A stretch of 54,113 nt of DNA from a virus (IMGVR_UViG_3300027797_000037:1-54113), one strand, 5' to 3'; positions 1-54,113 are shown, numbered from the stretch's first letter. Program-made: numbers and translations. The notes: generated by a model from the letters alone, not told the origin.

Positions 1-432
1 GTGTGGTGCTGGAGTAAGGTCTATTTGTGGAGCGCTTCTTTCGCTTTGGTAAACAACCCCACCATTAATGTTTACACGCTGTGCTTTCATTTGGCGTTGA
101 ATGCCCATCATTGGGTTGATCCCTTCAGGCCAGTAATACATAGATGGCTCAATACGCTCACCCTTGTGCACACCGCGTTGATACGCTTTTTGATTGACAC
201 GATTTTTGATACTATCCAGTAAACGGTCATCTCGACGTGAACGGATAGTACCGAGGTATCCATCAGGGTATTCCGCTGAAGGTACCCGCCCCACTCCAAT
301 ACGGAGTGAATCTAAAGTATCGCGTGCTACTGGAGTTCCTGCACCACCTTGGTTGTTGTAACCTGCAAGCCCGCCACCACCAAGTGATTGCCAGTTTTGA
401 GATGGAGAAAAATTATTAGCACCACTAGGCAT
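1..432 (-). CDS. Phage hypothetical protein, 3' end runs off the window (not in ORF track)
   Basis: Manual translation from ATG at 432: MPSGANNFSPSQNWQSLGGGG...EYPDGYLGTIRSRRDDRLLD...YQRGVHKGERIEP; open to base 1; start overlaps the upstream stop. Confidence 0.8.
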   Translation of the reverse strand, partial: MPSGANNFSPSQNWQSLGGGGLAGYNNQGGAGTPVARDTLDSLRIGVGRVPSAEYPDGYLGTIRSRRDDRLLDSIKNRVNQKAYQRGVHKGERIEPSMYYWPEGINPMMGIQRQMKAQRVNINGGVVYQSERSAPQIDLTPAPH

Positions 433-1156
433 TTGGTTTACCTAGCATTCTTGCATGAGCCTTTGCTGCCTCTAATAGAGCAGTGTGGAACTCAGCCCTG
501 CGTCCAATAGGGGTAATTAATTGTGCAGTAGGAAGTGTTGCTACCTTTTGCTCAACAAAACCACCAGGATTTGATCCATAATTGATTGCGCTGTTCTGTC
601 CACGAGTCTCTGTTGCCATCGCTGGACGTGCTCTTGGGGTAAACATTGTAACGTGACTACGGAAGGCAGCCTCTTCACCGTGTGGGTCAAACCCACGACC
701 TGTTGCAGCATGACCAAAATAGTCATGGACTGCACGGAACATATCATTCTCATCGTCACTAAAGTATGGGTGACCACCAGTAGTCTTTGTTGATAGTACT
801 TTAAACTTACCAGCACTTGCATCCGCCATCATGTCACGGGCACGTTTGTATGGGTCGTTCTGAGTTACTGAGACATCGACACCTAATCCGCCACGGTGTA
901 CAGGGCGCGTTAGAAAATCATATTGCCTCTTTGTTTCTTCTGCCATTGTTTTGTAATGCAACGCAGCAACAGGATCAAACGATGGTGCGGCTTCGTACTC
1001 ATTTGCAATACGCTTACCTTGAGATAAATTTACCATTACGTTATCAAAACGGGTAGGACGATCAAAGCCCATCTCTCCCGCAAAACGTGCAGCACCTGCT
1101 GCAGCCTGTGGAACAGGCGAAGTAATACCAATGCTAAATTCTTCTCTTCTTGGCAT
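425..1156 (-). CDS. Hypothetical protein with putative metal-binding motif (NDMFRAVHDYFGH...GEEAAFRSH)
   Basis: 243 aa; His/Asp/Glu cluster resembling a zincin-like site; coupled to neighbours. Confidence 0.6.
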   Translation of the reverse strand: MPRREEFSIGITSPVPQAAAGAARFAGEMGFDRPTRFDNVMVNLSQGKRIANEYEAAPSFDPVAALHYKTMAEETKRQYDFLTRPVHRGGLGVDVSVTQNDPYKRARDMMADASAGKFKVLSTKTTGGHPYFSDDENDMFRAVHDYFGHAATGRGFDPHGEEAAFRSHVTMFTPRARPAMATETRGQNSAINYGSNPGGFVEQKVATLPTAQLITPIGRRAEFHTALLEAAKAHARMLGKPNA

Positions 1157-1392
1157 TACTCCTCGTTTCTTCCGACGCCCTTATCAGACTTAGGAATAGG
1201 AGAGTCAGATTCATTTGAATCGTCAAAGTTTAATGTGCTACCTGCGTTACGCGAACCGTAAGGCGCACCTGCTGGACTTCTCCAAGTTGTTGACTTAGAA
1301 AGGGTGGTTGAAGTTCCCTTGCTGTAAGACATCGGTGACTCGTAGTTTTCGGTATAACCCTGAAACTGCGGAGAAGAAACTGGTGATCCCAT
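1156..1392 (-). CDS. Ser/Gly-rich hypothetical protein
   Basis: 78 aa; TAATG coupling to downstream gene. Confidence 0.65.
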   Translation of the reverse strand: MGSPVSSPQFQGYTENYESPMSYSKGTSTTLSKSTTWRSPAGAPYGSRNAGSTLNFDDSNESDSPIPKSDKGVGRNEE

Positions 1393-1393
1393 T

Positions 1394-1849
1394 TTAGTAG
1401 GAGCCGTTTATCCCATTATTAAAGTCAGGTGATTGACGTCCTGCTACAGACGGAATCATGCGTGCGTTTGACATGTTTGCACCAAGTTCTGATTGATGTA
1501 CTGCTGGAAATGACGCACCAATTACGTAACGGGCTCCCATACGCTCTGATTGTGCAGCGTTATTAACAAGAATGTTCTTTTTATTACCCTTGTTCATAAT
1601 TGTTGGGTCCCCTGCTTGTACACTCTTCTTTGGGATAAGTGTCCCGCGAAGAGGTGTTGCGCTCATATCTGCAACGCCTGTTACCTGACCAACATAACGA
1701 CGTGCGCTATTAGCGTGCTCTGCAGAAGCAATAACTTCTTCTGGTGTCATGTGTTCTTTGTTCATATTGTTACCTGCCGCTTCGTGGTGGTTAGAAGGTG
1801 CGCCCATGCGACGCCGCATGGCGTGTCCTACGTCTGTCCATCTTGCCAT
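1394..1849 (-). CDS. Hypothetical protein
   Basis: 151 aa with AAGGAG RBS upstream. Confidence 0.75.
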   Translation of the reverse strand: MARWTDVGHAMRRRMGAPSNHHEAAGNNMNKEHMTPEEVIASAEHANSARRYVGQVTGVADMSATPLRGTLIPKKSVQAGDPTIMNKGNKKNILVNNAAQSERMGARYVIGASFPAVHQSELGANMSNARMIPSVAGRQSPDFNNGINGSY

Positions 1850-1886
1850 AGTGACTCCTTAATCTTGATACAAGGATACGTCTGAA

Positions 1887-2177
1887 TTAACTTGCTGTAA
1901 TGGCAAAAACAATGGCGCTGATTTCGCCATCACGAGACTCAATAGTGGTAAATCCTGGCTTACATACAAGGTCTAGACCACGAGGAGCCACATAGCCTCT
2001 GGCAATTGCCATAGCCTTGACCGCTTGGTTTACTGCCCCTGCTCCTACAGCACGCATTTTGACTTCATGCTTGTCATAGATCGCATGAGCAATTGCTGAG
2101 GCAACACTTTGTGGGTTTGAAGAAGCGCTAACGCGTAAAAACTGCTCTTCAGAAGATTTTTCAGAGTTGTTATTCAA
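1887..2177 (-). CDS. spoVS: SpoVS-family (Alba-like fold) protein
   Basis: LRVSASSNPQSVASAIAH...RAVGAGAVNQAVKAMAIARGY...LVCKPGF matches the SpoVS signature. Confidence 0.93.
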   Translation of the reverse strand: MNNNSEKSSEEQFLRVSASSNPQSVASAIAHAIYDKHEVKMRAVGAGAVNQAVKAMAIARGYVAPRGLDLVCKPGFTTIESRDGEISAIVFAITAS

Positions 2178-2230
2178 TTTTTAGTCCTTTAGTTTCGTGT
2201 GATGCGCCGCTCCTGGACTAAATGGTACGG

Positions 2231-2833
2231 CTAAAGTCTGGCTTGGTCTCTGTATTTAGGGTCTTCAATTTGTTTGGCTACTGCTTCCTCAATTTTATCA
2301 ATCGCAGTTTTTCCAGCAAGCCTTCCTAAAGCGTAGGAATCTGCGGCGTTATCATCGTTAAACTCAATGCCCCAACGCTTGTAGATTTGCATCAACATCT
2401 CTTGTTTTTTGGCGTTTCCTTTACCTGCTGCATACTTTTTAAGTGTCATTGGTGGAACTTTGAGAGGATATCGACAGATATCATTTTCACCAAAATAATC
2501 ATAAATAGCCATCTTTACTACTGCAGCCAATTCACCAAGAACTAAGGCTGCATGACTGGCAAGAACAGACCCCTCCATTGCTATATCTGTAATCTCATGT
2601 TCTTCTGAAACATAGTCAAAGGTGTCTATCAACCATTGACGAATATCGGCTAGTCGTTCAATACCAAAGTAAGGTGATTTGTATACCCACGTAGTATGTT
2701 TTGCAGGTTCGTCAATACTTACTGCAGACAAAGCAAACCCCGTTAGCGATTGATCGATACCAATCGCAACAAGGGTTTGTTTTTTTGTTAATCCACCGTC
2801 AAACAGTTTTGTTGGCACGGAGGTTTCTTTCAT
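2231..2833 (-). CDS. ruvC: RuvC-like Holliday junction resolvase
   Basis: IGIDQSLTGFA, AMEG, LKKYAAGKGNAKKQEM, DDNAADSYAL motifs. Confidence 0.88.
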   Translation of the reverse strand: MKETSVPTKLFDGGLTKKQTLVAIGIDQSLTGFALSAVSIDEPAKHTTWVYKSPYFGIERLADIRQWLIDTFDYVSEEHEITDIAMEGSVLASHAALVLGELAAVVKMAIYDYFGENDICRYPLKVPPMTLKKYAAGKGNAKKQEMLMQIYKRWGIEFNDDNAADSYALGRLAGKTAIDKIEEAVAKQIEDPKYRDQARL

Positions 2834-3092
2834 CTATGACCATTTCAATGGTCCCAAGATAACCTGCCCCGTCCGTCAAGTTATCTCGCTTATGCATGTA
2901 GGCCTCTCTTGCAATCTTTACCCATGCCATTGCTAATCCCACTTGTTCTTCAGTAATGTCAATACCAAAAATAACTTCCCAACCTTTTTTAATACGGTTG
3001 AAGTTGTCAAGTGGATGATCGTAGGTGTAGTTACGATCGCCATGGATAAGTTCCTCTGCTTCTTGAAGAATAGACTTAAGGGAGTCTGACAT
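2799..3092 (-). CDS. DUF6378-like protein
   Basis: EAEELIHGDRNYTYDHPLDNFNRI...KIARE...DNLTDGAGY; start set to ATG 3092 after AGGA. Confidence 0.75.
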   Translation of the reverse strand: MSDSLKSILQEAEELIHGDRNYTYDHPLDNFNRIKKGWEVIFGIDITEEQVGLAMAWVKIAREAYMHKRDNLTDGAGYLGTIEMVIDERNLRANKTV

Positions 3093-3966
3093 ATTTTCCT
3101 GTCTGAAACTCATTCTTAGTATCAATAGTTGTAGCCATTAATGCTTTAAAGGTTTCGTCAAAAGTTGTTTTTTTATTTAGTAACCACCATCCAGCAAACG
3201 CTGCAGCAGCATTTGAGGTGCCCGTAGTAAACTTTGTTGTTCCATTTAATTGTTTAGCATTCCAACGACCATTTAAAAAGAAGTCAGTCTGTCCCTGTGC
3301 GCCGTTGCTGTACCGAGCAATATATGGGGCAGCATTTGAATCGTATTCAATAGGTTCTGAACCTGGCCACGGATTGTCTGTTGCTCCAACTGACACTGCA
3401 TCAGGCAAACACGCTGGTGAAAACACCCCAGTTCGGTTTCTATCGTTACCTACTGCAGTAATTACTGGGACATGTGCTGTTTTAAGTTTTGCAATACTTT
3501 CAGCCATTCCTTTTGGAACTTGACAGTTTGGGAACACTGCACCCTGTGCAAGGCTTACAACTGCAATATTGTGCTTTACTTGATTGGCAACAATCCAATT
3601 AAAAGCGTTCTGTACATCTTCCATAGAGTAAAACCCTGGAGTACCTGCTGGAGATATTCCCACAATACGAATAGGAATAATCTTGGCTGATGGGTTAAAA
3701 CGAAGAACTAAAGAGATCATTTGAGTGCCGTGGTTTAGGGCTTTGTTTGTAGATACTGGAATATTGGCTGCGCCTTTTCCTTCCATTGTTAACTTCCCAT
3801 TAGGACACGTAAATGAGGTCAATAAACAAACCTCGTAAGCAATATTGTCTTTAAACAAGGAAGTGTTGGTACCTGTATCGATAACAACAATAGTTGGCGG
3901 CGTATTGGCGTGTGCTGGGTGTACTGAGGCTAAAAGCAGCCCTAAAACAAGTAATAATTTTTTCAT
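3076..3966 (-). CDS. Secreted S8 subtilisin-like serine peptidase
   Basis: Signal peptide MKKLLLVLGLLLASVHPAHA; triad motifs VIDTG, HGT, GTSNA; AVGN oxyanion Asn. Confidence 0.9.
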   Translation of the reverse strand: MKKLLLVLGLLLASVHPAHANTPPTIVVIDTGTNTSLFKDNIAYEVCLLTSFTCPNGKLTMEGKGAANIPVSTNKALNHGTQMISLVLRFNPSAKIIPIRIVGISPAGTPGFYSMEDVQNAFNWIVANQVKHNIAVVSLAQGAVFPNCQVPKGMAESIAKLKTAHVPVITAVGNDRNRTGVFSPACLPDAVSVGATDNPWPGSEPIEYDSNAAPYIARYSNGAQGQTDFFLNGRWNAKQLNGTTKFTTGTSNAAAAFAGWWLLNKKTTFDETFKALMATTIDTKNEFQTGKYVRLP

Positions 3967-4418
3967 AATATAAATGAATCCCTCCGACCCATAGTTTGTG
4001 ATCTACGGCTAATTTCTCGTGAAACTAACGTGATGTCCCGTTCTTGGTTGTTTAACATCATTTCTAAGATCTTTCGATAAGCATACTTCTCTTCGTACTT
4101 ATCCCGCAAATCCTGGATATCTGGGTCAATATCAATTTGAGCCTTTATTAACGAAACTGTAGTCCCTTTAGGGGCCCCTGTAGTTAACCTCACAAGCGCT
4201 TTGCTTTCGACAAACTCAGACTTACGCAGGGCATCGCGTTCGGCCAACTGAGCCTGCACCAATTGGCTAGACATATAGTCGGCCCAACCTGTAAGGACAG
4301 TAAACATCTCTGCAAGTTGCTCACTATTTAGTTCTGTTATGTCTGGTGGAAGTACTGCTTGATCATAGGCTGGTTTTGGAAGGTCCAACCCTCCCCGCAT
4401 CATTGGGCTTAGTTCCAT
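3963..4418 (-). CDS. Helical hypothetical protein, possibly UvsY-like recombination mediator
   Basis: 151 aa coiled-coil character, GAGGAG RBS, in recombination cluster; function tentative. Confidence 0.5.
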   Translation of the reverse strand: MELSPMMRGGLDLPKPAYDQAVLPPDITELNSEQLAEMFTVLTGWADYMSSQLVQAQLAERDALRKSEFVESKALVRLTTGAPKGTTVSLIKAQIDIDPDIQDLRDKYEEKYAYRKILEMMLNNQERDITLVSREISRRSQTMGRRDSFIL

Positions 4419-4420
4419 AC

Positions 4421-5266
4421 TTACTCCTCAATTAAATCGCACTGCTTACAACCACTGGAATCAATATTACACTTAAGTAGAACACCAGCGTCAACCGCGT
4501 CATTAATCTGCTTTGCTTTGTAGAAAATCCTATCAACGACATCGTAATCCGCCTTTACTGTGAACTCCTTGTAGTCTTGATCCATCTTCAACTCATATAA
4601 AAATACAATTTCTTTTGGCGCTTCTTCGCCAAACATACGACGAGCCAGTTCTAAGTACATTTGACCCTGCAACAAGTGCCCACGAAATGGTCGACGTATG
4701 TTGCGCCAAGCCTTTTTTAAATCATAATCAGCATCACGAAGTAACTCTGGTGCTTCAAAACGAAGTGTTCCTTCTCCAATTGATTTAATCTCAATAAGGA
4801 AGTCCTCACCAAGACCCTTAACCCAACCATCTGTGTGGCCTGCAATACGAAGTGTTGGATCAACAACTTTTACTTCATCATAAACAAGTGTGGTTGAGTT
4901 GCAGTGCTCACAGGTCTGAGGAGAAAGTCCTGAAGTAGTCTTATTACAACTTTGGCATTTAAAATCTCCCCACATATTACCCATTTCATATATGCGGTTT
5001 TGCCATTTAGCGTGAATAAAATGTCCTTCATCAAAAATGTTTTGCAGTCTAAGATTTGGGTTATCTTGTTTTTTCTTACCTCCCATTAAAAGGTAAGCAG
5101 AATAACGGTAACAAAAATCAGCCTTAATCATTTCTGATGGGTGTAAAACGGTTGTATTACGATCTCCTGGAGCCTTACGCATTAGATGACGCTCAATAGG
5201 ACCAAGAAGGCGTGTTTCTGTTTTCTTGGTATCTAAAAACTTTTGAAGATCGTTTTTTACTACCAT
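4421..5266 (-). CDS. Cas4-like PD-(D/E)XK exonuclease
   Basis: HPSE..C.R, GHFIH, GHTDG, IEIKS, QxxxY and C-terminal CxxC. Confidence 0.85.
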   Translation of the reverse strand: MVVKNDLQKFLDTKKTETRLLGPIERHLMRKAPGDRNTTVLHPSEMIKADFCYRYSAYLLMGGKKKQDNPNLRLQNIFDEGHFIHAKWQNRIYEMGNMWGDFKCQSCNKTTSGLSPQTCEHCNSTTLVYDEVKVVDPTLRIAGHTDGWVKGLGEDFLIEIKSIGEGTLRFEAPELLRDADYDLKKAWRNIRRPFRGHLLQGQMYLELARRMFGEEAPKEIVFLYELKMDQDYKEFTVKADYDVVDRIFYKAKQINDAVDAGVLLKCNIDSSGCKQCDLIEE

Positions 5267-5269
5267 GTT

Positions 5270-5599
5270 TTAGTCCTTATCTATGTTAGATATAAACTCT
5301 TTAAGAGTCATTTTTTTCTTAAACTTCTTTTGCCACTTACGAACTAAAGCGTTTCTTTCTCTGTGCGAGAGTCCTCCCCAAATTCCGTGGGGTTCATCAC
5401 GGGACACCGCATCCCAGAGGCACTCGGTTCTGACTGGACAAGGGTTTTTACCTGTTTCTCCAAAACAGAAACCTTTCGCTTGAGTCGCCAAACTTTTATA
5501 GAGGTCCTTGTCGCGAGGAGGGTAAAAGATAAGAGTTGTTTCATCTTTACCTTTGCAACGGGCTTTGTAGCGCCAGACGTAATCGGGCTCTTCTTCCAT
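5270..5599 (-). CDS. whiB: WhiB-family Fe-S transcription factor
   Basis: W...ARC..IFYP..C..CPVRTECL..A..GIWGGLSHRER. Confidence 0.93.
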   Translation of the reverse strand: MEEEPDYVWRYKARCKGKDETTLIFYPPRDKDLYKSLATQAKGFCFGETGKNPCPVRTECLWDAVSRDEPHGIWGGLSHRERNALVRKWQKKFKKKMTLKEFISNIDKD

Positions 5600-5920
5600 T
5601 TAGTGGTCATCCTTTAGTTTCTCCCTCATCTCGATGAAATCATCTTCGACTAATATTACATAATTCTTGTTGTTTAGGCTAATCCCAAACACAGGTGTTC
5701 TACCGTCAATGATTGCTTCTGTGGTTATTTTTTCTAGTTCTTCTGCTTTAATAGTTTTAGTTTTTTTACCAGTCCATTTATGTTCTATAAGTAAATCGTC
5801 TGATCTAACATCGCCTTTTCTAGACCAAAAAGCCCCAGAAGCCGCTGTTGTTGATCCTCCCACTAATTTAGCCAATCTTTTTTCATGCTTTTGGGACTGT
5901 TTTTGCCCCTCACTCTTCAA
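5600..5920 (-). CDS. Hjc-like PD-(D/E)XK nuclease, putative resolvase
   Basis: HEKRLAK..GG..ASGA...KGDV..LLIEHK. Confidence 0.72.
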   Translation of the reverse strand: MKSEGQKQSQKHEKRLAKLVGGSTTAASGAFWSRKGDVRSDDLLIEHKWTGKKTKTIKAEELEKITTEAIIDGRTPVFGISLNNKNYVILVEDDFIEMREKLKDDH

Positions 5921-6158
5921 GAAGTTCTATCTTTCCTTCGTTGTACCCTTTGAGCAAACGAGGTACAAGGTAAAAGAGTGCTTCACGCCAAAAACACTCT
6001 GCGCAACCGCAAAAAAGTTCTTTAGATAAAGTTTCAGGAATTTCATCTTCTGACCCTTCATACACGGCTTCAAACAACATGTCTGTATAGTCAGCAACAC
6101 CTGTCTCTAACTCATGCGCCCAATCACCATCATTAACAATAAACTCTCTATTCGTCAT
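5910..6158 (-). CDS. Acidic hypothetical protein with CGCxxC
   Basis: 82 aa, overlaps both neighbours. Confidence 0.7.
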   Translation of the reverse strand: MTNREFIVNDGDWAHELETGVADYTDMLFEAVYEGSEDEIPETLSKELFCGCAECFWREALFYLVPRLLKGYNEGKIELLEE

Positions 6159-7194
6159 CTAAAACTCCCATTGGTAAATCGCTAGTTTCAAACACTGCTT
6201 TTTGAACTTCTTCTTTAAAATCAATTTCTGCACGAAGGCTATCTATAACAGGTTCAATACCTTGCCATTTGCGGTCTCCAAAGTAATACCATCCACCTTT
6301 ACGATCAATTATTCCTTTTACAACCGCAAGGGACGCAATTTCTTTAGCAAAGTCATACTCACCTGGATTACATTCTCCACCTTCAGCAAAATAAAAATCA
6401 AAGTAGGCTATACGTTGTGGTGGAGCAGTTTTATTTTTTAATACCCGTACTTTTATACGTTGACCAATGCGGTTTTTGTTTCCGCTAGGGCCAATCTCAA
6501 TCCACTCATCACGCTTTACTTCACAACGAGTAAAAAACGCATAATCTTTACCTTGTCCACCAGGAGTGGTACGTGGATCACCGTGCATTACCCCGATCTT
6601 CATACGGTACTGGTTAATAATAAGGCCAAGAATAGGTCGTTCATTTTCAGTTAGGCTTCGTTTCATTGCTGCACCCACTACACGAAAAAACTTATTAGTA
6701 AGAAGGGCGCCACGACCAACGGTCATTTCATCCATATCTTTTGCCATTTCAGGGGCTGGAGATAACGCTGGTAATGAATCAAGAACAATTGCATCTACTG
6801 ATTGTGACTCAGCAAATTGAATAACTGCTTGGTATGCCTCTTCCATAACTGTTGTTTCAATAACAATTACTCGGTTTGAATCAACCCCGCACATTGCTGC
6901 GTACTCTGGTACCCATTGTTCGGCGGCAACCCACACAGTTGTAAACTCTGGGTCTTTTGCTTGGTTAGCAGCAATAGTTTTTAATGCCACCGCTGTTTTG
7001 CCGTGAGATGGTTCTCCAATTAATTCGTTCCACTGGTTTCCAGGAAATCCTCCTCCAAGGACGTAATCCAACGTAGTAGAACCAGAGGTAAAACGAGGCA
7101 TAATATCGGAACGAATGTCACTAGCGACCACAACAACACCCGCACCAAACTTTTTGTTGAGTTGAGCAACGATCTTTTTGGCTTCATCATTCAC
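6148..7194 (-). CDS. recA: RecA-like recombinase
   Basis: SGSTTLDYVLGGGFP, Walker A GEPSHGKT, IVLDS, INQYRMKIGVMHGDPRTTPGG, KNKTAPP. Confidence 0.95.
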   Translation of the reverse strand: MNDEAKKIVAQLNKKFGAGVVVVASDIRSDIMPRFTSGSTTLDYVLGGGFPGNQWNELIGEPSHGKTAVALKTIAANQAKDPEFTTVWVAAEQWVPEYAAMCGVDSNRVIVIETTVMEEAYQAVIQFAESQSVDAIVLDSLPALSPAPEMAKDMDEMTVGRGALLTNKFFRVVGAAMKRSLTENERPILGLIINQYRMKIGVMHGDPRTTPGGQGKDYAFFTRCEVKRDEWIEIGPSGNKNRIGQRIKVRVLKNKTAPPQRIAYFDFYFAEGGECNPGEYDFAKEIASLAVVKGIIDRKGGWYYFGDRKWQGIEPVIDSLRAEIDFKEEVQKAVFETSDLPMGVLDDE

Positions 7195-7568
7195 TAGTTA
7201 ATCCTTCCAATGATTCCTTGTGGGTTCCAGTTACTTGCAACATCATTACCAGCAGCAGATTTAGTTCCGCCTTCTACTTTTGCACCAGTCAATGCTCCAT
7301 ATCGGCTTCCTGATTGGTTAATGGGGTAGCCGCAGTCATAACAACGAGGAGCCGCGTTTTGTATTGCCATGTAGTTAGTTCCACCACACTCAGGGCATGA
7401 AGCGGTTTGACTTGCACTGCCAATTCGTAATGAAGGTGTTTGTGGTTGCGGTGCTTGGTACGGTGTCATCGGTTGCTGTGAGGGAGGCATTGGAACATCT
7501 GTTGGCCTTGCCTGTGGCTGCACTGGTTGTGTGCCTAGTTGTTTAGCCCACCAATCTGCATTACTCAT
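7194..7568 (-). CDS. Pro/Gln-rich protein with zinc ribbon
   Basis: CPECGG...RCYDCGYP; start MSNADWW at 7568 gives ATGA overlap with polA. Confidence 0.75.
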   Translation of the reverse strand: MSNADWWAKQLGTQPVQPQARPTDVPMPPSQQPMTPYQAPQPQTPSLRIGSASQTASCPECGGTNYMAIQNAAPRCYDCGYPINQSGSRYGALTGAKVEGGTKSAAGNDVASNWNPQGIIGRIN

Positions 7569-9565
7569 TTTGCTTCTCCCCATTTGTTAACTATTTTTAC
7601 CTCGGCAATAAGAGGAACTGTAATCTCTGGAAGTTTGATGCCTTCCATAGACTCACGAATTGCTTCCGCAACCTCTTCTGCAAGATCTTCACGAGCAACT
7701 GTAACGAGTTCGTCGTGCACAGTCAAAATAACATTAGCCCCTGGCTCATCAACAAAACAGGAATGGGCTCTTACCATTGCTAATTTCATTAAATCTGCTG
7801 CAGATCCTTGAATTACCGTGTTAAACGCCTGTCGATCTGCTCTAGCCTTTAACCCACGCTCACGGCTCTTAAGTTCAGGGATGTAACGGCGTCGACCAAA
7901 GATAGTCTCAACATAAGGTATTGGAGCCTTTGCAGAGGCTTGGCGTATCACCTTTGCCTTGTACTTAGCAATGTCGTTAAACTGAGCCTCAAAACGGTTT
8001 AGAAGGTCTTTAGCAGCCGTTACAGAACACCCAATGCTTTGAGCAATCTTTTCAGGACCAACTCCGTACGCAATAGACAGCACAAGTACTTTACCTGCTT
8101 TACGGTCTACTCCCATAGTGTCACCAATAGTTGTGTAGATATCTCCACCGCTACGGTAATTCTCAACCATAATTGGGTCGTTTGAAAAAGAAGCAATAAT
8201 TCTAGGTTCAATCTGTGAGTAGTCTGCCATGATCAACTTATGCCCTGGTGGTGCAACAAATAGATTACGAATTAACTTTCCATACTGTCCACTACTAGGG
8301 ATGTTTTGAAGGTTTGGATCACTACTGGAGAAACGACCTGTCTCTGCTCCGTGCGCTTTAAAATTTGTATGCACTTTGCCACTAATCATAAGGCTTTTTT
8401 TATCAACAATTTTTTCTTTACCCATTGTTGTCCGAGTGATCTCACCGCCAAGATAAGGCATAACGTAAGTAGTCATCAACTTGTTTAAGTCTTGATACTC
8501 CAAGATTGCATCTACTAGTTCATCTTTAGATCGGTAAAACTCTAAAGCATCTGACGATACAGAAAAGTGCTTTATACCCAATGCTTCAGGATTATTTGCA
8601 GCAACTTCTTGCCCTTTTACCGTTAGAGCAACGCGAATACGAAGATTAGGTTTGATTCCACGACCTTCAGGTGCGGGAGAAAACAACAACTCTTGTTTTT
8701 CTTTAACTGAATTCATTAAAAATGGTTTGCCAGTTAACTTCCAAGCCTTTGCTTTTGCCGCATCAATATCAATATCAAGTCGTGCTTTAAGTGCCTTTAA
8801 CTCTTCAACATCGATCGTTGCCCCAGTCAACTCCATATCGCAAAGAGCAGCCACCACATCCATCTCTAAAGCCCATACACGCTTTAAAGATCCCTCAAGG
8901 CGAGGCTCTAAAGCCTTGTATAACTTCCAAGTGACCTCGGCGTCAAAACCAGAATAATGAGCAACGTCACTAAAAGAGTGAACCTCGACCATAGCACCAA
9001 TACCTTTTTCAACTTTAATTCCTAAAACTTTTTCAGCACAGGCTGCAAGACCTAAAGCATTACGGTTTCTATTGTCAATAACAAACATTGCCATCAACGT
9101 GTCAAAAAATGGTTTAGTAGGGACTACACCACGGTAATACTTTGCAATCGACTTTAAATCAAACTTTACATTGTGACCAATTTTTAACTTGTTACTAAAA
9201 AATAATGGTTTTACTGCTTTAAACACGTCTCCAGGAAGAAGTTGCACAGGTGGCTCACCAAACACTGGTGTCCACTTGGCTTGATTCTTTGAGTAATCTG
9301 CGTCCGTTAATGTTTTGCCTGCATCAGATTTACGTTGACCACTTAAAAGAAGTTCTTTATCCCAATGCAAAAAATCACCGTTGGGATGTCCCATAGGTAT
9401 AACATCTGTGCGGCCCTCTGTTGCAAACGAGATCCACATAACGTCGTTGACAACTGGTTGGATTCGATTCTCACCAACTGTTTCAACGTCAAAAGCAAAC
9501 GCATCAACCTTGGAGTAAAACTCAACAAGGTCTTCTAACTGTTCTTTAGTCGTAATAATATTCAT
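7565..9565 (-). CDS. polA: Family A DNA polymerase (3'-5' exonuclease plus polymerase)
   Basis: FDVET, GHNVKFD, TGRFSSSDPNLQNIP, ADYSQIEPR, QGSAAD, VHDE. Confidence 0.97.
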   Translation of the reverse strand: MNIITTKEQLEDLVEFYSKVDAFAFDVETVGENRIQPVVNDVMWISFATEGRTDVIPMGHPNGDFLHWDKELLLSGQRKSDAGKTLTDADYSKNQAKWTPVFGEPPVQLLPGDVFKAVKPLFFSNKLKIGHNVKFDLKSIAKYYRGVVPTKPFFDTLMAMFVIDNRNRNALGLAACAEKVLGIKVEKGIGAMVEVHSFSDVAHYSGFDAEVTWKLYKALEPRLEGSLKRVWALEMDVVAALCDMELTGATIDVEELKALKARLDIDIDAAKAKAWKLTGKPFLMNSVKEKQELLFSPAPEGRGIKPNLRIRVALTVKGQEVAANNPEALGIKHFSVSSDALEFYRSKDELVDAILEYQDLNKLMTTYVMPYLGGEITRTTMGKEKIVDKKSLMISGKVHTNFKAHGAETGRFSSSDPNLQNIPSSGQYGKLIRNLFVAPPGHKLIMADYSQIEPRIIASFSNDPIMVENYRSGGDIYTTIGDTMGVDRKAGKVLVLSIAYGVGPEKIAQSIGCSVTAAKDLLNRFEAQFNDIAKYKAKVIRQASAKAPIPYVETIFGRRRYIPELKSRERGLKARADRQAFNTVIQGSAADLMKLAMVRAHSCFVDEPGANVILTVHDELVTVAREDLAEEVAEAIRESMEGIKLPEITVPLIAEVKIVNKWGEAK

Positions 9566-9577
9566 TTAAATCCCCTC

Positions 9578-9629
9578 AAAAAGTGTAATGTGAGAGAGCC
9601 TGTCCCTAGTAGTGAACAGACTCTCCCAC
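9578..9629 (-). terminator. Long hairpin between ssb and polA (terminator, attenuator or stabiliser)
   Basis: GTGGGAGAGTCTGTTC / GGACAGGCTCTCTCAC stem; T5 tract 7 nt downstream. Confidence 0.6.
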
Positions 9630-9642
9630 GGTGGAAGTGTGC

Positions 9643-10290
9643 TTACGCTACAGAGCGAGCAACCTCAAGCATTTCGGAGCGAGGGGTCTCTCGAATAACT
9701 TCTGCTGTGAACGGTACAGCGGCTACTACTAACTCTTGAACAGCGTCGCTACTCAACTTCCATTCCTCAGCCAGGTCACGCCCACGAACAAAGTTGAGGG
9801 TGTACTGTGTTGTTGGTCCTGAACCTAGGCGAGAAACTTCCCAGAACTCCTTTGAAAGAGGTCCTTTACGCTCATCGTCATGCGCCTTCTTAATCTGGCG
9901 TGCAAGTGATGGTGGTGCTGTAAGGATTTGAACTCCTTGTACATCCCCTGAAAGTACAAGTACGTTGAATGAGAACTTGCCACGTGGCTTGTCTCCAATG
10001 ATGTCGCACATTGGGCATGTATCCCCAATGCAAACAAAGGACTTCTTACCCTTTGGGCGTTCAATCCAGTGTTGTTCGTATGAAGCAAATGGCTGATCTT
10101 CAAGAAACTTTACAAGTTGTGGTTCATCGCTGAACTTGAAGTCAGTTGGGAACTCAGAAGAGTTCTCTTGTACGAGTGAGTCGAAAGCATCCCAGCCTTG
10201 CTGGACTGTTGTTCCGACCTTGGGCATTGCATCTTCGGTATCTTCAGACAGATACGCATCTGCCTCTACCGTTGGTTTTGTGATGGGCAT
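9643..10290 (-). CDS. Putative single-stranded DNA-binding protein (gp32-like)
   Basis: VKFLE..PF..Y.QHW..KSFVC..CPMC..FNV..VSRLG.GPTTQY; adjacent to polA. Confidence 0.7.
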   Translation of the reverse strand: MPITKPTVEADAYLSEDTEDAMPKVGTTVQQGWDAFDSLVQENSSEFPTDFKFSDEPQLVKFLEDQPFASYEQHWIERPKGKKSFVCIGDTCPMCDIIGDKPRGKFSFNVLVLSGDVQGVQILTAPPSLARQIKKAHDDERKGPLSKEFWEVSRLGSGPTTQYTLNFVRGRDLAEEWKLSSDAVQELVVAAVPFTAEVIRETPRSEMLEVARSVA

Positions 10291-10312
10291 TTGTTTCCTT
10301 TGGTAATGAGAC

Positions 10313-10789
10313 CTATTGGCTCTCGGTGGATGTGATGACTTTCCAGTTTTTTACTAAAGTTTCTGTAAGGTCATCGTGTTGGCTCCACTCTACACGAGCG
10401 GCGCCTAGTAAGCCTCTACGATTAAACTCTTCAATCGTAGATTCAATGAGCGCTCTGGTGTACACACGATTGCCACCAGTCTTTTGACCCTTTAAGGTTT
10501 TAGACCGAAGACGATACGGTGCACGTGGGATATACCCTTTGCGCTCCCATAAACGGATCGTAACAATTGTCTTTTCTAAAGCCAACGCAAGTGCGCCGAT
10601 AGTAAAGACTTCTGTTTCTTCTCCATTTAACGTTTTAATAATTGGGTTTGCATCCCAACCATTACTCTCACCGCTTTTACGGCGAGAAACTTTTAGATCT
10701 AAATCACGACGTTTGCGTTTTGACCCAGGAACATACTCAAGGTCAGCGAATGCTGCCTCGATCTCATCCTGCCCACGCAACCCCGCCAT
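10313..10789 (-). CDS. MerR-like HTH DNA-binding protein
   Basis: FTIGALALALEKTIVTIRLWERKGYIP...RVYT. Confidence 0.8.
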   Translation of the reverse strand: MAGLRGQDEIEAAFADLEYVPGSKRKRRDLDLKVSRRKSGESNGWDANPIIKTLNGEETEVFTIGALALALEKTIVTIRLWERKGYIPRAPYRLRSKTLKGQKTGGNRVYTRALIESTIEEFNRRGLLGAARVEWSQHDDLTETLVKNWKVITSTESQ

Positions 10790-10792
10790 TGA

Positions 10793-11233
10793 TTATCTCT
10801 TCTTCATTACTAATGCCCACACTACGCTCTGTGGGTACATCTCTTCAATTTCTTCCTCAGTAAGTTCGTCGCTATACAAAGCGGCCATAAGCGCATCTTC
10901 ATCAACAATTTCCTTAGTTACAATGAGAGTGTCACGCAAACCCTTTTTTTCAATAAGTGCAAAGGCACGTGTTTCATCAATCTTACGACTTACTCTGCGT
11001 TGTTTTACAACAGCAACAATGCCGTCAATGTCTTCTGATAATTCAATTACAATATTTCCAGATGAATCAGGTTCTCCGTCAACATCAAGTTTTTCAAACA
11101 ACTTTTCTTTGGCTTCTTTTTGTTGCTTTTCCCAATATTCAAGTTGTCGCTTAATAAAAGCATAGTTTTTTGCTTGTGCTGAAAAATCATCTGCATCAGC
11201 ACTTCGTGGTTCTGTTGGTTTTACTCTTGCCAT
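10793..11233 (-). CDS. Hypothetical protein
   Basis: 146 aa, N-terminal coiled coil, GGGG RBS. Confidence 0.75.
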   Translation of the reverse strand: MARVKPTEPRSADADDFSAQAKNYAFIKRQLEYWEKQQKEAKEKLFEKLDVDGEPDSSGNIVIELSEDIDGIVAVVKQRRVSRKIDETRAFALIEKKGLRDTLIVTKEIVDEDALMAALYSDELTEEEIEEMYPQSVVWALVMKKR

Positions 11234-11242
11234 ATTTCCCCC

Positions 11243-12799
11243 TTACGGTCTTTCCTTCTGTAAGAACCCTATCAGGCTTCCAACAGTCAGGTCAACTCCT
11301 CCTTTGGAGTTAATTCCTTGCCCATCCATCACTGCGTCCGCTACAGCGTTCTTCTGCTGGAGCATATCATGTTGACGTTCTTCTATTGAATTCCCAACAA
11401 TGATGTCTTGAATAGTAATACTAGGCCAACGGCTTGAGGCTCGTTTGATGCGCCCATTGCGTTGTACCGCTAATCCCGCTGACCAGGGCAGATCGTAATT
11501 TACTAATAAGTTTGCGTTGGGCAAATCAACCCCGTATCCACCCGCGTCTGAAGATATAAACACACGGCAATCTGGATCAGTCAAGAACTTCTCTTTGCTG
11601 GCTTCTTTTTCTTTGGCGTTCATACTGCCTGTGTAAAGGGTCCCACCTAACTCTGCGTGTATTAATTCCAACATACCTACCCACGATGTAAACACAACAA
11701 CTTTTGCGTCTGGGTCTGTGTCTAGGTGATCAGTTACATATGTTTTTAATTCTTGCAGTTTCTGAGATTTAACTACCCCTTCTAACAATCCTCGTGCTTT
11801 TAAACTTGACGCATAAGCGCTTCCATTTCCTTGCTGTTCCTCAAATAATTTAGCGCTACTTTCCAGTAGTTGTGGGTGATCACAGAGCATACGTAAGGCA
11901 GTGATTTTAGACATAATTGATCCACGCATCATATCTGCAGGACTTCCTATTTTATTTTCGTGGCCGTAGTGAGCAAACAATGAAAACGATGCACCAAGAA
12001 GTTGTTGCGCCTCAATTAATTCATTACTTAATTCATCAGCAATAAAGTTATAGAGAGAAGCGGTTTTTTTATCTAAAGCAATAGTTATTGGATCTCGGTA
12101 TAGGGTGTCTGGAAGATACGGCGCTACGTCTGGATCAGTTTGAATCTTTCTTACCGATGCTTGTTTCATTTTTTCGTGGAATACATTTAAATTGCGATAA
12201 CGCTGAACTCCACCAAAATGATTGCGTACAATAAACGTTTGATCGAATAGATCAAAACGACCCAGAAGAGTGTCATCAACAAATTGCATAATGCTATAGA
12301 CCTCTTCTGGCCTGCCATTTTCAATCGGAGTGCCAGTTAACGCAAACCTAATAGGTACTTTCGATGCCAGTTTTTTTACAGCCTTTGAACGCTTAGACCT
12401 AAATCCTTTAATTGCTGTTGCTTCGTCACAAATAACTGCGCCCCATTCGTAGTCTTTAATAAGGTCCCAATCAGCAACAATTGTTTCGTAATTACAAATT
12501 AAATAGTTGGTTGATTCTGCCCAACTTTTAACCCTAGAAGTTTTAGACCCATCAATTACCGTGGTTGTTGCGTTAGAAAATTTATTTATTTCTTTTTGCC
12601 ACTGGTACTTAAGACTAGATAATGCAATTACTAGTACTGGTTTGGTAATAGCGCCGTTATTTTTTAATTTTTCTACAGCAGCAATAGTCATACAAGTTTT
12701 ACCAAGACCCATCTCATAAGCAACCAACATCTTTTTACGTAACACCATACGGTCAACTGCTTCAACCTGGTATGGTTTTAAAGTCCCATTAAATGTCAT
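11243..12799 (-). CDS. SNF2-family helicase
   Basis: LKPYQ, EMGLGKT, CDEAT, LTGTPIEN, GGYGVDL, DLPW, QRNGRIKR; start trimmed to MTFNG. Confidence 0.93.
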   Translation of the reverse strand: MTFNGTLKPYQVEAVDRMVLRKKMLVAYEMGLGKTCMTIAAVEKLKNNGAITKPVLVIALSSLKYQWQKEINKFSNATTTVIDGSKTSRVKSWAESTNYLICNYETIVADWDLIKDYEWGAVICDEATAIKGFRSKRSKAVKKLASKVPIRFALTGTPIENGRPEEVYSIMQFVDDTLLGRFDLFDQTFIVRNHFGGVQRYRNLNVFHEKMKQASVRKIQTDPDVAPYLPDTLYRDPITIALDKKTASLYNFIADELSNELIEAQQLLGASFSLFAHYGHENKIGSPADMMRGSIMSKITALRMLCDHPQLLESSAKLFEEQQGNGSAYASSLKARGLLEGVVKSQKLQELKTYVTDHLDTDPDAKVVVFTSWVGMLELIHAELGGTLYTGSMNAKEKEASKEKFLTDPDCRVFISSDAGGYGVDLPNANLLVNYDLPWSAGLAVQRNGRIKRASSRWPSITIQDIIVGNSIEERQHDMLQQKNAVADAVMDGQGINSKGGVDLTVGSLIGFLQKERP

Positions 12800-12962
12800 T
12801 GTCAATAGGGGTTGGTGCAGTCGCCAGGGCCCCACAAAGATGACACTCCATATCTAACATATAAAGTGAAATTTCTCCGTCCTCAAACATTGCTTTTATA
12901 TTCCAAAGTGTAGAACCACAAATACACACGTGTAAGGGGCGGTCTCTGTCTCTTAGGTCCAT
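12789..12962 (-). CDS. 57-aa zinc-binding protein (not in ORF track)
   Basis: MDLRDRDRPLHVCICGS...YMLDMECHLCGALATAPTPIDNDI; fills the primase-SNF2 gap with overlaps. Confidence 0.75.
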   Translation of the reverse strand: MDLRDRDRPLHVCICGSTLWNIKAMFEDGEISLYMLDMECHLCGALATAPTPIDNDI

Positions 12963-13894
12963 CATAGATAAGCAGCCTTCCCTAAAATAGAAGTCTTTGC
13001 AGTCTTAATTCCATGCTCAATCTCTGCTTCGGTCATATCGCCCACGTCTTTGACGTCAATACCCTTGTAATTAAAATAATAAAGATCCATACCGTACTTC
13101 CGAGCAAATACACGTAGTTGTTCATTGGCGGTGTAACCAGCCTTGTCATTGTCAAAAGCAGCAATAACCTTTGAAGCACGTCGTAGGATCTTTGCTTGCT
13201 CTTCGCTCATAATTGCACCAAAGGTAGATACTGAGTTGTGCCCAAGACCCGTTAACCGAACTGAGTCTAAAGGTGACTCGACAACAATGAGGTCGTGTTC
13301 TGAACTCATCACCTGAACACCGAAGACAGTTTTAGATTTTTTTACTCCTGCTGGTTGGTTCTTAAAGAACCGTCCTCTTGCTCCCTTTTCTTGCCACCCT
13401 AGCAACGCCCCACTGTCTGCGTCTCTAATTGGCAAAATCCATGCTTCGTTTTTTGTATCCCAAAGAACGCCGTGCACAGTAACTGCTCCTCGTTTTAAAA
13501 ATCTTTTCTTAAGTTCAATATCTGGTGGATCGGTGTAAACGGCCAATCGAGCCTCTGACATCGCGATCGTCTCTTCTGGTTGCACATACTGTGGGAGATC
13601 TTTAATTCGGCGCATAAGGGAATCTAGAGGGACTTCTGCACCCTCCCCTATGTAATCCTGTGCATCAAAATAAGATATCCCCTTAACGTCAGCAACAAGG
13701 GTGTAGATGTTTCCCTTGTAACCACAAGAAAAACAAATGTGTGCTCCGCTTTCAGAGTTTATCCACCACGAAGGGAAGTGGTCTTCTTTTCCTGTGCGCT
13801 TTTTGTGCATAGGGCAAAGTCCGTTGACCTCTGCTCCACGTTGGGCGTAAAGAGATAGATCTAAATTAAAAAGGATCTTCTCAACATCGATCAC
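12962..13894 (-). CDS. dnaG: DNA primase (CHC2 zinc finger plus TOPRIM)
   Basis: CPMH..PSW..CFSCG; VVESPLD, FDNDKAG, KDVGD; GTGA overlap with dnaB. Confidence 0.92.
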   Translation of the reverse strand: MIDVEKILFNLDLSLYAQRGAEVNGLCPMHKKRTGKEDHFPSWWINSESGAHICFSCGYKGNIYTLVADVKGISYFDAQDYIGEGAEVPLDSLMRRIKDLPQYVQPEETIAMSEARLAVYTDPPDIELKKRFLKRGAVTVHGVLWDTKNEAWILPIRDADSGALLGWQEKGARGRFFKNQPAGVKKSKTVFGVQVMSSEHDLIVVESPLDSVRLTGLGHNSVSTFGAIMSEEQAKILRRASKVIAAFDNDKAGYTANEQLRVFARKYGMDLYYFNYKGIDVKDVGDMTEAEIEHGIKTAKTSILGKAAYL

Positions 13895-15141
13895 CGCCGA
13901 CTCCAGTCGGAGCAGTACTTGCACTTAAACACTTCGTCTTCGTCGTGGAAACACCCAGTCTCCCAACGCCATGTCAAAGCGGTTTCCGTAGGACCACAGT
14001 TACGGCTTGCAACTACCTTTAAGTTACGTAGTTCTTCATCCTCTTCAATTGGTTCAAGTCCCAATATGACGTCCGAGTCTTGGAAGAAAGAAGATGAGTA
14101 ACCAATAGAATCTGCAGTAACTTTTCCAGCACGCATTTTCCAAAGCAAAGTTTGTGTAGTAATAACAACTGGTTTATGAATCTTTTGAGCCAACCGTTTA
14201 AGGGCACGAGTAATGTTGGTAATTGCTTGTGGAGTATTCATTTCCCCTGTAATTTCATCAAGCATCAAATAAACACCATCAACAAACACAATGTCTGGTT
14301 TGGTTTGCTCAATCTTGGCAGCCAATGCAGAGACAGTAATTCCATTAACAGCATCCACAAGGTGAAAAGAATGCTCTTTTTCCATCTCATTTAGAACATC
14401 AATGTAACGCGCTTCTTCTGCAGGAAGTAACTTTCCACGACGTAAACGTCCGTGAGAAATGTTTGATCTCATCGCATCGTGTCGTTGTTGCTGCTCATGG
14501 TTGTTCATCTCAAAAGATTGAAACATAGGGATCTTTCCCTGACGGTGAATATTAATAGCCATCTTTAATGCAATCTGAGATTTACCTGTCTTAGGAGGAG
14601 CAATAATCGTAACTAATTGGCCTCCCTGCAAACCAGCAGTGGCCTCATCAATCTTTGCAAAACCAGTAGGTATACCTAAAAATTCTGAGTTCTGCAATGA
14701 TTGATAATCTTTGTAACGTTCTTCAGTGTTCTTAGTTAAATCAATTTCGTGAGTGCCAAGTACGCCTTGCTCGTTAACTCTAGTAATAGTTGCTTCCATA
14801 GCAAGAAGCGCTGACTCATGGTTGTTTTCCTGCAGTTGCTCTACAGCAGTTTCAAGACCCTGCCGTGTAAGCATTCGACGACGAAACTCAACCATCGTGT
14901 CAAGTAAATACTCAATGTTGTCTTGTACATCTAACACTTTGTAATTTGGGTAGTGATCTTTAACAGTTACGGCAGTTGGGACCTCGCTATATTCAGCGTA
15001 ATGCTTTCGTACAAAAGCCCAAACCCTTTTGTTATCGTCGTCAAGAAACCAAGAATCGGTAATGCCACGTTGTAGGGCAGGAGTGATTTCGCGGTCACGG
15101 ATAACTTTACTGACTAACCGCGCTTCGTTATCTGCCGCCAT
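13891..15141 (-). CDS. dnaB: DnaB-like replicative helicase
   Basis: GIPTGF..ID, APPKTGKS, SFEM, VFVDG, QDSDV. Confidence 0.93.
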   Translation of the reverse strand: MAADNEARLVSKVIRDREITPALQRGITDSWFLDDDNKRVWAFVRKHYAEYSEVPTAVTVKDHYPNYKVLDVQDNIEYLLDTMVEFRRRMLTRQGLETAVEQLQENNHESALLAMEATITRVNEQGVLGTHEIDLTKNTEERYKDYQSLQNSEFLGIPTGFAKIDEATAGLQGGQLVTIIAPPKTGKSQIALKMAINIHRQGKIPMFQSFEMNNHEQQQRHDAMRSNISHGRLRRGKLLPAEEARYIDVLNEMEKEHSFHLVDAVNGITVSALAAKIEQTKPDIVFVDGVYLMLDEITGEMNTPQAITNITRALKRLAQKIHKPVVITTQTLLWKMRAGKVTADSIGYSSSFFQDSDVILGLEPIEEDEELRNLKVVASRNCGPTETALTWRWETGCFHDEDEVFKCKYCSDWSRR

Positions 15142-15159
15142 GTGCCCTCCCTCAAGGGA

Positions 15160-15576
15160 TTAGATGTTGTCTATTTGTACACCAGCAGAGCCGTATCGTG
15201 CAACTCTGTTAGGGATATCTAGTACTGCTTTTAAATTAGGACGGTACGGTAACCCAACAATTAACTCATCAACATCTTCGTAAAGTTGCCAATAATTAAA
15301 TGGATTAACTACCCGTCGTTCAAGCGTGTCAAACGCCTTGTCTAACAATTCCTCAGTCCAACCTTCGGATTCAAAACCAGCAAGTTCAAGTGATATCTCG
15401 TATTTGTTAGACATAATCCACAACTTGTTTGCGTTTTGCGCATCTATCTTTCCTATTTTAAAGGAAATTTTTTTAGATAAAAATGTTTTAGTCTCTACTT
15501 CTGCAAGTCCAATAACAAGATCTGTCACACACACAATTTGCGGTGAGGAGACGTTTGAAATGTCCCCGTTTTTCAT
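15160..15576 (-). CDS. Hypothetical protein
   Basis: 138 aa in replication operon. Confidence 0.7.
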   Translation of the reverse strand: MKNGDISNVSSPQIVCVTDLVIGLAEVETKTFLSKKISFKIGKIDAQNANKLWIMSNKYEISLELAGFESEGWTEELLDKAFDTLERRVVNPFNYWQLYEDVDELIVGLPYRPNLKAVLDIPNRVARYGSAGVQIDNI

Positions 15577-15881
15577 AGCACTTCAACTTTAGCGTACCTT
15601 ACCACGAAGTCTCTAAACTTCTTAGGATCCTCGTTTGCTTCAACAGCGACGCTCTCAGGTACCTCATTAGGGACTGATATGGAGTAATGCCCTTGGTTTA
15701 ACTTCATCTTTGTATTGACAAAAATAGTGTGTTTACAAGAAAACAACTTCTTCCAAACAGGGCAACTGCATCGAGTACTTTTTGTGTCAGTATCAACTTC
15801 AACTTCAAAAATTCCAGCACCTTGAGAAGAAAGAAACAGTTGAACAGTTCTCCATGGACTTTCCATATTCTTCCTTTTCAT
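15573..15881 (-). CDS. SWIM zinc-finger protein
   Basis: CSCP...SCKH (CxC-xn-CxH). Confidence 0.8.
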   Translation of the reverse strand: MKRKNMESPWRTVQLFLSSQGAGIFEVEVDTDTKSTRCSCPVWKKLFSCKHTIFVNTKMKLNQGHYSISVPNEVPESVAVEANEDPKKFRDFVVRYAKVEVL

Positions 15882-16600
15882 TGCGCTGCTCGCAGATCCG
15901 ACCCGACTATAGGAACCCGCACAAAGGCTTCGTTAGCAAAAGATGCCATTGCTTCTTTGTACACTGCTTCCCAATTCTCAAGTCTAACATTTGTAGTAAC
16001 AATTGTGGGCAAAGCCTTGTCGTATCTTAAACGCAAAATCTCATCAAAAGAAGAGTCGTTGTACTCAGATCCGTACTCTTTACCAAGATCATCGATAACA
16101 AGGACACGTACGTTAAGCCAGTCAAACTTAGAACGACCATGAAAACCGTCTAGTTCGTACATAGCCTCTCGCTTGTCTTCGGGAACAGCATCAAAAGTAG
16201 CCTTCTTACGAGACAAGAATTCGGGATATGTCATGTAGTAAATTGGCTTAAAATTTAAACCGTAATCTTTAGGATTAGTTCCCAAGACCTTGCATGCCTC
16301 TGCGTCGTAATCAGGTAACTGACGTAGAAACTCCATAGCAGCAACAACGGCGTGCGTTGTTTTTCCGATGCCTGGCCCCCCGTCAAAGAGAAGCCCAACA
16401 CCGTTAATGCCAATGTTACCAATTTGCTTTATAACGTGACCTTTAGAAGCATCATCAATCCAAGTCGATACTTCTTCTGGAAAATAACCTGCACGATCAA
16501 TTATGTCCTGTGGCTCTAAACCAAAGAACCTACGCGGAATATTCGAAGTACGTGTTAACCAATGCCGTTTTAACGACGACAACCCATTTATGTCGTACAT
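15878..16600 (-). CDS. DnaC/IstB-like AAA+ helicase loader
   Basis: NIPRRF, GLLFDGGPGIGKT, LVIDDLGKE, RY...PTIVTTN. Confidence 0.9.
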   Translation of the reverse strand: MYDINGLSSLKRHWLTRTSNIPRRFFGLEPQDIIDRAGYFPEEVSTWIDDASKGHVIKQIGNIGINGVGLLFDGGPGIGKTTHAVVAAMEFLRQLPDYDAEACKVLGTNPKDYGLNFKPIYYMTYPEFLSRKKATFDAVPEDKREAMYELDGFHGRSKFDWLNVRVLVIDDLGKEYGSEYNDSSFDEILRLRYDKALPTIVTTNVRLENWEAVYKEAMASFANEAFVRVPIVGSDLRAAQ

Positions 16601-16618
16601 GTTTCCCCCAATTGTGTT

Positions 16619-16903
16619 CTATGCTTTGTAAAAAAGTTCCCCTGTAAAAGAAACTGGCTTACCCTTAACGTCAAGAGTTTCTCCAGCAACCATCTTTACT
16701 GACTTACGTGGGGTGTGTGCCAATACCTGTGCTTTAATCCAACGCTTGGCAGCACTGGCGTTCTTCCATGCTGAAATGCTCTCACGAACTACAGTGACAC
16801 TATCGTCACCGATAATTGAGAACTTTGTTAACCACGCTGATGCTTTTTCTGAAGGGTCTACTGAAATTGATGCTTCAACTTTAAATGTGTACTTCTTAGC
16901 CAT
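16619..16903 (-). CDS. Basic hypothetical protein
   Basis: 94 aa, coupled to neighbours. Confidence 0.7.
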   Translation of the reverse strand: MAKKYTFKVEASISVDPSEKASAWLTKFSIIGDDSVTVVRESISAWKNASAAKRWIKAQVLAHTPRKSVKMVAGETLDVKGKPVSFTGELFYKA

Positions 16904-17039
16904 TGTTCTTCTCTTTCTCCTGTAGGTGTTTTATAGTATTACGTAGTTCCATGTTATCGCGCATAAATATCAAGATCAGAGTACCTGAACCAGCAAGTGC
17001 GATCATAATTGCAAGGAGTATTCCTGTATCTAAAATCAT
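16896..17039 (-). CDS. 47-aa single-pass membrane protein (not in ORF track)
   Basis: MILDTGILLAIMIALAGSGTLILIFMRDNMELRNTIKHLQEKEKNNG; AGGAG RBS, ATGA overlap. Confidence 0.7.
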   Translation of the reverse strand: MILDTGILLAIMIALAGSGTLILIFMRDNMELRNTIKHLQEKEKNNG

Positions 17040-18007
17040 TGAGTTGCTCCTATTCGTTTTTCATAACGCTCTAATTGTGCACGACCAGAGAGCGAATTCT
17101 GGAACACACGACCGTCGCTGGCTGTGAGAGTGCCTGTCTTGACCGAAGTGTCTACTGGTGCGTTTACCTTTGTCAAACCAAGATTTTCACGAGCCTGATT
17201 CATCTTCTTGCCAAATGAGGCTAAATACTTTTTGTAAAGGAAAGGAGCCTCATCACCGATCTGCTCAAAATTTCTTTCATCCGCCAAAAACAAGCGAAGC
17301 AACTCAAGTTCGATTAAGGCTGTGGTTTGGTATTGCTTGCGGAACTTGCTGAGTGCCCCCGACAACTGTCGCACGTTAACGGTTCCTGGCAGGAGCGGGT
17401 AGCGTTTACCAACTCGATATGAGAATTCAGCAGCGACGTCCATTGGAGTCCACTCGTGCTCTGGTCGCTTTCCACGGGTCTTGGGGTCGTTTTTACGAAC
17501 CCTAGTCTGCGGAGCATCCCTTTCCTCAACAAGTCCGAAACCTGCAAGATTGTCACTGTCATCCTCGTATCTTCTCATAGGAACCTTTATCTCTTTCATT
17601 GAAACGGTTACGTTTCTAATATCTTTTAATTGATTACTATCTTGGCTATTAGGTACTAATGGCTTATTGGCTATATGGCTACGTAACTTATAGTCACGTG
17701 AGGTGTGGACATTTGAGGCCCCAATCTCTTGGGCTTCTGCAGGCCCACTTGGGCTTGTAATGTCCAGCACATCTTTGCCATGGTATCCATTGGCTCTTTT
17801 GGTCTTAGATCTCTTAATAAACCCAGCCTCTTCCAAGGCTAGGAGGCCTCTACGGACCGTCTTCTCGGTCACGTTGCCAGTCTGAGTACCCAACAAGGTA
17901 TTTGTGGTCTCTAAACGGCCTTCAGAGCCCGCTAAATGGCATATGGTGGCCAAGAGTCGGAACTGAAAATCGGTTAAATTGGAAGAATACGCCTCTGGAG
18001 GCATCAT
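17036..18007 (-). CDS. Replication initiator with N-terminal winged HTH
   Basis: LTDFQFRLL...TEKTVRRGLLALEEAGFIKR; upstream of DnaC-like loader. Confidence 0.7.
   Translation of the reverse strand: MMPPEAYSSNLTDFQFRLLATICHLAGSEGRLETTNTLLGTQTGNVTEKTVRRGLLALEEAGFIKRSKTKRANGYHGKDVLDITSPSGPAEAQEIGASNVHTSRDYKLRSHIANKPLVPNSQDSNQLKDIRNVTVSMKEIKVPMRRYEDDSDNLAGFGLVEERDAPQTRVRKNDPKTRGKRPEHEWTPMDVAAEFSYRVGKRYPLLPGTVNVRQLSGALSKFRKQYQTTALIELELLRLFLADERNFEQIGDEAPFLYKKYLASFGKKMNQARENLGLTKVNAPVDTSVKTGTLTASDGRVFQNSLSGRAQLERYEKRIGATQ
17611..17690. repeat. Candidate replication origin: short TGGCT(A/T) repeats beside an AT-rich tract
   Basis: TGGCTA 17643, TGGCTT 17660, TGGCTA 17668, TGGCTA 17676; AT-rich 17613-17640; inside initiator linker. 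Confidence 0.45.
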
Positions 18008-18588
18008 GGGCTGTCGTCAAAAGGTGAGATGTCTTTTGAGTCCCTGTCCTCCTCTAAGCGTTCACGTATAGTCTCAGTCAAGATGTCCATAACCGCAGAG
18101 GTTACATAGGCAGTGATGCTCTCAGCAAATAGCGCCAGACTGTTGACCATTACCACGTGAAGGTCTTCTGTCCTAAAATCATCGTCTTCATAGTCAATCT
18201 CAATCAGATCAAGTCCGTCACTAATGTCCCACGTGTCTAACCCGTAGTCTTCAAGTGAGTGCAGGACTGTGTGAATTTCGTCGCTGTCATCCCAAACAAC
18301 TCCTAATACGTCCCCAACATTTACTTTCCTTATTACTTCCTTTATTGGGTTTGTGCAAAAAGTTACGTCGTCGTGGTCGCTGGCATACTCGTCATATCCA
18401 GCCTCTTCTGAGAAAAAGAGTTGATAATTTCCAGTGCCCAAAACTGCGTGCATCGCTGACTTTGCAAACATCCCATACTCAAGGATTGGTATTAAAAATT
18501 CTGATCCTGGGTACTTAACCTGTAACTCTTTTATGGCTTTTGTTACATCAACTTCCGCGTTAAAACTTACAAGAATAATCTTCTTCAT
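18004..18588 (-). CDS. Acidic hypothetical protein
   Basis: 194 aa, coupled to neighbours. Confidence 0.75.
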   Translation of the reverse strand: MKKIILVSFNAEVDVTKAIKELQVKYPGSEFLIPILEYGMFAKSAMHAVLGTGNYQLFFSEEAGYDEYASDHDDVTFCTNPIKEVIRKVNVGDVLGVVWDDSDEIHTVLHSLEDYGLDTWDISDGLDLIEIDYEDDDFRTEDLHVVMVNSLALFAESITAYVTSAVMDILTETIRERLEEDRDSKDISPFDDSP

Positions 18589-18860
18589 TACAAGCCCCCT
18601 AAACGAGGGACTCTTGTAACGGTAGGCTTATTCAAGTACTTACTGATAAGTATTGAAACTAATGTGGCAGCAGGTACAACGACTAATAATTTAATGTCGT
18701 CTACACCCAACAAATATAGGGCACCAGTATTTAACGGTAATGTGAGGAATTTGTTTAAAACAGAGATTCCAAAAAAATCTATTGTGATTAAGTTTATAAA
18801 CTCAACCAAATATCCAACAGCGGCTCCTGCAATGATTATCGATATAAGTAGGTCAGTCAT
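18588..18860 (-). CDS. Small multi-pass membrane protein (holin-like topology, function unknown)
   Basis: About three hydrophobic segments, basic C-terminus; start MTDLL 7 nt after TAGTAT. Confidence 0.65.
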   Translation of the reverse strand: MTDLLISIIIAGAAVGYLVEFINLITIDFFGISVLNKFLTLPLNTGALYLLGVDDIKLLVVVPAATLVSILISKYLNKPTVTRVPRLGGL

Positions 18861-18873
18861 GACCCAGATACTA
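18861..18873 (-). promoter_or_regulatory. Leaderless promoter -10 heading the replication operon
   Basis: TAGTAT-7 nt-ATG, no RBS. Confidence 0.55.
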
Positions 18874-20865
18874 CACCTGGTTGCTTGTGTACTCAACTTC
18901 TTCTAGGCTTCTAATTCTCCACACAGAGTTCATTGGAAGCCAAGAAATTAGGGTGTCTGCCAATCGTGCAATTTTGGTTGGCTTGTTGTAGTACATGTGG
19001 GTAAACGATGCGCTTGGTGTTCCTTCCCAAAAAGCCCCGATGTCTACAGGAAGATCTCCGTCAAAATACTCTGTGCCTTTTAACCCAATAACGCCAAATT
19101 CTTCAAGGTCTGTAGCAGGGTTTACTGAGGGGCCATACACAGCAACCCCTCCTTTTTCAAATTGAACACAGTCAATAAACACACTAGTAGAAGTTCCTTG
19201 AATAGAAAATGATGGGGTTACTGTTATGTCTGTCAAGTCGTTAGGAAGTACTTTGCTGACGTAACAACGTTGCCACTCACCCTCAGTTGAGGGAAACGTC
19301 GAGTAAGTGACTGATGTCCCAGACGTTATTGTGACTGTAACGTCAACGTCAGAGTTTACGTACGCAGACAAGGTGTAATACTTTCCTGGAACTAACCCAT
19401 CTTCAATTGTCAAAGGGTTTGCTTCTAAAACCCAATCTGTACCTGAGATTTTTGCAGAGTATGCGCCAGTATGGGCATCGTCTGGGATATTTGGATCTCT
19501 TGTCAATGTTCCATCAGTTAAAGTCCAGTTAGTTGCATCCTCTTCAAATGAAGGATTTAAAACAAAATTAGTTTTATTAGGGGTAAGAAATACGTCGACT
19601 GCTCGTGCCTCATCAAACGCAGCAACTGTTCCTGGTTGAAAACATATTTGGTCAATGTAGTAGGTGCCTGATGCAGAGTAACTAATCTCTAGGGAAGCAT
19701 AAGCCGACAATAACGGAGAAGTAACAGCAAAGTCACTTCTACTCCAAACAGATCCCGCAGTTGCTGGAGTTGAAGTACTGGTTGAAATTAATACGCCTTT
19801 TATATTAAACCATTTAATCACAATTCCAATAGTGCCATCACTTCCAGGAGATTTTTTCTGTAAGGAGACAACGTAATCTGTGTCTTCTTTTACTGGAACT
19901 CCTCTGCGAATCGGGTTTGTAGTTCCATTTACCATTTTGCCAGCACCAGAACTACCTACAATTTTACAAGCATGCGTAGTATCTACAGCGTTCACATGTG
20001 GTTCAGGAACCTGCTCTATTGAAGAAGATAAAGTTGCGGTTGAAGATACCCAGTTTCCTACTCCTCTGTAAAAAGTAGAGTCTTGAAAAGTAAGCATAAG
20101 ATTTGTGGACACAGTGATAACTGGTGCATAACTTGTTAGTGACTCTACGTACGTGGACAATCCAATTGGGATTCCTTTATTTTTGTACAAAAACAATGCT
20201 TCTCTAACAAGTACTTTTTGATTTTTAATTGGTATTCCTGATTCTGAAGGTAAACCTAACGCACGTGTTTGATTTCGTAGCAGTGAAAAAGGAATTTCAT
20301 CTTGTGACCGTTGCGGCAACATTGCGTCTGCATAGGTTAACAATTGTTCGTGCGTAAAAGAAAACCCATCTAAAAATAATGCTAAATCAGAGTCTGTGTT
20401 TACAGTTCCAAGTGGGCTTTGCTCGTCGCTTGTATAAACTCTAGGAAGTATATCTAACAACTTTTTTTGAGTCTCATGGTTACTTGGAATTAGATCATTA
20501 ACTTCACCTGCTTTTACCCAAATATTTTGATCAGTAAACAACCACATAGTGTAGTAAACCTGTTTACCTGACATTAAAGGAATTGAATCAGGGTTTTCAA
20601 ACCCATCATCAAACTCTTGTTTAAAAACTGTTCCTTCTGTTGCATACTTTTCCCATACAATAACCCCGTCTTCAGAATTTTCAGAAAAACCATTTTGATT
20701 TCTGGTTAATCTAATCCTAGTAAATTCTCCAGCAGGATCTTGCCAAGTTACCGCAACTTCTGTAAACGAGACAACAGTTGAACGCATTGGTTCAACAGAG
20801 TAAGAAAGTTTTGGTGCATCACCGTACGTGTTTGTACTATAGATAAAATTGCCGTATTTAGCCAT
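18871..20865 (-). CDS. Baseplate wedge/tail protein (gpI-like) with carbohydrate-binding-like domains
   Basis: LLDILPRVY...LVREALFLYKNKG; NFVLNPSFE..W and YTLSAYV CBM-like motifs. Confidence 0.75.
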   Translation of the reverse strand: MAKYGNFIYSTNTYGDAPKLSYSVEPMRSTVVSFTEVAVTWQDPAGEFTRIRLTRNQNGFSENSEDGVIVWEKYATEGTVFKQEFDDGFENPDSIPLMSGKQVYYTMWLFTDQNIWVKAGEVNDLIPSNHETQKKLLDILPRVYTSDEQSPLGTVNTDSDLALFLDGFSFTHEQLLTYADAMLPQRSQDEIPFSLLRNQTRALGLPSESGIPIKNQKVLVREALFLYKNKGIPIGLSTYVESLTSYAPVITVSTNLMLTFQDSTFYRGVGNWVSSTATLSSSIEQVPEPHVNAVDTTHACKIVGSSGAGKMVNGTTNPIRRGVPVKEDTDYVVSLQKKSPGSDGTIGIVIKWFNIKGVLISTSTSTPATAGSVWSRSDFAVTSPLLSAYASLEISYSASGTYYIDQICFQPGTVAAFDEARAVDVFLTPNKTNFVLNPSFEEDATNWTLTDGTLTRDPNIPDDAHTGAYSAKISGTDWVLEANPLTIEDGLVPGKYYTLSAYVNSDVDVTVTITSGTSVTYSTFPSTEGEWQRCYVSKVLPNDLTDITVTPSFSIQGTSTSVFIDCVQFEKGGVAVYGPSVNPATDLEEFGVIGLKGTEYFDGDLPVDIGAFWEGTPSASFTHMYYNKPTKIARLADTLISWLPMNSVWRIRSLEEVEYTSNQV

Positions 20866-20878
20866 TTGTTACTACTCC

Positions 20879-21268
20879 TTATGATGCAGCAAGATCGCCT
20901 GTAAGTGCCCATTCATTAGCAGCGATTTTAATGAGTGAAACTTCAGCGTATTGTCCTGAGATCTTTACGTAACTTGATCTAGACCTCAAGGTTACTCCAA
21001 CAGCAGCAGTAACTGATACTGCGCCTGATCCTTTTTGAAAAAGAACAAAGGTTTGACCAATTGTAAAGTTGTAAGTAGTTTCTGCAGGTACTGTTACCGT
21101 TACAGCAGATCCGCTTGTAAAAACAACTTCTTTTCCAGCGTCTGCTTCTGCCAAGGTGTACGACGTTCCTGAGACTGTTTGAATACCTCGTTGACTAGAT
21201 CCTGCAACAGAAACTGCTAAATCAACCCATTCTGATCCTGTATAAACTTGCGCTGATTTATAAGCCAT
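20879..21268 (-). CDS. Small tail-fibre-associated structural protein
   Basis: YTLAEADAGK...F.IGQ...QKGSG...WALTGDLA; paralog of 37880..38245. Confidence 0.7.
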   Translation of the reverse strand: MAYKSAQVYTGSEWVDLAVSVAGSSQRGIQTVSGTSYTLAEADAGKEVVFTSGSAVTVTVPAETTYNFTIGQTFVLFQKGSGAVSVTAAVGVTLRSRSSYVKISGQYAEVSLIKIAANEWALTGDLAAS

Positions 21269-22020
21269 TACATTCCTCCTAAAAGAAAGGGACTAAGAAG
21301 GTCAGTTACTGAGTCAACAGGTACTGAGATAGAAACATTTGCAGAGCCATCAAAAGATGTTCCGTTAATAGTTCTTGCAGTGGCTAATTTTGTAGCAGTG
21401 GCAGCATTGCCTGGAATATCAGAAGACCAAGTTGTTGCATAGTTGGTTCCAGAACTTTTTGCTAAAACTTGACCAGTTGTACCGCCTGCAGGGACAGTAG
21501 CAGCCTCAGCAATAACTCCAGGGGTAGAGGTAGAGTTAACCCAAATTGTTCCAGCGGGAACAGAAGATGGCTGAGTAGACGCGTAGACTACGGGTACTAC
21601 TTGCTTACCACTTGTGTACAAGTTTCCAGCAGCGTCCACTTTAGAAACCACTGTTCCAGCAGATGTTTGAAACTCAACGAGTGAGGCTGTTTGGCTACTA
21701 ACTGCCTTAACTATTAGGCTAGTAGAGGTAGTGGCGGTACTTTGGATCGTGCTTCCGCCATCAGCCTGGACGTAGTTAGCATAAACTTCGCCTAAACCAA
21801 ATTCAATGTTTTCTAAACGGTCTTTTAACGAGTTCCAAACGGTCACTGTTTGATCAAACTCACCGTTCCAGTCACTGCTTGTACTGATATAGGTTCCCAA
21901 GTTTACTTCAAGTGCAAGAACTTCAGTTTGAAGAGTGTTGATGTGCTCTGCCACAACTGTGTCAGTAAAGTCAATTTTATCAATTAACAAATTTGCTGGT
22001 GGGGTGCCTGGATAACCCAT
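21268..22020 (-). CDS. Tail fibre protein
   Basis: AEHINTLQTEV, GGTTGQVLAK, GNAATATKLATARTINGTSFDGSANV fibre motifs. Confidence 0.75.
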   Translation of the reverse strand: MGYPGTPPANLLIDKIDFTDTVVAEHINTLQTEVLALEVNLGTYISTSSDWNGEFDQTVTVWNSLKDRLENIEFGLGEVYANYVQADGGSTIQSTATTSTSLIVKAVSSQTASLVEFQTSAGTVVSKVDAAGNLYTSGKQVVPVVYASTQPSSVPAGTIWVNSTSTPGVIAEAATVPAGGTTGQVLAKSSGTNYATTWSSDIPGNAATATKLATARTINGTSFDGSANVSISVPVDSVTDLLSPFLLGGM

Positions 22021-22080
22021 GTGTGACTTCCTTTCAAACCGTAATGCTCTATTTTCGTTGGTTTACGCTTTAATTACTTG

Positions 22081-22557
22081 CTAAACCCCGTGGGTATGTC
22101 CAATTGCTGCTTTTCCAGGCATTTGTGACTCTAAAGATGTGATGCGCTCTTCGTGATTTTTAAGTTTGTTTGCCATTAATAGGAGAGTGTCAGTCAGGTC
22201 AACTTCCATAGTTCCATCAGGCATTGCATTTATTTTTAAATACGGAGTTAGAGCAGTAATAACTATTGAGTTTTGTAATGGTTTTACATAAATCTGTTTG
22301 TTATCCCCTTGATTTTTTCCAAAAACCCCAAGCCACATAGGGTAGTCAGGATCCCCACCAATATAGATAACCCAAACACCTTGACCAATTACGGGGGGCT
22401 CTGTGTGGATACTGGAAGGTTCGGAAGGCCAAACCCACCCTGTAACTTCGTTTCCAGTAGTTTGTACTTGAAGCCTTAACCTACGAAGGTTTTCAGGGTC
22501 TTTATTGTCCCTAACAGTGGCTCTGTATATTCCAGTAAACTTTTTAGAGTCATCCAC
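22081..22557 (-). CDS. Baseplate spike, gp5/gpV OB-fold protein
   Basis: GIYRATVRDNKDP...P.IGQGVWV...GGDPDYPMWLG; terminal HTH His pair. Confidence 0.85.
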   Translation of the reverse strand: MDDSKKFTGIYRATVRDNKDPENLRRLRLQVQTTGNEVTGWVWPSEPSSIHTEPPVIGQGVWVIYIGGDPDYPMWLGVFGKNQGDNKQIYVKPLQNSIVITALTPYLKINAMPDGTMEVDLTDTLLLMANKLKNHEERITSLESQMPGKAAIGHTHGV

Positions 22558-24137
22558 TACACAGCGCCAATGTTTACGTTTGCTTCTTGAAAACGAAATA
22601 TTTCTCCTGGCAAACCTTCTAAGGTCAATACCCCTGATCCTCCTTCGCGGTGAAGGTCTACCACACGAACATTTTTTACGCCCCTAGCAGTTTGCAAAGT
22701 TGCTTCAATGTGTTGTGGGGGTATGGTCTGTTCAAAAAACATTCCTGAATAACCATAAACGTCTAAAAGTTTTCTTTTAATATTGGCAGTAACTTCAGTA
22801 GCAGTATATTGTCTTTGTTTTTCAAATAAAATACTGATTATCGCATCAACGTATGTTGGGGGTGCAACAGTTACAGTTGTACCTATTAGTAATTTACTTG
22901 TTTCAGGTGACCCATTTAAAAAGTCTTCTAAGTCTTCTTTTAAATTAAGCCATCCAATTGTAGGTTCTCCTTCTGAATCTAACCCAGGAGCCAAGTCTTG
23001 GTCATCCGCATCTACGTTTGGTGCGATGTACAAGGTAACGGAAGTCCAAACGTCTGCAGTTGCGTTTGCTTTAGATACTCCGTTTCCACTTGTTGGAACT
23101 CCTAATGCTAAATCTGCATAATCTTGTAAAGTAACCGCTCTATTATTTGCCCGTAGATTTAATGGCGCATTAAAACGGATCTGCTCTGTTGATTCAGGGC
23201 TAGACCCTCCAACACCTACAGCAGAGTTTGTTACTGTAATGCTTGATTGAATTGCTGTTGTTTCGGCATCACTTAATCCTGGTATGTAAACAATTTCGTT
23301 TAAAACGTTTACTTTTACGTTTCCAATATTTCCGCCACCAATAGTGTACTTTGCACGTATTTCTGAATACAGGGTAGGAATTGAACCCGATACTCCGTCT
23401 CCAAAATTTACGTAAACAATGTCGTCTTCGTCAGTAAAAGATGAAAACACTAAATCATTTGGGCCGTAATCAAAGAGGTGCTGTACACCTTCCCATTTAA
23501 CAAACTCAGTTCCTTCTTGCACATAGATTTCGATACTTCCATTGATAACAGGTACTTCCCCAAGTTCAAACAACATATTAGGTATTCCTGCTGACGTACC
23601 AATTAATTCTCCGTCGCTAGTTGCGTTGTCTGCAACATGCACTACTGACCGACCATGTAAACCTAAGACAGTGGCAGTACCTGGAATACCATCTTCTTGA
23701 GCGTAAATGTACGCATCACCTGATGTTGTAAACATTACTGTTTGAACGGTATCACCAATCTTTATTTCTCCAGAGACAATAGTGCCGTCTGGTATTGTTA
23801 CATTTGTTGTAGAACTGTTTGAAAAAGTTAAAGTAGTTGTACTTTGACTGTAACCTGCTGGGGAATAACCAAAAGTTTGAGCAAGATTTAAAACGCTACG
23901 TCTTTGAGTAGCGGTTCCAATAAATGCCTCGTTAGCCGTACGATCAATGTAATACGCCATTAGATCGCCAAGATAAGCAAATGCCTCTATTAACGCTACG
24001 CCAAAATCAGCGGCGTCGTCCCCAGTCCAATCGGGTATGCGAGCCTTAACACGTGCAATTAGATCTTCTCTAATTGAGTAAAAATCTTTACTTGTGTAGT
24101 CTACTGAAATTGGAATTGACGATGCTGCAGATGTCAT
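22557..24137 (-). CDS. Baseplate J/gp6-like wedge protein
   Basis: DYTSKDF, DFGVALIE, FGDGVSG, RAVTLQDY. Confidence 0.92.
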   Translation of the reverse strand: MTSAASSIPISVDYTSKDFYSIREDLIARVKARIPDWTGDDAADFGVALIEAFAYLGDLMAYYIDRTANEAFIGTATQRRSVLNLAQTFGYSPAGYSQSTTTLTFSNSSTTNVTIPDGTIVSGEIKIGDTVQTVMFTTSGDAYIYAQEDGIPGTATVLGLHGRSVVHVADNATSDGELIGTSAGIPNMLFELGEVPVINGSIEIYVQEGTEFVKWEGVQHLFDYGPNDLVFSSFTDEDDIVYVNFGDGVSGSIPTLYSEIRAKYTIGGGNIGNVKVNVLNEIVYIPGLSDAETTAIQSSITVTNSAVGVGGSSPESTEQIRFNAPLNLRANNRAVTLQDYADLALGVPTSGNGVSKANATADVWTSVTLYIAPNVDADDQDLAPGLDSEGEPTIGWLNLKEDLEDFLNGSPETSKLLIGTTVTVAPPTYVDAIISILFEKQRQYTATEVTANIKRKLLDVYGYSGMFFEQTIPPQHIEATLQTARGVKNVRVVDLHREGGSGVLTLEGLPGEIFRFQEANVNIGAV

Positions 24138-24541
24138 GATGAGATCTCCTCATAAAATGGGTTAGTTGAATCTATGATTAAAAATCCTATTTCCGTGTTT
24201 ACTTCTTTTTTGTCTGGAAGCGAATAGGTTATTAGAACCTTTATCTCTCCTGAAACATCGTCAGGTGTTACTGTAACATCCCCCAGTTCTAACGCCGAAA
24301 GCCATTCAGGAAATGCTTGTTCTATAGTGTTTTGTATTTCTACGCTTGCGATATCTTGGTTATTAAATATAGTAAAAGGAATGTTAGTACCAAAGTCTGG
24401 CTGCATTACGCGCTCTCGAAGAGCGGTTCCAATAACCGACCTAACCCGATCTCCCCAAAATTTTTGTGGCGTCTCTGCTTTGGCAATATTTCCAAAAGAG
24501 TCAAGTGAAAAGGGTAAAGAAATTGCCGATTGTGTGTTCAT
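24134..24541 (-). CDS. gp25/gpW-like baseplate protein
   Basis: T..RERVMQPDFG motif. Confidence 0.88.
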   Translation of the reverse strand: MNTQSAISLPFSLDSFGNIAKAETPQKFWGDRVRSVIGTALRERVMQPDFGTNIPFTIFNNQDIASVEIQNTIEQAFPEWLSALELGDVTVTPDDVSGEIKVLITYSLPDKKEVNTEIGFLIIDSTNPFYEEISS

Positions 24542-25788
24542 CTGTTTACCCACCTTCTTGGAGTTACGTTAAACCCAGAGTCTGTTTGAGAAATCATGGC
24601 TGCTTGTGCTGTTAGTTTAGTATAACTTGCTCTGGTTGTGGTCCCTGTCCCTTCATCCGATAGGTCCATGGTTGGAATTAACGCCGCCTTGCTTGGTCTC
24701 ATACTGCTGGCTTTGTTTCCATGCGTACCATCTGTCATGCAAGTAAACTCAACGCTGTAACGACCATCAAAACTAACAAAATGAATTACCTTTTTAATAA
24801 CCCAAAAACCATCTGAGTTTCCTTTAGTTCCAGAGACATGGACAGTTCTGTAGGGAGCCATACGTGGGTCCCCTTGCCCGTTCCCTTGAGCCTCCATAGA
24901 AAATCTAGATAGTTCTGCTTTGGCTTTTGCAATCAATTCGGCAGCATTTTTATTTCCAGAGTTTGTTGTTGGTAAAGTTTCAGAAAAAAGTGGATCTTTT
25001 GTTTTGTTGCGTAGTTGTTTACCCGTTTTAGTTGCAGAGGAAGTACTTGAGTATTGTTTTCCAGTTACAGGATCAATACCATTTATAGTTTTATAATTTC
25101 TAGAATTTGAGTCTGTATCAAAATGATCTCCAATTTTTGGTACAAAAAGGTCTAATGTTTGTGAATCAGGGTTATTGTACTGTGTAGTGTAGTTATTGTT
25201 TATAGAAAGAATTGGAATAGCAGACATATGTTTATTAATCATAATATCTAAAGGATGAAAATGTAACTCTGTACCGTGTACTTGACAAACATAACCTACT
25301 TTTGAAGCAAGTTCTTGTAATTTTTCCCAATAAGTATGGCCCGACAAAGATTGTTGACTAAAACGTAATGGGTGATTTGTAACTACTGGTTTTAGTCTAA
25401 ACTTTTTTGCAATTTCAATTGCAATTTCAGATGCAGTTTTATTTACCCATATTTTAGATCCGCCCTCTTTCAAAGGAAAAGAAGCACCAACAACTGTAAT
25501 TACAACAAAGTTTTCTAAAGCCTGACTTGAACGCATAGAAACGCTGTGAACGTAGCCAAAAAACTTTCCTTTTGTTTTATCGTTGTTCCATATAATTGAA
25601 ACTGGAGTTCCAGTTTTTAAGGCTTTAAAATAAAAGTCTCTTCCTTGAGCGTACCTAAGTTCCACAACGTCGTGTTTTCCAACCTCTTGATGAAGTTTAA
25701 AGTTGTAAACAGGAACATTAAAACTTGGAAAATCTGGATACGTTACTGAAATAGATGAGGTTATTCTGTTTTGGGTTTGTCTAATCAC
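24538..25788 (-). CDS. Baseplate hub (gp27/gpD-like)
   Basis: TASEIAIEIA, Q..TYWEKLQELA, GDPRMAP, GFWVIKKVIH. Confidence 0.82.
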   Translation of the reverse strand: MIRQTQNRITSSISVTYPDFPSFNVPVYNFKLHQEVGKHDVVELRYAQGRDFYFKALKTGTPVSIIWNNDKTKGKFFGYVHSVSMRSSQALENFVVITVVGASFPLKEGGSKIWVNKTASEIAIEIAKKFRLKPVVTNHPLRFSQQSLSGHTYWEKLQELASKVGYVCQVHGTELHFHPLDIMINKHMSAIPILSINNNYTTQYNNPDSQTLDLFVPKIGDHFDTDSNSRNYKTINGIDPVTGKQYSSTSSATKTGKQLRNKTKDPLFSETLPTTNSGNKNAAELIAKAKAELSRFSMEAQGNGQGDPRMAPYRTVHVSGTKGNSDGFWVIKKVIHFVSFDGRYSVEFTCMTDGTHGNKASSMRPSKAALIPTMDLSDEGTGTTTRASYTKLTAQAAMISQTDSGFNVTPRRWVNR

Positions 25789-26065
25789 GAGGAATCCTAA
25801 TCTTTGTTCCTATTGAAATATTAAATGGGTCAAGAATGTCTGGATTTATATCCATAAGATTCCACCATAAATCCGCACGCCCCATGTATTCTAAAGCCAC
25901 AAGATCAATGCGGTCTGTTTCTACCCAGGTGTGATAAGTAAAAGGAGTACTGTAAGAAGGCCATTGACGAAAAACAGTTTTTTTGTACTTACCATCACGA
26001 GCATCATAAGCAGTAAAGCGAACACTTCCATCTTCAGCGTATCTGCTGTCATAAAAAATAGTCAT
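25781..26065 (-). CDS. LysM/gpX-like baseplate protein
   Basis: DRIDLVA..Y.G..LWW..D.NP..DPF..IGTKIRIP. Confidence 0.85.
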   Translation of the reverse strand: MTIFYDSRYAEDGSVRFTAYDARDGKYKKTVFRQWPSYSTPFTYHTWVETDRIDLVALEYMGRADLWWNLMDINPDILDPFNISIGTKIRIPRD

Positions 26066-26073
26066 AACATCCT

Positions 26074-27489
26074 CTACGTGTCTTTTGGTTTAGGAAAGTC
26101 GTTAAATCGTCGAACAGTCATATTTACTGTTGACAGTATCGGTACCATTCGAGAGTTAAAGACAGCGTGGTTTATTGAAAGTTCTTGAATTTGAACTTTG
26201 TATCGCATACCTGCACCAAGGTGTAGTTCTACAACGGTTGGACGGATCCAACCTCTATCCGCTGTCATTCCGTTTATATTAGACCTAAAATCACCGTTTG
26301 GACCCATAATTGTGCGAAACAGATATTCAAGGTCGTACATAGTTCCACGTTCGTAAATCATTTTTCGGTCTTCTTCACTTACGGGCGTTGGATATGCGCC
26401 TAAAACTGTATTCATTGGATTTGGGTTATTTAGTGTGTCTGTTAATTTTTTATCACCTGGACTTGTGTATTTTCCATTTTCATCTATATTGTTAAAATCT
26501 TCAATACGATTTAACATAAGACTAAACGAAACGGTACTAGCCATAAGACCGACAGACATTGGAAAAGACTTATCGGCTCCACTTGCCTCAAAAGAAGGAA
26601 CGGTTTGGCTCACTTGGCCCCAGGCTAAACCTACAGAGGTTGGGTTGTACAAAAATCTAAATCCATATAAGTTATTGTCAAATTTCCTATACGTTTTATC
26701 TTTTGCTTTTTTCGCAGCCGCTGCTCTGTCGGATTCTGCAATTTTAGTTGGAGCCATCATCTGGGCAAATTCGTAATTCATTTGAATAGTTCCAATGCCT
26801 CCAACCACACCTTTCCAAGCATTGTTTGCATCTGTAAATTTAAAACGATCCATAGTTGTTCCAGATTGTAACTTATCCTGAATACCACTAAAAGAAAAGT
26901 ATGCTTCTTTTACCATAGGGGCGTTGTACTTATATTTGCCTACTGTCATCTGTACTGGTGGGGCCACTTCTTCTGTGCCGTCTTCCGTACCTTTAGGAGG
27001 TACATAAGGTGTGGTGTCATTTTTGTCGTCAGGTTTTGTAACTACTGGCGGACCGCTCCAAGAAGAGCCGTGTCCTGATGGCAATCGAAGTTTTGCCTTT
27101 TCTTGACTTCTTTTGATTTCAGCGGCTTTCTTTAATTCTTGTGTCTTTTTAAGGCTTGCAATAGCAGAATCTAAAATTTTTTGTTGGGCATTAACAGCGC
27201 GTACTCGCCTGTCAAACTCAACACCCTCTTCATATGACCGTGGAATTGGATGATCGGAGTTGTACGAAGTTACCATAAATTTAAGTGCTGTTAACGTGTT
27301 TGTTTCAGCAGTAATTAGACCAGTGAGAGATTCAACTTTTTTCTGATATACAAAAATTTCAGTGTCAAGTTTTTTAATTCTTTCATTAGTCTTTTTTCTT
27401 TCAACCTCGCGGTCGTGTTGTGTTTGAGCCTTAGTGTCATTTTTGTCCGCTGTTACTGCGTCATCGTAGGCATCAGCCTGTGTTGCCAT
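26074..27489 (-). CDS. Tail tube initiator-like baseplate protein with N-terminal coiled coil
   Basis: FRFLYNPTSV...V.IQELSINHAVFN..MVP..S.V; follows tape measure. Confidence 0.65.
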   Translation of the reverse strand: MATQADAYDDAVTADKNDTKAQTQHDREVERKKTNERIKKLDTEIFVYQKKVESLTGLITAETNTLTALKFMVTSYNSDHPIPRSYEEGVEFDRRVRAVNAQQKILDSAIASLKKTQELKKAAEIKRSQEKAKLRLPSGHGSSWSGPPVVTKPDDKNDTTPYVPPKGTEDGTEEVAPPVQMTVGKYKYNAPMVKEAYFSFSGIQDKLQSGTTMDRFKFTDANNAWKGVVGGIGTIQMNYEFAQMMAPTKIAESDRAAAAKKAKDKTYRKFDNNLYGFRFLYNPTSVGLAWGQVSQTVPSFEASGADKSFPMSVGLMASTVSFSLMLNRIEDFNNIDENGKYTSPGDKKLTDTLNNPNPMNTVLGAYPTPVSEEDRKMIYERGTMYDLEYLFRTIMGPNGDFRSNINGMTADRGWIRPTVVELHLGAGMRYKVQIQELSINHAVFNSRMVPILSTVNMTVRRFNDFPKPKDT

Positions 27490-30035
27490 TATCTACTTCC
27501 CATCGCTGAAATTGTCGAATCGTTGTGCAGGTACTCTTTTACTTTTTTAGCAAAACGAGCCGCTTCTTCATCTGAAGCCTTGTCAATTTTAAGGGTAATA
27601 TTAATAGTTGTATTGCCTTGTGGCCCTACCGCTGCGGCTGCAATTGAAGCGCCAAACCCAGATGAACCTCCACCGCCAGGTATTTCTAGCGCACCTAAAC
27701 CTCGATTAAATCTTTTAGTAGCGGCCTCATCAGATTGATCTTTTGGTCGCTCAAAGATTCTCATAAACGCCGCTGTTGCGTCGTACCTGCTTGCCTCTGG
27801 GTTTGTTAAAATCCCCATTAAATCTTTGTAACCTTTGTGGTTTAACTCTTTCATTAAGAACATTTTTTGTGCTTCTAAGGTTGATGGATCTAACCCTTGT
27901 TCTGCAGAAAACTTTTTTAAGTTATCCCAACGACCTTTGTGCCATTGAGCAATTCCATAGGAAGTGCCTTTGTCACCAAGTGCATTAGTACGCATATTAG
28001 ACTCGGCCATAAGGTTTGCTACAACGCCAAAAGCACCATTAGGACTTAAACCTTGTGTAACAAGCCAATCCCGCATTTCTTTTGCAACTTCGTGAGGCTT
28101 TCCTGTAGGGGATCCAGTTGGAGATGTAGAACTTTGACTATCGTTAGAATCATACCAAGCAAATGCTTGGTTCAAAGAAAGAAGTCCTTGAGTTCCTAGA
28201 CTTGCCATTGTGGTAGACAATTTTGCTGGAGAGTTTGAACGAGCAGCGCCGCTTAACTCGCTAGGGTTAACAGGGTTGTTCTTTCCTCTACGCACTTCGT
28301 AGTGAAGGTGAGGGCCTGTAGTGTTACCAGATTTTCCAGATTTACCAATTATTTGTCCAGCAGAAACGCTTGCGCCAAGTTGTACATCGCGGGAACTTAA
28401 GTGTCCGTACAATGTTTGGTAACCATTTGCGTGATCAATAACTACGGCTGTTCCGTAGTCTGCGCCAGGGCTGATACTGGAAACAACACCGTCCATATAA
28501 CTCTTTACTGGAGTTCCAACTGGTACTGCATAATCAACACCTGTGTGAGTGCCGTTAGTAGAGGACCAAATTCCGCTGTTATTTTTTTCTCCAAAGCCTG
28601 CACTTATTGCGCCATTAACAGGTGCGCCTCCGCCAATTGCAGCACCGTAACCAGAGGATGCTCCACCAAGACCGCGAGCACCGTAACCTGAAGAACCTCC
28701 ACCAGGCACCAGAAGTGATGCAGCCGTCATAAAGTCTGCAGCAGCGGCGGCAAAGATAGGCGCTGCATCCATAATTCCCCTACCAATGTTTGACCCGTAG
28801 TAACCGTCTGCATAACCCTTCAATCGCCCTAATGCTGGAGCAGTCAGTTCAAGTGCTTCGTTTAAAATATTAATTTGTACGGCGGCGTCGTGGAACCCCG
28901 CAACCATCGACCCAGTTGCTGCTTGCATTAGTTCAGTTTCAGACTCATTCATTATTCCAACTGCGTCAAGTGATGTATTTTTGTTATCTCCTACTGACTC
29001 TGCTTTAGCAAGATCTGGATCTCTTCCACCTGCAATATCAATAAACATCTGTGAAAAGATTGCTTGTTGCGCATCAGTAAATCCCATAGTTTTTAAGTTG
29101 GCACCTGCGTTACCCATAAGGAGTGCGTTTTGTACATCTTTTTCAGTAGCGCCCTTTTGAAACATTTGGTTAAAAAGTTCTTTAGCAATTTGTCCTGTTG
29201 ACTTTTGTTCTCCTGAAGCAGCGTCGTAAGTGTCAATGCCATATTGATAGAGGTTAGCCCCGCTTTGTCCAGAGTGAAGTCCAGCAATTGCTTGTGCTGC
29301 TGGAGCGTTTTCCATTCCTAAATACCTAAACGCTCCACCAACTTCAGAGGCTGCTTGTTTAAAACTTGCACTTCCTGGAATATAACCAGCACTTGCAAGA
29401 AGCGGTGCAACCATTCCATCTGCACCAACGCTTGAAAGTCCTCCATGACCCATTGCCTTTAAAGTAGATCGTTGCAGATCTCCTCTACTAATACCAGGTG
29501 CACGAAGGGCTGCTTGGTAGTAACCGATGTCTCTTTGTATAGTGAGCGCAGTATCAGGCATTTGCCCCATTGATTGTACGGCCAGTGCAGCGGCTGTCTT
29601 TATTGCACCAAGTCCTCCGCGATACGCAGCCTCAAGGGGAGAAATACCCAACGAAATTCCCGCAAACTCCACGTTTTGACCACCGCCACCTTGTGGGCTG
29701 ACGGTGCTCAGTGCTTGAGCGTGTGCAACGCGTCGTTCTGATCCTTGGTGCTGTCCAGAAAAATCTGCCATAGAGTTTTCTAAGAAGTTTTGTCCATTGG
29801 ATCCTTGGGCAACAGGGTACGAGAAACCTGCCATTGATGGCATCTGGGAGTTTCCACTATTACCGAGCCCGTACTGACCACCCATTGATTGGATGGAACC
29901 ACGGACATCGGTAATAGCAGATGCTGCAACACCTTTTACACGTGCAACAGCCTCATAGAGTTCATTAACTTTTTTAGTTAAGGTGTCAACGCCGTCGGTC
30001 AGGCCTTGAAGGTTATTAACCATCTCGTTAGCCAT
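27489..30035 (-). CDS. Tape measure protein with M23 peptidase and phage tail lysozyme domains
   Basis: Ala/Gly helical N-half; HTGVD, YGHLS, GPHLHYE; ANLMAES, YGIAQW, FERP. Confidence 0.88.
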   Translation of the reverse strand: MANEMVNNLQGLTDGVDTLTKKVNELYEAVARVKGVAASAITDVRGSIQSMGGQYGLGNSGNSQMPSMAGFSYPVAQGSNGQNFLENSMADFSGQHQGSERRVAHAQALSTVSPQGGGGQNVEFAGISLGISPLEAAYRGGLGAIKTAAALAVQSMGQMPDTALTIQRDIGYYQAALRAPGISRGDLQRSTLKAMGHGGLSSVGADGMVAPLLASAGYIPGSASFKQAASEVGGAFRYLGMENAPAAQAIAGLHSGQSGANLYQYGIDTYDAASGEQKSTGQIAKELFNQMFQKGATEKDVQNALLMGNAGANLKTMGFTDAQQAIFSQMFIDIAGGRDPDLAKAESVGDNKNTSLDAVGIMNESETELMQAATGSMVAGFHDAAVQINILNEALELTAPALGRLKGYADGYYGSNIGRGIMDAAPIFAAAAADFMTAASLLVPGGGSSGYGARGLGGASSGYGAAIGGGAPVNGAISAGFGEKNNSGIWSSTNGTHTGVDYAVPVGTPVKSYMDGVVSSISPGADYGTAVVIDHANGYQTLYGHLSSRDVQLGASVSAGQIIGKSGKSGNTTGPHLHYEVRRGKNNPVNPSELSGAARSNSPAKLSTTMASLGTQGLLSLNQAFAWYDSNDSQSSTSPTGSPTGKPHEVAKEMRDWLVTQGLSPNGAFGVVANLMAESNMRTNALGDKGTSYGIAQWHKGRWDNLKKFSAEQGLDPSTLEAQKMFLMKELNHKGYKDLMGILTNPEASRYDATAAFMRIFERPKDQSDEAATKRFNRGLGALEIPGGGGSSGFGASIAAAAVGPQGNTTINITLKIDKASDEEAARFAKKVKEYLHNDSTISAMGSR

Positions 30036-30036
30036 G

Positions 30037-30189
30037 CTAGTCCCTTCTAGACGTTACCCTGGCTATTTCTATCCAGTTTTTTCTTTCTCTTGGAGATAAC
30101 TTTTGTATCTCTGATAATGTCCACCCTTTAAACGAATGAGTCAAGGTTGACCACTCTCTTATAAGGAGGTTGTACGAGTTAAAGTTAAA
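30037..30189 (-). CDS. Tail assembly chaperone extension (probable frameshift product)
   Basis: GWTLSEIQKLSPRERKNWI; no ATG/RBS after upstream stop; lies in +1 frame. Confidence 0.65.
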   Translation of the reverse strand, partial: FNFNSYNLLIREWSTLTHSFKGWTLSEIQKLSPRERKNWIEIARVTSRRD

Positions 30190-31000
30190 AGCGAAACAAG
30201 TTGCCAAAATTAATTGGAACCCGTACCTCGCTCTCACAATCGGGGCAAGTAACCGAAACATCTTCTAACTTTGGCCCTGGAACACGTTTCATAATTTCGG
30301 CGCTTACTAAGCGGCGATCTGCAAGGCTCAATTTTTGAACCTGTAGTTTGCTAACTACTGGCATGTCGTTAATCTCTAAAATAGTCTTTTCAAGAAGAAC
30401 GGTACTAAGTTCTGCTGGTGTTTTGTCCGCATTGTTAATGAGTTCTCTTTGTGCTACTCCTGTAGGAAGTTGAACTTTAATTACTGTGTTCTTTCCTTCT
30501 ACCATAAAAATAGTTTCATTAATTGGATCTGTTAACACCTTGCTTTTGATGTCGGTGTTTAGATCAACACTTACTTCTTTAACAACAGAACACCCTGTGC
30601 AATACGCGGGGATTGTAGTTGTTGAACCAAATGTGGCTTTAATGATCCCAATGACAAGAGCGTCTCTGTCTCCTGCCAACATGCTGTCTAAGAGTTCTTC
30701 TGTAGCCTTTTCACGACCAACACTTACAGTGCCGCGATTGAGGACGGTAAGCATTGCTTTTCCAATTGTAGTTGCTTTAGAAATTGCTTCTTCATCAGAG
30801 CCGTTTAATTCTCTAACCTCTGCCTCCGTGATGACCTCCCCAGCGTCATTAATGTAGCCGCCAGGGAGGATCACCAAGGTGTCTGAAGGAGAAGTAATTT
30901 TTACGTCACCATCTATAGACTTAGGTTGTTCTTGAAGAGCCTGTTGAATCAGGTTGTTTGCCAATGCGGGGTTATTCGCTGAACTAATTGTATTCGTCAT
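30185..31000 (-). CDS. Tail assembly chaperone / baseplate hub assembly protein
   Basis: VRELNG.DEE, GDRDAL, two CxxC; between tube and tape measure. Confidence 0.78.
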   Translation of the reverse strand: MTNTISSANNPALANNLIQQALQEQPKSIDGDVKITSPSDTLVILPGGYINDAGEVITEAEVRELNGSDEEAISKATTIGKAMLTVLNRGTVSVGREKATEELLDSMLAGDRDALVIGIIKATFGSTTTIPAYCTGCSVVKEVSVDLNTDIKSKVLTDPINETIFMVEGKNTVIKVQLPTGVAQRELINNADKTPAELSTVLLEKTILEINDMPVVSKLQVQKLSLADRRLVSAEIMKRVPGPKLEDVSVTCPDCESEVRVPINFGNLFRF

Positions 31001-31012
31001 TTTATTCCTTTT

Positions 31013-31672
31013 TTAGGTTGCAGGGATTGCTGTGGCGTCTGTGCCAATGGTTGTTCCAATTGAGATGTCAAATCCTTCATGAATTAGAGTCATCTGCTCA
31101 ACAAGAAGAGCGTTATCTCCAGCATTTAGATCTGAGTAAGCAATTGCAGTTGGCCATGCGTTGTAAACTTTAAAACGCATTCCAACAGTATCAGTAGAGT
31201 TGTTTGTCTTTGTAACATCTTTTCCTGCAGTGTCTTTAACGGTAGTTGCCGTACCGTCTTCTTCACCTGCAGCAGGGGTTGGGTGTGCCAGTACTTGGAT
31301 GTCAAGATCGCAACGGAAGTTTTGTCCAACAGTACGGAGAGTTCCTCCAGCGTTCATTGTTGAGAAGATGTTACGCATCCACTTCCAGTGACGATCAGCG
31401 TTTGCACCAAGCATTACACCACGTTGTAGTGTAATTGGGGTAAACGTTGACTGACCAGGAATCTGGTGTACGGTTGTGTTATATCCACCTTCACGGTAAG
31501 GAATAGAGTCTGTAGCAATAGAAAGACCTGATACAGATGTAAACCCAAACTTTACAGACTTGAGGGCTGCAATAGTACTGTTAGTAGAGTCTTGCGGATT
31601 AAACGTAACCAAGAATCGGAAGTTACGTAGAGGATCTGTTTCCATAGATCCTCTGTTATTGATAAAAGCCAT
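31013..31672 (-). CDS. Tail tube protein (T4 gp19-like)
   Basis: DPLRNFRF, YREGG, PG..F..ITLQRG, NAWP, E...HEG. Confidence 0.93.
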   Translation of the reverse strand: MAFINNRGSMETDPLRNFRFLVTFNPQDSTNSTIAALKSVKFGFTSVSGLSIATDSIPYREGGYNTTVHQIPGQSTFTPITLQRGVMLGANADRHWKWMRNIFSTMNAGGTLRTVGQNFRCDLDIQVLAHPTPAAGEEDGTATTVKDTAGKDVTKTNNSTDTVGMRFKVYNAWPTAIAYSDLNAGDNALLVEQMTLIHEGFDISIGTTIGTDATAIPAT

Positions 31673-31692
31673 TTGTAATTTCTCCTTCGGGG

Positions 31693-33195
31693 TTAGTTAA
31701 TTGACTTTTGGCTGAGGTCAATGACGATGAACTCTGCAGGGTATTGAAGAGCAACACCGACTTGAATGTGTACTTCACCATTTTGGATCTGTACAGCGGT
31801 GTTATTTTCTGCATCACACTTTACAAAGAAAGCCTGGGCAGGGGTAGCACCACGAAGACCGCCTTGATTGCGGTATTGGTTTAGGAACACAGCGACCACA
31901 GTAGTGATCTGTGCCCAAAGACGCTCATCGTTGTTTTCAAAGATAGCGAATTCAGTAATGTTCTTTAGCGTCTTTCGGATGTAAATTAAAGAACGACGCA
32001 TGTTGACATACTTGTTTGCTGTACCGTCTTGCATCAGTGTACGAGCACCCATAACAACTAAACCTGCTCCAGGCACTGCACGGATTGGGTTTACAGGGGA
32101 TGTGCTTGAGTTCATTGTGTCAAGTTCTGTTGAGGTAAATCCCTTTTCAACTGAAACGACGCCACGGACTGCCATAGAAAGTCCTGCAGGAGCCTTAAAC
32201 ACACCTGTCTTAGCATCAGTATCAAGGTACAAACCTGCTATTGAACCTGAAGGACCAATCTTACGAAGAGCACTTGAAGAACGTCCAATTGGATCTGCAA
32301 TAAGAAGGTTAGGGTAATAAACAGCGCCGTGGCTTGAATCTGTAAGGCTTCCAGCAAATGAGATTGCTTGAGCAACAGTTCTATTAGGTGCTGTATCAAT
32401 TACAACAAATCCTTCGTTGCTTTCTGCCCAAGAAGTTGCAGCATCAATAACTCCAGGAACGTTAGAAGCAAGTGAGTGCACTGCTGGTAAAAAGAACACA
32501 AGAGGGCGGTTAATTGTAGAGAAGTCTTCAAACACAGAAACATCTGATCCCTTGTAGTCAAGGTAATCTGCTGCAACTGGAGTTGAACCGTCTCCTCCTC
32601 CTGTGAGGGGGTAGGTGTTGGCTACAGGAGTGCCTGATCCGCTGTAACTAATTTCAATTGTTGAAGAGACAAGGTTTACTACTGTTTCTGCAAAACTTGT
32701 TGATGTCTCGTCATCAAACACGATGTTCTCATAACGTTCTAAAAGAATATCGTCGGTGCGGTCACCTGCTACACCTGATTCTTTGTAGACTGAAAGGGTG
32801 TAGTGACTTGCAATAGATCCTGCAGTGATTTTAACACGAAGGTTGTTTCCGTCTACTCCTGCGTTTTTTGCGACAACTGTAGCAACAACTGCACTTGCTG
32901 AAGTCAAAATATTTACATCAGCCTTTCCTGCATCTGATGCAAGGAGGCGCTTAACATAAAGTTCGCGTCCACCGTTTGAGAAGAATGCTCCCACTTGAAA
33001 TGTTGCTGGGTAAGAAGCGTTGTATCCACCAAAGGTGTTTACAAATTGGTACCAAGATGAAACAAAAGTCACAATTTCTGGACCTTCAGCAAAAGGCGCA
33101 ACAACTGCACCTGCTGCATCAGCATTTGCCCCCGTATTGACTGGGGCGGAAAGTAGGCGTTCACTTAGGTAAACACCTGGGCGGCTATAAGCCAT
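31693..33195 (-). CDS. Tail sheath protein
   Basis: RPGVY, KAPAG, VNPIR, GARTL, YVNMRR, FENND, YPAEFI. Confidence 0.96.
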   Translation of the reverse strand: MAYSRPGVYLSERLLSAPVNTGANADAAGAVVAPFAEGPEIVTFVSSWYQFVNTFGGYNASYPATFQVGAFFSNGGRELYVKRLLASDAGKADVNILTSASAVVATVVAKNAGVDGNNLRVKITAGSIASHYTLSVYKESGVAGDRTDDILLERYENIVFDDETSTSFAETVVNLVSSTIEISYSGSGTPVANTYPLTGGGDGSTPVAADYLDYKGSDVSVFEDFSTINRPLVFFLPAVHSLASNVPGVIDAATSWAESNEGFVVIDTAPNRTVAQAISFAGSLTDSSHGAVYYPNLLIADPIGRSSSALRKIGPSGSIAGLYLDTDAKTGVFKAPAGLSMAVRGVVSVEKGFTSTELDTMNSSTSPVNPIRAVPGAGLVVMGARTLMQDGTANKYVNMRRSLIYIRKTLKNITEFAIFENNDERLWAQITTVVAVFLNQYRNQGGLRGATPAQAFFVKCDAENNTAVQIQNGEVHIQVGVALQYPAEFIVIDLSQKSIN

Positions 33196-33231
33196 TGTTT
33201 TCTCCTAACTAGTTGGGTAAGGGGTTCCGAA

Positions 33232-33894
33232 TTATTCTGGGAGTGTAAACGACTCAACAGCCTCAAACGGATACCTTGTACTGCCTTGAGTAAAGGTTCC
33301 GAGTGTGCCTGTAAGGTTAACTTGCGACACTTTATGAAATACTCGAAATACAGATGGCTGTACTTCGCTTGAAACACGTACGGTAATAGCGTTTACAAAT
33401 AAACGCTTTCCCGACTCTGTAATGTCTCTTTTTGAAACATCCAAAACATCCAGACGACGATAGGTTCCATCATCTGTATCCAAAACGGCAAACCGCAATG
33501 GAATCTTTGTTCCTAGTAACTGCGCTAGGATTGAACGATCATGCCGTGGTTGGCGTGAATACACAGTAATTTGATAATCAATATTTACTGGGATTGGGTA
33601 ATCAACTTCCCAAGTTCCGTCTTGGTTTGCATTTTGCACACCTAGTGGAGGAGCCATGTAGTGGGGTTGCGCTTTTCCACGCATGGCTCGCATAACGTCT
33701 TCAGCAATGTCAATCATATCTATTGTGATGTAGGGGTACATCTGAGTAGTAATTTCTTGATCAGGTTGGCCAAACCACACCTTTACAGGACGAGTAGTTA
33801 TTTGAGTAGAACCAGCCTTTTGGTCAGTAACGGTCATACCTGTCAGAAGGGTTTTTAGCGCTTGATCTTCGCTGAGAAGAAAGTTTATTGTCAT
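33232..33894 (-). CDS. Tail terminator / completion protein
   Basis: YPYITID...PIPVNIDYQITVYSR; upstream of sheath. Confidence 0.7.
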   Translation of the reverse strand: MTINFLLSEDQALKTLLTGMTVTDQKAGSTQITTRPVKVWFGQPDQEITTQMYPYITIDMIDIAEDVMRAMRGKAQPHYMAPPLGVQNANQDGTWEVDYPIPVNIDYQITVYSRQPRHDRSILAQLLGTKIPLRFAVLDTDDGTYRRLDVLDVSKRDITESGKRLFVNAITVRVSSEVQPSVFRVFHKVSQVNLTGTLGTFTQGSTRYPFEAVESFTLPE

Positions 33895-34211
33895 AATGAT
33901 TTCTCCACGTACTTGAAAAGACGTTTTGAAATAAATTTTTCTGCTTCATTTGTGCGGTTAGCAAACCTGCGGATGGTCGCTGTTGGAGAGTTTCCAGGGG
34001 TTCCGTACTCTAGGTCCAAGGCTTTTGCTTTGTGGCTCTCGTGGACGTGGGCTGAAAATCCTTGGCTCTTTTTGTAGCCAACTCCCATACCGCGTACAAC
34101 TTCGCTGGGCCAGTTACTTTTGCGTGCTTCATTACGCAAGTGGGCACCCATCATTCGGGTTGCGTCAATGCTTGCTTTGTGGATTGCTGATTCGAAAGTT
34201 TTTTGATTCAC
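33891..34211 (-). CDS. Putative neck/tail completion protein
   Basis: LEYGT...P...IRRF resembles HK97 gp10-like C-terminus. Confidence 0.55.
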   Translation of the reverse strand: MNQKTFESAIHKASIDATRMMGAHLRNEARKSNWPSEVVRGMGVGYKKSQGFSAHVHESHKAKALDLEYGTPGNSPTATIRRFANRTNEAEKFISKRLFKYVEKSL

Positions 34212-34384
34212 TTCTTTTTAATGGCCTTCGCAGCAACTTTGCCACCAACGTAGCCTGCGATAAGACCAGTAAAGAGTGCACTGTTTCTTTTGGGTTGGCT
34301 AACGTATACGCCCTTCATGAACTCTTCAACGTCTTCTCGACCGTTCAGTTCAGCGGCACGCTCATACCAAGGCTTCCAAGCCAT
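34208..34384 (-). CDS. 58-aa protein with C-terminal hydrophobic helix (not in ORF track)
   Basis: MAWKPWYERAAELNG...ALFTGLIAGYVGGKVAAKAIKKK; GGGG RBS; GTGA overlap. Confidence 0.7.
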   Translation of the reverse strand: MAWKPWYERAAELNGREDVEEFMKGVYVSQPKRNSALFTGLIAGYVGGKVAAKAIKKK

Positions 34385-34453
34385 AATAAACCCCTTTATC
34401 GCAAGTAGTGGGAACTACACAGGGCACGCATGTGATCCTGATACTGCAATGAT

Positions 34454-34480
34454 AAAGAAGAAAGGCCCCTTTCGGGGCCT
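34454..34480 (-). terminator. Rho-independent terminator
   Basis: AGGCCCC-GAAA-GGGGCCT followed by TTCTTCTTT. Confidence 0.88.
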
Positions 34481-34499
34481 AACTACTTACTTCTTTTTT

Positions 34500-34655
34500 C
34501 TACATGCCCCTTTTTTGCTTCATACCCATCTTAGGAACTTTACCCTTTTTAAGTGCTTTAAAGTCAGCGCCAGTGATTTTGGTTGTAGGTTTTGCAGCCC
34601 CAGCAATCTTTATCTGCTTAGGGGTTAATGGTTTAGGTTTTGATGACTTGGCCAT
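34500..34655 (-). CDS. 51-aa Lys-rich peptide (not in ORF track)
   Basis: MAKSSKPKPLTPKQIKIA...KITGADFKALKK...; TAATG coupling. Confidence 0.72.
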   Translation of the reverse strand: MAKSSKPKPLTPKQIKIAGAAKPTTKITGADFKALKKGKVPKMGMKQKRGM

Positions 34656-34777
34656 TACTTCTTGTCCTTCTTTTTAGTTGGTTTACTTTTGGTTTTTGCA
34701 AACTTCTTATTAGCAGAAGCAAGGGTCTTCATCCCATGTTTATCTTTAGGCTTCATGCAGCCACAGGTGGCACACAT
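34655..34777 (-). CDS. 40-aa Lys-rich peptide with N-terminal CxxCGC (not in ORF track)
   Basis: MCATCGCMKPKDKHGMKTLASANKKF...; TAATG coupling on both sides. Confidence 0.72.
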   Translation of the reverse strand: MCATCGCMKPKDKHGMKTLASANKKFAKTKSKPTKKKDKK

Positions 34778-34896
34778 TACTTCTTCTTTCCCTTACAGGC
34801 CTTGCAAGTACCGCAAGTACAAGCCTTCTTTGACTTTGGGCCCTTGCCAAAACCTGGCTCGCCCTTTTTCTTACCACATCCACATGCTGCACACAT
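34777..34896 (-). CDS. 39-aa Cys/Lys-rich metallothionein-like peptide (not in ORF track)
   Basis: MCAACGCGKKKGEPGFGKGPKSKKACTCGTCKACKGKKK. Confidence 0.72.
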   Translation of the reverse strand: MCAACGCGKKKGEPGFGKGPKSKKACTCGTCKACKGKKK

Positions 34897-35037
34897 CTAC
34901 TTGCTCACTTTCTTCTTAGGTTTGGATTTTGCAACTCCTTTTGCAGGGACACAATTTGGAACTTTCTTGCCATTCTTCATCTTCATGCCTACCTGAGTGT
35001 AGCCATCCCAACATGGATCTGTCTTCTTAGTTGCCAT
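34897..35037 (-). CDS. 46-aa basic peptide with CWDGY...VPNCVP motif (not in ORF track)
   Basis: MATKKTDPCWDGYTQVGMKMKNGKKVPNCVPAK...; TAATG coupling. Confidence 0.75.
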   Translation of the reverse strand: MATKKTDPCWDGYTQVGMKMKNGKKVPNCVPAKGVAKSKPKKKVSK

Positions 35038-35300
35038 TAGCAATCCCATTTTCTACGTGCTTTGTTTAGTCTACTGTTTGGATCTTTTGCTGCTTTTGGA
35101 AAATCTTTTGCCTGTCCAGCAGAACGTGCACAGTAACTCTTGCGACGTGCTGCAGACTTGGGAGACTTCTTTGCCTGCTCTTTGCTTACAGGAGGCTTAA
35201 GGTTATGGCCTTCTTTTTTAGCAGAAGCGCGACCTTTGGCGTTCAGCCCACCTTCTTTGTTCTGTCCCTCTTTGCGTTGCCACGCCGCTGTCTTAGCCAT
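35037..35300 (-). CDS. DUF6321-like basic protein
   Basis: AWQRKEG..GGLNAKGRAS..LKPPV..RRKSYCAR..DPNSRL..ARRKWDC. Confidence 0.8.
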   Translation of the reverse strand: MAKTAAWQRKEGQNKEGGLNAKGRASAKKEGHNLKPPVSKEQAKKSPKSAARRKSYCARSAGQAKDFPKAAKDPNSRLNKARRKWDC

Positions 35301-35493
35301 TTTTACCTGCCATGGTTGGGCTTGTCATGTTCCCCACTCCAGGTAAAGAGGCCATAGATTTGCTTTGCATCTGAGCGTTTGTGCCCATAATTTTAAGCGC
35401 ACCACTCATTGAACTTCTAAACCGTCCAAACGCTTCTCCTGCAGGAGTGTCTGTATTAAATAGGCTTTTAAATTGGCTATTGCTTATGCTCAT
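35293..35493 (-). CDS. Hypothetical protein
   Basis: 66 aa, overlaps both neighbours. Confidence 0.65.
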   Translation of the reverse strand: MSISNSQFKSLFNTDTPAGEAFGRFRSSMSGALKIMGTNAQMQSKSMASLPGVGNMTSPTMAGKNG

Positions 35494-35696
35494 TTTTTAA
35501 CCGCCTTCTGTGGCTTTGGTTTATTTGTTTGAGCATGTTTCTCTGTTAATTTTGCTAGTTCTACTTCGTGCTTTTTTTGCAAAGCCTCTACTTCTAACTT
35601 TTGGGACTTAGGTGCTCTTGCCATTGCTTTAAGTCCTCCCCCGTTTGGGTACGCTAGTGGTGCTGCTTTTAATTTTGTAGAACTGTGGTTTTCCAC
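35490..35696 (-). CDS. Basic hypothetical protein
   Basis: Start trimmed to GTG 35696 just after the acidic peptide stop. Confidence 0.6.
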   Translation of the reverse strand: MENHSSTKLKAAPLAYPNGGGLKAMARAPKSQKLEVEALQKKHEVELAKLTEKHAQTNKPKPQKAVKK

Positions 35697-35697
35697 G

Positions 35698-35802
35698 TTA
35701 GTCTTCATCCTCGTCGTAAAGATCTTCAAGATCAAGATCTTCTAATTCTACATCTTCGTCTTCAAAGAGCGAAGGGTCAATCTCAACTTCAAAATTATCC
35801 AC
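35698..35802 (-). CDS. 34-aa hyper-acidic peptide (not in ORF track)
   Basis: MDNFEVEIDPSLFEDEDVELEDLDLEDLYDEDED; AGGAG RBS 6 nt before GTG. Confidence 0.7.
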   Translation of the reverse strand: MDNFEVEIDPSLFEDEDVELEDLDLEDLYDEDED

Positions 35803-35811
35803 AATTGTCTC

Positions 35812-36345
35812 CTAGTTTGAATACGCCTGGAACTGAGGGTCGTTGACGAGTTCTTCGGCATTGACCTGGTTACAGTCTATAGTGACTACAGAATACCGCT
35901 CTTTATAAAGTCCACGAGGTAAAACACGGGTTGGAACAAAGACTAAATTGCGGAAGATAATTCTGTCTTTTATATGCTGGGTAGGGTTTATGACCACATC
36001 AGGAAGAAGCCTATTTAAATCATCAACTGCAATTACTAGGCGCAAGGTATCGGTCACATAAAAACCACGTTCGTTCATGACGTTGGTAGAACGAAGTTGT
36101 TGAGCCATAATGACTGGCAGATCAAAGGGGTCATTCCATCGGCGCCCTTGGCCTTCTTCTGCACTGGAGACATCGTAAATTGGGTCAACAAAGGTCTCGT
36201 AGTCCGCTGCCAAAGCATTGGGGTCCCAAGTCCACCAAGCAACTTTGGTGCCTACAGGGTCACGGAGTTCATCAACGATGCCCTCATCCATAGACATTGT
36301 TTCAAAGTCGATCTTGAATCGTCCTTGTACTTTATTACCACGCAT
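35812..36345 (-). CDS. Putative head closure / neck protein
   Basis: DPIYDV..GRRW..P..LPV..RGFY.TD; structural context. Confidence 0.6.
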   Translation of the reverse strand: MRGNKVQGRFKIDFETMSMDEGIVDELRDPVGTKVAWWTWDPNALAADYETFVDPIYDVSSAEEGQGRRWNDPFDLPVIMAQQLRSTNVMNERGFYVTDTLRLVIAVDDLNRLLPDVVINPTQHIKDRIIFRNLVFVPTRVLPRGLYKERYSVVTIDCNQVNAEELVNDPQFQAYSN

Positions 36346-36358
36346 GGTCAGGATTATC
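36346..36358 (-). promoter_or_regulatory. Candidate leaderless promoter -10 (GATAAT)
   Basis: GATAAT-7 nt-ATG. Confidence 0.45.
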
Positions 36359-36383
36359 CTCTATCGTTACTAGAAAAAAAGTA

Positions 36384-36611
36384 TTAAGGGGCGGACTCTT
36401 CGGTTGAGTGAACAAACTGGCCATCTACATAGCCATCGTTTAGGTGCACCTGGATCTCTTGTCCTTCTTCTGGGGTTACATCCACTACTACAGGATTACT
36501 AAGCCAAATTGCAGCAAAGCGTTCATCAGTATGGATAATGTCAACTACTTTTTCATCCAAAATAAAAGCCAGTTTAATAGGTGGCATTTCTTGTGGTGGG
36601 GTTGGGGTCAT
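36384..36611 (-). CDS. Small acidic protein, possible fibre assembly chaperone
   Basis: LAFILDEKVVDIIHTDERFAAIWLSNP; GGAGG RBS. Confidence 0.65.
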   Translation of the reverse strand: MTPTPPQEMPPIKLAFILDEKVVDIIHTDERFAAIWLSNPVVVDVTPEEGQEIQVHLNDGYVDGQFVHSTEESAP

Positions 36612-36856
36612 TTTGTTTCCTCCTTATATGAGACTTTCACGATGCCCCATTTGCCGAGTGGACAAGAGGCGTTAGGTAGTTTTGTTTTGGCTGTCATTAA
36701 ACATCCGCATTCTTTACATTGGTTAATTGTCTGAATCAACTCAGGGCATTGTTTACAGACACTCATTCTTTCTTCTGCTACTTCTGTTTCAACTCTTCCT
36801 AAATTTTTGTTAAAAAAATCCCAAGGACGGGCTGGCCTATCATATGGACTAGACAT
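36608..36856 (-). CDS. Small Cys-cluster protein (DUF6171-like)
   Basis: R..VCKQC..QCKECGC.M.AK..L..ASCPLGKW. Confidence 0.75.
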   Translation of the reverse strand: MSSPYDRPARPWDFFNKNLGRVETEVAEERMSVCKQCPELIQTINQCKECGCLMTAKTKLPNASCPLGKWGIVKVSYKEETK

Positions 36857-36864
36857 TGGTTCTC

Positions 36865-37878
36865 CTATGTTGTAGCGTTGAAGTTATCAAGGGTTGATCC
36901 TTGATTACCAGTTGTCGGAGCCTTAATAATACCAATACTTGTACCCCTTACTGGTGAAGCAGGTGTGCTTGTTATGGTGCTTCCTAATTGCGTTGTTTGC
37001 CCAGCATTTGAGTACCCTTTAACGGTAATAGTTGTACCACTTGTATTGACCTGCATAGAGGCGATATTGGGGTAACTACTTGTACTGGTAGCCAATGTAG
37101 TTGTTGAATTTGTCGACACAGTTCCTGATACAGAACTAATAATACGAGCAGCAGAGGTATAGGTGGTTGTTGTTTCATTAGTAGCAGAAGAACGTGTGTA
37201 AGTTGTCACAGTTGTATTTTGAGTACGTGTGTATTCAGTATATCCTGCAAAAAAACAACAATAACGTCCTGGTGTTGAGGAGCAACTACCAGGTGTTCCT
37301 AGAGTACCGCAGAAAGAACAAGCAACGCTTGTGGCGTTAGTTAAATCTGAACAAGGCGTGTCGTTTTCTGCATAAAAACTAGAGTAAACTATAGAAGACA
37401 CACTTACTGTTCCGCAACCTCCAGGGCTGCATGTGTTTGTGGTGTCTGAACAAGAAACCGTGGGACCTGTACAACTTGATCCAGTTGATTCTGAAATTGC
37501 TCCACAACTATTAGCAGGAGTACAACCTGCTGAGTAACAATATGCTGTAGCACCAGTGCAATCGGTACTGCTAGAAGACGAATAGTGAGGAAACGCTCCC
37601 CACCAAGACCCAGAGTCTGTAATCCAAAACGATGGTCCACAGCCTCCAGTAGTATCAACATCAATAGTGACACTTTCATTTAAAGAAATAGAAGCAATAG
37701 CGTAATCGGTTGCAGTGTTGTTGCTTTGCGCTGCAGACCCATTAGCAAACCATGTTCCACGAAGAGCAGTCCACACTTGCCCTGTATTGGCAGTTCCCAA
37801 TGATCCAGAAACCGTGCGAGTGAAAGTATCGGTAATCTTCTTGAGAACACCAGATGCAATAATGCCCAGTATCCTCAT
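36865..37878 (-). CDS. Ser/Thr-rich fibre-tip protein with Cys-rich insertion
   Basis: DTFTR..LG..GQVW...DNF beta-sandwich frame interrupted by a 14-Cys segment. Confidence 0.7.
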   Translation of the reverse strand: MRILGIIASGVLKKITDTFTRTVSGSLGTANTGQVWTALRGTWFANGSAAQSNNTATDYAIASISLNESVTIDVDTTGGCGPSFWITDSGSWWGAFPHYSSSSSTDCTGATAYCYSAGCTPANSCGAISESTGSSCTGPTVSCSDTTNTCSPGGCGTVSVSSIVYSSFYAENDTPCSDLTNATSVACSFCGTLGTPGSCSSTPGRYCCFFAGYTEYTRTQNTTVTTYTRSSATNETTTTYTSAARIISSVSGTVSTNSTTTLATSTSSYPNIASMQVNTSGTTITVKGYSNAGQTTQLGSTITSTPASPVRGTSIGIIKAPTTGNQGSTLDNFNATT

Positions 37879-37879
37879 G

Positions 37880-38245
37880 TTAAGCGCTCAAATCGCCAAA
37901 AGCCACCCATACGTCGGTGTCAAGTTTTACAAGCGTTGCTGATGACCAGGTTGTACGAAGTTTTAATCCTGAAGAAGTATTGACAGTAACTCCTGCAGTT
38001 GGGGTAAAAGTAATCTGCCCTGACCCTGATTGGGTGACGTTTAGTTGTGAACCAATCGGAAATGGCACAGTGGCATTAAGGGGAATAGTAAAAGTTCCCG
38101 CAGTGCTTCCATTGCTAAGACGAAGAAACTTGTCTACATCGGCAAGAACAGCAGTGTAATTATTGCTGGAAAAAGTAGGTGCAGCAGGTACGTTAAGTGG
38201 CGGGATTCCTACGTACCCAGTATCGCCGTTGGTACGAATCGCCAT
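37880..38245 (-). CDS. Small tail-fibre-associated structural protein
   Basis: FPIGSQ..V.QSGSGQ..WVAFGDLSA; paralog of 20879..21268. Confidence 0.7.
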   Translation of the reverse strand: MAIRTNGDTGYVGIPPLNVPAAPTFSSNNYTAVLADVDKFLRLSNGSTAGTFTIPLNATVPFPIGSQLNVTQSGSGQITFTPTAGVTVNTSSGLKLRTTWSSATLVKLDTDVWVAFGDLSA

Positions 38246-38248
38246 CTG

Positions 38249-38581
38249 TTACTGCTCGCTTCCGTAAGCCTGAAATCCTACTGAGGTAGATGACGCAGAG
38301 ACACGGATAAACTTGCTTGCTTGAAGAGTCAGGCCCAAAGTGTATGTTGTTGTTGTATTAGGCTGGATTAAAACACTTGCTGCCAGAAGAGTTGCGTCAG
38401 GCACTGTTGGGCTTGTTTCTGAACCAGCAATTGCAATACTGTAAGTAGCAGGGGTTGTGCCCTGGTTTGAAACAACAAGAGTTGAAACTACAGCACTAAC
38501 AGCCGTAGTGGTGTACAGGGTGCTGTATGCACTTGCTGCTGTTGCTAATGCTTGACCCAAAACTTTATATGCAGTTGCCAT
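38249..38581 (-). CDS. Small virion structural (fibre adaptor) protein
   Basis: MATAYKVLGQ..LYT..VVSTLVVSN..AYGSE; paralog of 47077..47412. Confidence 0.7.
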   Translation of the reverse strand: MATAYKVLGQALATAASAYSTLYTTTAVSAVVSTLVVSNQGTTPATYSIAIAGSETSPTVPDATLLAASVLIQPNTTTTYTLGLTLQASKFIRVSASSTSVGFQAYGSEQ

Positions 38582-38646
38582 GAGACTCCTTAATGGTAAT
38601 TTTTAAATTATCCCTTCATATAAGGGCTTTGTATCGGTAAACCCTT

Positions 38647-39210
38647 TTAACCTATCTTTTCTAAGTTATTGATTACTGACGCTTTGTACAGGGGGGCAAT
38701 ATCCTTAGTTAACAAGTCTTTAAAGATATCTCGTGCCTCATCTTGCCGCCCTACCCACCAGCCGCTTACAGCCTTTTCAAATAGAAGGACGTATTCACCC
38801 AAATAACCAATATCTACAGGAAGAGGGTTAATACGGCTCTTGGAAAAGAACAGTCCAACTTCAGCCGCAGCATAAGATTCTTGCCATTTCTTCGAGCCTT
38901 CGTAATACCTAGACAAGAAGAACCAGCCTTCTGGTCGATTAGGCATGTAAGCAATTGCTTTTAAAATCAAATTCAATACGGTGGCTTCACGATTTTTTTG
39001 ACTTGAAAAACAAGTAGATGACTTTAGAAGAGATGAGTACACGTAGTCAGGATGAGTGGTGTATCCGTACTCCGCTGCTCTAAGGTAGAACGAGACTGCC
39101 GATGCGGTTTGCCCCTCTGCTTCATATGCTTTAGCAATTTCCAAACTTAGTACGGGATTAAAAGGATCTTTAGAGATATCCACGATCAAGGTATTGATTG
39201 TCTCAAACAT
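38647..39210 (-). CDS. TPR-repeat protein
   Basis: A.SFYLRAAE, KAIAYMPNRPEGWFFLSRYY; start trimmed to MFETIN. Confidence 0.8.
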   Translation of the reverse strand: MFETINTLIVDISKDPFNPVLSLEIAKAYEAEGQTASAVSFYLRAAEYGYTTHPDYVYSSLLKSSTCFSSQKNREATVLNLILKAIAYMPNRPEGWFFLSRYYEGSKKWQESYAAAEVGLFFSKSRINPLPVDIGYLGEYVLLFEKAVSGWWVGRQDEARDIFKDLLTKDIAPLYKASVINNLEKIG

Positions 39211-40207
39211 TAGTGCCCATCGCTTCCTGGATAAGTTCATCTACAATTTCTTTTGGAACCTCTAATGCAAAGGCTGCATTGTCTTGGAACCCAAACCCAA
39301 GAATTAAGTTGTCATTTACAACTGCCGCTCCAGCACAAAATTCAATCTGTCCATCTAGGAAAGACCAGTTAGTCGGTGAGATTCCAACTAACTTAAAGTT
39401 GTCATCCCATACACATAGTCGATGACGATAAGTTCCGTCCTTTTGTCCTAGATAGTTCTTGAAGAGAACAACTTCATGAGTGATTGCAATGTAGTGTAAT
39501 CCCCATCGTATTACCTGTGATCCACCACGTTGGTCTTCATCGGCTTTCTCTCCCTGTATGACAGAAAGTTGAAGGCTGTTACCATTTACAGGATCTGCTT
39601 TTACAAGTTCTGTGGGAGCGGTCCACTTAACATACTGAAATGGTCGGTCTAAAACAGGCATCCAGTTTTTCTCGCAGTAAGAGTCTTTGTTTATTGGAGG
39701 ATCTATACGCACACGAGAAACTTCTTTTGCAGTCCATGCATCTTTGTCAATCTCTAACTGAGACAGTTCCATACGACCAACACCATTTGTTGTGGTATCA
39801 CGACGAACTCCTGTGGCGTAGTACTTGCCATACCACTTAACAAGACGCGCATCTTCTTCTCCTACAAAAGTCCAAATAGGTGTTACATCTAAAGTTGTAG
39901 TGTCTATCAATGTGTGGTTAACAATGTTGAGGTCAGAGTCAAGGCGGCATAAAAAGTTTTGTGTTACTAACCGCTGGTCTTGTTCAGGATGAAGATACGA
40001 CAGGGGTCCCCAGATACTAGGAAAACGTTGATTATTTTCAGCGTGATAAAGGGTGTAGTTAATGTGACGCAGTATGCAGAGGATGTCTCCATCATCATCT
40101 AGAAACAATGAGGGGTTCATCAAGCCTGTCCCATTAGTTATTGAAGAAGGGATTATTAAGGGCTTTAGTTTTCCGCCTCTAGAAGTTACCTTTTGCACCA
40201 AGTTCAT
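39203..40207 (-). CDS. Five-bladed beta-propeller glycoside hydrolase/phosphorylase (GH130-like)
   Basis: MNPS, EDARL, EKNWMP, RGGS, IEFCAG, GFQD. Confidence 0.75.
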   Translation of the reverse strand: MNLVQKVTSRGGKLKPLIIPSSITNGTGLMNPSLFLDDDGDILCILRHINYTLYHAENNQRFPSIWGPLSYLHPEQDQRLVTQNFLCRLDSDLNIVNHTLIDTTTLDVTPIWTFVGEEDARLVKWYGKYYATGVRRDTTTNGVGRMELSQLEIDKDAWTAKEVSRVRIDPPINKDSYCEKNWMPVLDRPFQYVKWTAPTELVKADPVNGNSLQLSVIQGEKADEDQRGGSQVIRWGLHYIAITHEVVLFKNYLGQKDGTYRHRLCVWDDNFKLVGISPTNWSFLDGQIEFCAGAAVVNDNLILGFGFQDNAAFALEVPKEIVDELIQEAMGTNV

Positions 40208-41018
40208 GTTTTAAACCTTCTACTTCAGATTGGACAATGTTATTAAACGGTTGAATGGGAACCCATCCTATTGTGCTTACTTCTTTTACAGTGGGGTAAA
40301 CGGTAGTGTCTTTTGTGTCTCCATACAGTACCAGAACGTCTACACCGTTAGCAGCGTACTGCTCAAGTATTTGCGGAACAGTATGCTGTGTTCCACTGTA
40401 GACATCTGTAAGGATTGAAGTCCCACCCTTGAGCAGGTATGAAACCGCACAAAGATTTGCCTTAGCAATGTCTTCTACATGCGTGTAGTCACGGGTAGAG
40501 GTAGGGTCATTAACAGTGAAAGTCTTCTTCCCTGTAACGGCTCGGTTGATAACTCCAAAGATGTTTACTGATCTCAAGTCAATAGAGCCATTGGATTGCC
40601 CTCCGATGTTGAAGTATCGAAGGATAACGTTCTTGGGAACTCTTTTAATAATCTGTTCTTCTATCTTCTTGGCTTTAGCGTATGGGTTAGTTGGCTCATA
40701 AACAGATGCTGAAGAAGAAAACACAATGGGCGTTTTAAATGCCCACGATAAGAAAGCCACAACCAAGGTAGAAAGGACATTGTTGTAGTAGTAAGAGACA
40801 GGGTGCTTTAGGGATTCACCGATACTCTTCTTAGCAGACAGGTGAACCACTGCCACAGGACGATACTTAGCGTAGGTCTTTGACATGGCTAAGAGATCCT
40901 TAGTGTCATTCCCAGACACCTGGTCAACAATGACACAGGTAAACCCCTGGCTTTCTAGCAGGGCTACAGTAGATCTCCCAATGTAACCGAGGCCTCCAGT
41001 AACAAGAATATTAGGCAT
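40179..41018 (-). CDS. galE: NAD-dependent NDP-sugar 4-epimerase (GalE-like)
   Basis: TGGLGYIG, GES..YY.NNV, FSSSASVY, YxxxK, LRYFN, RDYTHVED. Confidence 0.85.
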   Translation of the reverse strand: MPNILVTGGLGYIGRSTVALLESQGFTCVIVDQVSGNDTKDLLAMSKTYAKYRPVAVVHLSAKKSIGESLKHPVSYYYNNVLSTLVVAFLSWAFKTPIVFSSSASVYEPTNPYAKAKKIEEQIIKRVPKNVILRYFNIGGQSNGSIDLRSVNIFGVINRAVTGKKTFTVNDPTSTRDYTHVEDIAKANLCAVSYLLKGGTSILTDVYSGTQHTVPQILEQYAANGVDVLVLYGDTKDTTVYPTVKEVSTIGWVPIQPFNNIVQSEVEGLKHELGAKGNF

Positions 41019-41071
41019 ACCATTAGCCTAACAAACTTTTAATAATCTACAGCCTAGTGTAAGATGTTTTT
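41019..41071. promoter_or_regulatory. Divergent pair of leaderless promoters
   Basis: Minus TAGGCT-6 nt-ATG (41030-41016); plus TAAGAT-6 nt-ATG (41060-41074). Confidence 0.65.
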
Positions 41072-41539
41072 ATGACACGTGACTTATTGGCTATTTTAAA
41101 TACTAAGTCTTGTTCAGGGTGCACAAAGTGCTGTGAAGGTTACCTTTCAACAAATATCAAAGGGCATAATGTGTCTTTAGGTAACCCCTGTCCTTTTGTT
41201 ATTAAAGACGTTGGATGCAATGACTATAAAAACCGTCCACTAGAGCCTTGCGTTACATTTGAATGTGAATGGCGTCGTAACCCATATTTTGATGAGTGGT
41301 TAAGCCCCGCCAATTCACAAGCATTGTTTACTAGACAAGTAGTAGAAGGAATTTTTTACGTACTCTTAACAGAAGCAGGAAAACCTTTAGACACAAAAGT
41401 TTTAACTTGGGGAATTGAATACGCACAAACTCACCAAGTAAATCTTTCTTGGAACATAGATGGTCATCAGTCTTGGGTTGGAACACCTGAGTTTTGTAAA
41501 ACTATGGAGGGTAAGTACAAAAACCAACCTGCTTTATAG
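41072..41539 (+). CDS. YkgJ-like CxxCxxCC cysteine-cluster protein
   Basis: CSGCTKCC..CPF..GC..Y.NRP..C..F.C.W; only plus-strand gene. Confidence 0.8.
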   Translation: MTRDLLAILNTKSCSGCTKCCEGYLSTNIKGHNVSLGNPCPFVIKDVGCNDYKNRPLEPCVTFECEWRRNPYFDEWLSPANSQALFTRQVVEGIFYVLLTEAGKPLDTKVLTWGIEYAQTHQVNLSWNIDGHQSWVGTPEFCKTMEGKYKNQPAL

Positions 41540-41540
41540 G

Positions 41541-42146
41541 TTAAATTTTTCCCATAATCTTTGCAATTTGGTGCAATGCCTCTGGTCGAACACCGCTAGG
41601 AAGATCGTTCATCCAACTTACAAGAACAAACTTTTCTCCCTCTGTCACAGGAGTTGCAGAATGTATGTACGCATAGTTTGCTGGAAATATAACAATCGCA
41701 GGTTTTGTTGGTTTTACCAACAAGTCAAAATTCCTAAAATGTGTTCCGCCACCCTCGTACTCATGTGGGTTTAAGTAAACAAGAATAGAGGCTGTTCTGT
41801 AGATGTCCCAGTTAGTATCTACATGGTAATCATACTTCTGAGTTATCCCATAACGAAGCATGTTAAAACCTTCATCTTGTGTTATAGAGATTTCGTTTTT
41901 GCTTGAGTAATGGTTAATTGCAGGTGTGGTGTGTTTTCGAATCTCATCATCCCAAAAAGGAAATACCTCTGGAAAACGTAACCCTCTACTGGTACGAATT
42001 TCTTGCTCAGGGTGCTCTCCGTGACCTACGTCGCTTTTTTTCCACGGTAATTCAGTACTTTGTCGGCACATGTCTACAATGTTTTTGGCTAAAATTTCTG
42101 GCAAATCGTATTGATATACTCCAATACCAAGTTCCGTATGCTCCAT
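41541..42146 (-). CDS. 2OG-Fe(II) oxygenase, prolyl 4-hydroxylase-like
   Basis: YHVD, SILVYLN, YEGGGTHF, IFPANYAYIH, PV..G.K..LVSW. Confidence 0.9.
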   Translation of the reverse strand: MEHTELGIGVYQYDLPEILAKNIVDMCRQSTELPWKKSDVGHGEHPEQEIRTSRGLRFPEVFPFWDDEIRKHTTPAINHYSSKNEISITQDEGFNMLRYGITQKYDYHVDTNWDIYRTASILVYLNPHEYEGGGTHFRNFDLLVKPTKPAIVIFPANYAYIHSATPVTEGEKFVLVSWMNDLPSGVRPEALHQIAKIMGKI

Positions 42147-42863
42147 TTACTGTACCTTTCGTTTAAATAGTTTTCTAGTCCAAAGTTTTTTTTGGTAATA
42201 CCTATCTATGCTTTGTATGTTTTCTTGGGTAATCTGATCTAACTTTGAGTCTATCTTATTGTACCCTATTTCCCAAGCACTTCTAACAAAAGGAATGATT
42301 TGTGCTAAAGGAGTTCCCGCAGCAATCTTTACCTCTCTGGTGTACTCAAAAGGCTTAATTGTAAACAGCACATTTAAAGGTGTGTAGAACTTGTCTGTGT
42401 CAATTATTCCTGGCATAACCTCTGTCTTTAGGTCAGGCCTGTACGGAGGCTGGATCATCATGATGCTTGTATTTTTTGAGGTCTTTACTTTGTAAGGAAG
42501 AACAACTTTTTCTACACCAAACTTCTGCATAGAAACGGCTGCGTCTGGGTACATACCTAGTTGCACTTGAGGATGAGAACTAAATAACCCCTCTCGGTTA
42601 TCGTCTCGTGTTCTTTTAACAAAGAGTTTGTTGTTCTCATCTCTAGTGATTGTTACATCAAAAGGCCAAACAACCATATAGCCAGAAGTCATAATGTCAT
42701 ATAAACCACGACAAGTTTTAGCGGTCTTCATTGTGTCGTTAGTCGTTAACCCTTTAAACCATTCAGGAAGATGTTCTTCTGCTGGAGTTGGTTTATACTC
42801 GTTTATGTGGTGCTCTGGTCCCAGGTCATGGCTGGGAGAGTCTATGTTAATTGTAAATTTCAT
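42147..42863 (-). CDS. DUF6065-like protein (dUTPase-like beta fold), paralog 2
   Basis: LPEWFK, TAKTC, D.MTSGY, PGIIDTD, GTPLAQIIPF.R. Confidence 0.65.
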   Translation of the reverse strand: MKFTINIDSPSHDLGPEHHINEYKPTPAEEHLPEWFKGLTTNDTMKTAKTCRGLYDIMTSGYMVVWPFDVTITRDENNKLFVKRTRDDNREGLFSSHPQVQLGMYPDAAVSMQKFGVEKVVLPYKVKTSKNTSIMMIQPPYRPDLKTEVMPGIIDTDKFYTPLNVLFTIKPFEYTREVKIAAGTPLAQIIPFVRSAWEIGYNKIDSKLDQITQENIQSIDRYYQKKLWTRKLFKRKVQ

Positions 42864-43582
42864 TTAAACACCTTCTTATTCCAAAAAGTTTTCTTGTATC
42901 GATTTTCAAATAAAACAGAGTGAGCCTCTAAGTTTTTTGTTTTTTGTCCTGATTCAAGAGAAGAGTACTCTGCCGTCCACTCAGCCCGCTTAAATGGGAT
43001 GATCTGAGCCACAGGAGTTCCCGCAGGGATAACGCCTTCAAATCCTGCTTGAAGTAAAAAAGGAAACTGTACAGACAATTTAAAGTGATCGGCGTCTACA
43101 ATCCCAGGAAGAATAGAAAAAGGCAAATCATCTCTATGCATTGGCTGTGTAAATAGAACGCTCCAACCATCTGGAACTTTTACAATCCATGGGTTAAACC
43201 ACTTAAGAAACTCTGGCCCATATCCTTTAGGGATATTGAGGGTCGAAGCCTGTTCGTGAGTATGAGATGTGACCATTTTAGTTTGAATTGGCCAAGTAAA
43301 TGAAGGAGCCCCCTGAGCATCACGAGACACAAATACATCACAAGGTAGAGTAATAATGTACCCCGCTGTCATAGCATCAAATACAGGCATGCATTTTTTT
43401 ACAGTTTGATTGGCTCCACTCTCTTGGTAGATTCTTTGATTGTTTACGTGTGTCGGTAGTTTTTTGTACCAATCAGGTATGTGTTTACTGGCGGGTGATG
43501 GTTGTGGAAAATAATCTAAGTCTTTTTCCTCACAGATAAACTGTATGACTTGATTAGTTTCTTCCTTCGTTTTGTTTAACAT
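42860..43582 (-). CDS. DUF6065-like protein (dUTPase-like beta fold), paralog 1
   Basis: IPDWYK, TVKKCMP..DAMTAGY, PGIVDAD, GTPVAQIIPFKR; start trimmed. Confidence 0.65.
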   Translation of the reverse strand: MLNKTKEETNQVIQFICEEKDLDYFPQPSPASKHIPDWYKKLPTHVNNQRIYQESGANQTVKKCMPVFDAMTAGYIITLPCDVFVSRDAQGAPSFTWPIQTKMVTSHTHEQASTLNIPKGYGPEFLKWFNPWIVKVPDGWSVLFTQPMHRDDLPFSILPGIVDADHFKLSVQFPFLLQAGFEGVIPAGTPVAQIIPFKRAEWTAEYSSLESGQKTKNLEAHSVLFENRYKKTFWNKKVFK

Positions 43583-44786
43583 CTTCAAACCAGTCATAAT
43601 CCGCATCGTACATCCAATCAATATAGTCGTTAATTGAATACGTATAAATTTCAGTTGAAAAATTTATAGCCTCAGTAATCTTATTGTGCAGCATTTTGTC
43701 TACAGGTGCAAGTAATTGCCTATTGTCGTAGTCAACACCAGCAAACTGTTCGTAGTCAGTAAATGATCTTGGTGTTTTCTTTAACTTTTTTAACTCCTCA
43801 AAAATCTTTAAACTACCTTTTTCTTTGTTTCTATAACCGTGAGTTGCATACGTTTCAGGAAAGTCGTCAATTGGGTGGTTTCTACTTTGTATAAGAACTT
43901 GTTTATTTGCCTCACTGTAGTAATGCATAACACCCGTTACACGAGGAACATAGAAGTTGTACCCTTTCATATAAGCCAAAATTGAATAGTACTGCTCTTC
44001 TTCAAGGAACCTAATGTCACGATTTGCAGGCACTTCACTAACAAAAGACCCTGCTGTAAAAATTTGTGCAGGAGATACCGCACATGCAAAAGCAATAGTC
44101 TCAAATAAAGTAAAGTGACGATCTCCGTGTCGTGGAAAACCTATCTCTTTAAAAAATTGTGCAGGACCTAAACCTATACGAAAACAAGGGACATTGTTAT
44201 GCCCCCTACGCTGTCTAAAGTAAACTTCTTTAGACATCGGGTTGTAGTAAGGGTAAGCGCCATCAACACTAGGAAAAATATCTGGAGCATAGGCTCGTGG
44301 ATAACCTGTTATAAGAGGCTTTGGCTCTCCTAAAGCAACGAGGTTTTGATAATGGTGAATAAGTAAATCATCCCAATGCATGTCAAAACGCATATGAGCA
44401 TCAATTTGTAAAAAGTAATCTTCGTTGTTAAACATAAGCAGTGCGTCTGCACGCTGATTTCCAAGCCCTACATTTTTTGGTAGCGCTTCTTTAGCAAGAA
44501 TCTTTACGTTTTTGTACTTCTTTTGGATAGCAGTCCAATAATCTACATCTTCTTTTTTGTAAACAAGACCAACGCCGATAAAAACACGCTCAGGATTTTT
44601 AGCGTTTAAATACACGCTATCAATAGTTGCTACAAGTTCTTCGTCTCTATAACAAGGTATAGCAATAAAAATTGTTTTAGAATCACGATCTTCAGACTTT
44701 GTATCAAAAAGTGATTTGTAACGATACTCATTTTCTAGTTCATTTAAGATTACTCTATCAGCATTTTTCATCACATGATAAGCCAT
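43554..44786 (-). CDS. GT60-like GlcNAc-transferase (Skp1 hydroxyproline GlcNAcT family)
   Basis: IFIAIPCYRDEEL..T...A.NPERVFIG, YFLQIDAHMRF..WD..LI, F.EEE, HYY, RS..DY..FAG. Confidence 0.82.
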   Translation of the reverse strand: MAYHVMKNADRVILNELENEYRYKSLFDTKSEDRDSKTIFIAIPCYRDEELVATIDSVYLNAKNPERVFIGVGLVYKKEDVDYWTAIQKKYKNVKILAKEALPKNVGLGNQRADALLMFNNEDYFLQIDAHMRFDMHWDDLLIHHYQNLVALGEPKPLITGYPRAYAPDIFPSVDGAYPYYNPMSKEVYFRQRRGHNNVPCFRIGLGPAQFFKEIGFPRHGDRHFTLFETIAFACAVSPAQIFTAGSFVSEVPANRDIRFLEEEQYYSILAYMKGYNFYVPRVTGVMHYYSEANKQVLIQSRNHPIDDFPETYATHGYRNKEKGSLKIFEELKKLKKTPRSFTDYEQFAGVDYDNRQLLAPVDKMLHNKITEAINFSTEIYTYSINDYIDWMYDADYDWFEDVKQNEGRN

Positions 44787-44795
44787 TACTATCTC

Positions 44796-45470
44796 CTATA
44801 CGACGAATTCCTTTGCGGTTCCAGAAGCATACCCAGAAACATCTAAATCAACAGCATTTGTTCGTGTAGCCTGTGAGACATACACGATAACTCCGCCACC
44901 TGTGACATACGAACCACCAGTGTAGCCCGTTGCATAAATCGTACCATAACCCGATACCTTGCGAGCACAGACAACTACAACTCCACCACCATAGTTAGTG
45001 TTATTACCAGCACCGCCACGTAAAAAGAGAGGAGTTGTTTGAGAGGCAGAAAGGATGTATCCAGCAACTGCATGACGTGCTAATGAGAAGTACTCTGCAG
45101 GAGAGGGTGCAGTCGCTGTGTATGAAGCGCTGGCTCCTCCCAGACTTGTGGTAACGGAAGCAAGTCCTCCGCTAGAGACTGTTCCTACTGCAGATGATCC
45201 ATTCTTTAACCCAATACTTGTGGTTGCTTTGTTACCAACAGCAGTAGAAAAAGATAAAGAGTTACGAACAAACACACGGTATCCCGCAGTATTGAGATGG
45301 ATTCCATCTGCAATAGTTAAATTGCTATAATACATGTCACGAGTGAGTGTGGTGTTTGTGCTAATAGTTACATTGCCATCTTTTCCAGAGCCATAGATTT
45401 CATCTGGAACAGCAATAAAACTTGAGGTTGAGGTAGAAGACCCTACACTTGACACGCCGTAGTTACCCAT
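44796..45470 (-). CDS. Gly-rich fibre-tip protein, short paralog
   Basis: YGSGKDGNVTISTNTTLTRDMYYSNLTI..AGYRVFV shared with next gene. Confidence 0.72.
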   Translation of the reverse strand: MGNYGVSSVGSSTSTSSFIAVPDEIYGSGKDGNVTISTNTTLTRDMYYSNLTIADGIHLNTAGYRVFVRNSLSFSTAVGNKATTSIGLKNGSSAVGTVSSGGLASVTTSLGGASASYTATAPSPAEYFSLARHAVAGYILSASQTTPLFLRGGAGNNTNYGGGVVVVCARKVSGYGTIYATGYTGGSYVTGGGVIVYVSQATRTNAVDLDVSGYASGTAKEFVV

Positions 45471-45484
45471 AAGATCCTCGTTTC

Positions 45485-47077
45485 TTAGATTACTTCATGA
45501 TTAATAAGGACAATTGTACCCGCAGAAGAAGTTCCTGACTGCCCTGTAGCACCAGGTGCTGCACTAGTTGTTAACCCAACTGGGAGTGTGCTGGTGGACA
45601 TTACAAACAAAACTCCACCTCCACCAACAAATCCAGAACTTCCTGTTGCACCTGTTCCTCCAGATGTGGCTGTTCCTCCCGCACCTCCCGCACCTCCTGG
45701 ATAGGTAAGGGGCGTGTTATACGTAGATGCATTCCCTGCGACCGTGTTATAGGTAAGTCCAGTACCTGCAGTAAAAGTGTATGTAGGTACGTTGTTTGCA
45801 TTTACAGTTGATCCAGTACCTGCGGTGTAAGTATACGTTGGTGAGTTGTTAGGGTTTGTTGTTGCGCCACTACCTGGGCTATAACTGTATGAAGGTGGAT
45901 TATTTGCATTTGTTGTTGCGCCACTACCTGGGCTATATGTATACGAAGCAGCATTAGTGTTTCCTGGACTAAAACTATAAGTGGGAGCATTCCATTTATT
46001 CGCACTAACCTGGTTACCAAAACCTTCTAAAACTGAACCAGGTGGGTTTGTATTACCTGCTGTGTAAGTATAAGAAGGTGGATTATTTGCATTTGTAAAT
46101 GCGCCACTACCTGGGCTATAACTGTATGAAGGTGGATTATTTGCATTTGTTGTTGCGCCAGTACCTGCAGTAAAAGTATACTTAGGTGCGTTGTTAGCAT
46201 TTGAAAATGATCCACTACCTGCGGTATATGTATACTTTGGTGCGTTATACGTTGCTACAGGAGTTGTTGGAGAGTTATACACAGAGGCATTACCACTTAA
46301 GTATAAAGTTGGAGCAGGAGCACCTGCTGTACCAGCAGTTCCTGCATTACCTGGAGCACCTGCAGAACCTGCAGAACCTGCTACACCGTTTACTGCAATG
46401 ACACCATCACCAACAATAGTCTTAGCAAGAACTATAACTACTCCGCCACCTGCCCCACCCAAACCTCCAGCACCGCCTGCTCCTCCAGTACCTGCAGTAC
46501 CTGCAGTACCTGTTGCTCCTTTCCCACCTGCCTCACCAACTGAGTTTGCACTTGGTGGGTAACTTCCTGCAGAGCCTGCAGATCCAGAGTTAGAAGTTCC
46601 TGCATTACCTGTCGCACCTGCTGCTCCAGTTGATCCGCCTGCTCCACCAGAAATAGCAGATACATCACCTGTAGTTGCATCGATGTATAGGGTTGAAATT
46701 AAACTTGTAATGTTGTAGTAAAACTCTTTTCCTGCAGCAATCTGTGTTGCAGTTGTGTCACCACTATTGCCGCCTAAAGAACTAGAGGCGTTATTTCCAA
46801 CAGTTGCTCCTCCACCAATAGTTCCAACAGCAGTTGTATTAGTAAGACGAGAAATTTTAGAGGTGCCATCAACAAAGGTCAAAGTGCTTTTGACAAAAAT
46901 ACGGTAGCCAGCAGGATCAAGATTGACACCTGAGTTAATCGTCAGATTGTTGTAATACATGTCTCTAGTAAGAGTCGTATTAACCGTCAGGGTCACATTT
47001 CCGTCTGAACCATTACCGTATGCAAACAACCCGCCTAAGCGGGTGTTGACCACGATAGGTACGGATGAAAGGGACAT
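45485..47077 (-). CDS. Gly-rich fibre-tip protein with Asn/Pro/Tyr repeat insertion
   Basis: Same N-domain as 44796..45470; GxAG runs; NANNPPSYSYSPGSGATT repeats. Confidence 0.75.
   Translation of the reverse strand: MSLSSVPIVVNTRLGGLFAYGNGSDGNVTLTVNTTLTRDMYYNNLTINSGVNLDPAGYRIFVKSTLTFVDGTSKISRLTNTTAVGTIGGGATVGNNASSSLGGNSGDTTATQIAAGKEFYYNITSLISTLYIDATTGDVSAISGGAGGSTGAAGATGNAGTSNSGSAGSAGSYPPSANSVGEAGGKGATGTAGTAGTGGAGGAGGLGGAGGGVVIVLAKTIVGDGVIAVNGVAGSAGSAGAPGNAGTAGTAGAPAPTLYLSGNASVYNSPTTPVATYNAPKYTYTAGSGSFSNANNAPKYTFTAGTGATTNANNPPSYSYSPGSGAFTNANNPPSYTYTAGNTNPPGSVLEGFGNQVSANKWNAPTYSFSPGNTNAASYTYSPGSGATTNANNPPSYSYSPGSGATTNPNNSPTYTYTAGTGSTVNANNVPTYTFTAGTGLTYNTVAGNASTYNTPLTYPGGAGGAGGTATSGGTGATGSSGFVGGGGVLFVMSTSTLPVGLTTSAAPGATGQSGTSSAGTIVLINHEVI
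45700..46310 (-). repeat. About 54-bp coding repeats (18-aa unit)
   Basis: Near-identical GCGCCACTACCTGGGCTATA and GAAGGTGGATTATTTGCATTTGT blocks recur. Confidence 0.85.
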
Positions 47078-47412
47078 TATGAAATTTCTACTCCAGATAT
47101 GTGAACGTTGATGGAACTGGTTGCAGAGGCAAGACCATGGATGGAGGCACCTGTAGGGATAACAATAGCAGTATCAATCTGTAGTGTGGTATTAGCCGAA
47201 ACTAAAACTTCACCATAAACTTTATTTGCAGCAGAAGCAGAACCAGCACTAGGAACAATGTGAAGAGTCGCACGAGCATCAACAGCGCTGTAATTAGCCA
47301 AAAGAATGGTCTTTACTGTTGTGGTTGTGGACGCAGGGACAGTGTACAAGGAAGCAGCGCTGGCTGTGAGAGTAGCGGCTGCTTTGAGTTCCTTAGTTGT
47401 ATATGTAGCCAT
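47077..47412 (-). CDS. Small virion structural (fibre adaptor) protein
   Basis: LYTVPASTTTTVKTILLAN...HISGVEIS. Confidence 0.72.
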   Translation of the reverse strand: MATYTTKELKAAATLTASAASLYTVPASTTTTVKTILLANYSAVDARATLHIVPSAGSASAANKVYGEVLVSANTTLQIDTAIVIPTGASIHGLASATSSINVHISGVEIS

Positions 47413-47427
47413 TTTTATCCTTTTCTT

Positions 47428-48678
47428 TTAGAAGACTAGAGCGTAATACCAAGAATCATCAGGAGAAATTGTACCAGTAGTTCCTTGGGTTCCTGTAGCA
47501 CCTTGGGCTCCAGTTGTACCTTGTGTACCTGTCGTTCCTTGAGCACCTGTTGTTCCTTGAGCACCAGTGGTTCCTTGGGCACCAGTATCACCTTGATCAC
47601 CAGTACGAGCAAAAGTGATAATTATGTCTTCTAGGTTTGCAAAAGATCCGTTACCAGATACATAAGAACAGTTGACTGTAAACCATCCCGTATTGTTAGT
47701 AAGAGAAGTTATTGTATAAAGCGCAAATACTGAAGCATCAAACTTTTTAGAAACTCTGAAGTGACCCTTAACGGTAGATGTAGAGTCATCAATAGTGTTT
47801 AAGAAAGATGAGATATCGGTGCTTTCATCGTTAGATGAGTCAATGTACAAAACCGTTGCAGATGATAAAGTTGCATTGTTAAATTGAATCTTTCCAACAC
47901 CTGGGTCTGTTGCAGTTACAGTTGTACTATATGTATAGTCAAATGTAGCGCCACCAAAGTTACCGTTTTGTCCTGTAATTCCCTGGGTACCAGTAGTTCC
48001 TTGAGTACCCGTAGTTCCCTGGGTACCATCGGTACCTTGAATTCCCTGGGTGCCAGTCGTACCTTGGGTTCCTGTAGTACCTTGGGTACCTGTTGTACCC
48101 TGAGCACCGATTGCGCCCTGTAACCCAGTCTCTCCCTGTGTTCCTGTAGCACCTTGGGCTCCAGTTGTACCTGTTGCTCCCTGTGTACCAGTCGTACCCT
48201 GTGTACCAGTCGTGCCCTGTGTACCTGTTGTTCCCTGGGTACCGTCGGTACCCTGTGTACCTGTAGCGCCCTGTGTACCTGTGGTTCCCTGTGTACCAGT
48301 GGTTCCCTGAGAACCTATAGTTCCTTGAACTCCTTGGGTACCTGCGGGTCCTTCTACTCCTTGTAATCCAGTTCCACCGATTGTTCCTTGGGCGCCTGTT
48401 GTTCCCTGGGTACCATCGGTACCTTGAATTCCCTGGGTGCCTGTAGTGCCTTGGGTACCAGTGGTTCCAGTAGTTCCTTGAGTACCCGTAGTTCCCTGTG
48501 TTCCAGTGGTTCCTTGAACTCCTGTGAAGTAGTCAAGTGAATTCCATGCTGTGTTTCCATCACCAATTTTAAATTGATTGTTGGTAGTGTTATAACCAAT
48601 TTCACCCACGCTTAAAGTTGGGTTAGCATTTGTCCACTGTGTCCCAGTACCACGACGCACTTGAATCTTTGTTGCCAT
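47428..48678 (-). CDS. Collagen-like fibre with Mtd_N-type N-terminal domain
   Basis: KIQVRRGT..W...NPTL..GEIG....FKIGDG.TAW..L.Y; long GTQGTT runs. Confidence 0.88.
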   Translation of the reverse strand: MATKIQVRRGTGTQWTNANPTLSVGEIGYNTTNNQFKIGDGNTAWNSLDYFTGVQGTTGTQGTTGTQGTTGTTGTQGTTGTQGIQGTDGTQGTTGAQGTIGGTGLQGVEGPAGTQGVQGTIGSQGTTGTQGTTGTQGATGTQGTDGTQGTTGTQGTTGTQGTTGTQGATGTTGAQGATGTQGETGLQGAIGAQGTTGTQGTTGTQGTTGTQGIQGTDGTQGTTGTQGTTGTQGITGQNGNFGGATFDYTYSTTVTATDPGVGKIQFNNATLSSATVLYIDSSNDESTDISSFLNTIDDSTSTVKGHFRVSKKFDASVFALYTITSLTNNTGWFTVNCSYVSGNGSFANLEDIIITFARTGDQGDTGAQGTTGAQGTTGAQGTTGTQGTTGAQGATGTQGTTGTISPDDSWYYALVF

Positions 48679-48893
48679 TATGGTGTACCTCCATCAAGTT
48701 CAATTAAATATGTCTCAGACGGAGTTCCGCCATTAATATTTATAACACTGTCACCTACAGAGTTCCACATTGCACCATCATAAGTCTTAATTGTGTTATA
48801 TGTGGTGTTGTAATAAGTATCACCAGCAGTCTGGCCCGTAGGATCGTTGGCAGCAGGCAAAAGGCCTAGTGGTACAACAAACTTACGGGCCAT
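48678..48893 (-). CDS. Small fibre-associated protein
   Basis: MARKF N-terminus and GDTYYNTT..IKTYDG..W motif shared with next gene. Confidence 0.7.
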   Translation of the reverse strand: MARKFVVPLGLLPAANDPTGQTAGDTYYNTTYNTIKTYDGAMWNSVGDSVININGGTPSETYLIELDGGTP

Positions 48894-48911
48894 ACTAGTT
48901 AACTCCTTTTA

Positions 48912-51740
48912 TTACGCTTGGACTACTACTCGGTAAGTTTCTCCTGAAGCAGGAGCAACTGCAAACCCGATAGTCACTGTTGTGTCAGTAATGTATGTAA
49001 CATCTGTTACAACTTCCATTGCGCTAGAGACTTCATAGATTTTGACCTGAATGTCTGTTGTTCCCAAAGCGTGGGTCAACGTCCATTGAGTTTGAGAGTA
49101 TGGAGATGCTGGTGTAATGGTAGATGCGTACTTGCGTACAACAACTGCTGTGTCAATCTTAAGACCATTTGCAGACTTAGAAAGTCCAGAAGCGGTATCA
49201 AGTTTTGCACTAAATGTTGAACCAGTTAAATCAATACCGTCCCCAGCCAGATACGTTCCAGCCCCTGAGAACTGTGAGAATGTAAGTGCTGTAGTGTCAA
49301 GTGTTATTGCATCGTCTGTTGTAAGAACCCAACCAGTGTTTCCATTGGTTGTACCCTCTGATACGAAGGTAAATAGGCCAGCGGTAACTTCTGCGCTTAG
49401 ATTTGCATCTTCTGCGCGAGTAGGCGCACCTGTTGAATTTACGGTATAGATACCGTTTTCTGAGCCAGTTGCCTGATTCTTAATAAGGATTCTGTTGCCA
49501 GTAGCAAGCGTTACTCCATCTACCACATCGCCATTTTCAAACGATGTTGCAAGAGTTCCAGCCACTGCAGTTGCTACACGAACTGATGCTTTAACATCTA
49601 GTCCGCTTGCAGTTGCATCAACATATGCCTTTGTAGCAATAGTTGTGGTATCAACTGTGAGTGCTCCACCACCTGAAAGTGATAGACCAGAACCTACAGA
49701 GAGGATTCCAGCATTCTCACCTTGGATACCTTGGGCGCCTGTTGTTCCCTGGGCGCCAGTTGTACCTTGTGAGCCTGTAGTTCCTTGTGAACCTGTGGTT
49801 CCCTGAGTTCCAGTGGTTCCCTGGGTACCAGTCTCACCTTGAGCACCAATGGTGCCCTGTGCTCCTGTGTAACCCTGTAGACCTTGCTCGCCTTGCAAGC
49901 CTGTCGTACCTTGGGCTCCAATTGTACCTTGGGCTCCTGTCTGTCCTTGAAGTCCTGTCTCGCCCTGAGCACCTGTAGTGCCTTGAGAGCCTGTAGTTCC
50001 CTGGGTGCCAGTCGTACCTTGAGTACCTGTTGTACCCTGGGTGCCTGTTGTACCTTGGGCGCCAGCAGTACCTTGAGCACCAGTCGTACCCTGTACACCT
50101 GTAGCACCGTCAAGGTTGATTGACCATGCAGCGTAAGTTCCTGAACCAACAATGTCGTTAACATTTACAACAAGAGTGTCAGTTCCTGATGTGTAACTGA
50201 CTACAGTTGCAGACATGTGGTTGTTTGCATCGTAAGCAACTACTACGTCTTGTCCTACAGAATAAGAAAGAGCAGCATCAGCAAGTACAAACGAAACGTT
50301 GTTTGCTACCGCAATTGTACGTGAAGTAGTAGAGGTTGTCTTATAACGATCTGAGTGGCCTTGTACACCCTGTGAACCTGTAGTTCCCTGGGAGCCTGTT
50401 GTACCTTGGGCTCCCGTGGTTCCTTGTGTACCAGTCTCACCTTGAGTACCAGTAGTTCCCTGAGATCCAGTAGTTCCCTGTGCACCAGTTTGACCTTGTA
50501 GACCAGTTTCTCCTTGCGTACCTGTGGTTCCCTGGGTACCAGTAGTTCCCTGTGCACCAGTTTGACCTTGTAGACCAGTTTCTCCCTGAGATCCAGTAGT
50601 TCCCTGTGAACCTGTAGTGCCCTGGGCTCCAGTTTGACCTTGTAGACCTTCAGCACCCTGAAGTCCTGTTTCTCCTTGAGTACCTGTAGTACCTTGCGTA
50701 CCAGTTTCACCCTGGGTACCAGTGGTTCCTTGGGCACCAACAGTACCTTGTGTACCAGTCTCTCCCTGTGCACCTGTAGTTCCTTGGGCACCGACATCAC
50801 CAGTACGAGCAAAGGTAAGTAGTGTCTCATCGTTGTCAGCAAAAGATCCGTTACCAGATACATACTCAACGGTTACATCGTGGTAGGAAGCGGCTCCTGG
50901 ACCCACATGTGTTAGCCCAGAGATTGTAAATAGTGCAAATGTTGATGCATCGAACTTCTTAGAAATCTTAACGTGACCCTTGATTGTAGAAGTTGAGTCA
51001 TCGATTGTGCTTAAGAATGGTGTTAAATCAAAGTTTCCATCAAGTGGATTGTCATCAATTACTAAGTGTGTTGCACTTGAAAGTGTTGCGTTGTTAAACT
51101 TTACGTAGTTATCGCCTGGGTCGGCAACAGTGTAACTAGTAGTATCAATGTAGTACTGAACAGTTACGCCACCAAATGAACCTGCAACACCAGTCTCACC
51201 CTGGGTACCAGTAATACCTTGTGTACCTGTTTCACCTTGGGTTCCTGTTGTACCCTGTGCGCCATCAGTACCTTGAGCACCTTCAGTACCTTGAGCACCT
51301 GTAGTGCCCTGTGTACCTGTAGTGCCCTGTGTACCTGTAGTACCTTGCGCTCCTTCAATTCCTTGTGTACCTGTTTCGCCCTGCGCTCCTGTTGTTCCCT
51401 GAGCACCGTTAGAGCCGTTTGTTCCTTGTGTACCTGTAGTGCCTTGGGCACCTTCAGTTCCTTGGGTTCCTGTAGTGCCCTGTGTACCAGTAGTGCCTTG
51501 GGTACCAGTAGTGCCTTGGGTACCAGTGGTTCCTTGCGCTCCTGTAGTGCCTTGGGTACCTTGGCTTGCGTTGATCCAAGCAGTACCGTTCCAGGTCTTT
51601 ACTACCTTGTCGTTAGTGTCATAGTAAATCTGACCTTCGACTGGTGATGCTGGTGCCGATACTGATGCTAGGTTTTGAATACGAGCATTCTGTAGTTCAA
51701 GTTTTCCTAGATCAATCGGTGTTAAAAATTTACGGGCCAC
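48912..51740 (-). CDS. Large collagen-like fibre protein
   Basis: Three Gly-X-Y blocks separated by globular domains; ATKAYVD..GLDVKASVRVAT..KNQ..ENGIY domain. Confidence 0.88.
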   Translation of the reverse strand: MARKFLTPIDLGKLELQNARIQNLASVSAPASPVEGQIYYDTNDKVVKTWNGTAWINASQGTQGTTGAQGTTGTQGTTGTQGTTGTQGTTGTQGTEGAQGTTGTQGTNGSNGAQGTTGAQGETGTQGIEGAQGTTGTQGTTGTQGTTGAQGTEGAQGTDGAQGTTGTQGETGTQGITGTQGETGVAGSFGGVTVQYYIDTTSYTVADPGDNYVKFNNATLSSATHLVIDDNPLDGNFDLTPFLSTIDDSTSTIKGHVKISKKFDASTFALFTISGLTHVGPGAASYHDVTVEYVSGNGSFADNDETLLTFARTGDVGAQGTTGAQGETGTQGTVGAQGTTGTQGETGTQGTTGTQGETGLQGAEGLQGQTGAQGTTGSQGTTGSQGETGLQGQTGAQGTTGTQGTTGTQGETGLQGQTGAQGTTGSQGTTGTQGETGTQGTTGAQGTTGSQGTTGSQGVQGHSDRYKTTSTTSRTIAVANNVSFVLADAALSYSVGQDVVVAYDANNHMSATVVSYTSGTDTLVVNVNDIVGSGTYAAWSINLDGATGVQGTTGAQGTAGAQGTTGTQGTTGTQGTTGTQGTTGSQGTTGAQGETGLQGQTGAQGTIGAQGTTGLQGEQGLQGYTGAQGTIGAQGETGTQGTTGTQGTTGSQGTTGSQGTTGAQGTTGAQGIQGENAGILSVGSGLSLSGGGALTVDTTTIATKAYVDATASGLDVKASVRVATAVAGTLATSFENGDVVDGVTLATGNRILIKNQATGSENGIYTVNSTGAPTRAEDANLSAEVTAGLFTFVSEGTTNGNTGWVLTTDDAITLDTTALTFSQFSGAGTYLAGDGIDLTGSTFSAKLDTASGLSKSANGLKIDTAVVVRKYASTITPASPYSQTQWTLTHALGTTDIQVKIYEVSSAMEVVTDVTYITDTTVTIGFAVAPASGETYRVVVQA

Positions 51741-51751
51741 GGTCTATCTCC

Positions 51752-52306
51752 TTAAGATATGTAGGCTTTACCTGAGAAAGCGGAAGAAAAAGAGACCGTT
51801 AATGAGTTCGAATTAGTATACGCAATTTCACCTTCAACTATGTTACCAGCAGAGTCTACAACTGTAACGTTAGGCTTGAAGCCTAAATTATGAGCAATTA
51901 CCCAAGAGTCGCTGGTGACCCCTTGAGTGTGTTCGTACGATACCCGTCCAATTGTAAAGTACTTATTTGTAACGCCTTCTGTAAGATCATCTGTATTGTC
52001 CAATGTAGCGCCAGAAATACCTTGGAGACCTGCAGTACCTGCAGTGCCTTGAGCACCTGTTGCACCTTGAGTACCAAGACCTTGAGTACCTTGTACGCCC
52101 TGTGTACCTTGAGTACCAGTTGTGCCCTGACGACCCTGAACGCCTTGAGTACCTTGGGCTCCTGTTGTTGCGCCTCCACCAGAACAACTTCCACAACCGC
52201 AACCTGATGCGTGGACAGTTCCTTCTGGAGTAGTAATGAGGACAACGTTATTGACCGCAATAGGAACAGTGTCAGATCCTGGGCGGGTGTATTGATTTGG
52301 ACTCAT
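51752..52306 (-). CDS. Short collagen-like virion protein
   Basis: GxQ repeats, TDDLTEG..NKYFT, W.IAHNLG..P.VTV. Confidence 0.8.
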   Translation of the reverse strand: MSPNQYTRPGSDTVPIAVNNVVLITTPEGTVHASGCGCGSCSGGGATTGAQGTQGVQGRQGTTGTQGTQGVQGTQGLGTQGATGAQGTAGTAGLQGISGATLDNTDDLTEGVTNKYFTIGRVSYEHTQGVTSDSWVIAHNLGFKPNVTVVDSAGNIVEGEIAYTNSNSLTVSFSSAFSGKAYIS

Positions 52307-53361
52307 TGGCTCACCTCTGGTGTTTTAATAATTAATCCAGAAACGTACGTGTGGGTAACGCCTTCTGCGTCTGTTAATTGTACGTCATAATAAGATTTTC
52401 CAGGCAGTATACGTGTTTGATCACCTGTAAGAGAAAGAACTAATGTGCGCTTATTATCGCCATCTTCAGTAGTATCTGGTTTTGTCACAGTAAAATCAGT
52501 GATTGCAAAAGAAGCGCCTGGTAGTACCCTAATTTGCGCCAGTGGAGTTAACAAGTCAACTTCAAAATCTAAACGAATAGAAAATTCGTATGCATCTCCT
52601 GAATACACATTTAGATCTTGAACAACAGTTGTTGGAACAGGCTTAACATTTCCATAGGTTGGGATAGGCAGACGAACTCTAGTCTTAGTTGATTTATCAT
52701 CAATTTCTTGTGGTTGATAAATAGGGACATACTCGTTGGTAGTTTTTGAAATCCGACGCAAAGTAAACACATCAATTTTGTACAGACCAATACTTAGTTG
52801 AGAACAAAGTTCCTTGTATTGATTTTTACGTACTTCAATCATCTGCATTAATTGACGGTAGCGTTCAGAGCGGGGGATCATCACGCCATCTGGGGCTGTA
52901 ATATCAATGTCAAATGAGGCATCCGTAGCCAGCGTATACATTGCTAGAGTAGATGCGTAAATAACTACTGGGTATTCTTCTATTGTGGGTAACGTTGTAA
53001 TGCTCATTGTACGGCCGTAATTGTCAGTGTGAAAAGCAGTGTGCTGGTCAAATGCGTCTGCAACGTACTGGCAAACTTCAACAGGTGTAAAATACTTGTA
53101 GTAGTTTCCAGCAACAATAATGACGTCGCCTGCATCAGGGGTTTCGTCAAGGACGATATGGCCCGTGGCCTCTTCAACCTCTGCATCAGTTGAGACGTCG
53201 ACCCCCTCTCGATTAATAACTAAATTAACGCCATCAAGGGGAGAGTAAGGGATTAAAAAACGGTTTGTAGTTCCATCAGCAATAAATTGATGAACAAACG
53301 ATCGACCAATGTCACCAAGTTCGTAACGTAGGCGATCTGCCAATCCTGCTGTTGTAGCCAC
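52303..53361 (-). CDS. Head-tail adaptor / neck protein
   Basis: RLRYELGD N-terminus; C-terminal GDAYEF..YYDVQLT Ig-like domain; follows capsid. Confidence 0.65.
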   Translation of the reverse strand: MATTAGLADRLRYELGDIGRSFVHQFIADGTTNRFLIPYSPLDGVNLVINREGVDVSTDAEVEEATGHIVLDETPDAGDVIIVAGNYYKYFTPVEVCQYVADAFDQHTAFHTDNYGRTMSITTLPTIEEYPVVIYASTLAMYTLATDASFDIDITAPDGVMIPRSERYRQLMQMIEVRKNQYKELCSQLSIGLYKIDVFTLRRISKTTNEYVPIYQPQEIDDKSTKTRVRLPIPTYGNVKPVPTTVVQDLNVYSGDAYEFSIRLDFEVDLLTPLAQIRVLPGASFAITDFTVTKPDTTEDGDNKRTLVLSLTGDQTRILPGKSYYDVQLTDAEGVTHTYVSGLIIKTPEVSQ

Positions 53362-53419
53362 ATAACCTCCGTAAAATTACTGTGCTCATCATCTCGTGTA
53401 ATCAATATTTACACAGTGC

Positions 53420-53473
53420 AAAAAGGGTCCAACCCCCAACTGGGAGGAGGGCGGGAACCAGTTGAGGGTCGAA
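53420..53473 (-). terminator. Long-stem terminator with C-rich loop
   Basis: TTCGACCCTCAACTGG / CCAGTTGGGGGTTGGA then CCCTTTTT. Confidence 0.7.
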
Positions 53474-53495
53474 CTACTTGAGACGTGCTAACTTT

Positions 53496-53867
53496 TTAGT
53501 TAGGGCGCCAAATGTAACCTAGTTGTTCTAGGTACGAAGCGAGTGCTGCAGGAACGCGGTACTTAACGCCAGCCTTAAAGGAGTAAGAGTTACCTACTCC
53601 ATAAGTCATGTCATCAATGTCGGTAATGGTACGAATAACGACCATATCACCTGCTGTAGATACGCCTACGTTTTCGATCTCGTCTAGAACTAGCGGAGCA
53701 TCTGGATGTTTAGGATCAAAAATATCCTTTTCCAAACTTTCTGCCTCAACTTGTGCCGCAATAGAAATTTCGTCTTTGCGCTTTCTTAATTGTTCAGCAT
53801 TTTTCTTTGCTGCTGTTTCCGCTGCTTTGCCTGTTGCATCAAGCGGACTTGTTGGTGTATTTGCCAC
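53496..53867 (-). CDS. Hypothetical protein downstream of capsid
   Basis: 123 aa, AGGAG RBS; Y.FKAG..YRVP..LA.YL...GY C-terminal motif. Confidence 0.8.
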   Translation of the reverse strand: MANTPTSPLDATGKAAETAAKKNAEQLRKRKDEISIAAQVEAESLEKDIFDPKHPDAPLVLDEIENVGVSTAGDMVVIRTITDIDDMTYGVGNSYSFKAGVKYRVPAALASYLEQLGYIWRPN

Positions 53868-53900
53868 GGTGTGTATTCTCCTAAGTTAGTTTTGTGTTGT

Positions 53901-53946
53901 GATGTGCCTGGGGGCCCAGGAAGGAGTAGAGCCCCCAGACGACATC
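53901..53946 (-). promoter_or_regulatory. Hairpin after major capsid gene
   Basis: GATGTCGTCTGGGGGCTC / GGGCCCCCAGGCACATC stem; loop TACTCCTTCCT; no U tract. Confidence 0.65.
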
Positions 53947-53952
53947 GGTGTC

Positions 53953-54113
53953 TTAGTTTGTGTAAACCTTGACGATAGCCTGGTCGGTGATTACACCGAG
54001 ACCCCAGATTGCGTACCATGCAAGAGCGTGCTCACGACCGAAGTCAAGAACGCCACCGTCACGTAGTTCAACTGGAAGGCTGATTGCGTGACCAAATGCG
54101 TTGTCACCAATCA
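53953..54113 (-). CDS. Major capsid protein C-terminus (N4-gp56-like), partial
   Basis: Manual translation IGDNAFGHAISLPVELRDGGVLDFGREHALAWYAIWGLGVITDQAIVKVYTN*. Confidence 0.85.
   Translation of the reverse strand, partial: IGDNAFGHAISLPVELRDGGVLDFGREHALAWYAIWGLGVITDQAIVKVYTN

What the first reader, a model, noticed from the sequence alone, without database searches (positions are those of the whole stretch)
41541..47077. Candidate phage proline hydroxylation and O-GlcNAc pathway encoded beside its repeat-bearing fibre substrate
Seen: one co-oriented run with a fibre carrying NPPSY-type repeats, its short paralog, a GT60-like transferase, two DUF6065-like paralogs and a prolyl-4-hydroxylase-like oxygenase. 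Known: in Dictyostelium, PhyA hydroxylates a Skp1 proline and the GT60 enzyme Gnt1 adds GlcNAc to it. Inference: the phage uses the same two-step chemistry to decorate the fibre insertion, forming a substrate-plus-tailoring cassette for the virion surface.
Basis: partly seen in the sequence, partly recalled or inferred. Interest (0 to 1): 0.85.

Follow-up and report, generated by a model that had tools for sequence, protein, structure and literature searches.

The report
Phage tail fibre with tailoring enzymes
An uncultivated freshwater phage encodes a tail-fibre protein with a floppy repeat-rich insert right next to a sugar-adding enzyme and a proline-hydroxylase-like enzyme, a pairing that recurs in many related phages and suggests that phages chemically decorate their fibres.

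Summary
Six co-oriented genes on the minus strand (41541-47077) encode a long fibre with eight x-P-[TSK]-Y-[TS]-[YF]-[TS] repeats, a short paralog, a PF11397 (GT60) glycosyltransferase, two paralogous dUTPase-fold proteins and a collagen/algal-type prolyl-4-hydroxylase-like oxygenase.

The idea of a substrate next to its tailoring enzymes gains comparative support. In 62 loci of this fibre family, a P4H-like gene follows the fibre pair in 59 and a DUF6065-like gene in 60. The fibre's insert is hypervariable and predicted disordered. Its composition tracks enzyme content: all 32 His-rich inserts sit with a tryptophan-halogenase homologue, and all 11 His-free Tyr/Thr/Pro-rich inserts sit with GT60. 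These traits changed only 1-3 times on the tree, so descent is not excluded.

The strict Skp1-like Hyp-then-GlcNAc relay is not supported as stated:
- The oxygenase resembles collagen-type P4Hs, not PHD-type enzymes.
- 45 of 59 oxygenase-bearing loci lack GT60.
- 20 of 43 GT60 loci have no oxygenase in the fetched flank.
- GT60 lies beside (TP)n/(SP)n-rich proteins in unrelated phages.

I read the two enzymes as making separable modifications of the fibre insert. No chemistry has been measured.

The parts
48912..51740 (-). Collagen-like tail fibre (942 aa) made of G-T-Q/G-T-T triplets, essentially proline-free. Context gene; rival glycosylation substrate.
   Evidence: PF01391 E 1.5e-61; tail-fibre PHROGs; sequence
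47428..48678 (-). Second collagen-like tail fibre (416 aa), proline-poor.
   Evidence: PF01391 E 2e-36; sequence
47077..47412 (-). Small 111-aa protein ('p111', phrog_1276) that precedes the long fibre in most related loci.
45485..47077 (-). Long fibre protein P0006 (530 aa): conserved N-domain, Gly-rich core, insert, Gly-rich C-terminal part.
45725..46276 (-). Repeat insert of P0006 (residues 268-451). Composition Thr 17%, Asn 16%, Ser 12.5%, Pro 11%, Tyr 9%. Eight x-P-[TSK]-Y-[TS]-[YF]-[TS] units. Candidate substrate.
   Evidence: pLDDT below 50 over 268-294, 298-408 and 410-451; counts; period 54 nt
44796..45470 (-). Short paralog P0005 (224 aa). It shares the N-domain and lacks the insert. 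It is 66-84% identical among the four close relatives aligned.
43554..44786 (-). GT60-family (PF11397) glycosyltransferase P0004 with a conserved D-A-H motif. No N-terminal hydrophobic segment was seen by eye.
42860..43621 (-). dUTPase-fold protein P0003 (DUF6065-like, phrog_7084). The start codon is uncertain; the listed TTG overlaps the GT gene by 68 nt.
42147..42863 (-). Second dUTPase-fold paralog P0002.
41541..42146 (-). P4H-like 2OG/Fe(II) oxygenase P0001 with H108-x-D110, H162 and K172.
41072..41539 (+). 155-aa protein of unknown function (phrog_9155) on the opposite strand, conserved at this place in close relatives.
40179..41018 (-). GalE-like NAD-dependent sugar-nucleotide epimerase; possible donor supply.
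   Evidence: PF01370 E 3.9e-25; TIGR01179 E 7.6e-34, below cut-off
39203..40207 (-). 334-aa conserved protein with no family hit. The GH130-like resemblance is a lead only.
38647..39240 (-). TPR protein (197 aa). Orthologues in L003/L004 are 421-422 aa and, in L004, carry an FkbM methyltransferase domain that is missing here.
38249..38581 (-). Second p111 paralog, closing the enzyme island on its downstream side.

Best explanation
This is a tail-fibre tailoring module of an uncultivated freshwater myovirus.

The long fibre protein has a compact Gly-rich core. A flexible, hypervariable, low-complexity insert projects from it; here the insert is eight Thr/Tyr/Asn/Pro-rich 18-residue repeats. The genes immediately behind the fibre pair encode enzymes that modify this insert in the host cytoplasm before or during virion assembly.

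I propose two separable modifications rather than an obligate relay:
1. The GT60-type polypeptide glycosyltransferase adds a HexNAc to the insert, most likely on its abundant Thr/Ser and possibly on hydroxyproline. The GalE-like epimerase would supply or interconvert the UDP-sugar.
2. The collagen/algal-type P4H-like oxygenase hydroxylates proline. The target would be either the single conserved Pro of each repeat or the near-invariant Ala-Pro at the insert's N-terminal boundary.

The two dUTPase-fold proteins belong to the conserved module, but their chemistry is unknown.

Shown: gene content, family assignments, catalytic motifs, the disordered insert and the conserved synteny. Inferred: that the fibre is the substrate, which residues are modified, the sugar, and any effect on adsorption or stability.
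For: Family assignments:
- PF11397 at 100 bits and PF13640 at 47 bits.
- A profile of the phage oxygenases hits B. anthracis P4H (1.3e-30), chlorovirus P4H 5c5t (4.8e-22), Chlamydomonas P4H (1.6e-21) and human C-P4H alpha-2 (5e-17).
- The HxD...H...K motif is conserved in 13 of 13 aligned sequences; the Lys column is nearly invariant.

Substrate logic:
- The neighbouring collagen-like fibres are G-T-Q/G-T-T and nearly Pro-free.
- Neither the window nor a 130.5-kb relative rated 100% complete shows any (TP)n array.
- The AF2 model of the fibre is confident for the core, but residues 268-451 fall below pLDDT 50.

Synteny across the fibre family (178 relatives found, 80 loci kept):
- Of 62 loci with at least 6 kb behind the fibre, 59 have a P4H-like gene and 60 a DUF6065-like gene. 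The loci span fibre-core identities down to about 30%.
- Homologues of P0001 (28-62% identity) occur in all three clades.
- Insert type tracks enzymes: His-rich with halogenase in 32 of 32 loci and GT60 in 0 of 32; His-free with GT60 in 11 of 11 and halogenase in 0 of 11.

Independent phage lineages:
- P4H-like and GT60 genes are adjacent beside proteins with PNVTPQVTPA or (TP/SP)n repeats in group D and in the crAss-like group E.
- TP/SP-type windows occur in 30 of 43 GT60 loci against 8 of 72 GT60-less phage loci.
- Within two 150-164-kb contigs, such arrays lie only within about 17 kb of the GT60 gene.

Other:
- Relatives add GT25, GT2 and methyltransferase genes to the island.
- Contigs from four metatranscriptome libraries are identical to pieces of the P4H, DUF, GT and fibre genes, but DNA carry-over was not excluded.
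Against: - No modification has been measured, and no solved GT60 structure or acceptor determinant was available.
- The covariation of enzymes with insert type is confounded by descent. On a tree of 45 distinct fibre cores, halogenase changes once, His-richness once, GT60 three times and His-freeness twice. Only 1-2 independent contrasts exist and the sign test is far from significant.
- Many loci are near-duplicates, so the raw counts overstate independence.
- Conserved gene order in phage structural modules can persist without functional coupling.
- DUF6065-like genes are widespread: 2423 clusters and at least 591 viral stretches. In 79 loci fetched through them, only 7 hold GT60 and 6 a P4H-like gene. 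In halovirus HSTV-2 the homologue sits beside thymidylate synthase and DNA polymerase, which points to nucleotide metabolism rather than fibre tailoring.
- Iyer et al. 2010 read the cyanophage dioxygenase/halogenase/dUTPase-fold clusters as secondary metabolism.
- The fibre family has no match among 50,697 deposited phage records, so no virion proteome confirms that it is structural.
Confidence: 0.4

Rival explanations
1. The oxygenase makes 4-hydroxyproline in the N-[AP]-P-x-Y repeats, and the GT60 enzyme then attaches GlcNAc to that hydroxyproline, as PhyA and Gnt1 do on Skp1.
For: - GT60 membership.
- A P4H-like enzyme with intact motifs.
- One Pro is conserved per repeat in the window and in relatives.
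- P4H-like and GT60 genes are directly adjacent in 12 crAss-like loci and near each other in 6 group-D loci, beside Pro-rich repeat proteins.
- GT60 is the family of the only known Hyp-GlcNAc transferase (PMC8724618, passages).
Against: - 45 of 59 oxygenase-bearing fibre loci lack GT60.
- 20 of 43 GT60 loci have no P4H-like gene in the fetched flank, and 0 of 5 larger group-B contigs hold PF13640 although (TP)n proteins sit next to the GT.
- The oxygenase is collagen-type, not PHD/PhyA-type.
- GT60 also holds Thr/Ser-directed enzymes, and the insert is about 30% Thr plus Ser.
Confidence: 0.2
2. The enzymes are an accessory island that makes or alters a small molecule, a peptide metabolite or a host-envelope glycan. 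They merely lie next to the fibre genes.
For: - Iyer et al. 2010 described cyanophage Syn9 clusters of dioxygenases, tryptophan halogenases and a dUTPase-fold protein with a conserved Cys, and proposed organohalogen secondary metabolites.
- Iyer et al. 2021 read glycosyltransferase/2OGFeDO clusters of jumbo cyanophages as capsular-polysaccharide or metabolite systems.
- DUF6065-like genes are mostly found without GT60 or P4H-like genes.
Against: - I saw no NRPS, peptide ligase or transporter among the ORFs I scanned in the island; not every small ORF was scanned.
- The characterised relatives of both enzymes act on polypeptides.
- The island is bracketed by structural-type genes, p111 upstream and its paralog downstream.
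- The enzyme genes stay attached to one fibre family over deep divergence.
Confidence: 0.15
3. The GT60 enzyme glycosylates threonines of the G-T-T/G-T-Q collagen-like fibres encoded just upstream, stabilising a proline-free triple helix. The oxygenase acts elsewhere.
For: - Three collagen-like proteins with Thr in most X/Y positions lie within 7 kb upstream.
- Thr glycosylation of collagen-like repeats is known in Bacillus BclA and in Riftia cuticle collagen (recalled, not checked here).
Against: - Of the 14 GT60-bearing fibre-family loci tabulated, only 4 (all close relatives of the window) have a collagen-like neighbour within the 9-kb flank.
- GT60 in other phages sits beside (TP)n/(SP)n proteins, not beside collagen-like ones, in most loci.
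Confidence: 0.08
4. There is no shared function. A hypervariable region behind the fibre genes collects unrelated accessory genes, and the co-occurrence reflects common descent and insertion hot spots.
For: - Only 1-3 state changes on the tree.
- The downstream gene sets differ even among close relatives: GT25, GT2, methyltransferases, and the loss of a methyltransferase domain here.
Against: - P4H-like and DUF6065-like genes are retained in 59 and 60 of 62 loci across clades whose fibre cores are 30-47% identical to the window's.
- P4H-like and GT60 genes are adjacent in two unrelated phage groups next to Pro-rich repeat proteins.
Confidence: 0.12

Closest known systems
Dictyostelium/Toxoplasma Skp1 pathway (PhyA prolyl 4-hydroxylase, then Gnt1, a GT60 Hyp-GlcNAc transferase)
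   Same: A cytoplasmic GT60-family enzyme is encoded together with a prolyl-hydroxylase-like 2OG oxygenase.
   Different: The oxygenase is collagen/algal-type, not PHD/PhyA-type. There is no Skp1. The two genes are not obligately paired in phages. The substrate would be a repeat array, not a single site.
Protist mucin-type O-GlcNAc initiation by GT60 pp-alpha-GlcNAc transferases (Dictyostelium, T. cruzi)
   Same: The same CAZy family acts on Thr/Ser-rich low-complexity arrays (PMC8724618, passages). Phage GT60 genes lie beside (TP)n/(SP)n proteins.
   Different: Those enzymes are Golgi membrane proteins of eukaryotes. The phage enzymes would act in a bacterial cytoplasm on virion proteins. The phage proteins are divergent: P0004 scores 100 bits against 189-245 bits for the group B and C examples tested.
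Plant/algal hydroxyproline-rich glycoprotein pathway and the chlorovirus PBCV-1 prolyl 4-hydroxylase
   Same: The nearest solved relatives of the oxygenase include the Chlamydomonas and chlorovirus P4Hs. These act on Pro-rich repeats such as (Ser-Pro)n and (Pro-Ala-Pro-Lys)n (recalled). Hyp is then O-glycosylated in plants.
   Different: Plant Hyp glycosylation uses arabinosyl and galactosyl transferases of other families, not GT60. The host here is bacterial.
Mycobacteriophage virion glycosylation (Freeman et al. 2023)
   Same: Phage-encoded glycosyltransferases O-glycosylate terminal parts of capsid and tail-tube subunits. I know this only from citing passages; the paper itself was not read.
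   Different: Different glycosyltransferase families as far as I recall, no hydroxylase, and the targets are capsid and tail tube rather than a fibre insert.
Cyanophage Syn9 dioxygenase/halogenase cluster (Iyer et al. 2010, PMC2938197)
   Same: [quoted passage not shown] That description matches the DUF6065-like proteins here: invariant Cys77 and a dUTPase-like fold.
   Different: It was interpreted as secondary metabolism. In the passages I read there is no link to a fibre family and no GT60. I could not see its Figure 4 or supplement.

Membership tests
GT60 / PF11397 (GlcNAc transferase family) | Profile match above the curated threshold | tested here: met
   E 2.6e-28, 100 bits against a cut-off of 21. 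The own-genome scan gave 67.1 and 29.7 bits.
GT60 / PF11397 (GlcNAc transferase family) | GT-A type metal-binding D-x-H/D-x-D motif | tested here: met
   The D of the Q-I-D-A-H-M-R-F motif is invariant in the 4 aligned relatives, where position x is Ala or Ser. The pattern D[AS]HMRFD retrieved 42 phage relatives. That this is the catalytic motif of GT60 is recalled, not tested.
GT60 / PF11397 (GlcNAc transferase family) | UDP-GlcNAc donor and polypeptide acceptor (Hyp or Thr/Ser) | not testable with these tools
   No solved relative by sequence. Needs an enzyme assay.
Collagen-type prolyl 4-hydroxylase (2OG-FeII_Oxy_3, PF13640) | Profile match above threshold, with P4Hs as the nearest solved relatives | tested here: met
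   47.3 bits against a cut-off of 27. The top 9 distinct PDB sequences are all prolyl 4-hydroxylases, E 1.3e-30 to 6.3e-13.
Collagen-type prolyl 4-hydroxylase (2OG-FeII_Oxy_3, PF13640) | Fe(II) triad H-x-D...H and the basic residue that binds 2OG | tested here: met
   H108, D110 and H162 are invariant and K172 nearly invariant in 13 sequences.
Collagen-type prolyl 4-hydroxylase (2OG-FeII_Oxy_3, PF13640) | Peptidyl-proline as substrate | not testable with these tools
   Homologues accompany Pro-poor, His-rich inserts too, so another residue or a conserved site cannot be excluded.
Skp1-type PhyA/Gnt1 relay | PHD/PhyA-type hydroxylase | tested here: not met
   The profile E-value to PHD2 is about 2e-6, against 1e-30 to 5e-17 for collagen-type P4Hs.
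Skp1-type PhyA/Gnt1 relay | Hydroxylase and GT60 occur as an obligate pair | tested here: not met
   45 of 59 oxygenase-bearing fibre loci lack GT60. 20 of 43 GT60 loci lack a P4H-like gene in the fetched flank. 0 of 5 group-B contigs hold PF13640.
DUF6065 (PF19541) | Profile match above the curated threshold | tested here: not met
   P0003 scores 20.3 bits against 26.6, and P0002 has no hit. Both are clear members of phrog_7084.
dUTPase-like fold superfamily | Fold similarity and a motif-3-like G-x-[VI]-D-x-D | tested here: inconclusive
Collagen triple-helix repeat (PF01391), for P0006 | Profile match above threshold | tested here: not met
   14.5 bits against 27.2. The Gly-rich parts are not regular G-X-Y over long runs.

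The most novel reading that the evidence does not exclude
A large, uncultivated family of aquatic myoviruses carries a fibre whose exposed, hypervariable low-complexity insert is chemically rewritten by clade-specific enzyme sets. A flavin halogenase goes with His-rich inserts. GT60 glycosyltransferases go with Tyr/Thr/Pro-rich inserts. A P4H-like oxygenase and a dUTPase-fold protein with a conserved Cys go with nearly all. This would be a phage-encoded post-translational toolkit that tunes the receptor-binding or adhesive surface. In chemistry it recalls hydroxylated, Tyr-rich mussel adhesive repeats and halogenated His-rich marine biomaterials (both analogies recalled). It would also reassign the long-puzzling cyanophage dioxygenase/halogenase clusters from secondary metabolism to virion tailoring.
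Probability: 0.3. Interest if true: 0.88.

Novelty: new variant of a known kind. Interest (0 to 1): 0.72.

Why it matters
Phage-encoded glycosylation of virions is so far known mainly from mycobacteriophages. I found nothing in print on prolyl hydroxylation or halogenation of phage fibres.

If the enzymes here modify the fibre insert, host range and adsorption in abundant freshwater phages would depend on chemistry that cannot be read from the fibre sequence alone. The many 2OG oxygenase, halogenase and glycosyltransferase genes scattered through aquatic phage genomes would gain a concrete, testable substrate.

It would also extend GT60 and collagen-type P4H chemistry to bacterial viruses. The recombinant test is simple: one fibre insert, two enzymes, mass spectrometry.

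Tried and rejected
Searches that found nothing:
- Megablast of 41000-48700 and tblastn of P0004 and P0005 against 50,697 phage records gave no match.
- The short paralog of a His-type locus gave one weak hit of 46 bits. No cultured phage or virion proteome could therefore be used.
- phmmer and a profile of the GT against PDB sequences gave nothing usable.
- The word-indexed protein search for the GT returned 45 proteins, all unnamed or labelled only 'GlcNAc-transferase family'. I could not place P0004 relative to Gnt1 or to Thr/Ser-type GT60 enzymes.

Structure comparisons:
- Foldseek of the fibre model found no PDB match.
- It found only low-TM (0.31 or less) Gly-rich matches in BFVD. I draw nothing from these.
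- The atlas hit of P0005 to Mtd_N (0.84) and of the 334-aa protein to GH130 (0.95; Pfam on 32% of members) are leads only.

Ideas rejected or downgraded:
- Collagen as the hydroxylase substrate was rejected because the triplets are Pro-free.
- I hoped the link between insert type and enzymes would give a statistical test. The tree shows only 1-2 independent contrasts, so it does not.

RNA libraries:
- Contigs of four metatranscriptome libraries cover the region. Contigs cannot show transcription, and no silent stretch was laid as a control.
- Parts not covered in X16-X18 mean nothing.
- Leaving out the three possible source samples, the four runs that hold half or more of the words (X4-X7) are all labelled freshwater metagenome.

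Tools and sources I could not use:
- Complex prediction was not used, because an enzyme-substrate pair is a poor case for it.
- Supplements are closed. Figure 4 and the supplementary data of PMC2938197, which may show the Syn9 neighbourhood in detail, were not seen.

My own slip: alignment A4 included a mistaken 3-residue reference (L102:1-10). It was discarded and redone as A5.

Full report
**What the window is.** The window is a 54-kb viral record rated about 55% complete. It encodes a tail sheath, baseplate wedge proteins, a family-A DNA polymerase, a DnaB-like helicase and a UvsX-like recombinase, so it is a myovirus. Nearly all genes are on the minus strand. Seven public runs hold half or more of the sampled words of the region, and all are labelled freshwater metagenome; three of them may be the source sample. 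No deposited phage genome resembles the region.

**The observation.** The six ORFs are as described.
- The glycosyltransferase P0004 is a clear PF11397 member (E 2.6e-28, 100 bits against a cut-off of 21).
- The oxygenase P0001 is a clear PF13640 member (E 4.4e-12).
- The two 'DUF6065-like' proteins are paralogs, 30% identical, and both belong to phrog_7084. Only one reaches even a sub-threshold Pfam DUF6065 score.
- The long protein P0006 has eight x-P-[TSK]-Y-[TS]-[YF]-[TS] units, three of them NPPSY. They are encoded by imperfect 54-nt repeats.
- P0005 shares its first ~100 residues with P0006 (51% identity, E 3e-16).

**Surroundings.** Upstream lie three collagen-like tail-fibre genes. Their triplets are G-T-Q and G-T-T with almost no proline, so a prolyl hydroxylase has nothing to do there.

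Downstream of the oxygenase lie:
- a GalE-like epimerase;
- a conserved 334-aa protein without a family, for which GH130-like is a lead only;
- a TPR protein;
- a second copy of the small 'p111' gene, whose first copy precedes the long fibre.

Close relatives (L003-L006, 54-70% identical in the GT) keep the same order. They add GT25, GT2-TPR-methyltransferase and TPR-FkbM-methyltransferase genes. The island is therefore a variable set of carbohydrate and tailoring enzymes.

**The oxygenase.** The H-x-D...H triad is invariant and the 2OG-binding Lys nearly invariant in 13 phage homologues. A profile of these sequences finds:
- B. anthracis P4H at 1.3e-30;
- the chlorovirus P4H at 4.8e-22;
- Chlamydomonas P4H at 1.6e-21;
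- human collagen P4H alpha-2 at 5e-17;
- lysyl hydroxylases near 3e-7;
- PHD2 near 2e-6.

It is a collagen/algal-type P4H relative, not a PhyA/PHD-type one.

**The GT60 gene in other phages.** A pattern scan found 42 viral loci with relatives. With the window that makes 43 loci, and 23 of them have a P4H-like gene in the fetched flank while 20 do not.
- The 23 comprise the window's own group (5), a group D (6) and a crAss-like group E (12; muzzle-protein domain).
- In D and E the neighbouring structural proteins carry PNVTPQVTPA repeats or long (TP/SP)n linkers.
- The groups without an oxygenase also have (TP)n or PTLPP-type proteins next to the GT. In 5 of 5 larger contigs of one such group, PF13640 is absent (these contigs are 27-56% complete).
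- By a strict criterion, TP/SP-type windows occur in 30 of 43 GT60 loci. They occur in 8 of 72 phage loci that lack GT60.
- In two contigs of 150 and 164 kb, such arrays lie only within about 17 kb of the GT gene.

Many of these loci are near-duplicates, so I count roughly five independent lineages. The pattern says that phage GT60 enzymes go with Pro/Thr/Ser-rich low-complexity segments of virion proteins, with or without a hydroxylase. GT60 is known to include both the Hyp-directed Gnt1 and Thr/Ser-directed polypeptide GlcNAc transferases (PMC8724618, passages).

**The fibre family.** A scan with the N-domain shared by P0005 and P0006 found 178 relatives, of which 80 loci were kept. Almost all show p111, a long and a short paralog (in either order), then one or two P4H-like genes and one to three DUF6065-like genes.

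Of 62 loci (window included) with at least 6 kb behind the fibre, 59 have a P4H-like gene and 60 a DUF6065-like gene. Homologues of P0001 are present in all clades at 28-62% identity.

The long fibres share:
- an N-domain;
- a Gly-rich core ending in G-G-G-V-V-x-V-x-A-K-T-I-x-G-x-G;
- a near-invariant Ala-Pro;
- a hypervariable insert;
- a [YW]-P-G-G-A-G-G C-terminal part.

The AF2 model is confident for residues about 20-265 and 452-530 and falls below pLDDT 50 over 268-451. The insert is thus a flexible or unmodelled excursion from a folded core. The core has no PDB match.

**Insert types and enzymes.** Inserts fall into three types:
- His-free and Tyr/Thr/Pro/Asn-rich, which includes the window;
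- Tyr/Asn/Ser-rich with about 10% His;
- His-rich, up to 41% in an 80-residue window.

A tryptophan-halogenase homologue (PF04820, E 8e-109) is present in 32 of 32 His-rich loci and in none of the others. GT60 is present in 11 of 11 His-free loci, 4 of 19 intermediate loci and 0 of 32 His-rich loci.

The caveat is serious. On a tree of 45 distinct fibre cores, halogenase and His-richness each change once, GT60 three times and His-freeness twice. That leaves 1-2 independent contrasts and no significance. The association may be inherited rather than selected.

**The dUTPase-fold proteins.** The family is large: 2423 clusters at E of 1e-3 or better. The model is good (pLDDT 89.7). Its Foldseek matches are all dUTPases or dCTP deaminase, at modest scores. 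Cys77, Asp176 and Asp178 are invariant in 49 sequences.

Iyer et al. [quoted passage not shown] They proposed secondary metabolism (PMC2938197, passages).

In 79 loci fetched through this family:
- tail-fibre-like neighbours occur in 49;
- p111 in 28;
- GT60 in 7;
- a P4H-like gene in 6.

In halovirus HSTV-2 the homologue sits next to thymidylate synthase and DNA polymerase. Its role is open: it may handle a nucleotide or nucleotide-sugar, or it may be a new kind of protein-modifying enzyme.

**Reading.** The most economical account is that the enzymes act on the fibre insert, but as separable modifications. The strict Hyp-then-GlcNAc relay is one possible sub-case, and I give it 0.2. The general fibre-tailoring reading with independent steps gets 0.4.

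The main rival is the older view that such islands make small molecules or alter host glycans (0.15). Against it:
- both enzyme families have polypeptide substrates in their characterised members;
- the island is embedded among structural-type genes;
- it stays with one fibre family over deep divergence.

A cyanophage virion proteome that detected a 2OG oxygenase annotated as a prolyl dihydroxylase (PMC12801897, section 7) is a tangential hint only.

**Prior art.** Full-text searches found no description of a phage P4H-GT60 pair, of DUF6065, or of hydroxylated or halogenated phage fibres. Virion glycosylation in mycobacteriophages (Freeman et al. 2023) is known to me only through citing passages.

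**Verdict.** It is a new variant of known kinds (virion glycosylation, viral P4H) with an unusually clear experimental test. Interest 0.72.

Noticed in passing
L178:9653-11251 and about 30 other loci (for example L183, L190, L202, L217): Long fibres of the same family carry His-rich inserts, up to 41% His in 80 residues. They are always followed by a tryptophan-halogenase homologue (PF04820, E 8e-109) lying between the P4H-like and DUF6065-like genes.
   Followed up: partly
window 38647-39240: The TPR protein is 197 aa here, but 421-422 aa in L003 and L004. In L004, Pfam finds an FkbM methyltransferase domain in the C-terminal half. That half is missing in the window, and the next gene (the p111 paralog) follows directly.
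   Followed up: partly
window 47428-52306: The three collagen-like fibre proteins use G-T-Q/G-T-T triplets with almost no proline. This is an unusual composition for a triple helix and a possible Thr-glycosylation substrate.
   Followed up: partly
L027:5743-7362: A 539-aa protein combines PNVTPQVTPA tandem repeats with a weak C-terminal Hint-like match (Hom_end_hint and PT-HINT, both below threshold). It sits directly upstream of a 399-aa P4H-like gene.
   Followed up: no
L037:8710-9984 and other group D/E loci: The P4H-like proteins of the crAss-like group and of group D are 399-428 aa. Only the N-terminal ~180 residues match PF13640. The C-terminal ~220 residues have no family hit and contain further His-rich motifs that might be a second oxygenase-like domain.
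   Followed up: no
L227 (halovirus HSTV-2, KC117376.1 28132-29001): The homologue of the dUTPase-fold protein (gene 40, 35% identical) lies next to thymidylate synthase and DNA polymerase. 46 of the 63 deposited phage records with a match carry Halorubrum or Haloarcula in the organism name.
   Followed up: partly
L037:11447-13237: A crAss-like muzzle-protein homologue (PF25729, E 9.6e-17) carries PT/PS-rich linkers and lies directly behind the GT60 gene.
   Followed up: no
L153:15228-16262: An IMP dehydrogenase/GMP reductase homologue (PF00478, E 5.7e-97) sits inside the enzyme island behind the fibre pair in one clade.
   Followed up: no
window 27489-30035: An 848-aa protein combines matches to PHROG families annotated as metallo-endopeptidase, peptidase or endolysin with matches to tape-measure families. 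It is probably a tape-measure protein with a lytic domain.
   Followed up: no
window 45858-46221 (run X5): One metatranscriptome-library contig skips 362 nt inside the repeat insert of the fibre gene, with 8 other letters in between. This fits repeat-number variation between strains or an assembly collapse.
   Followed up: no
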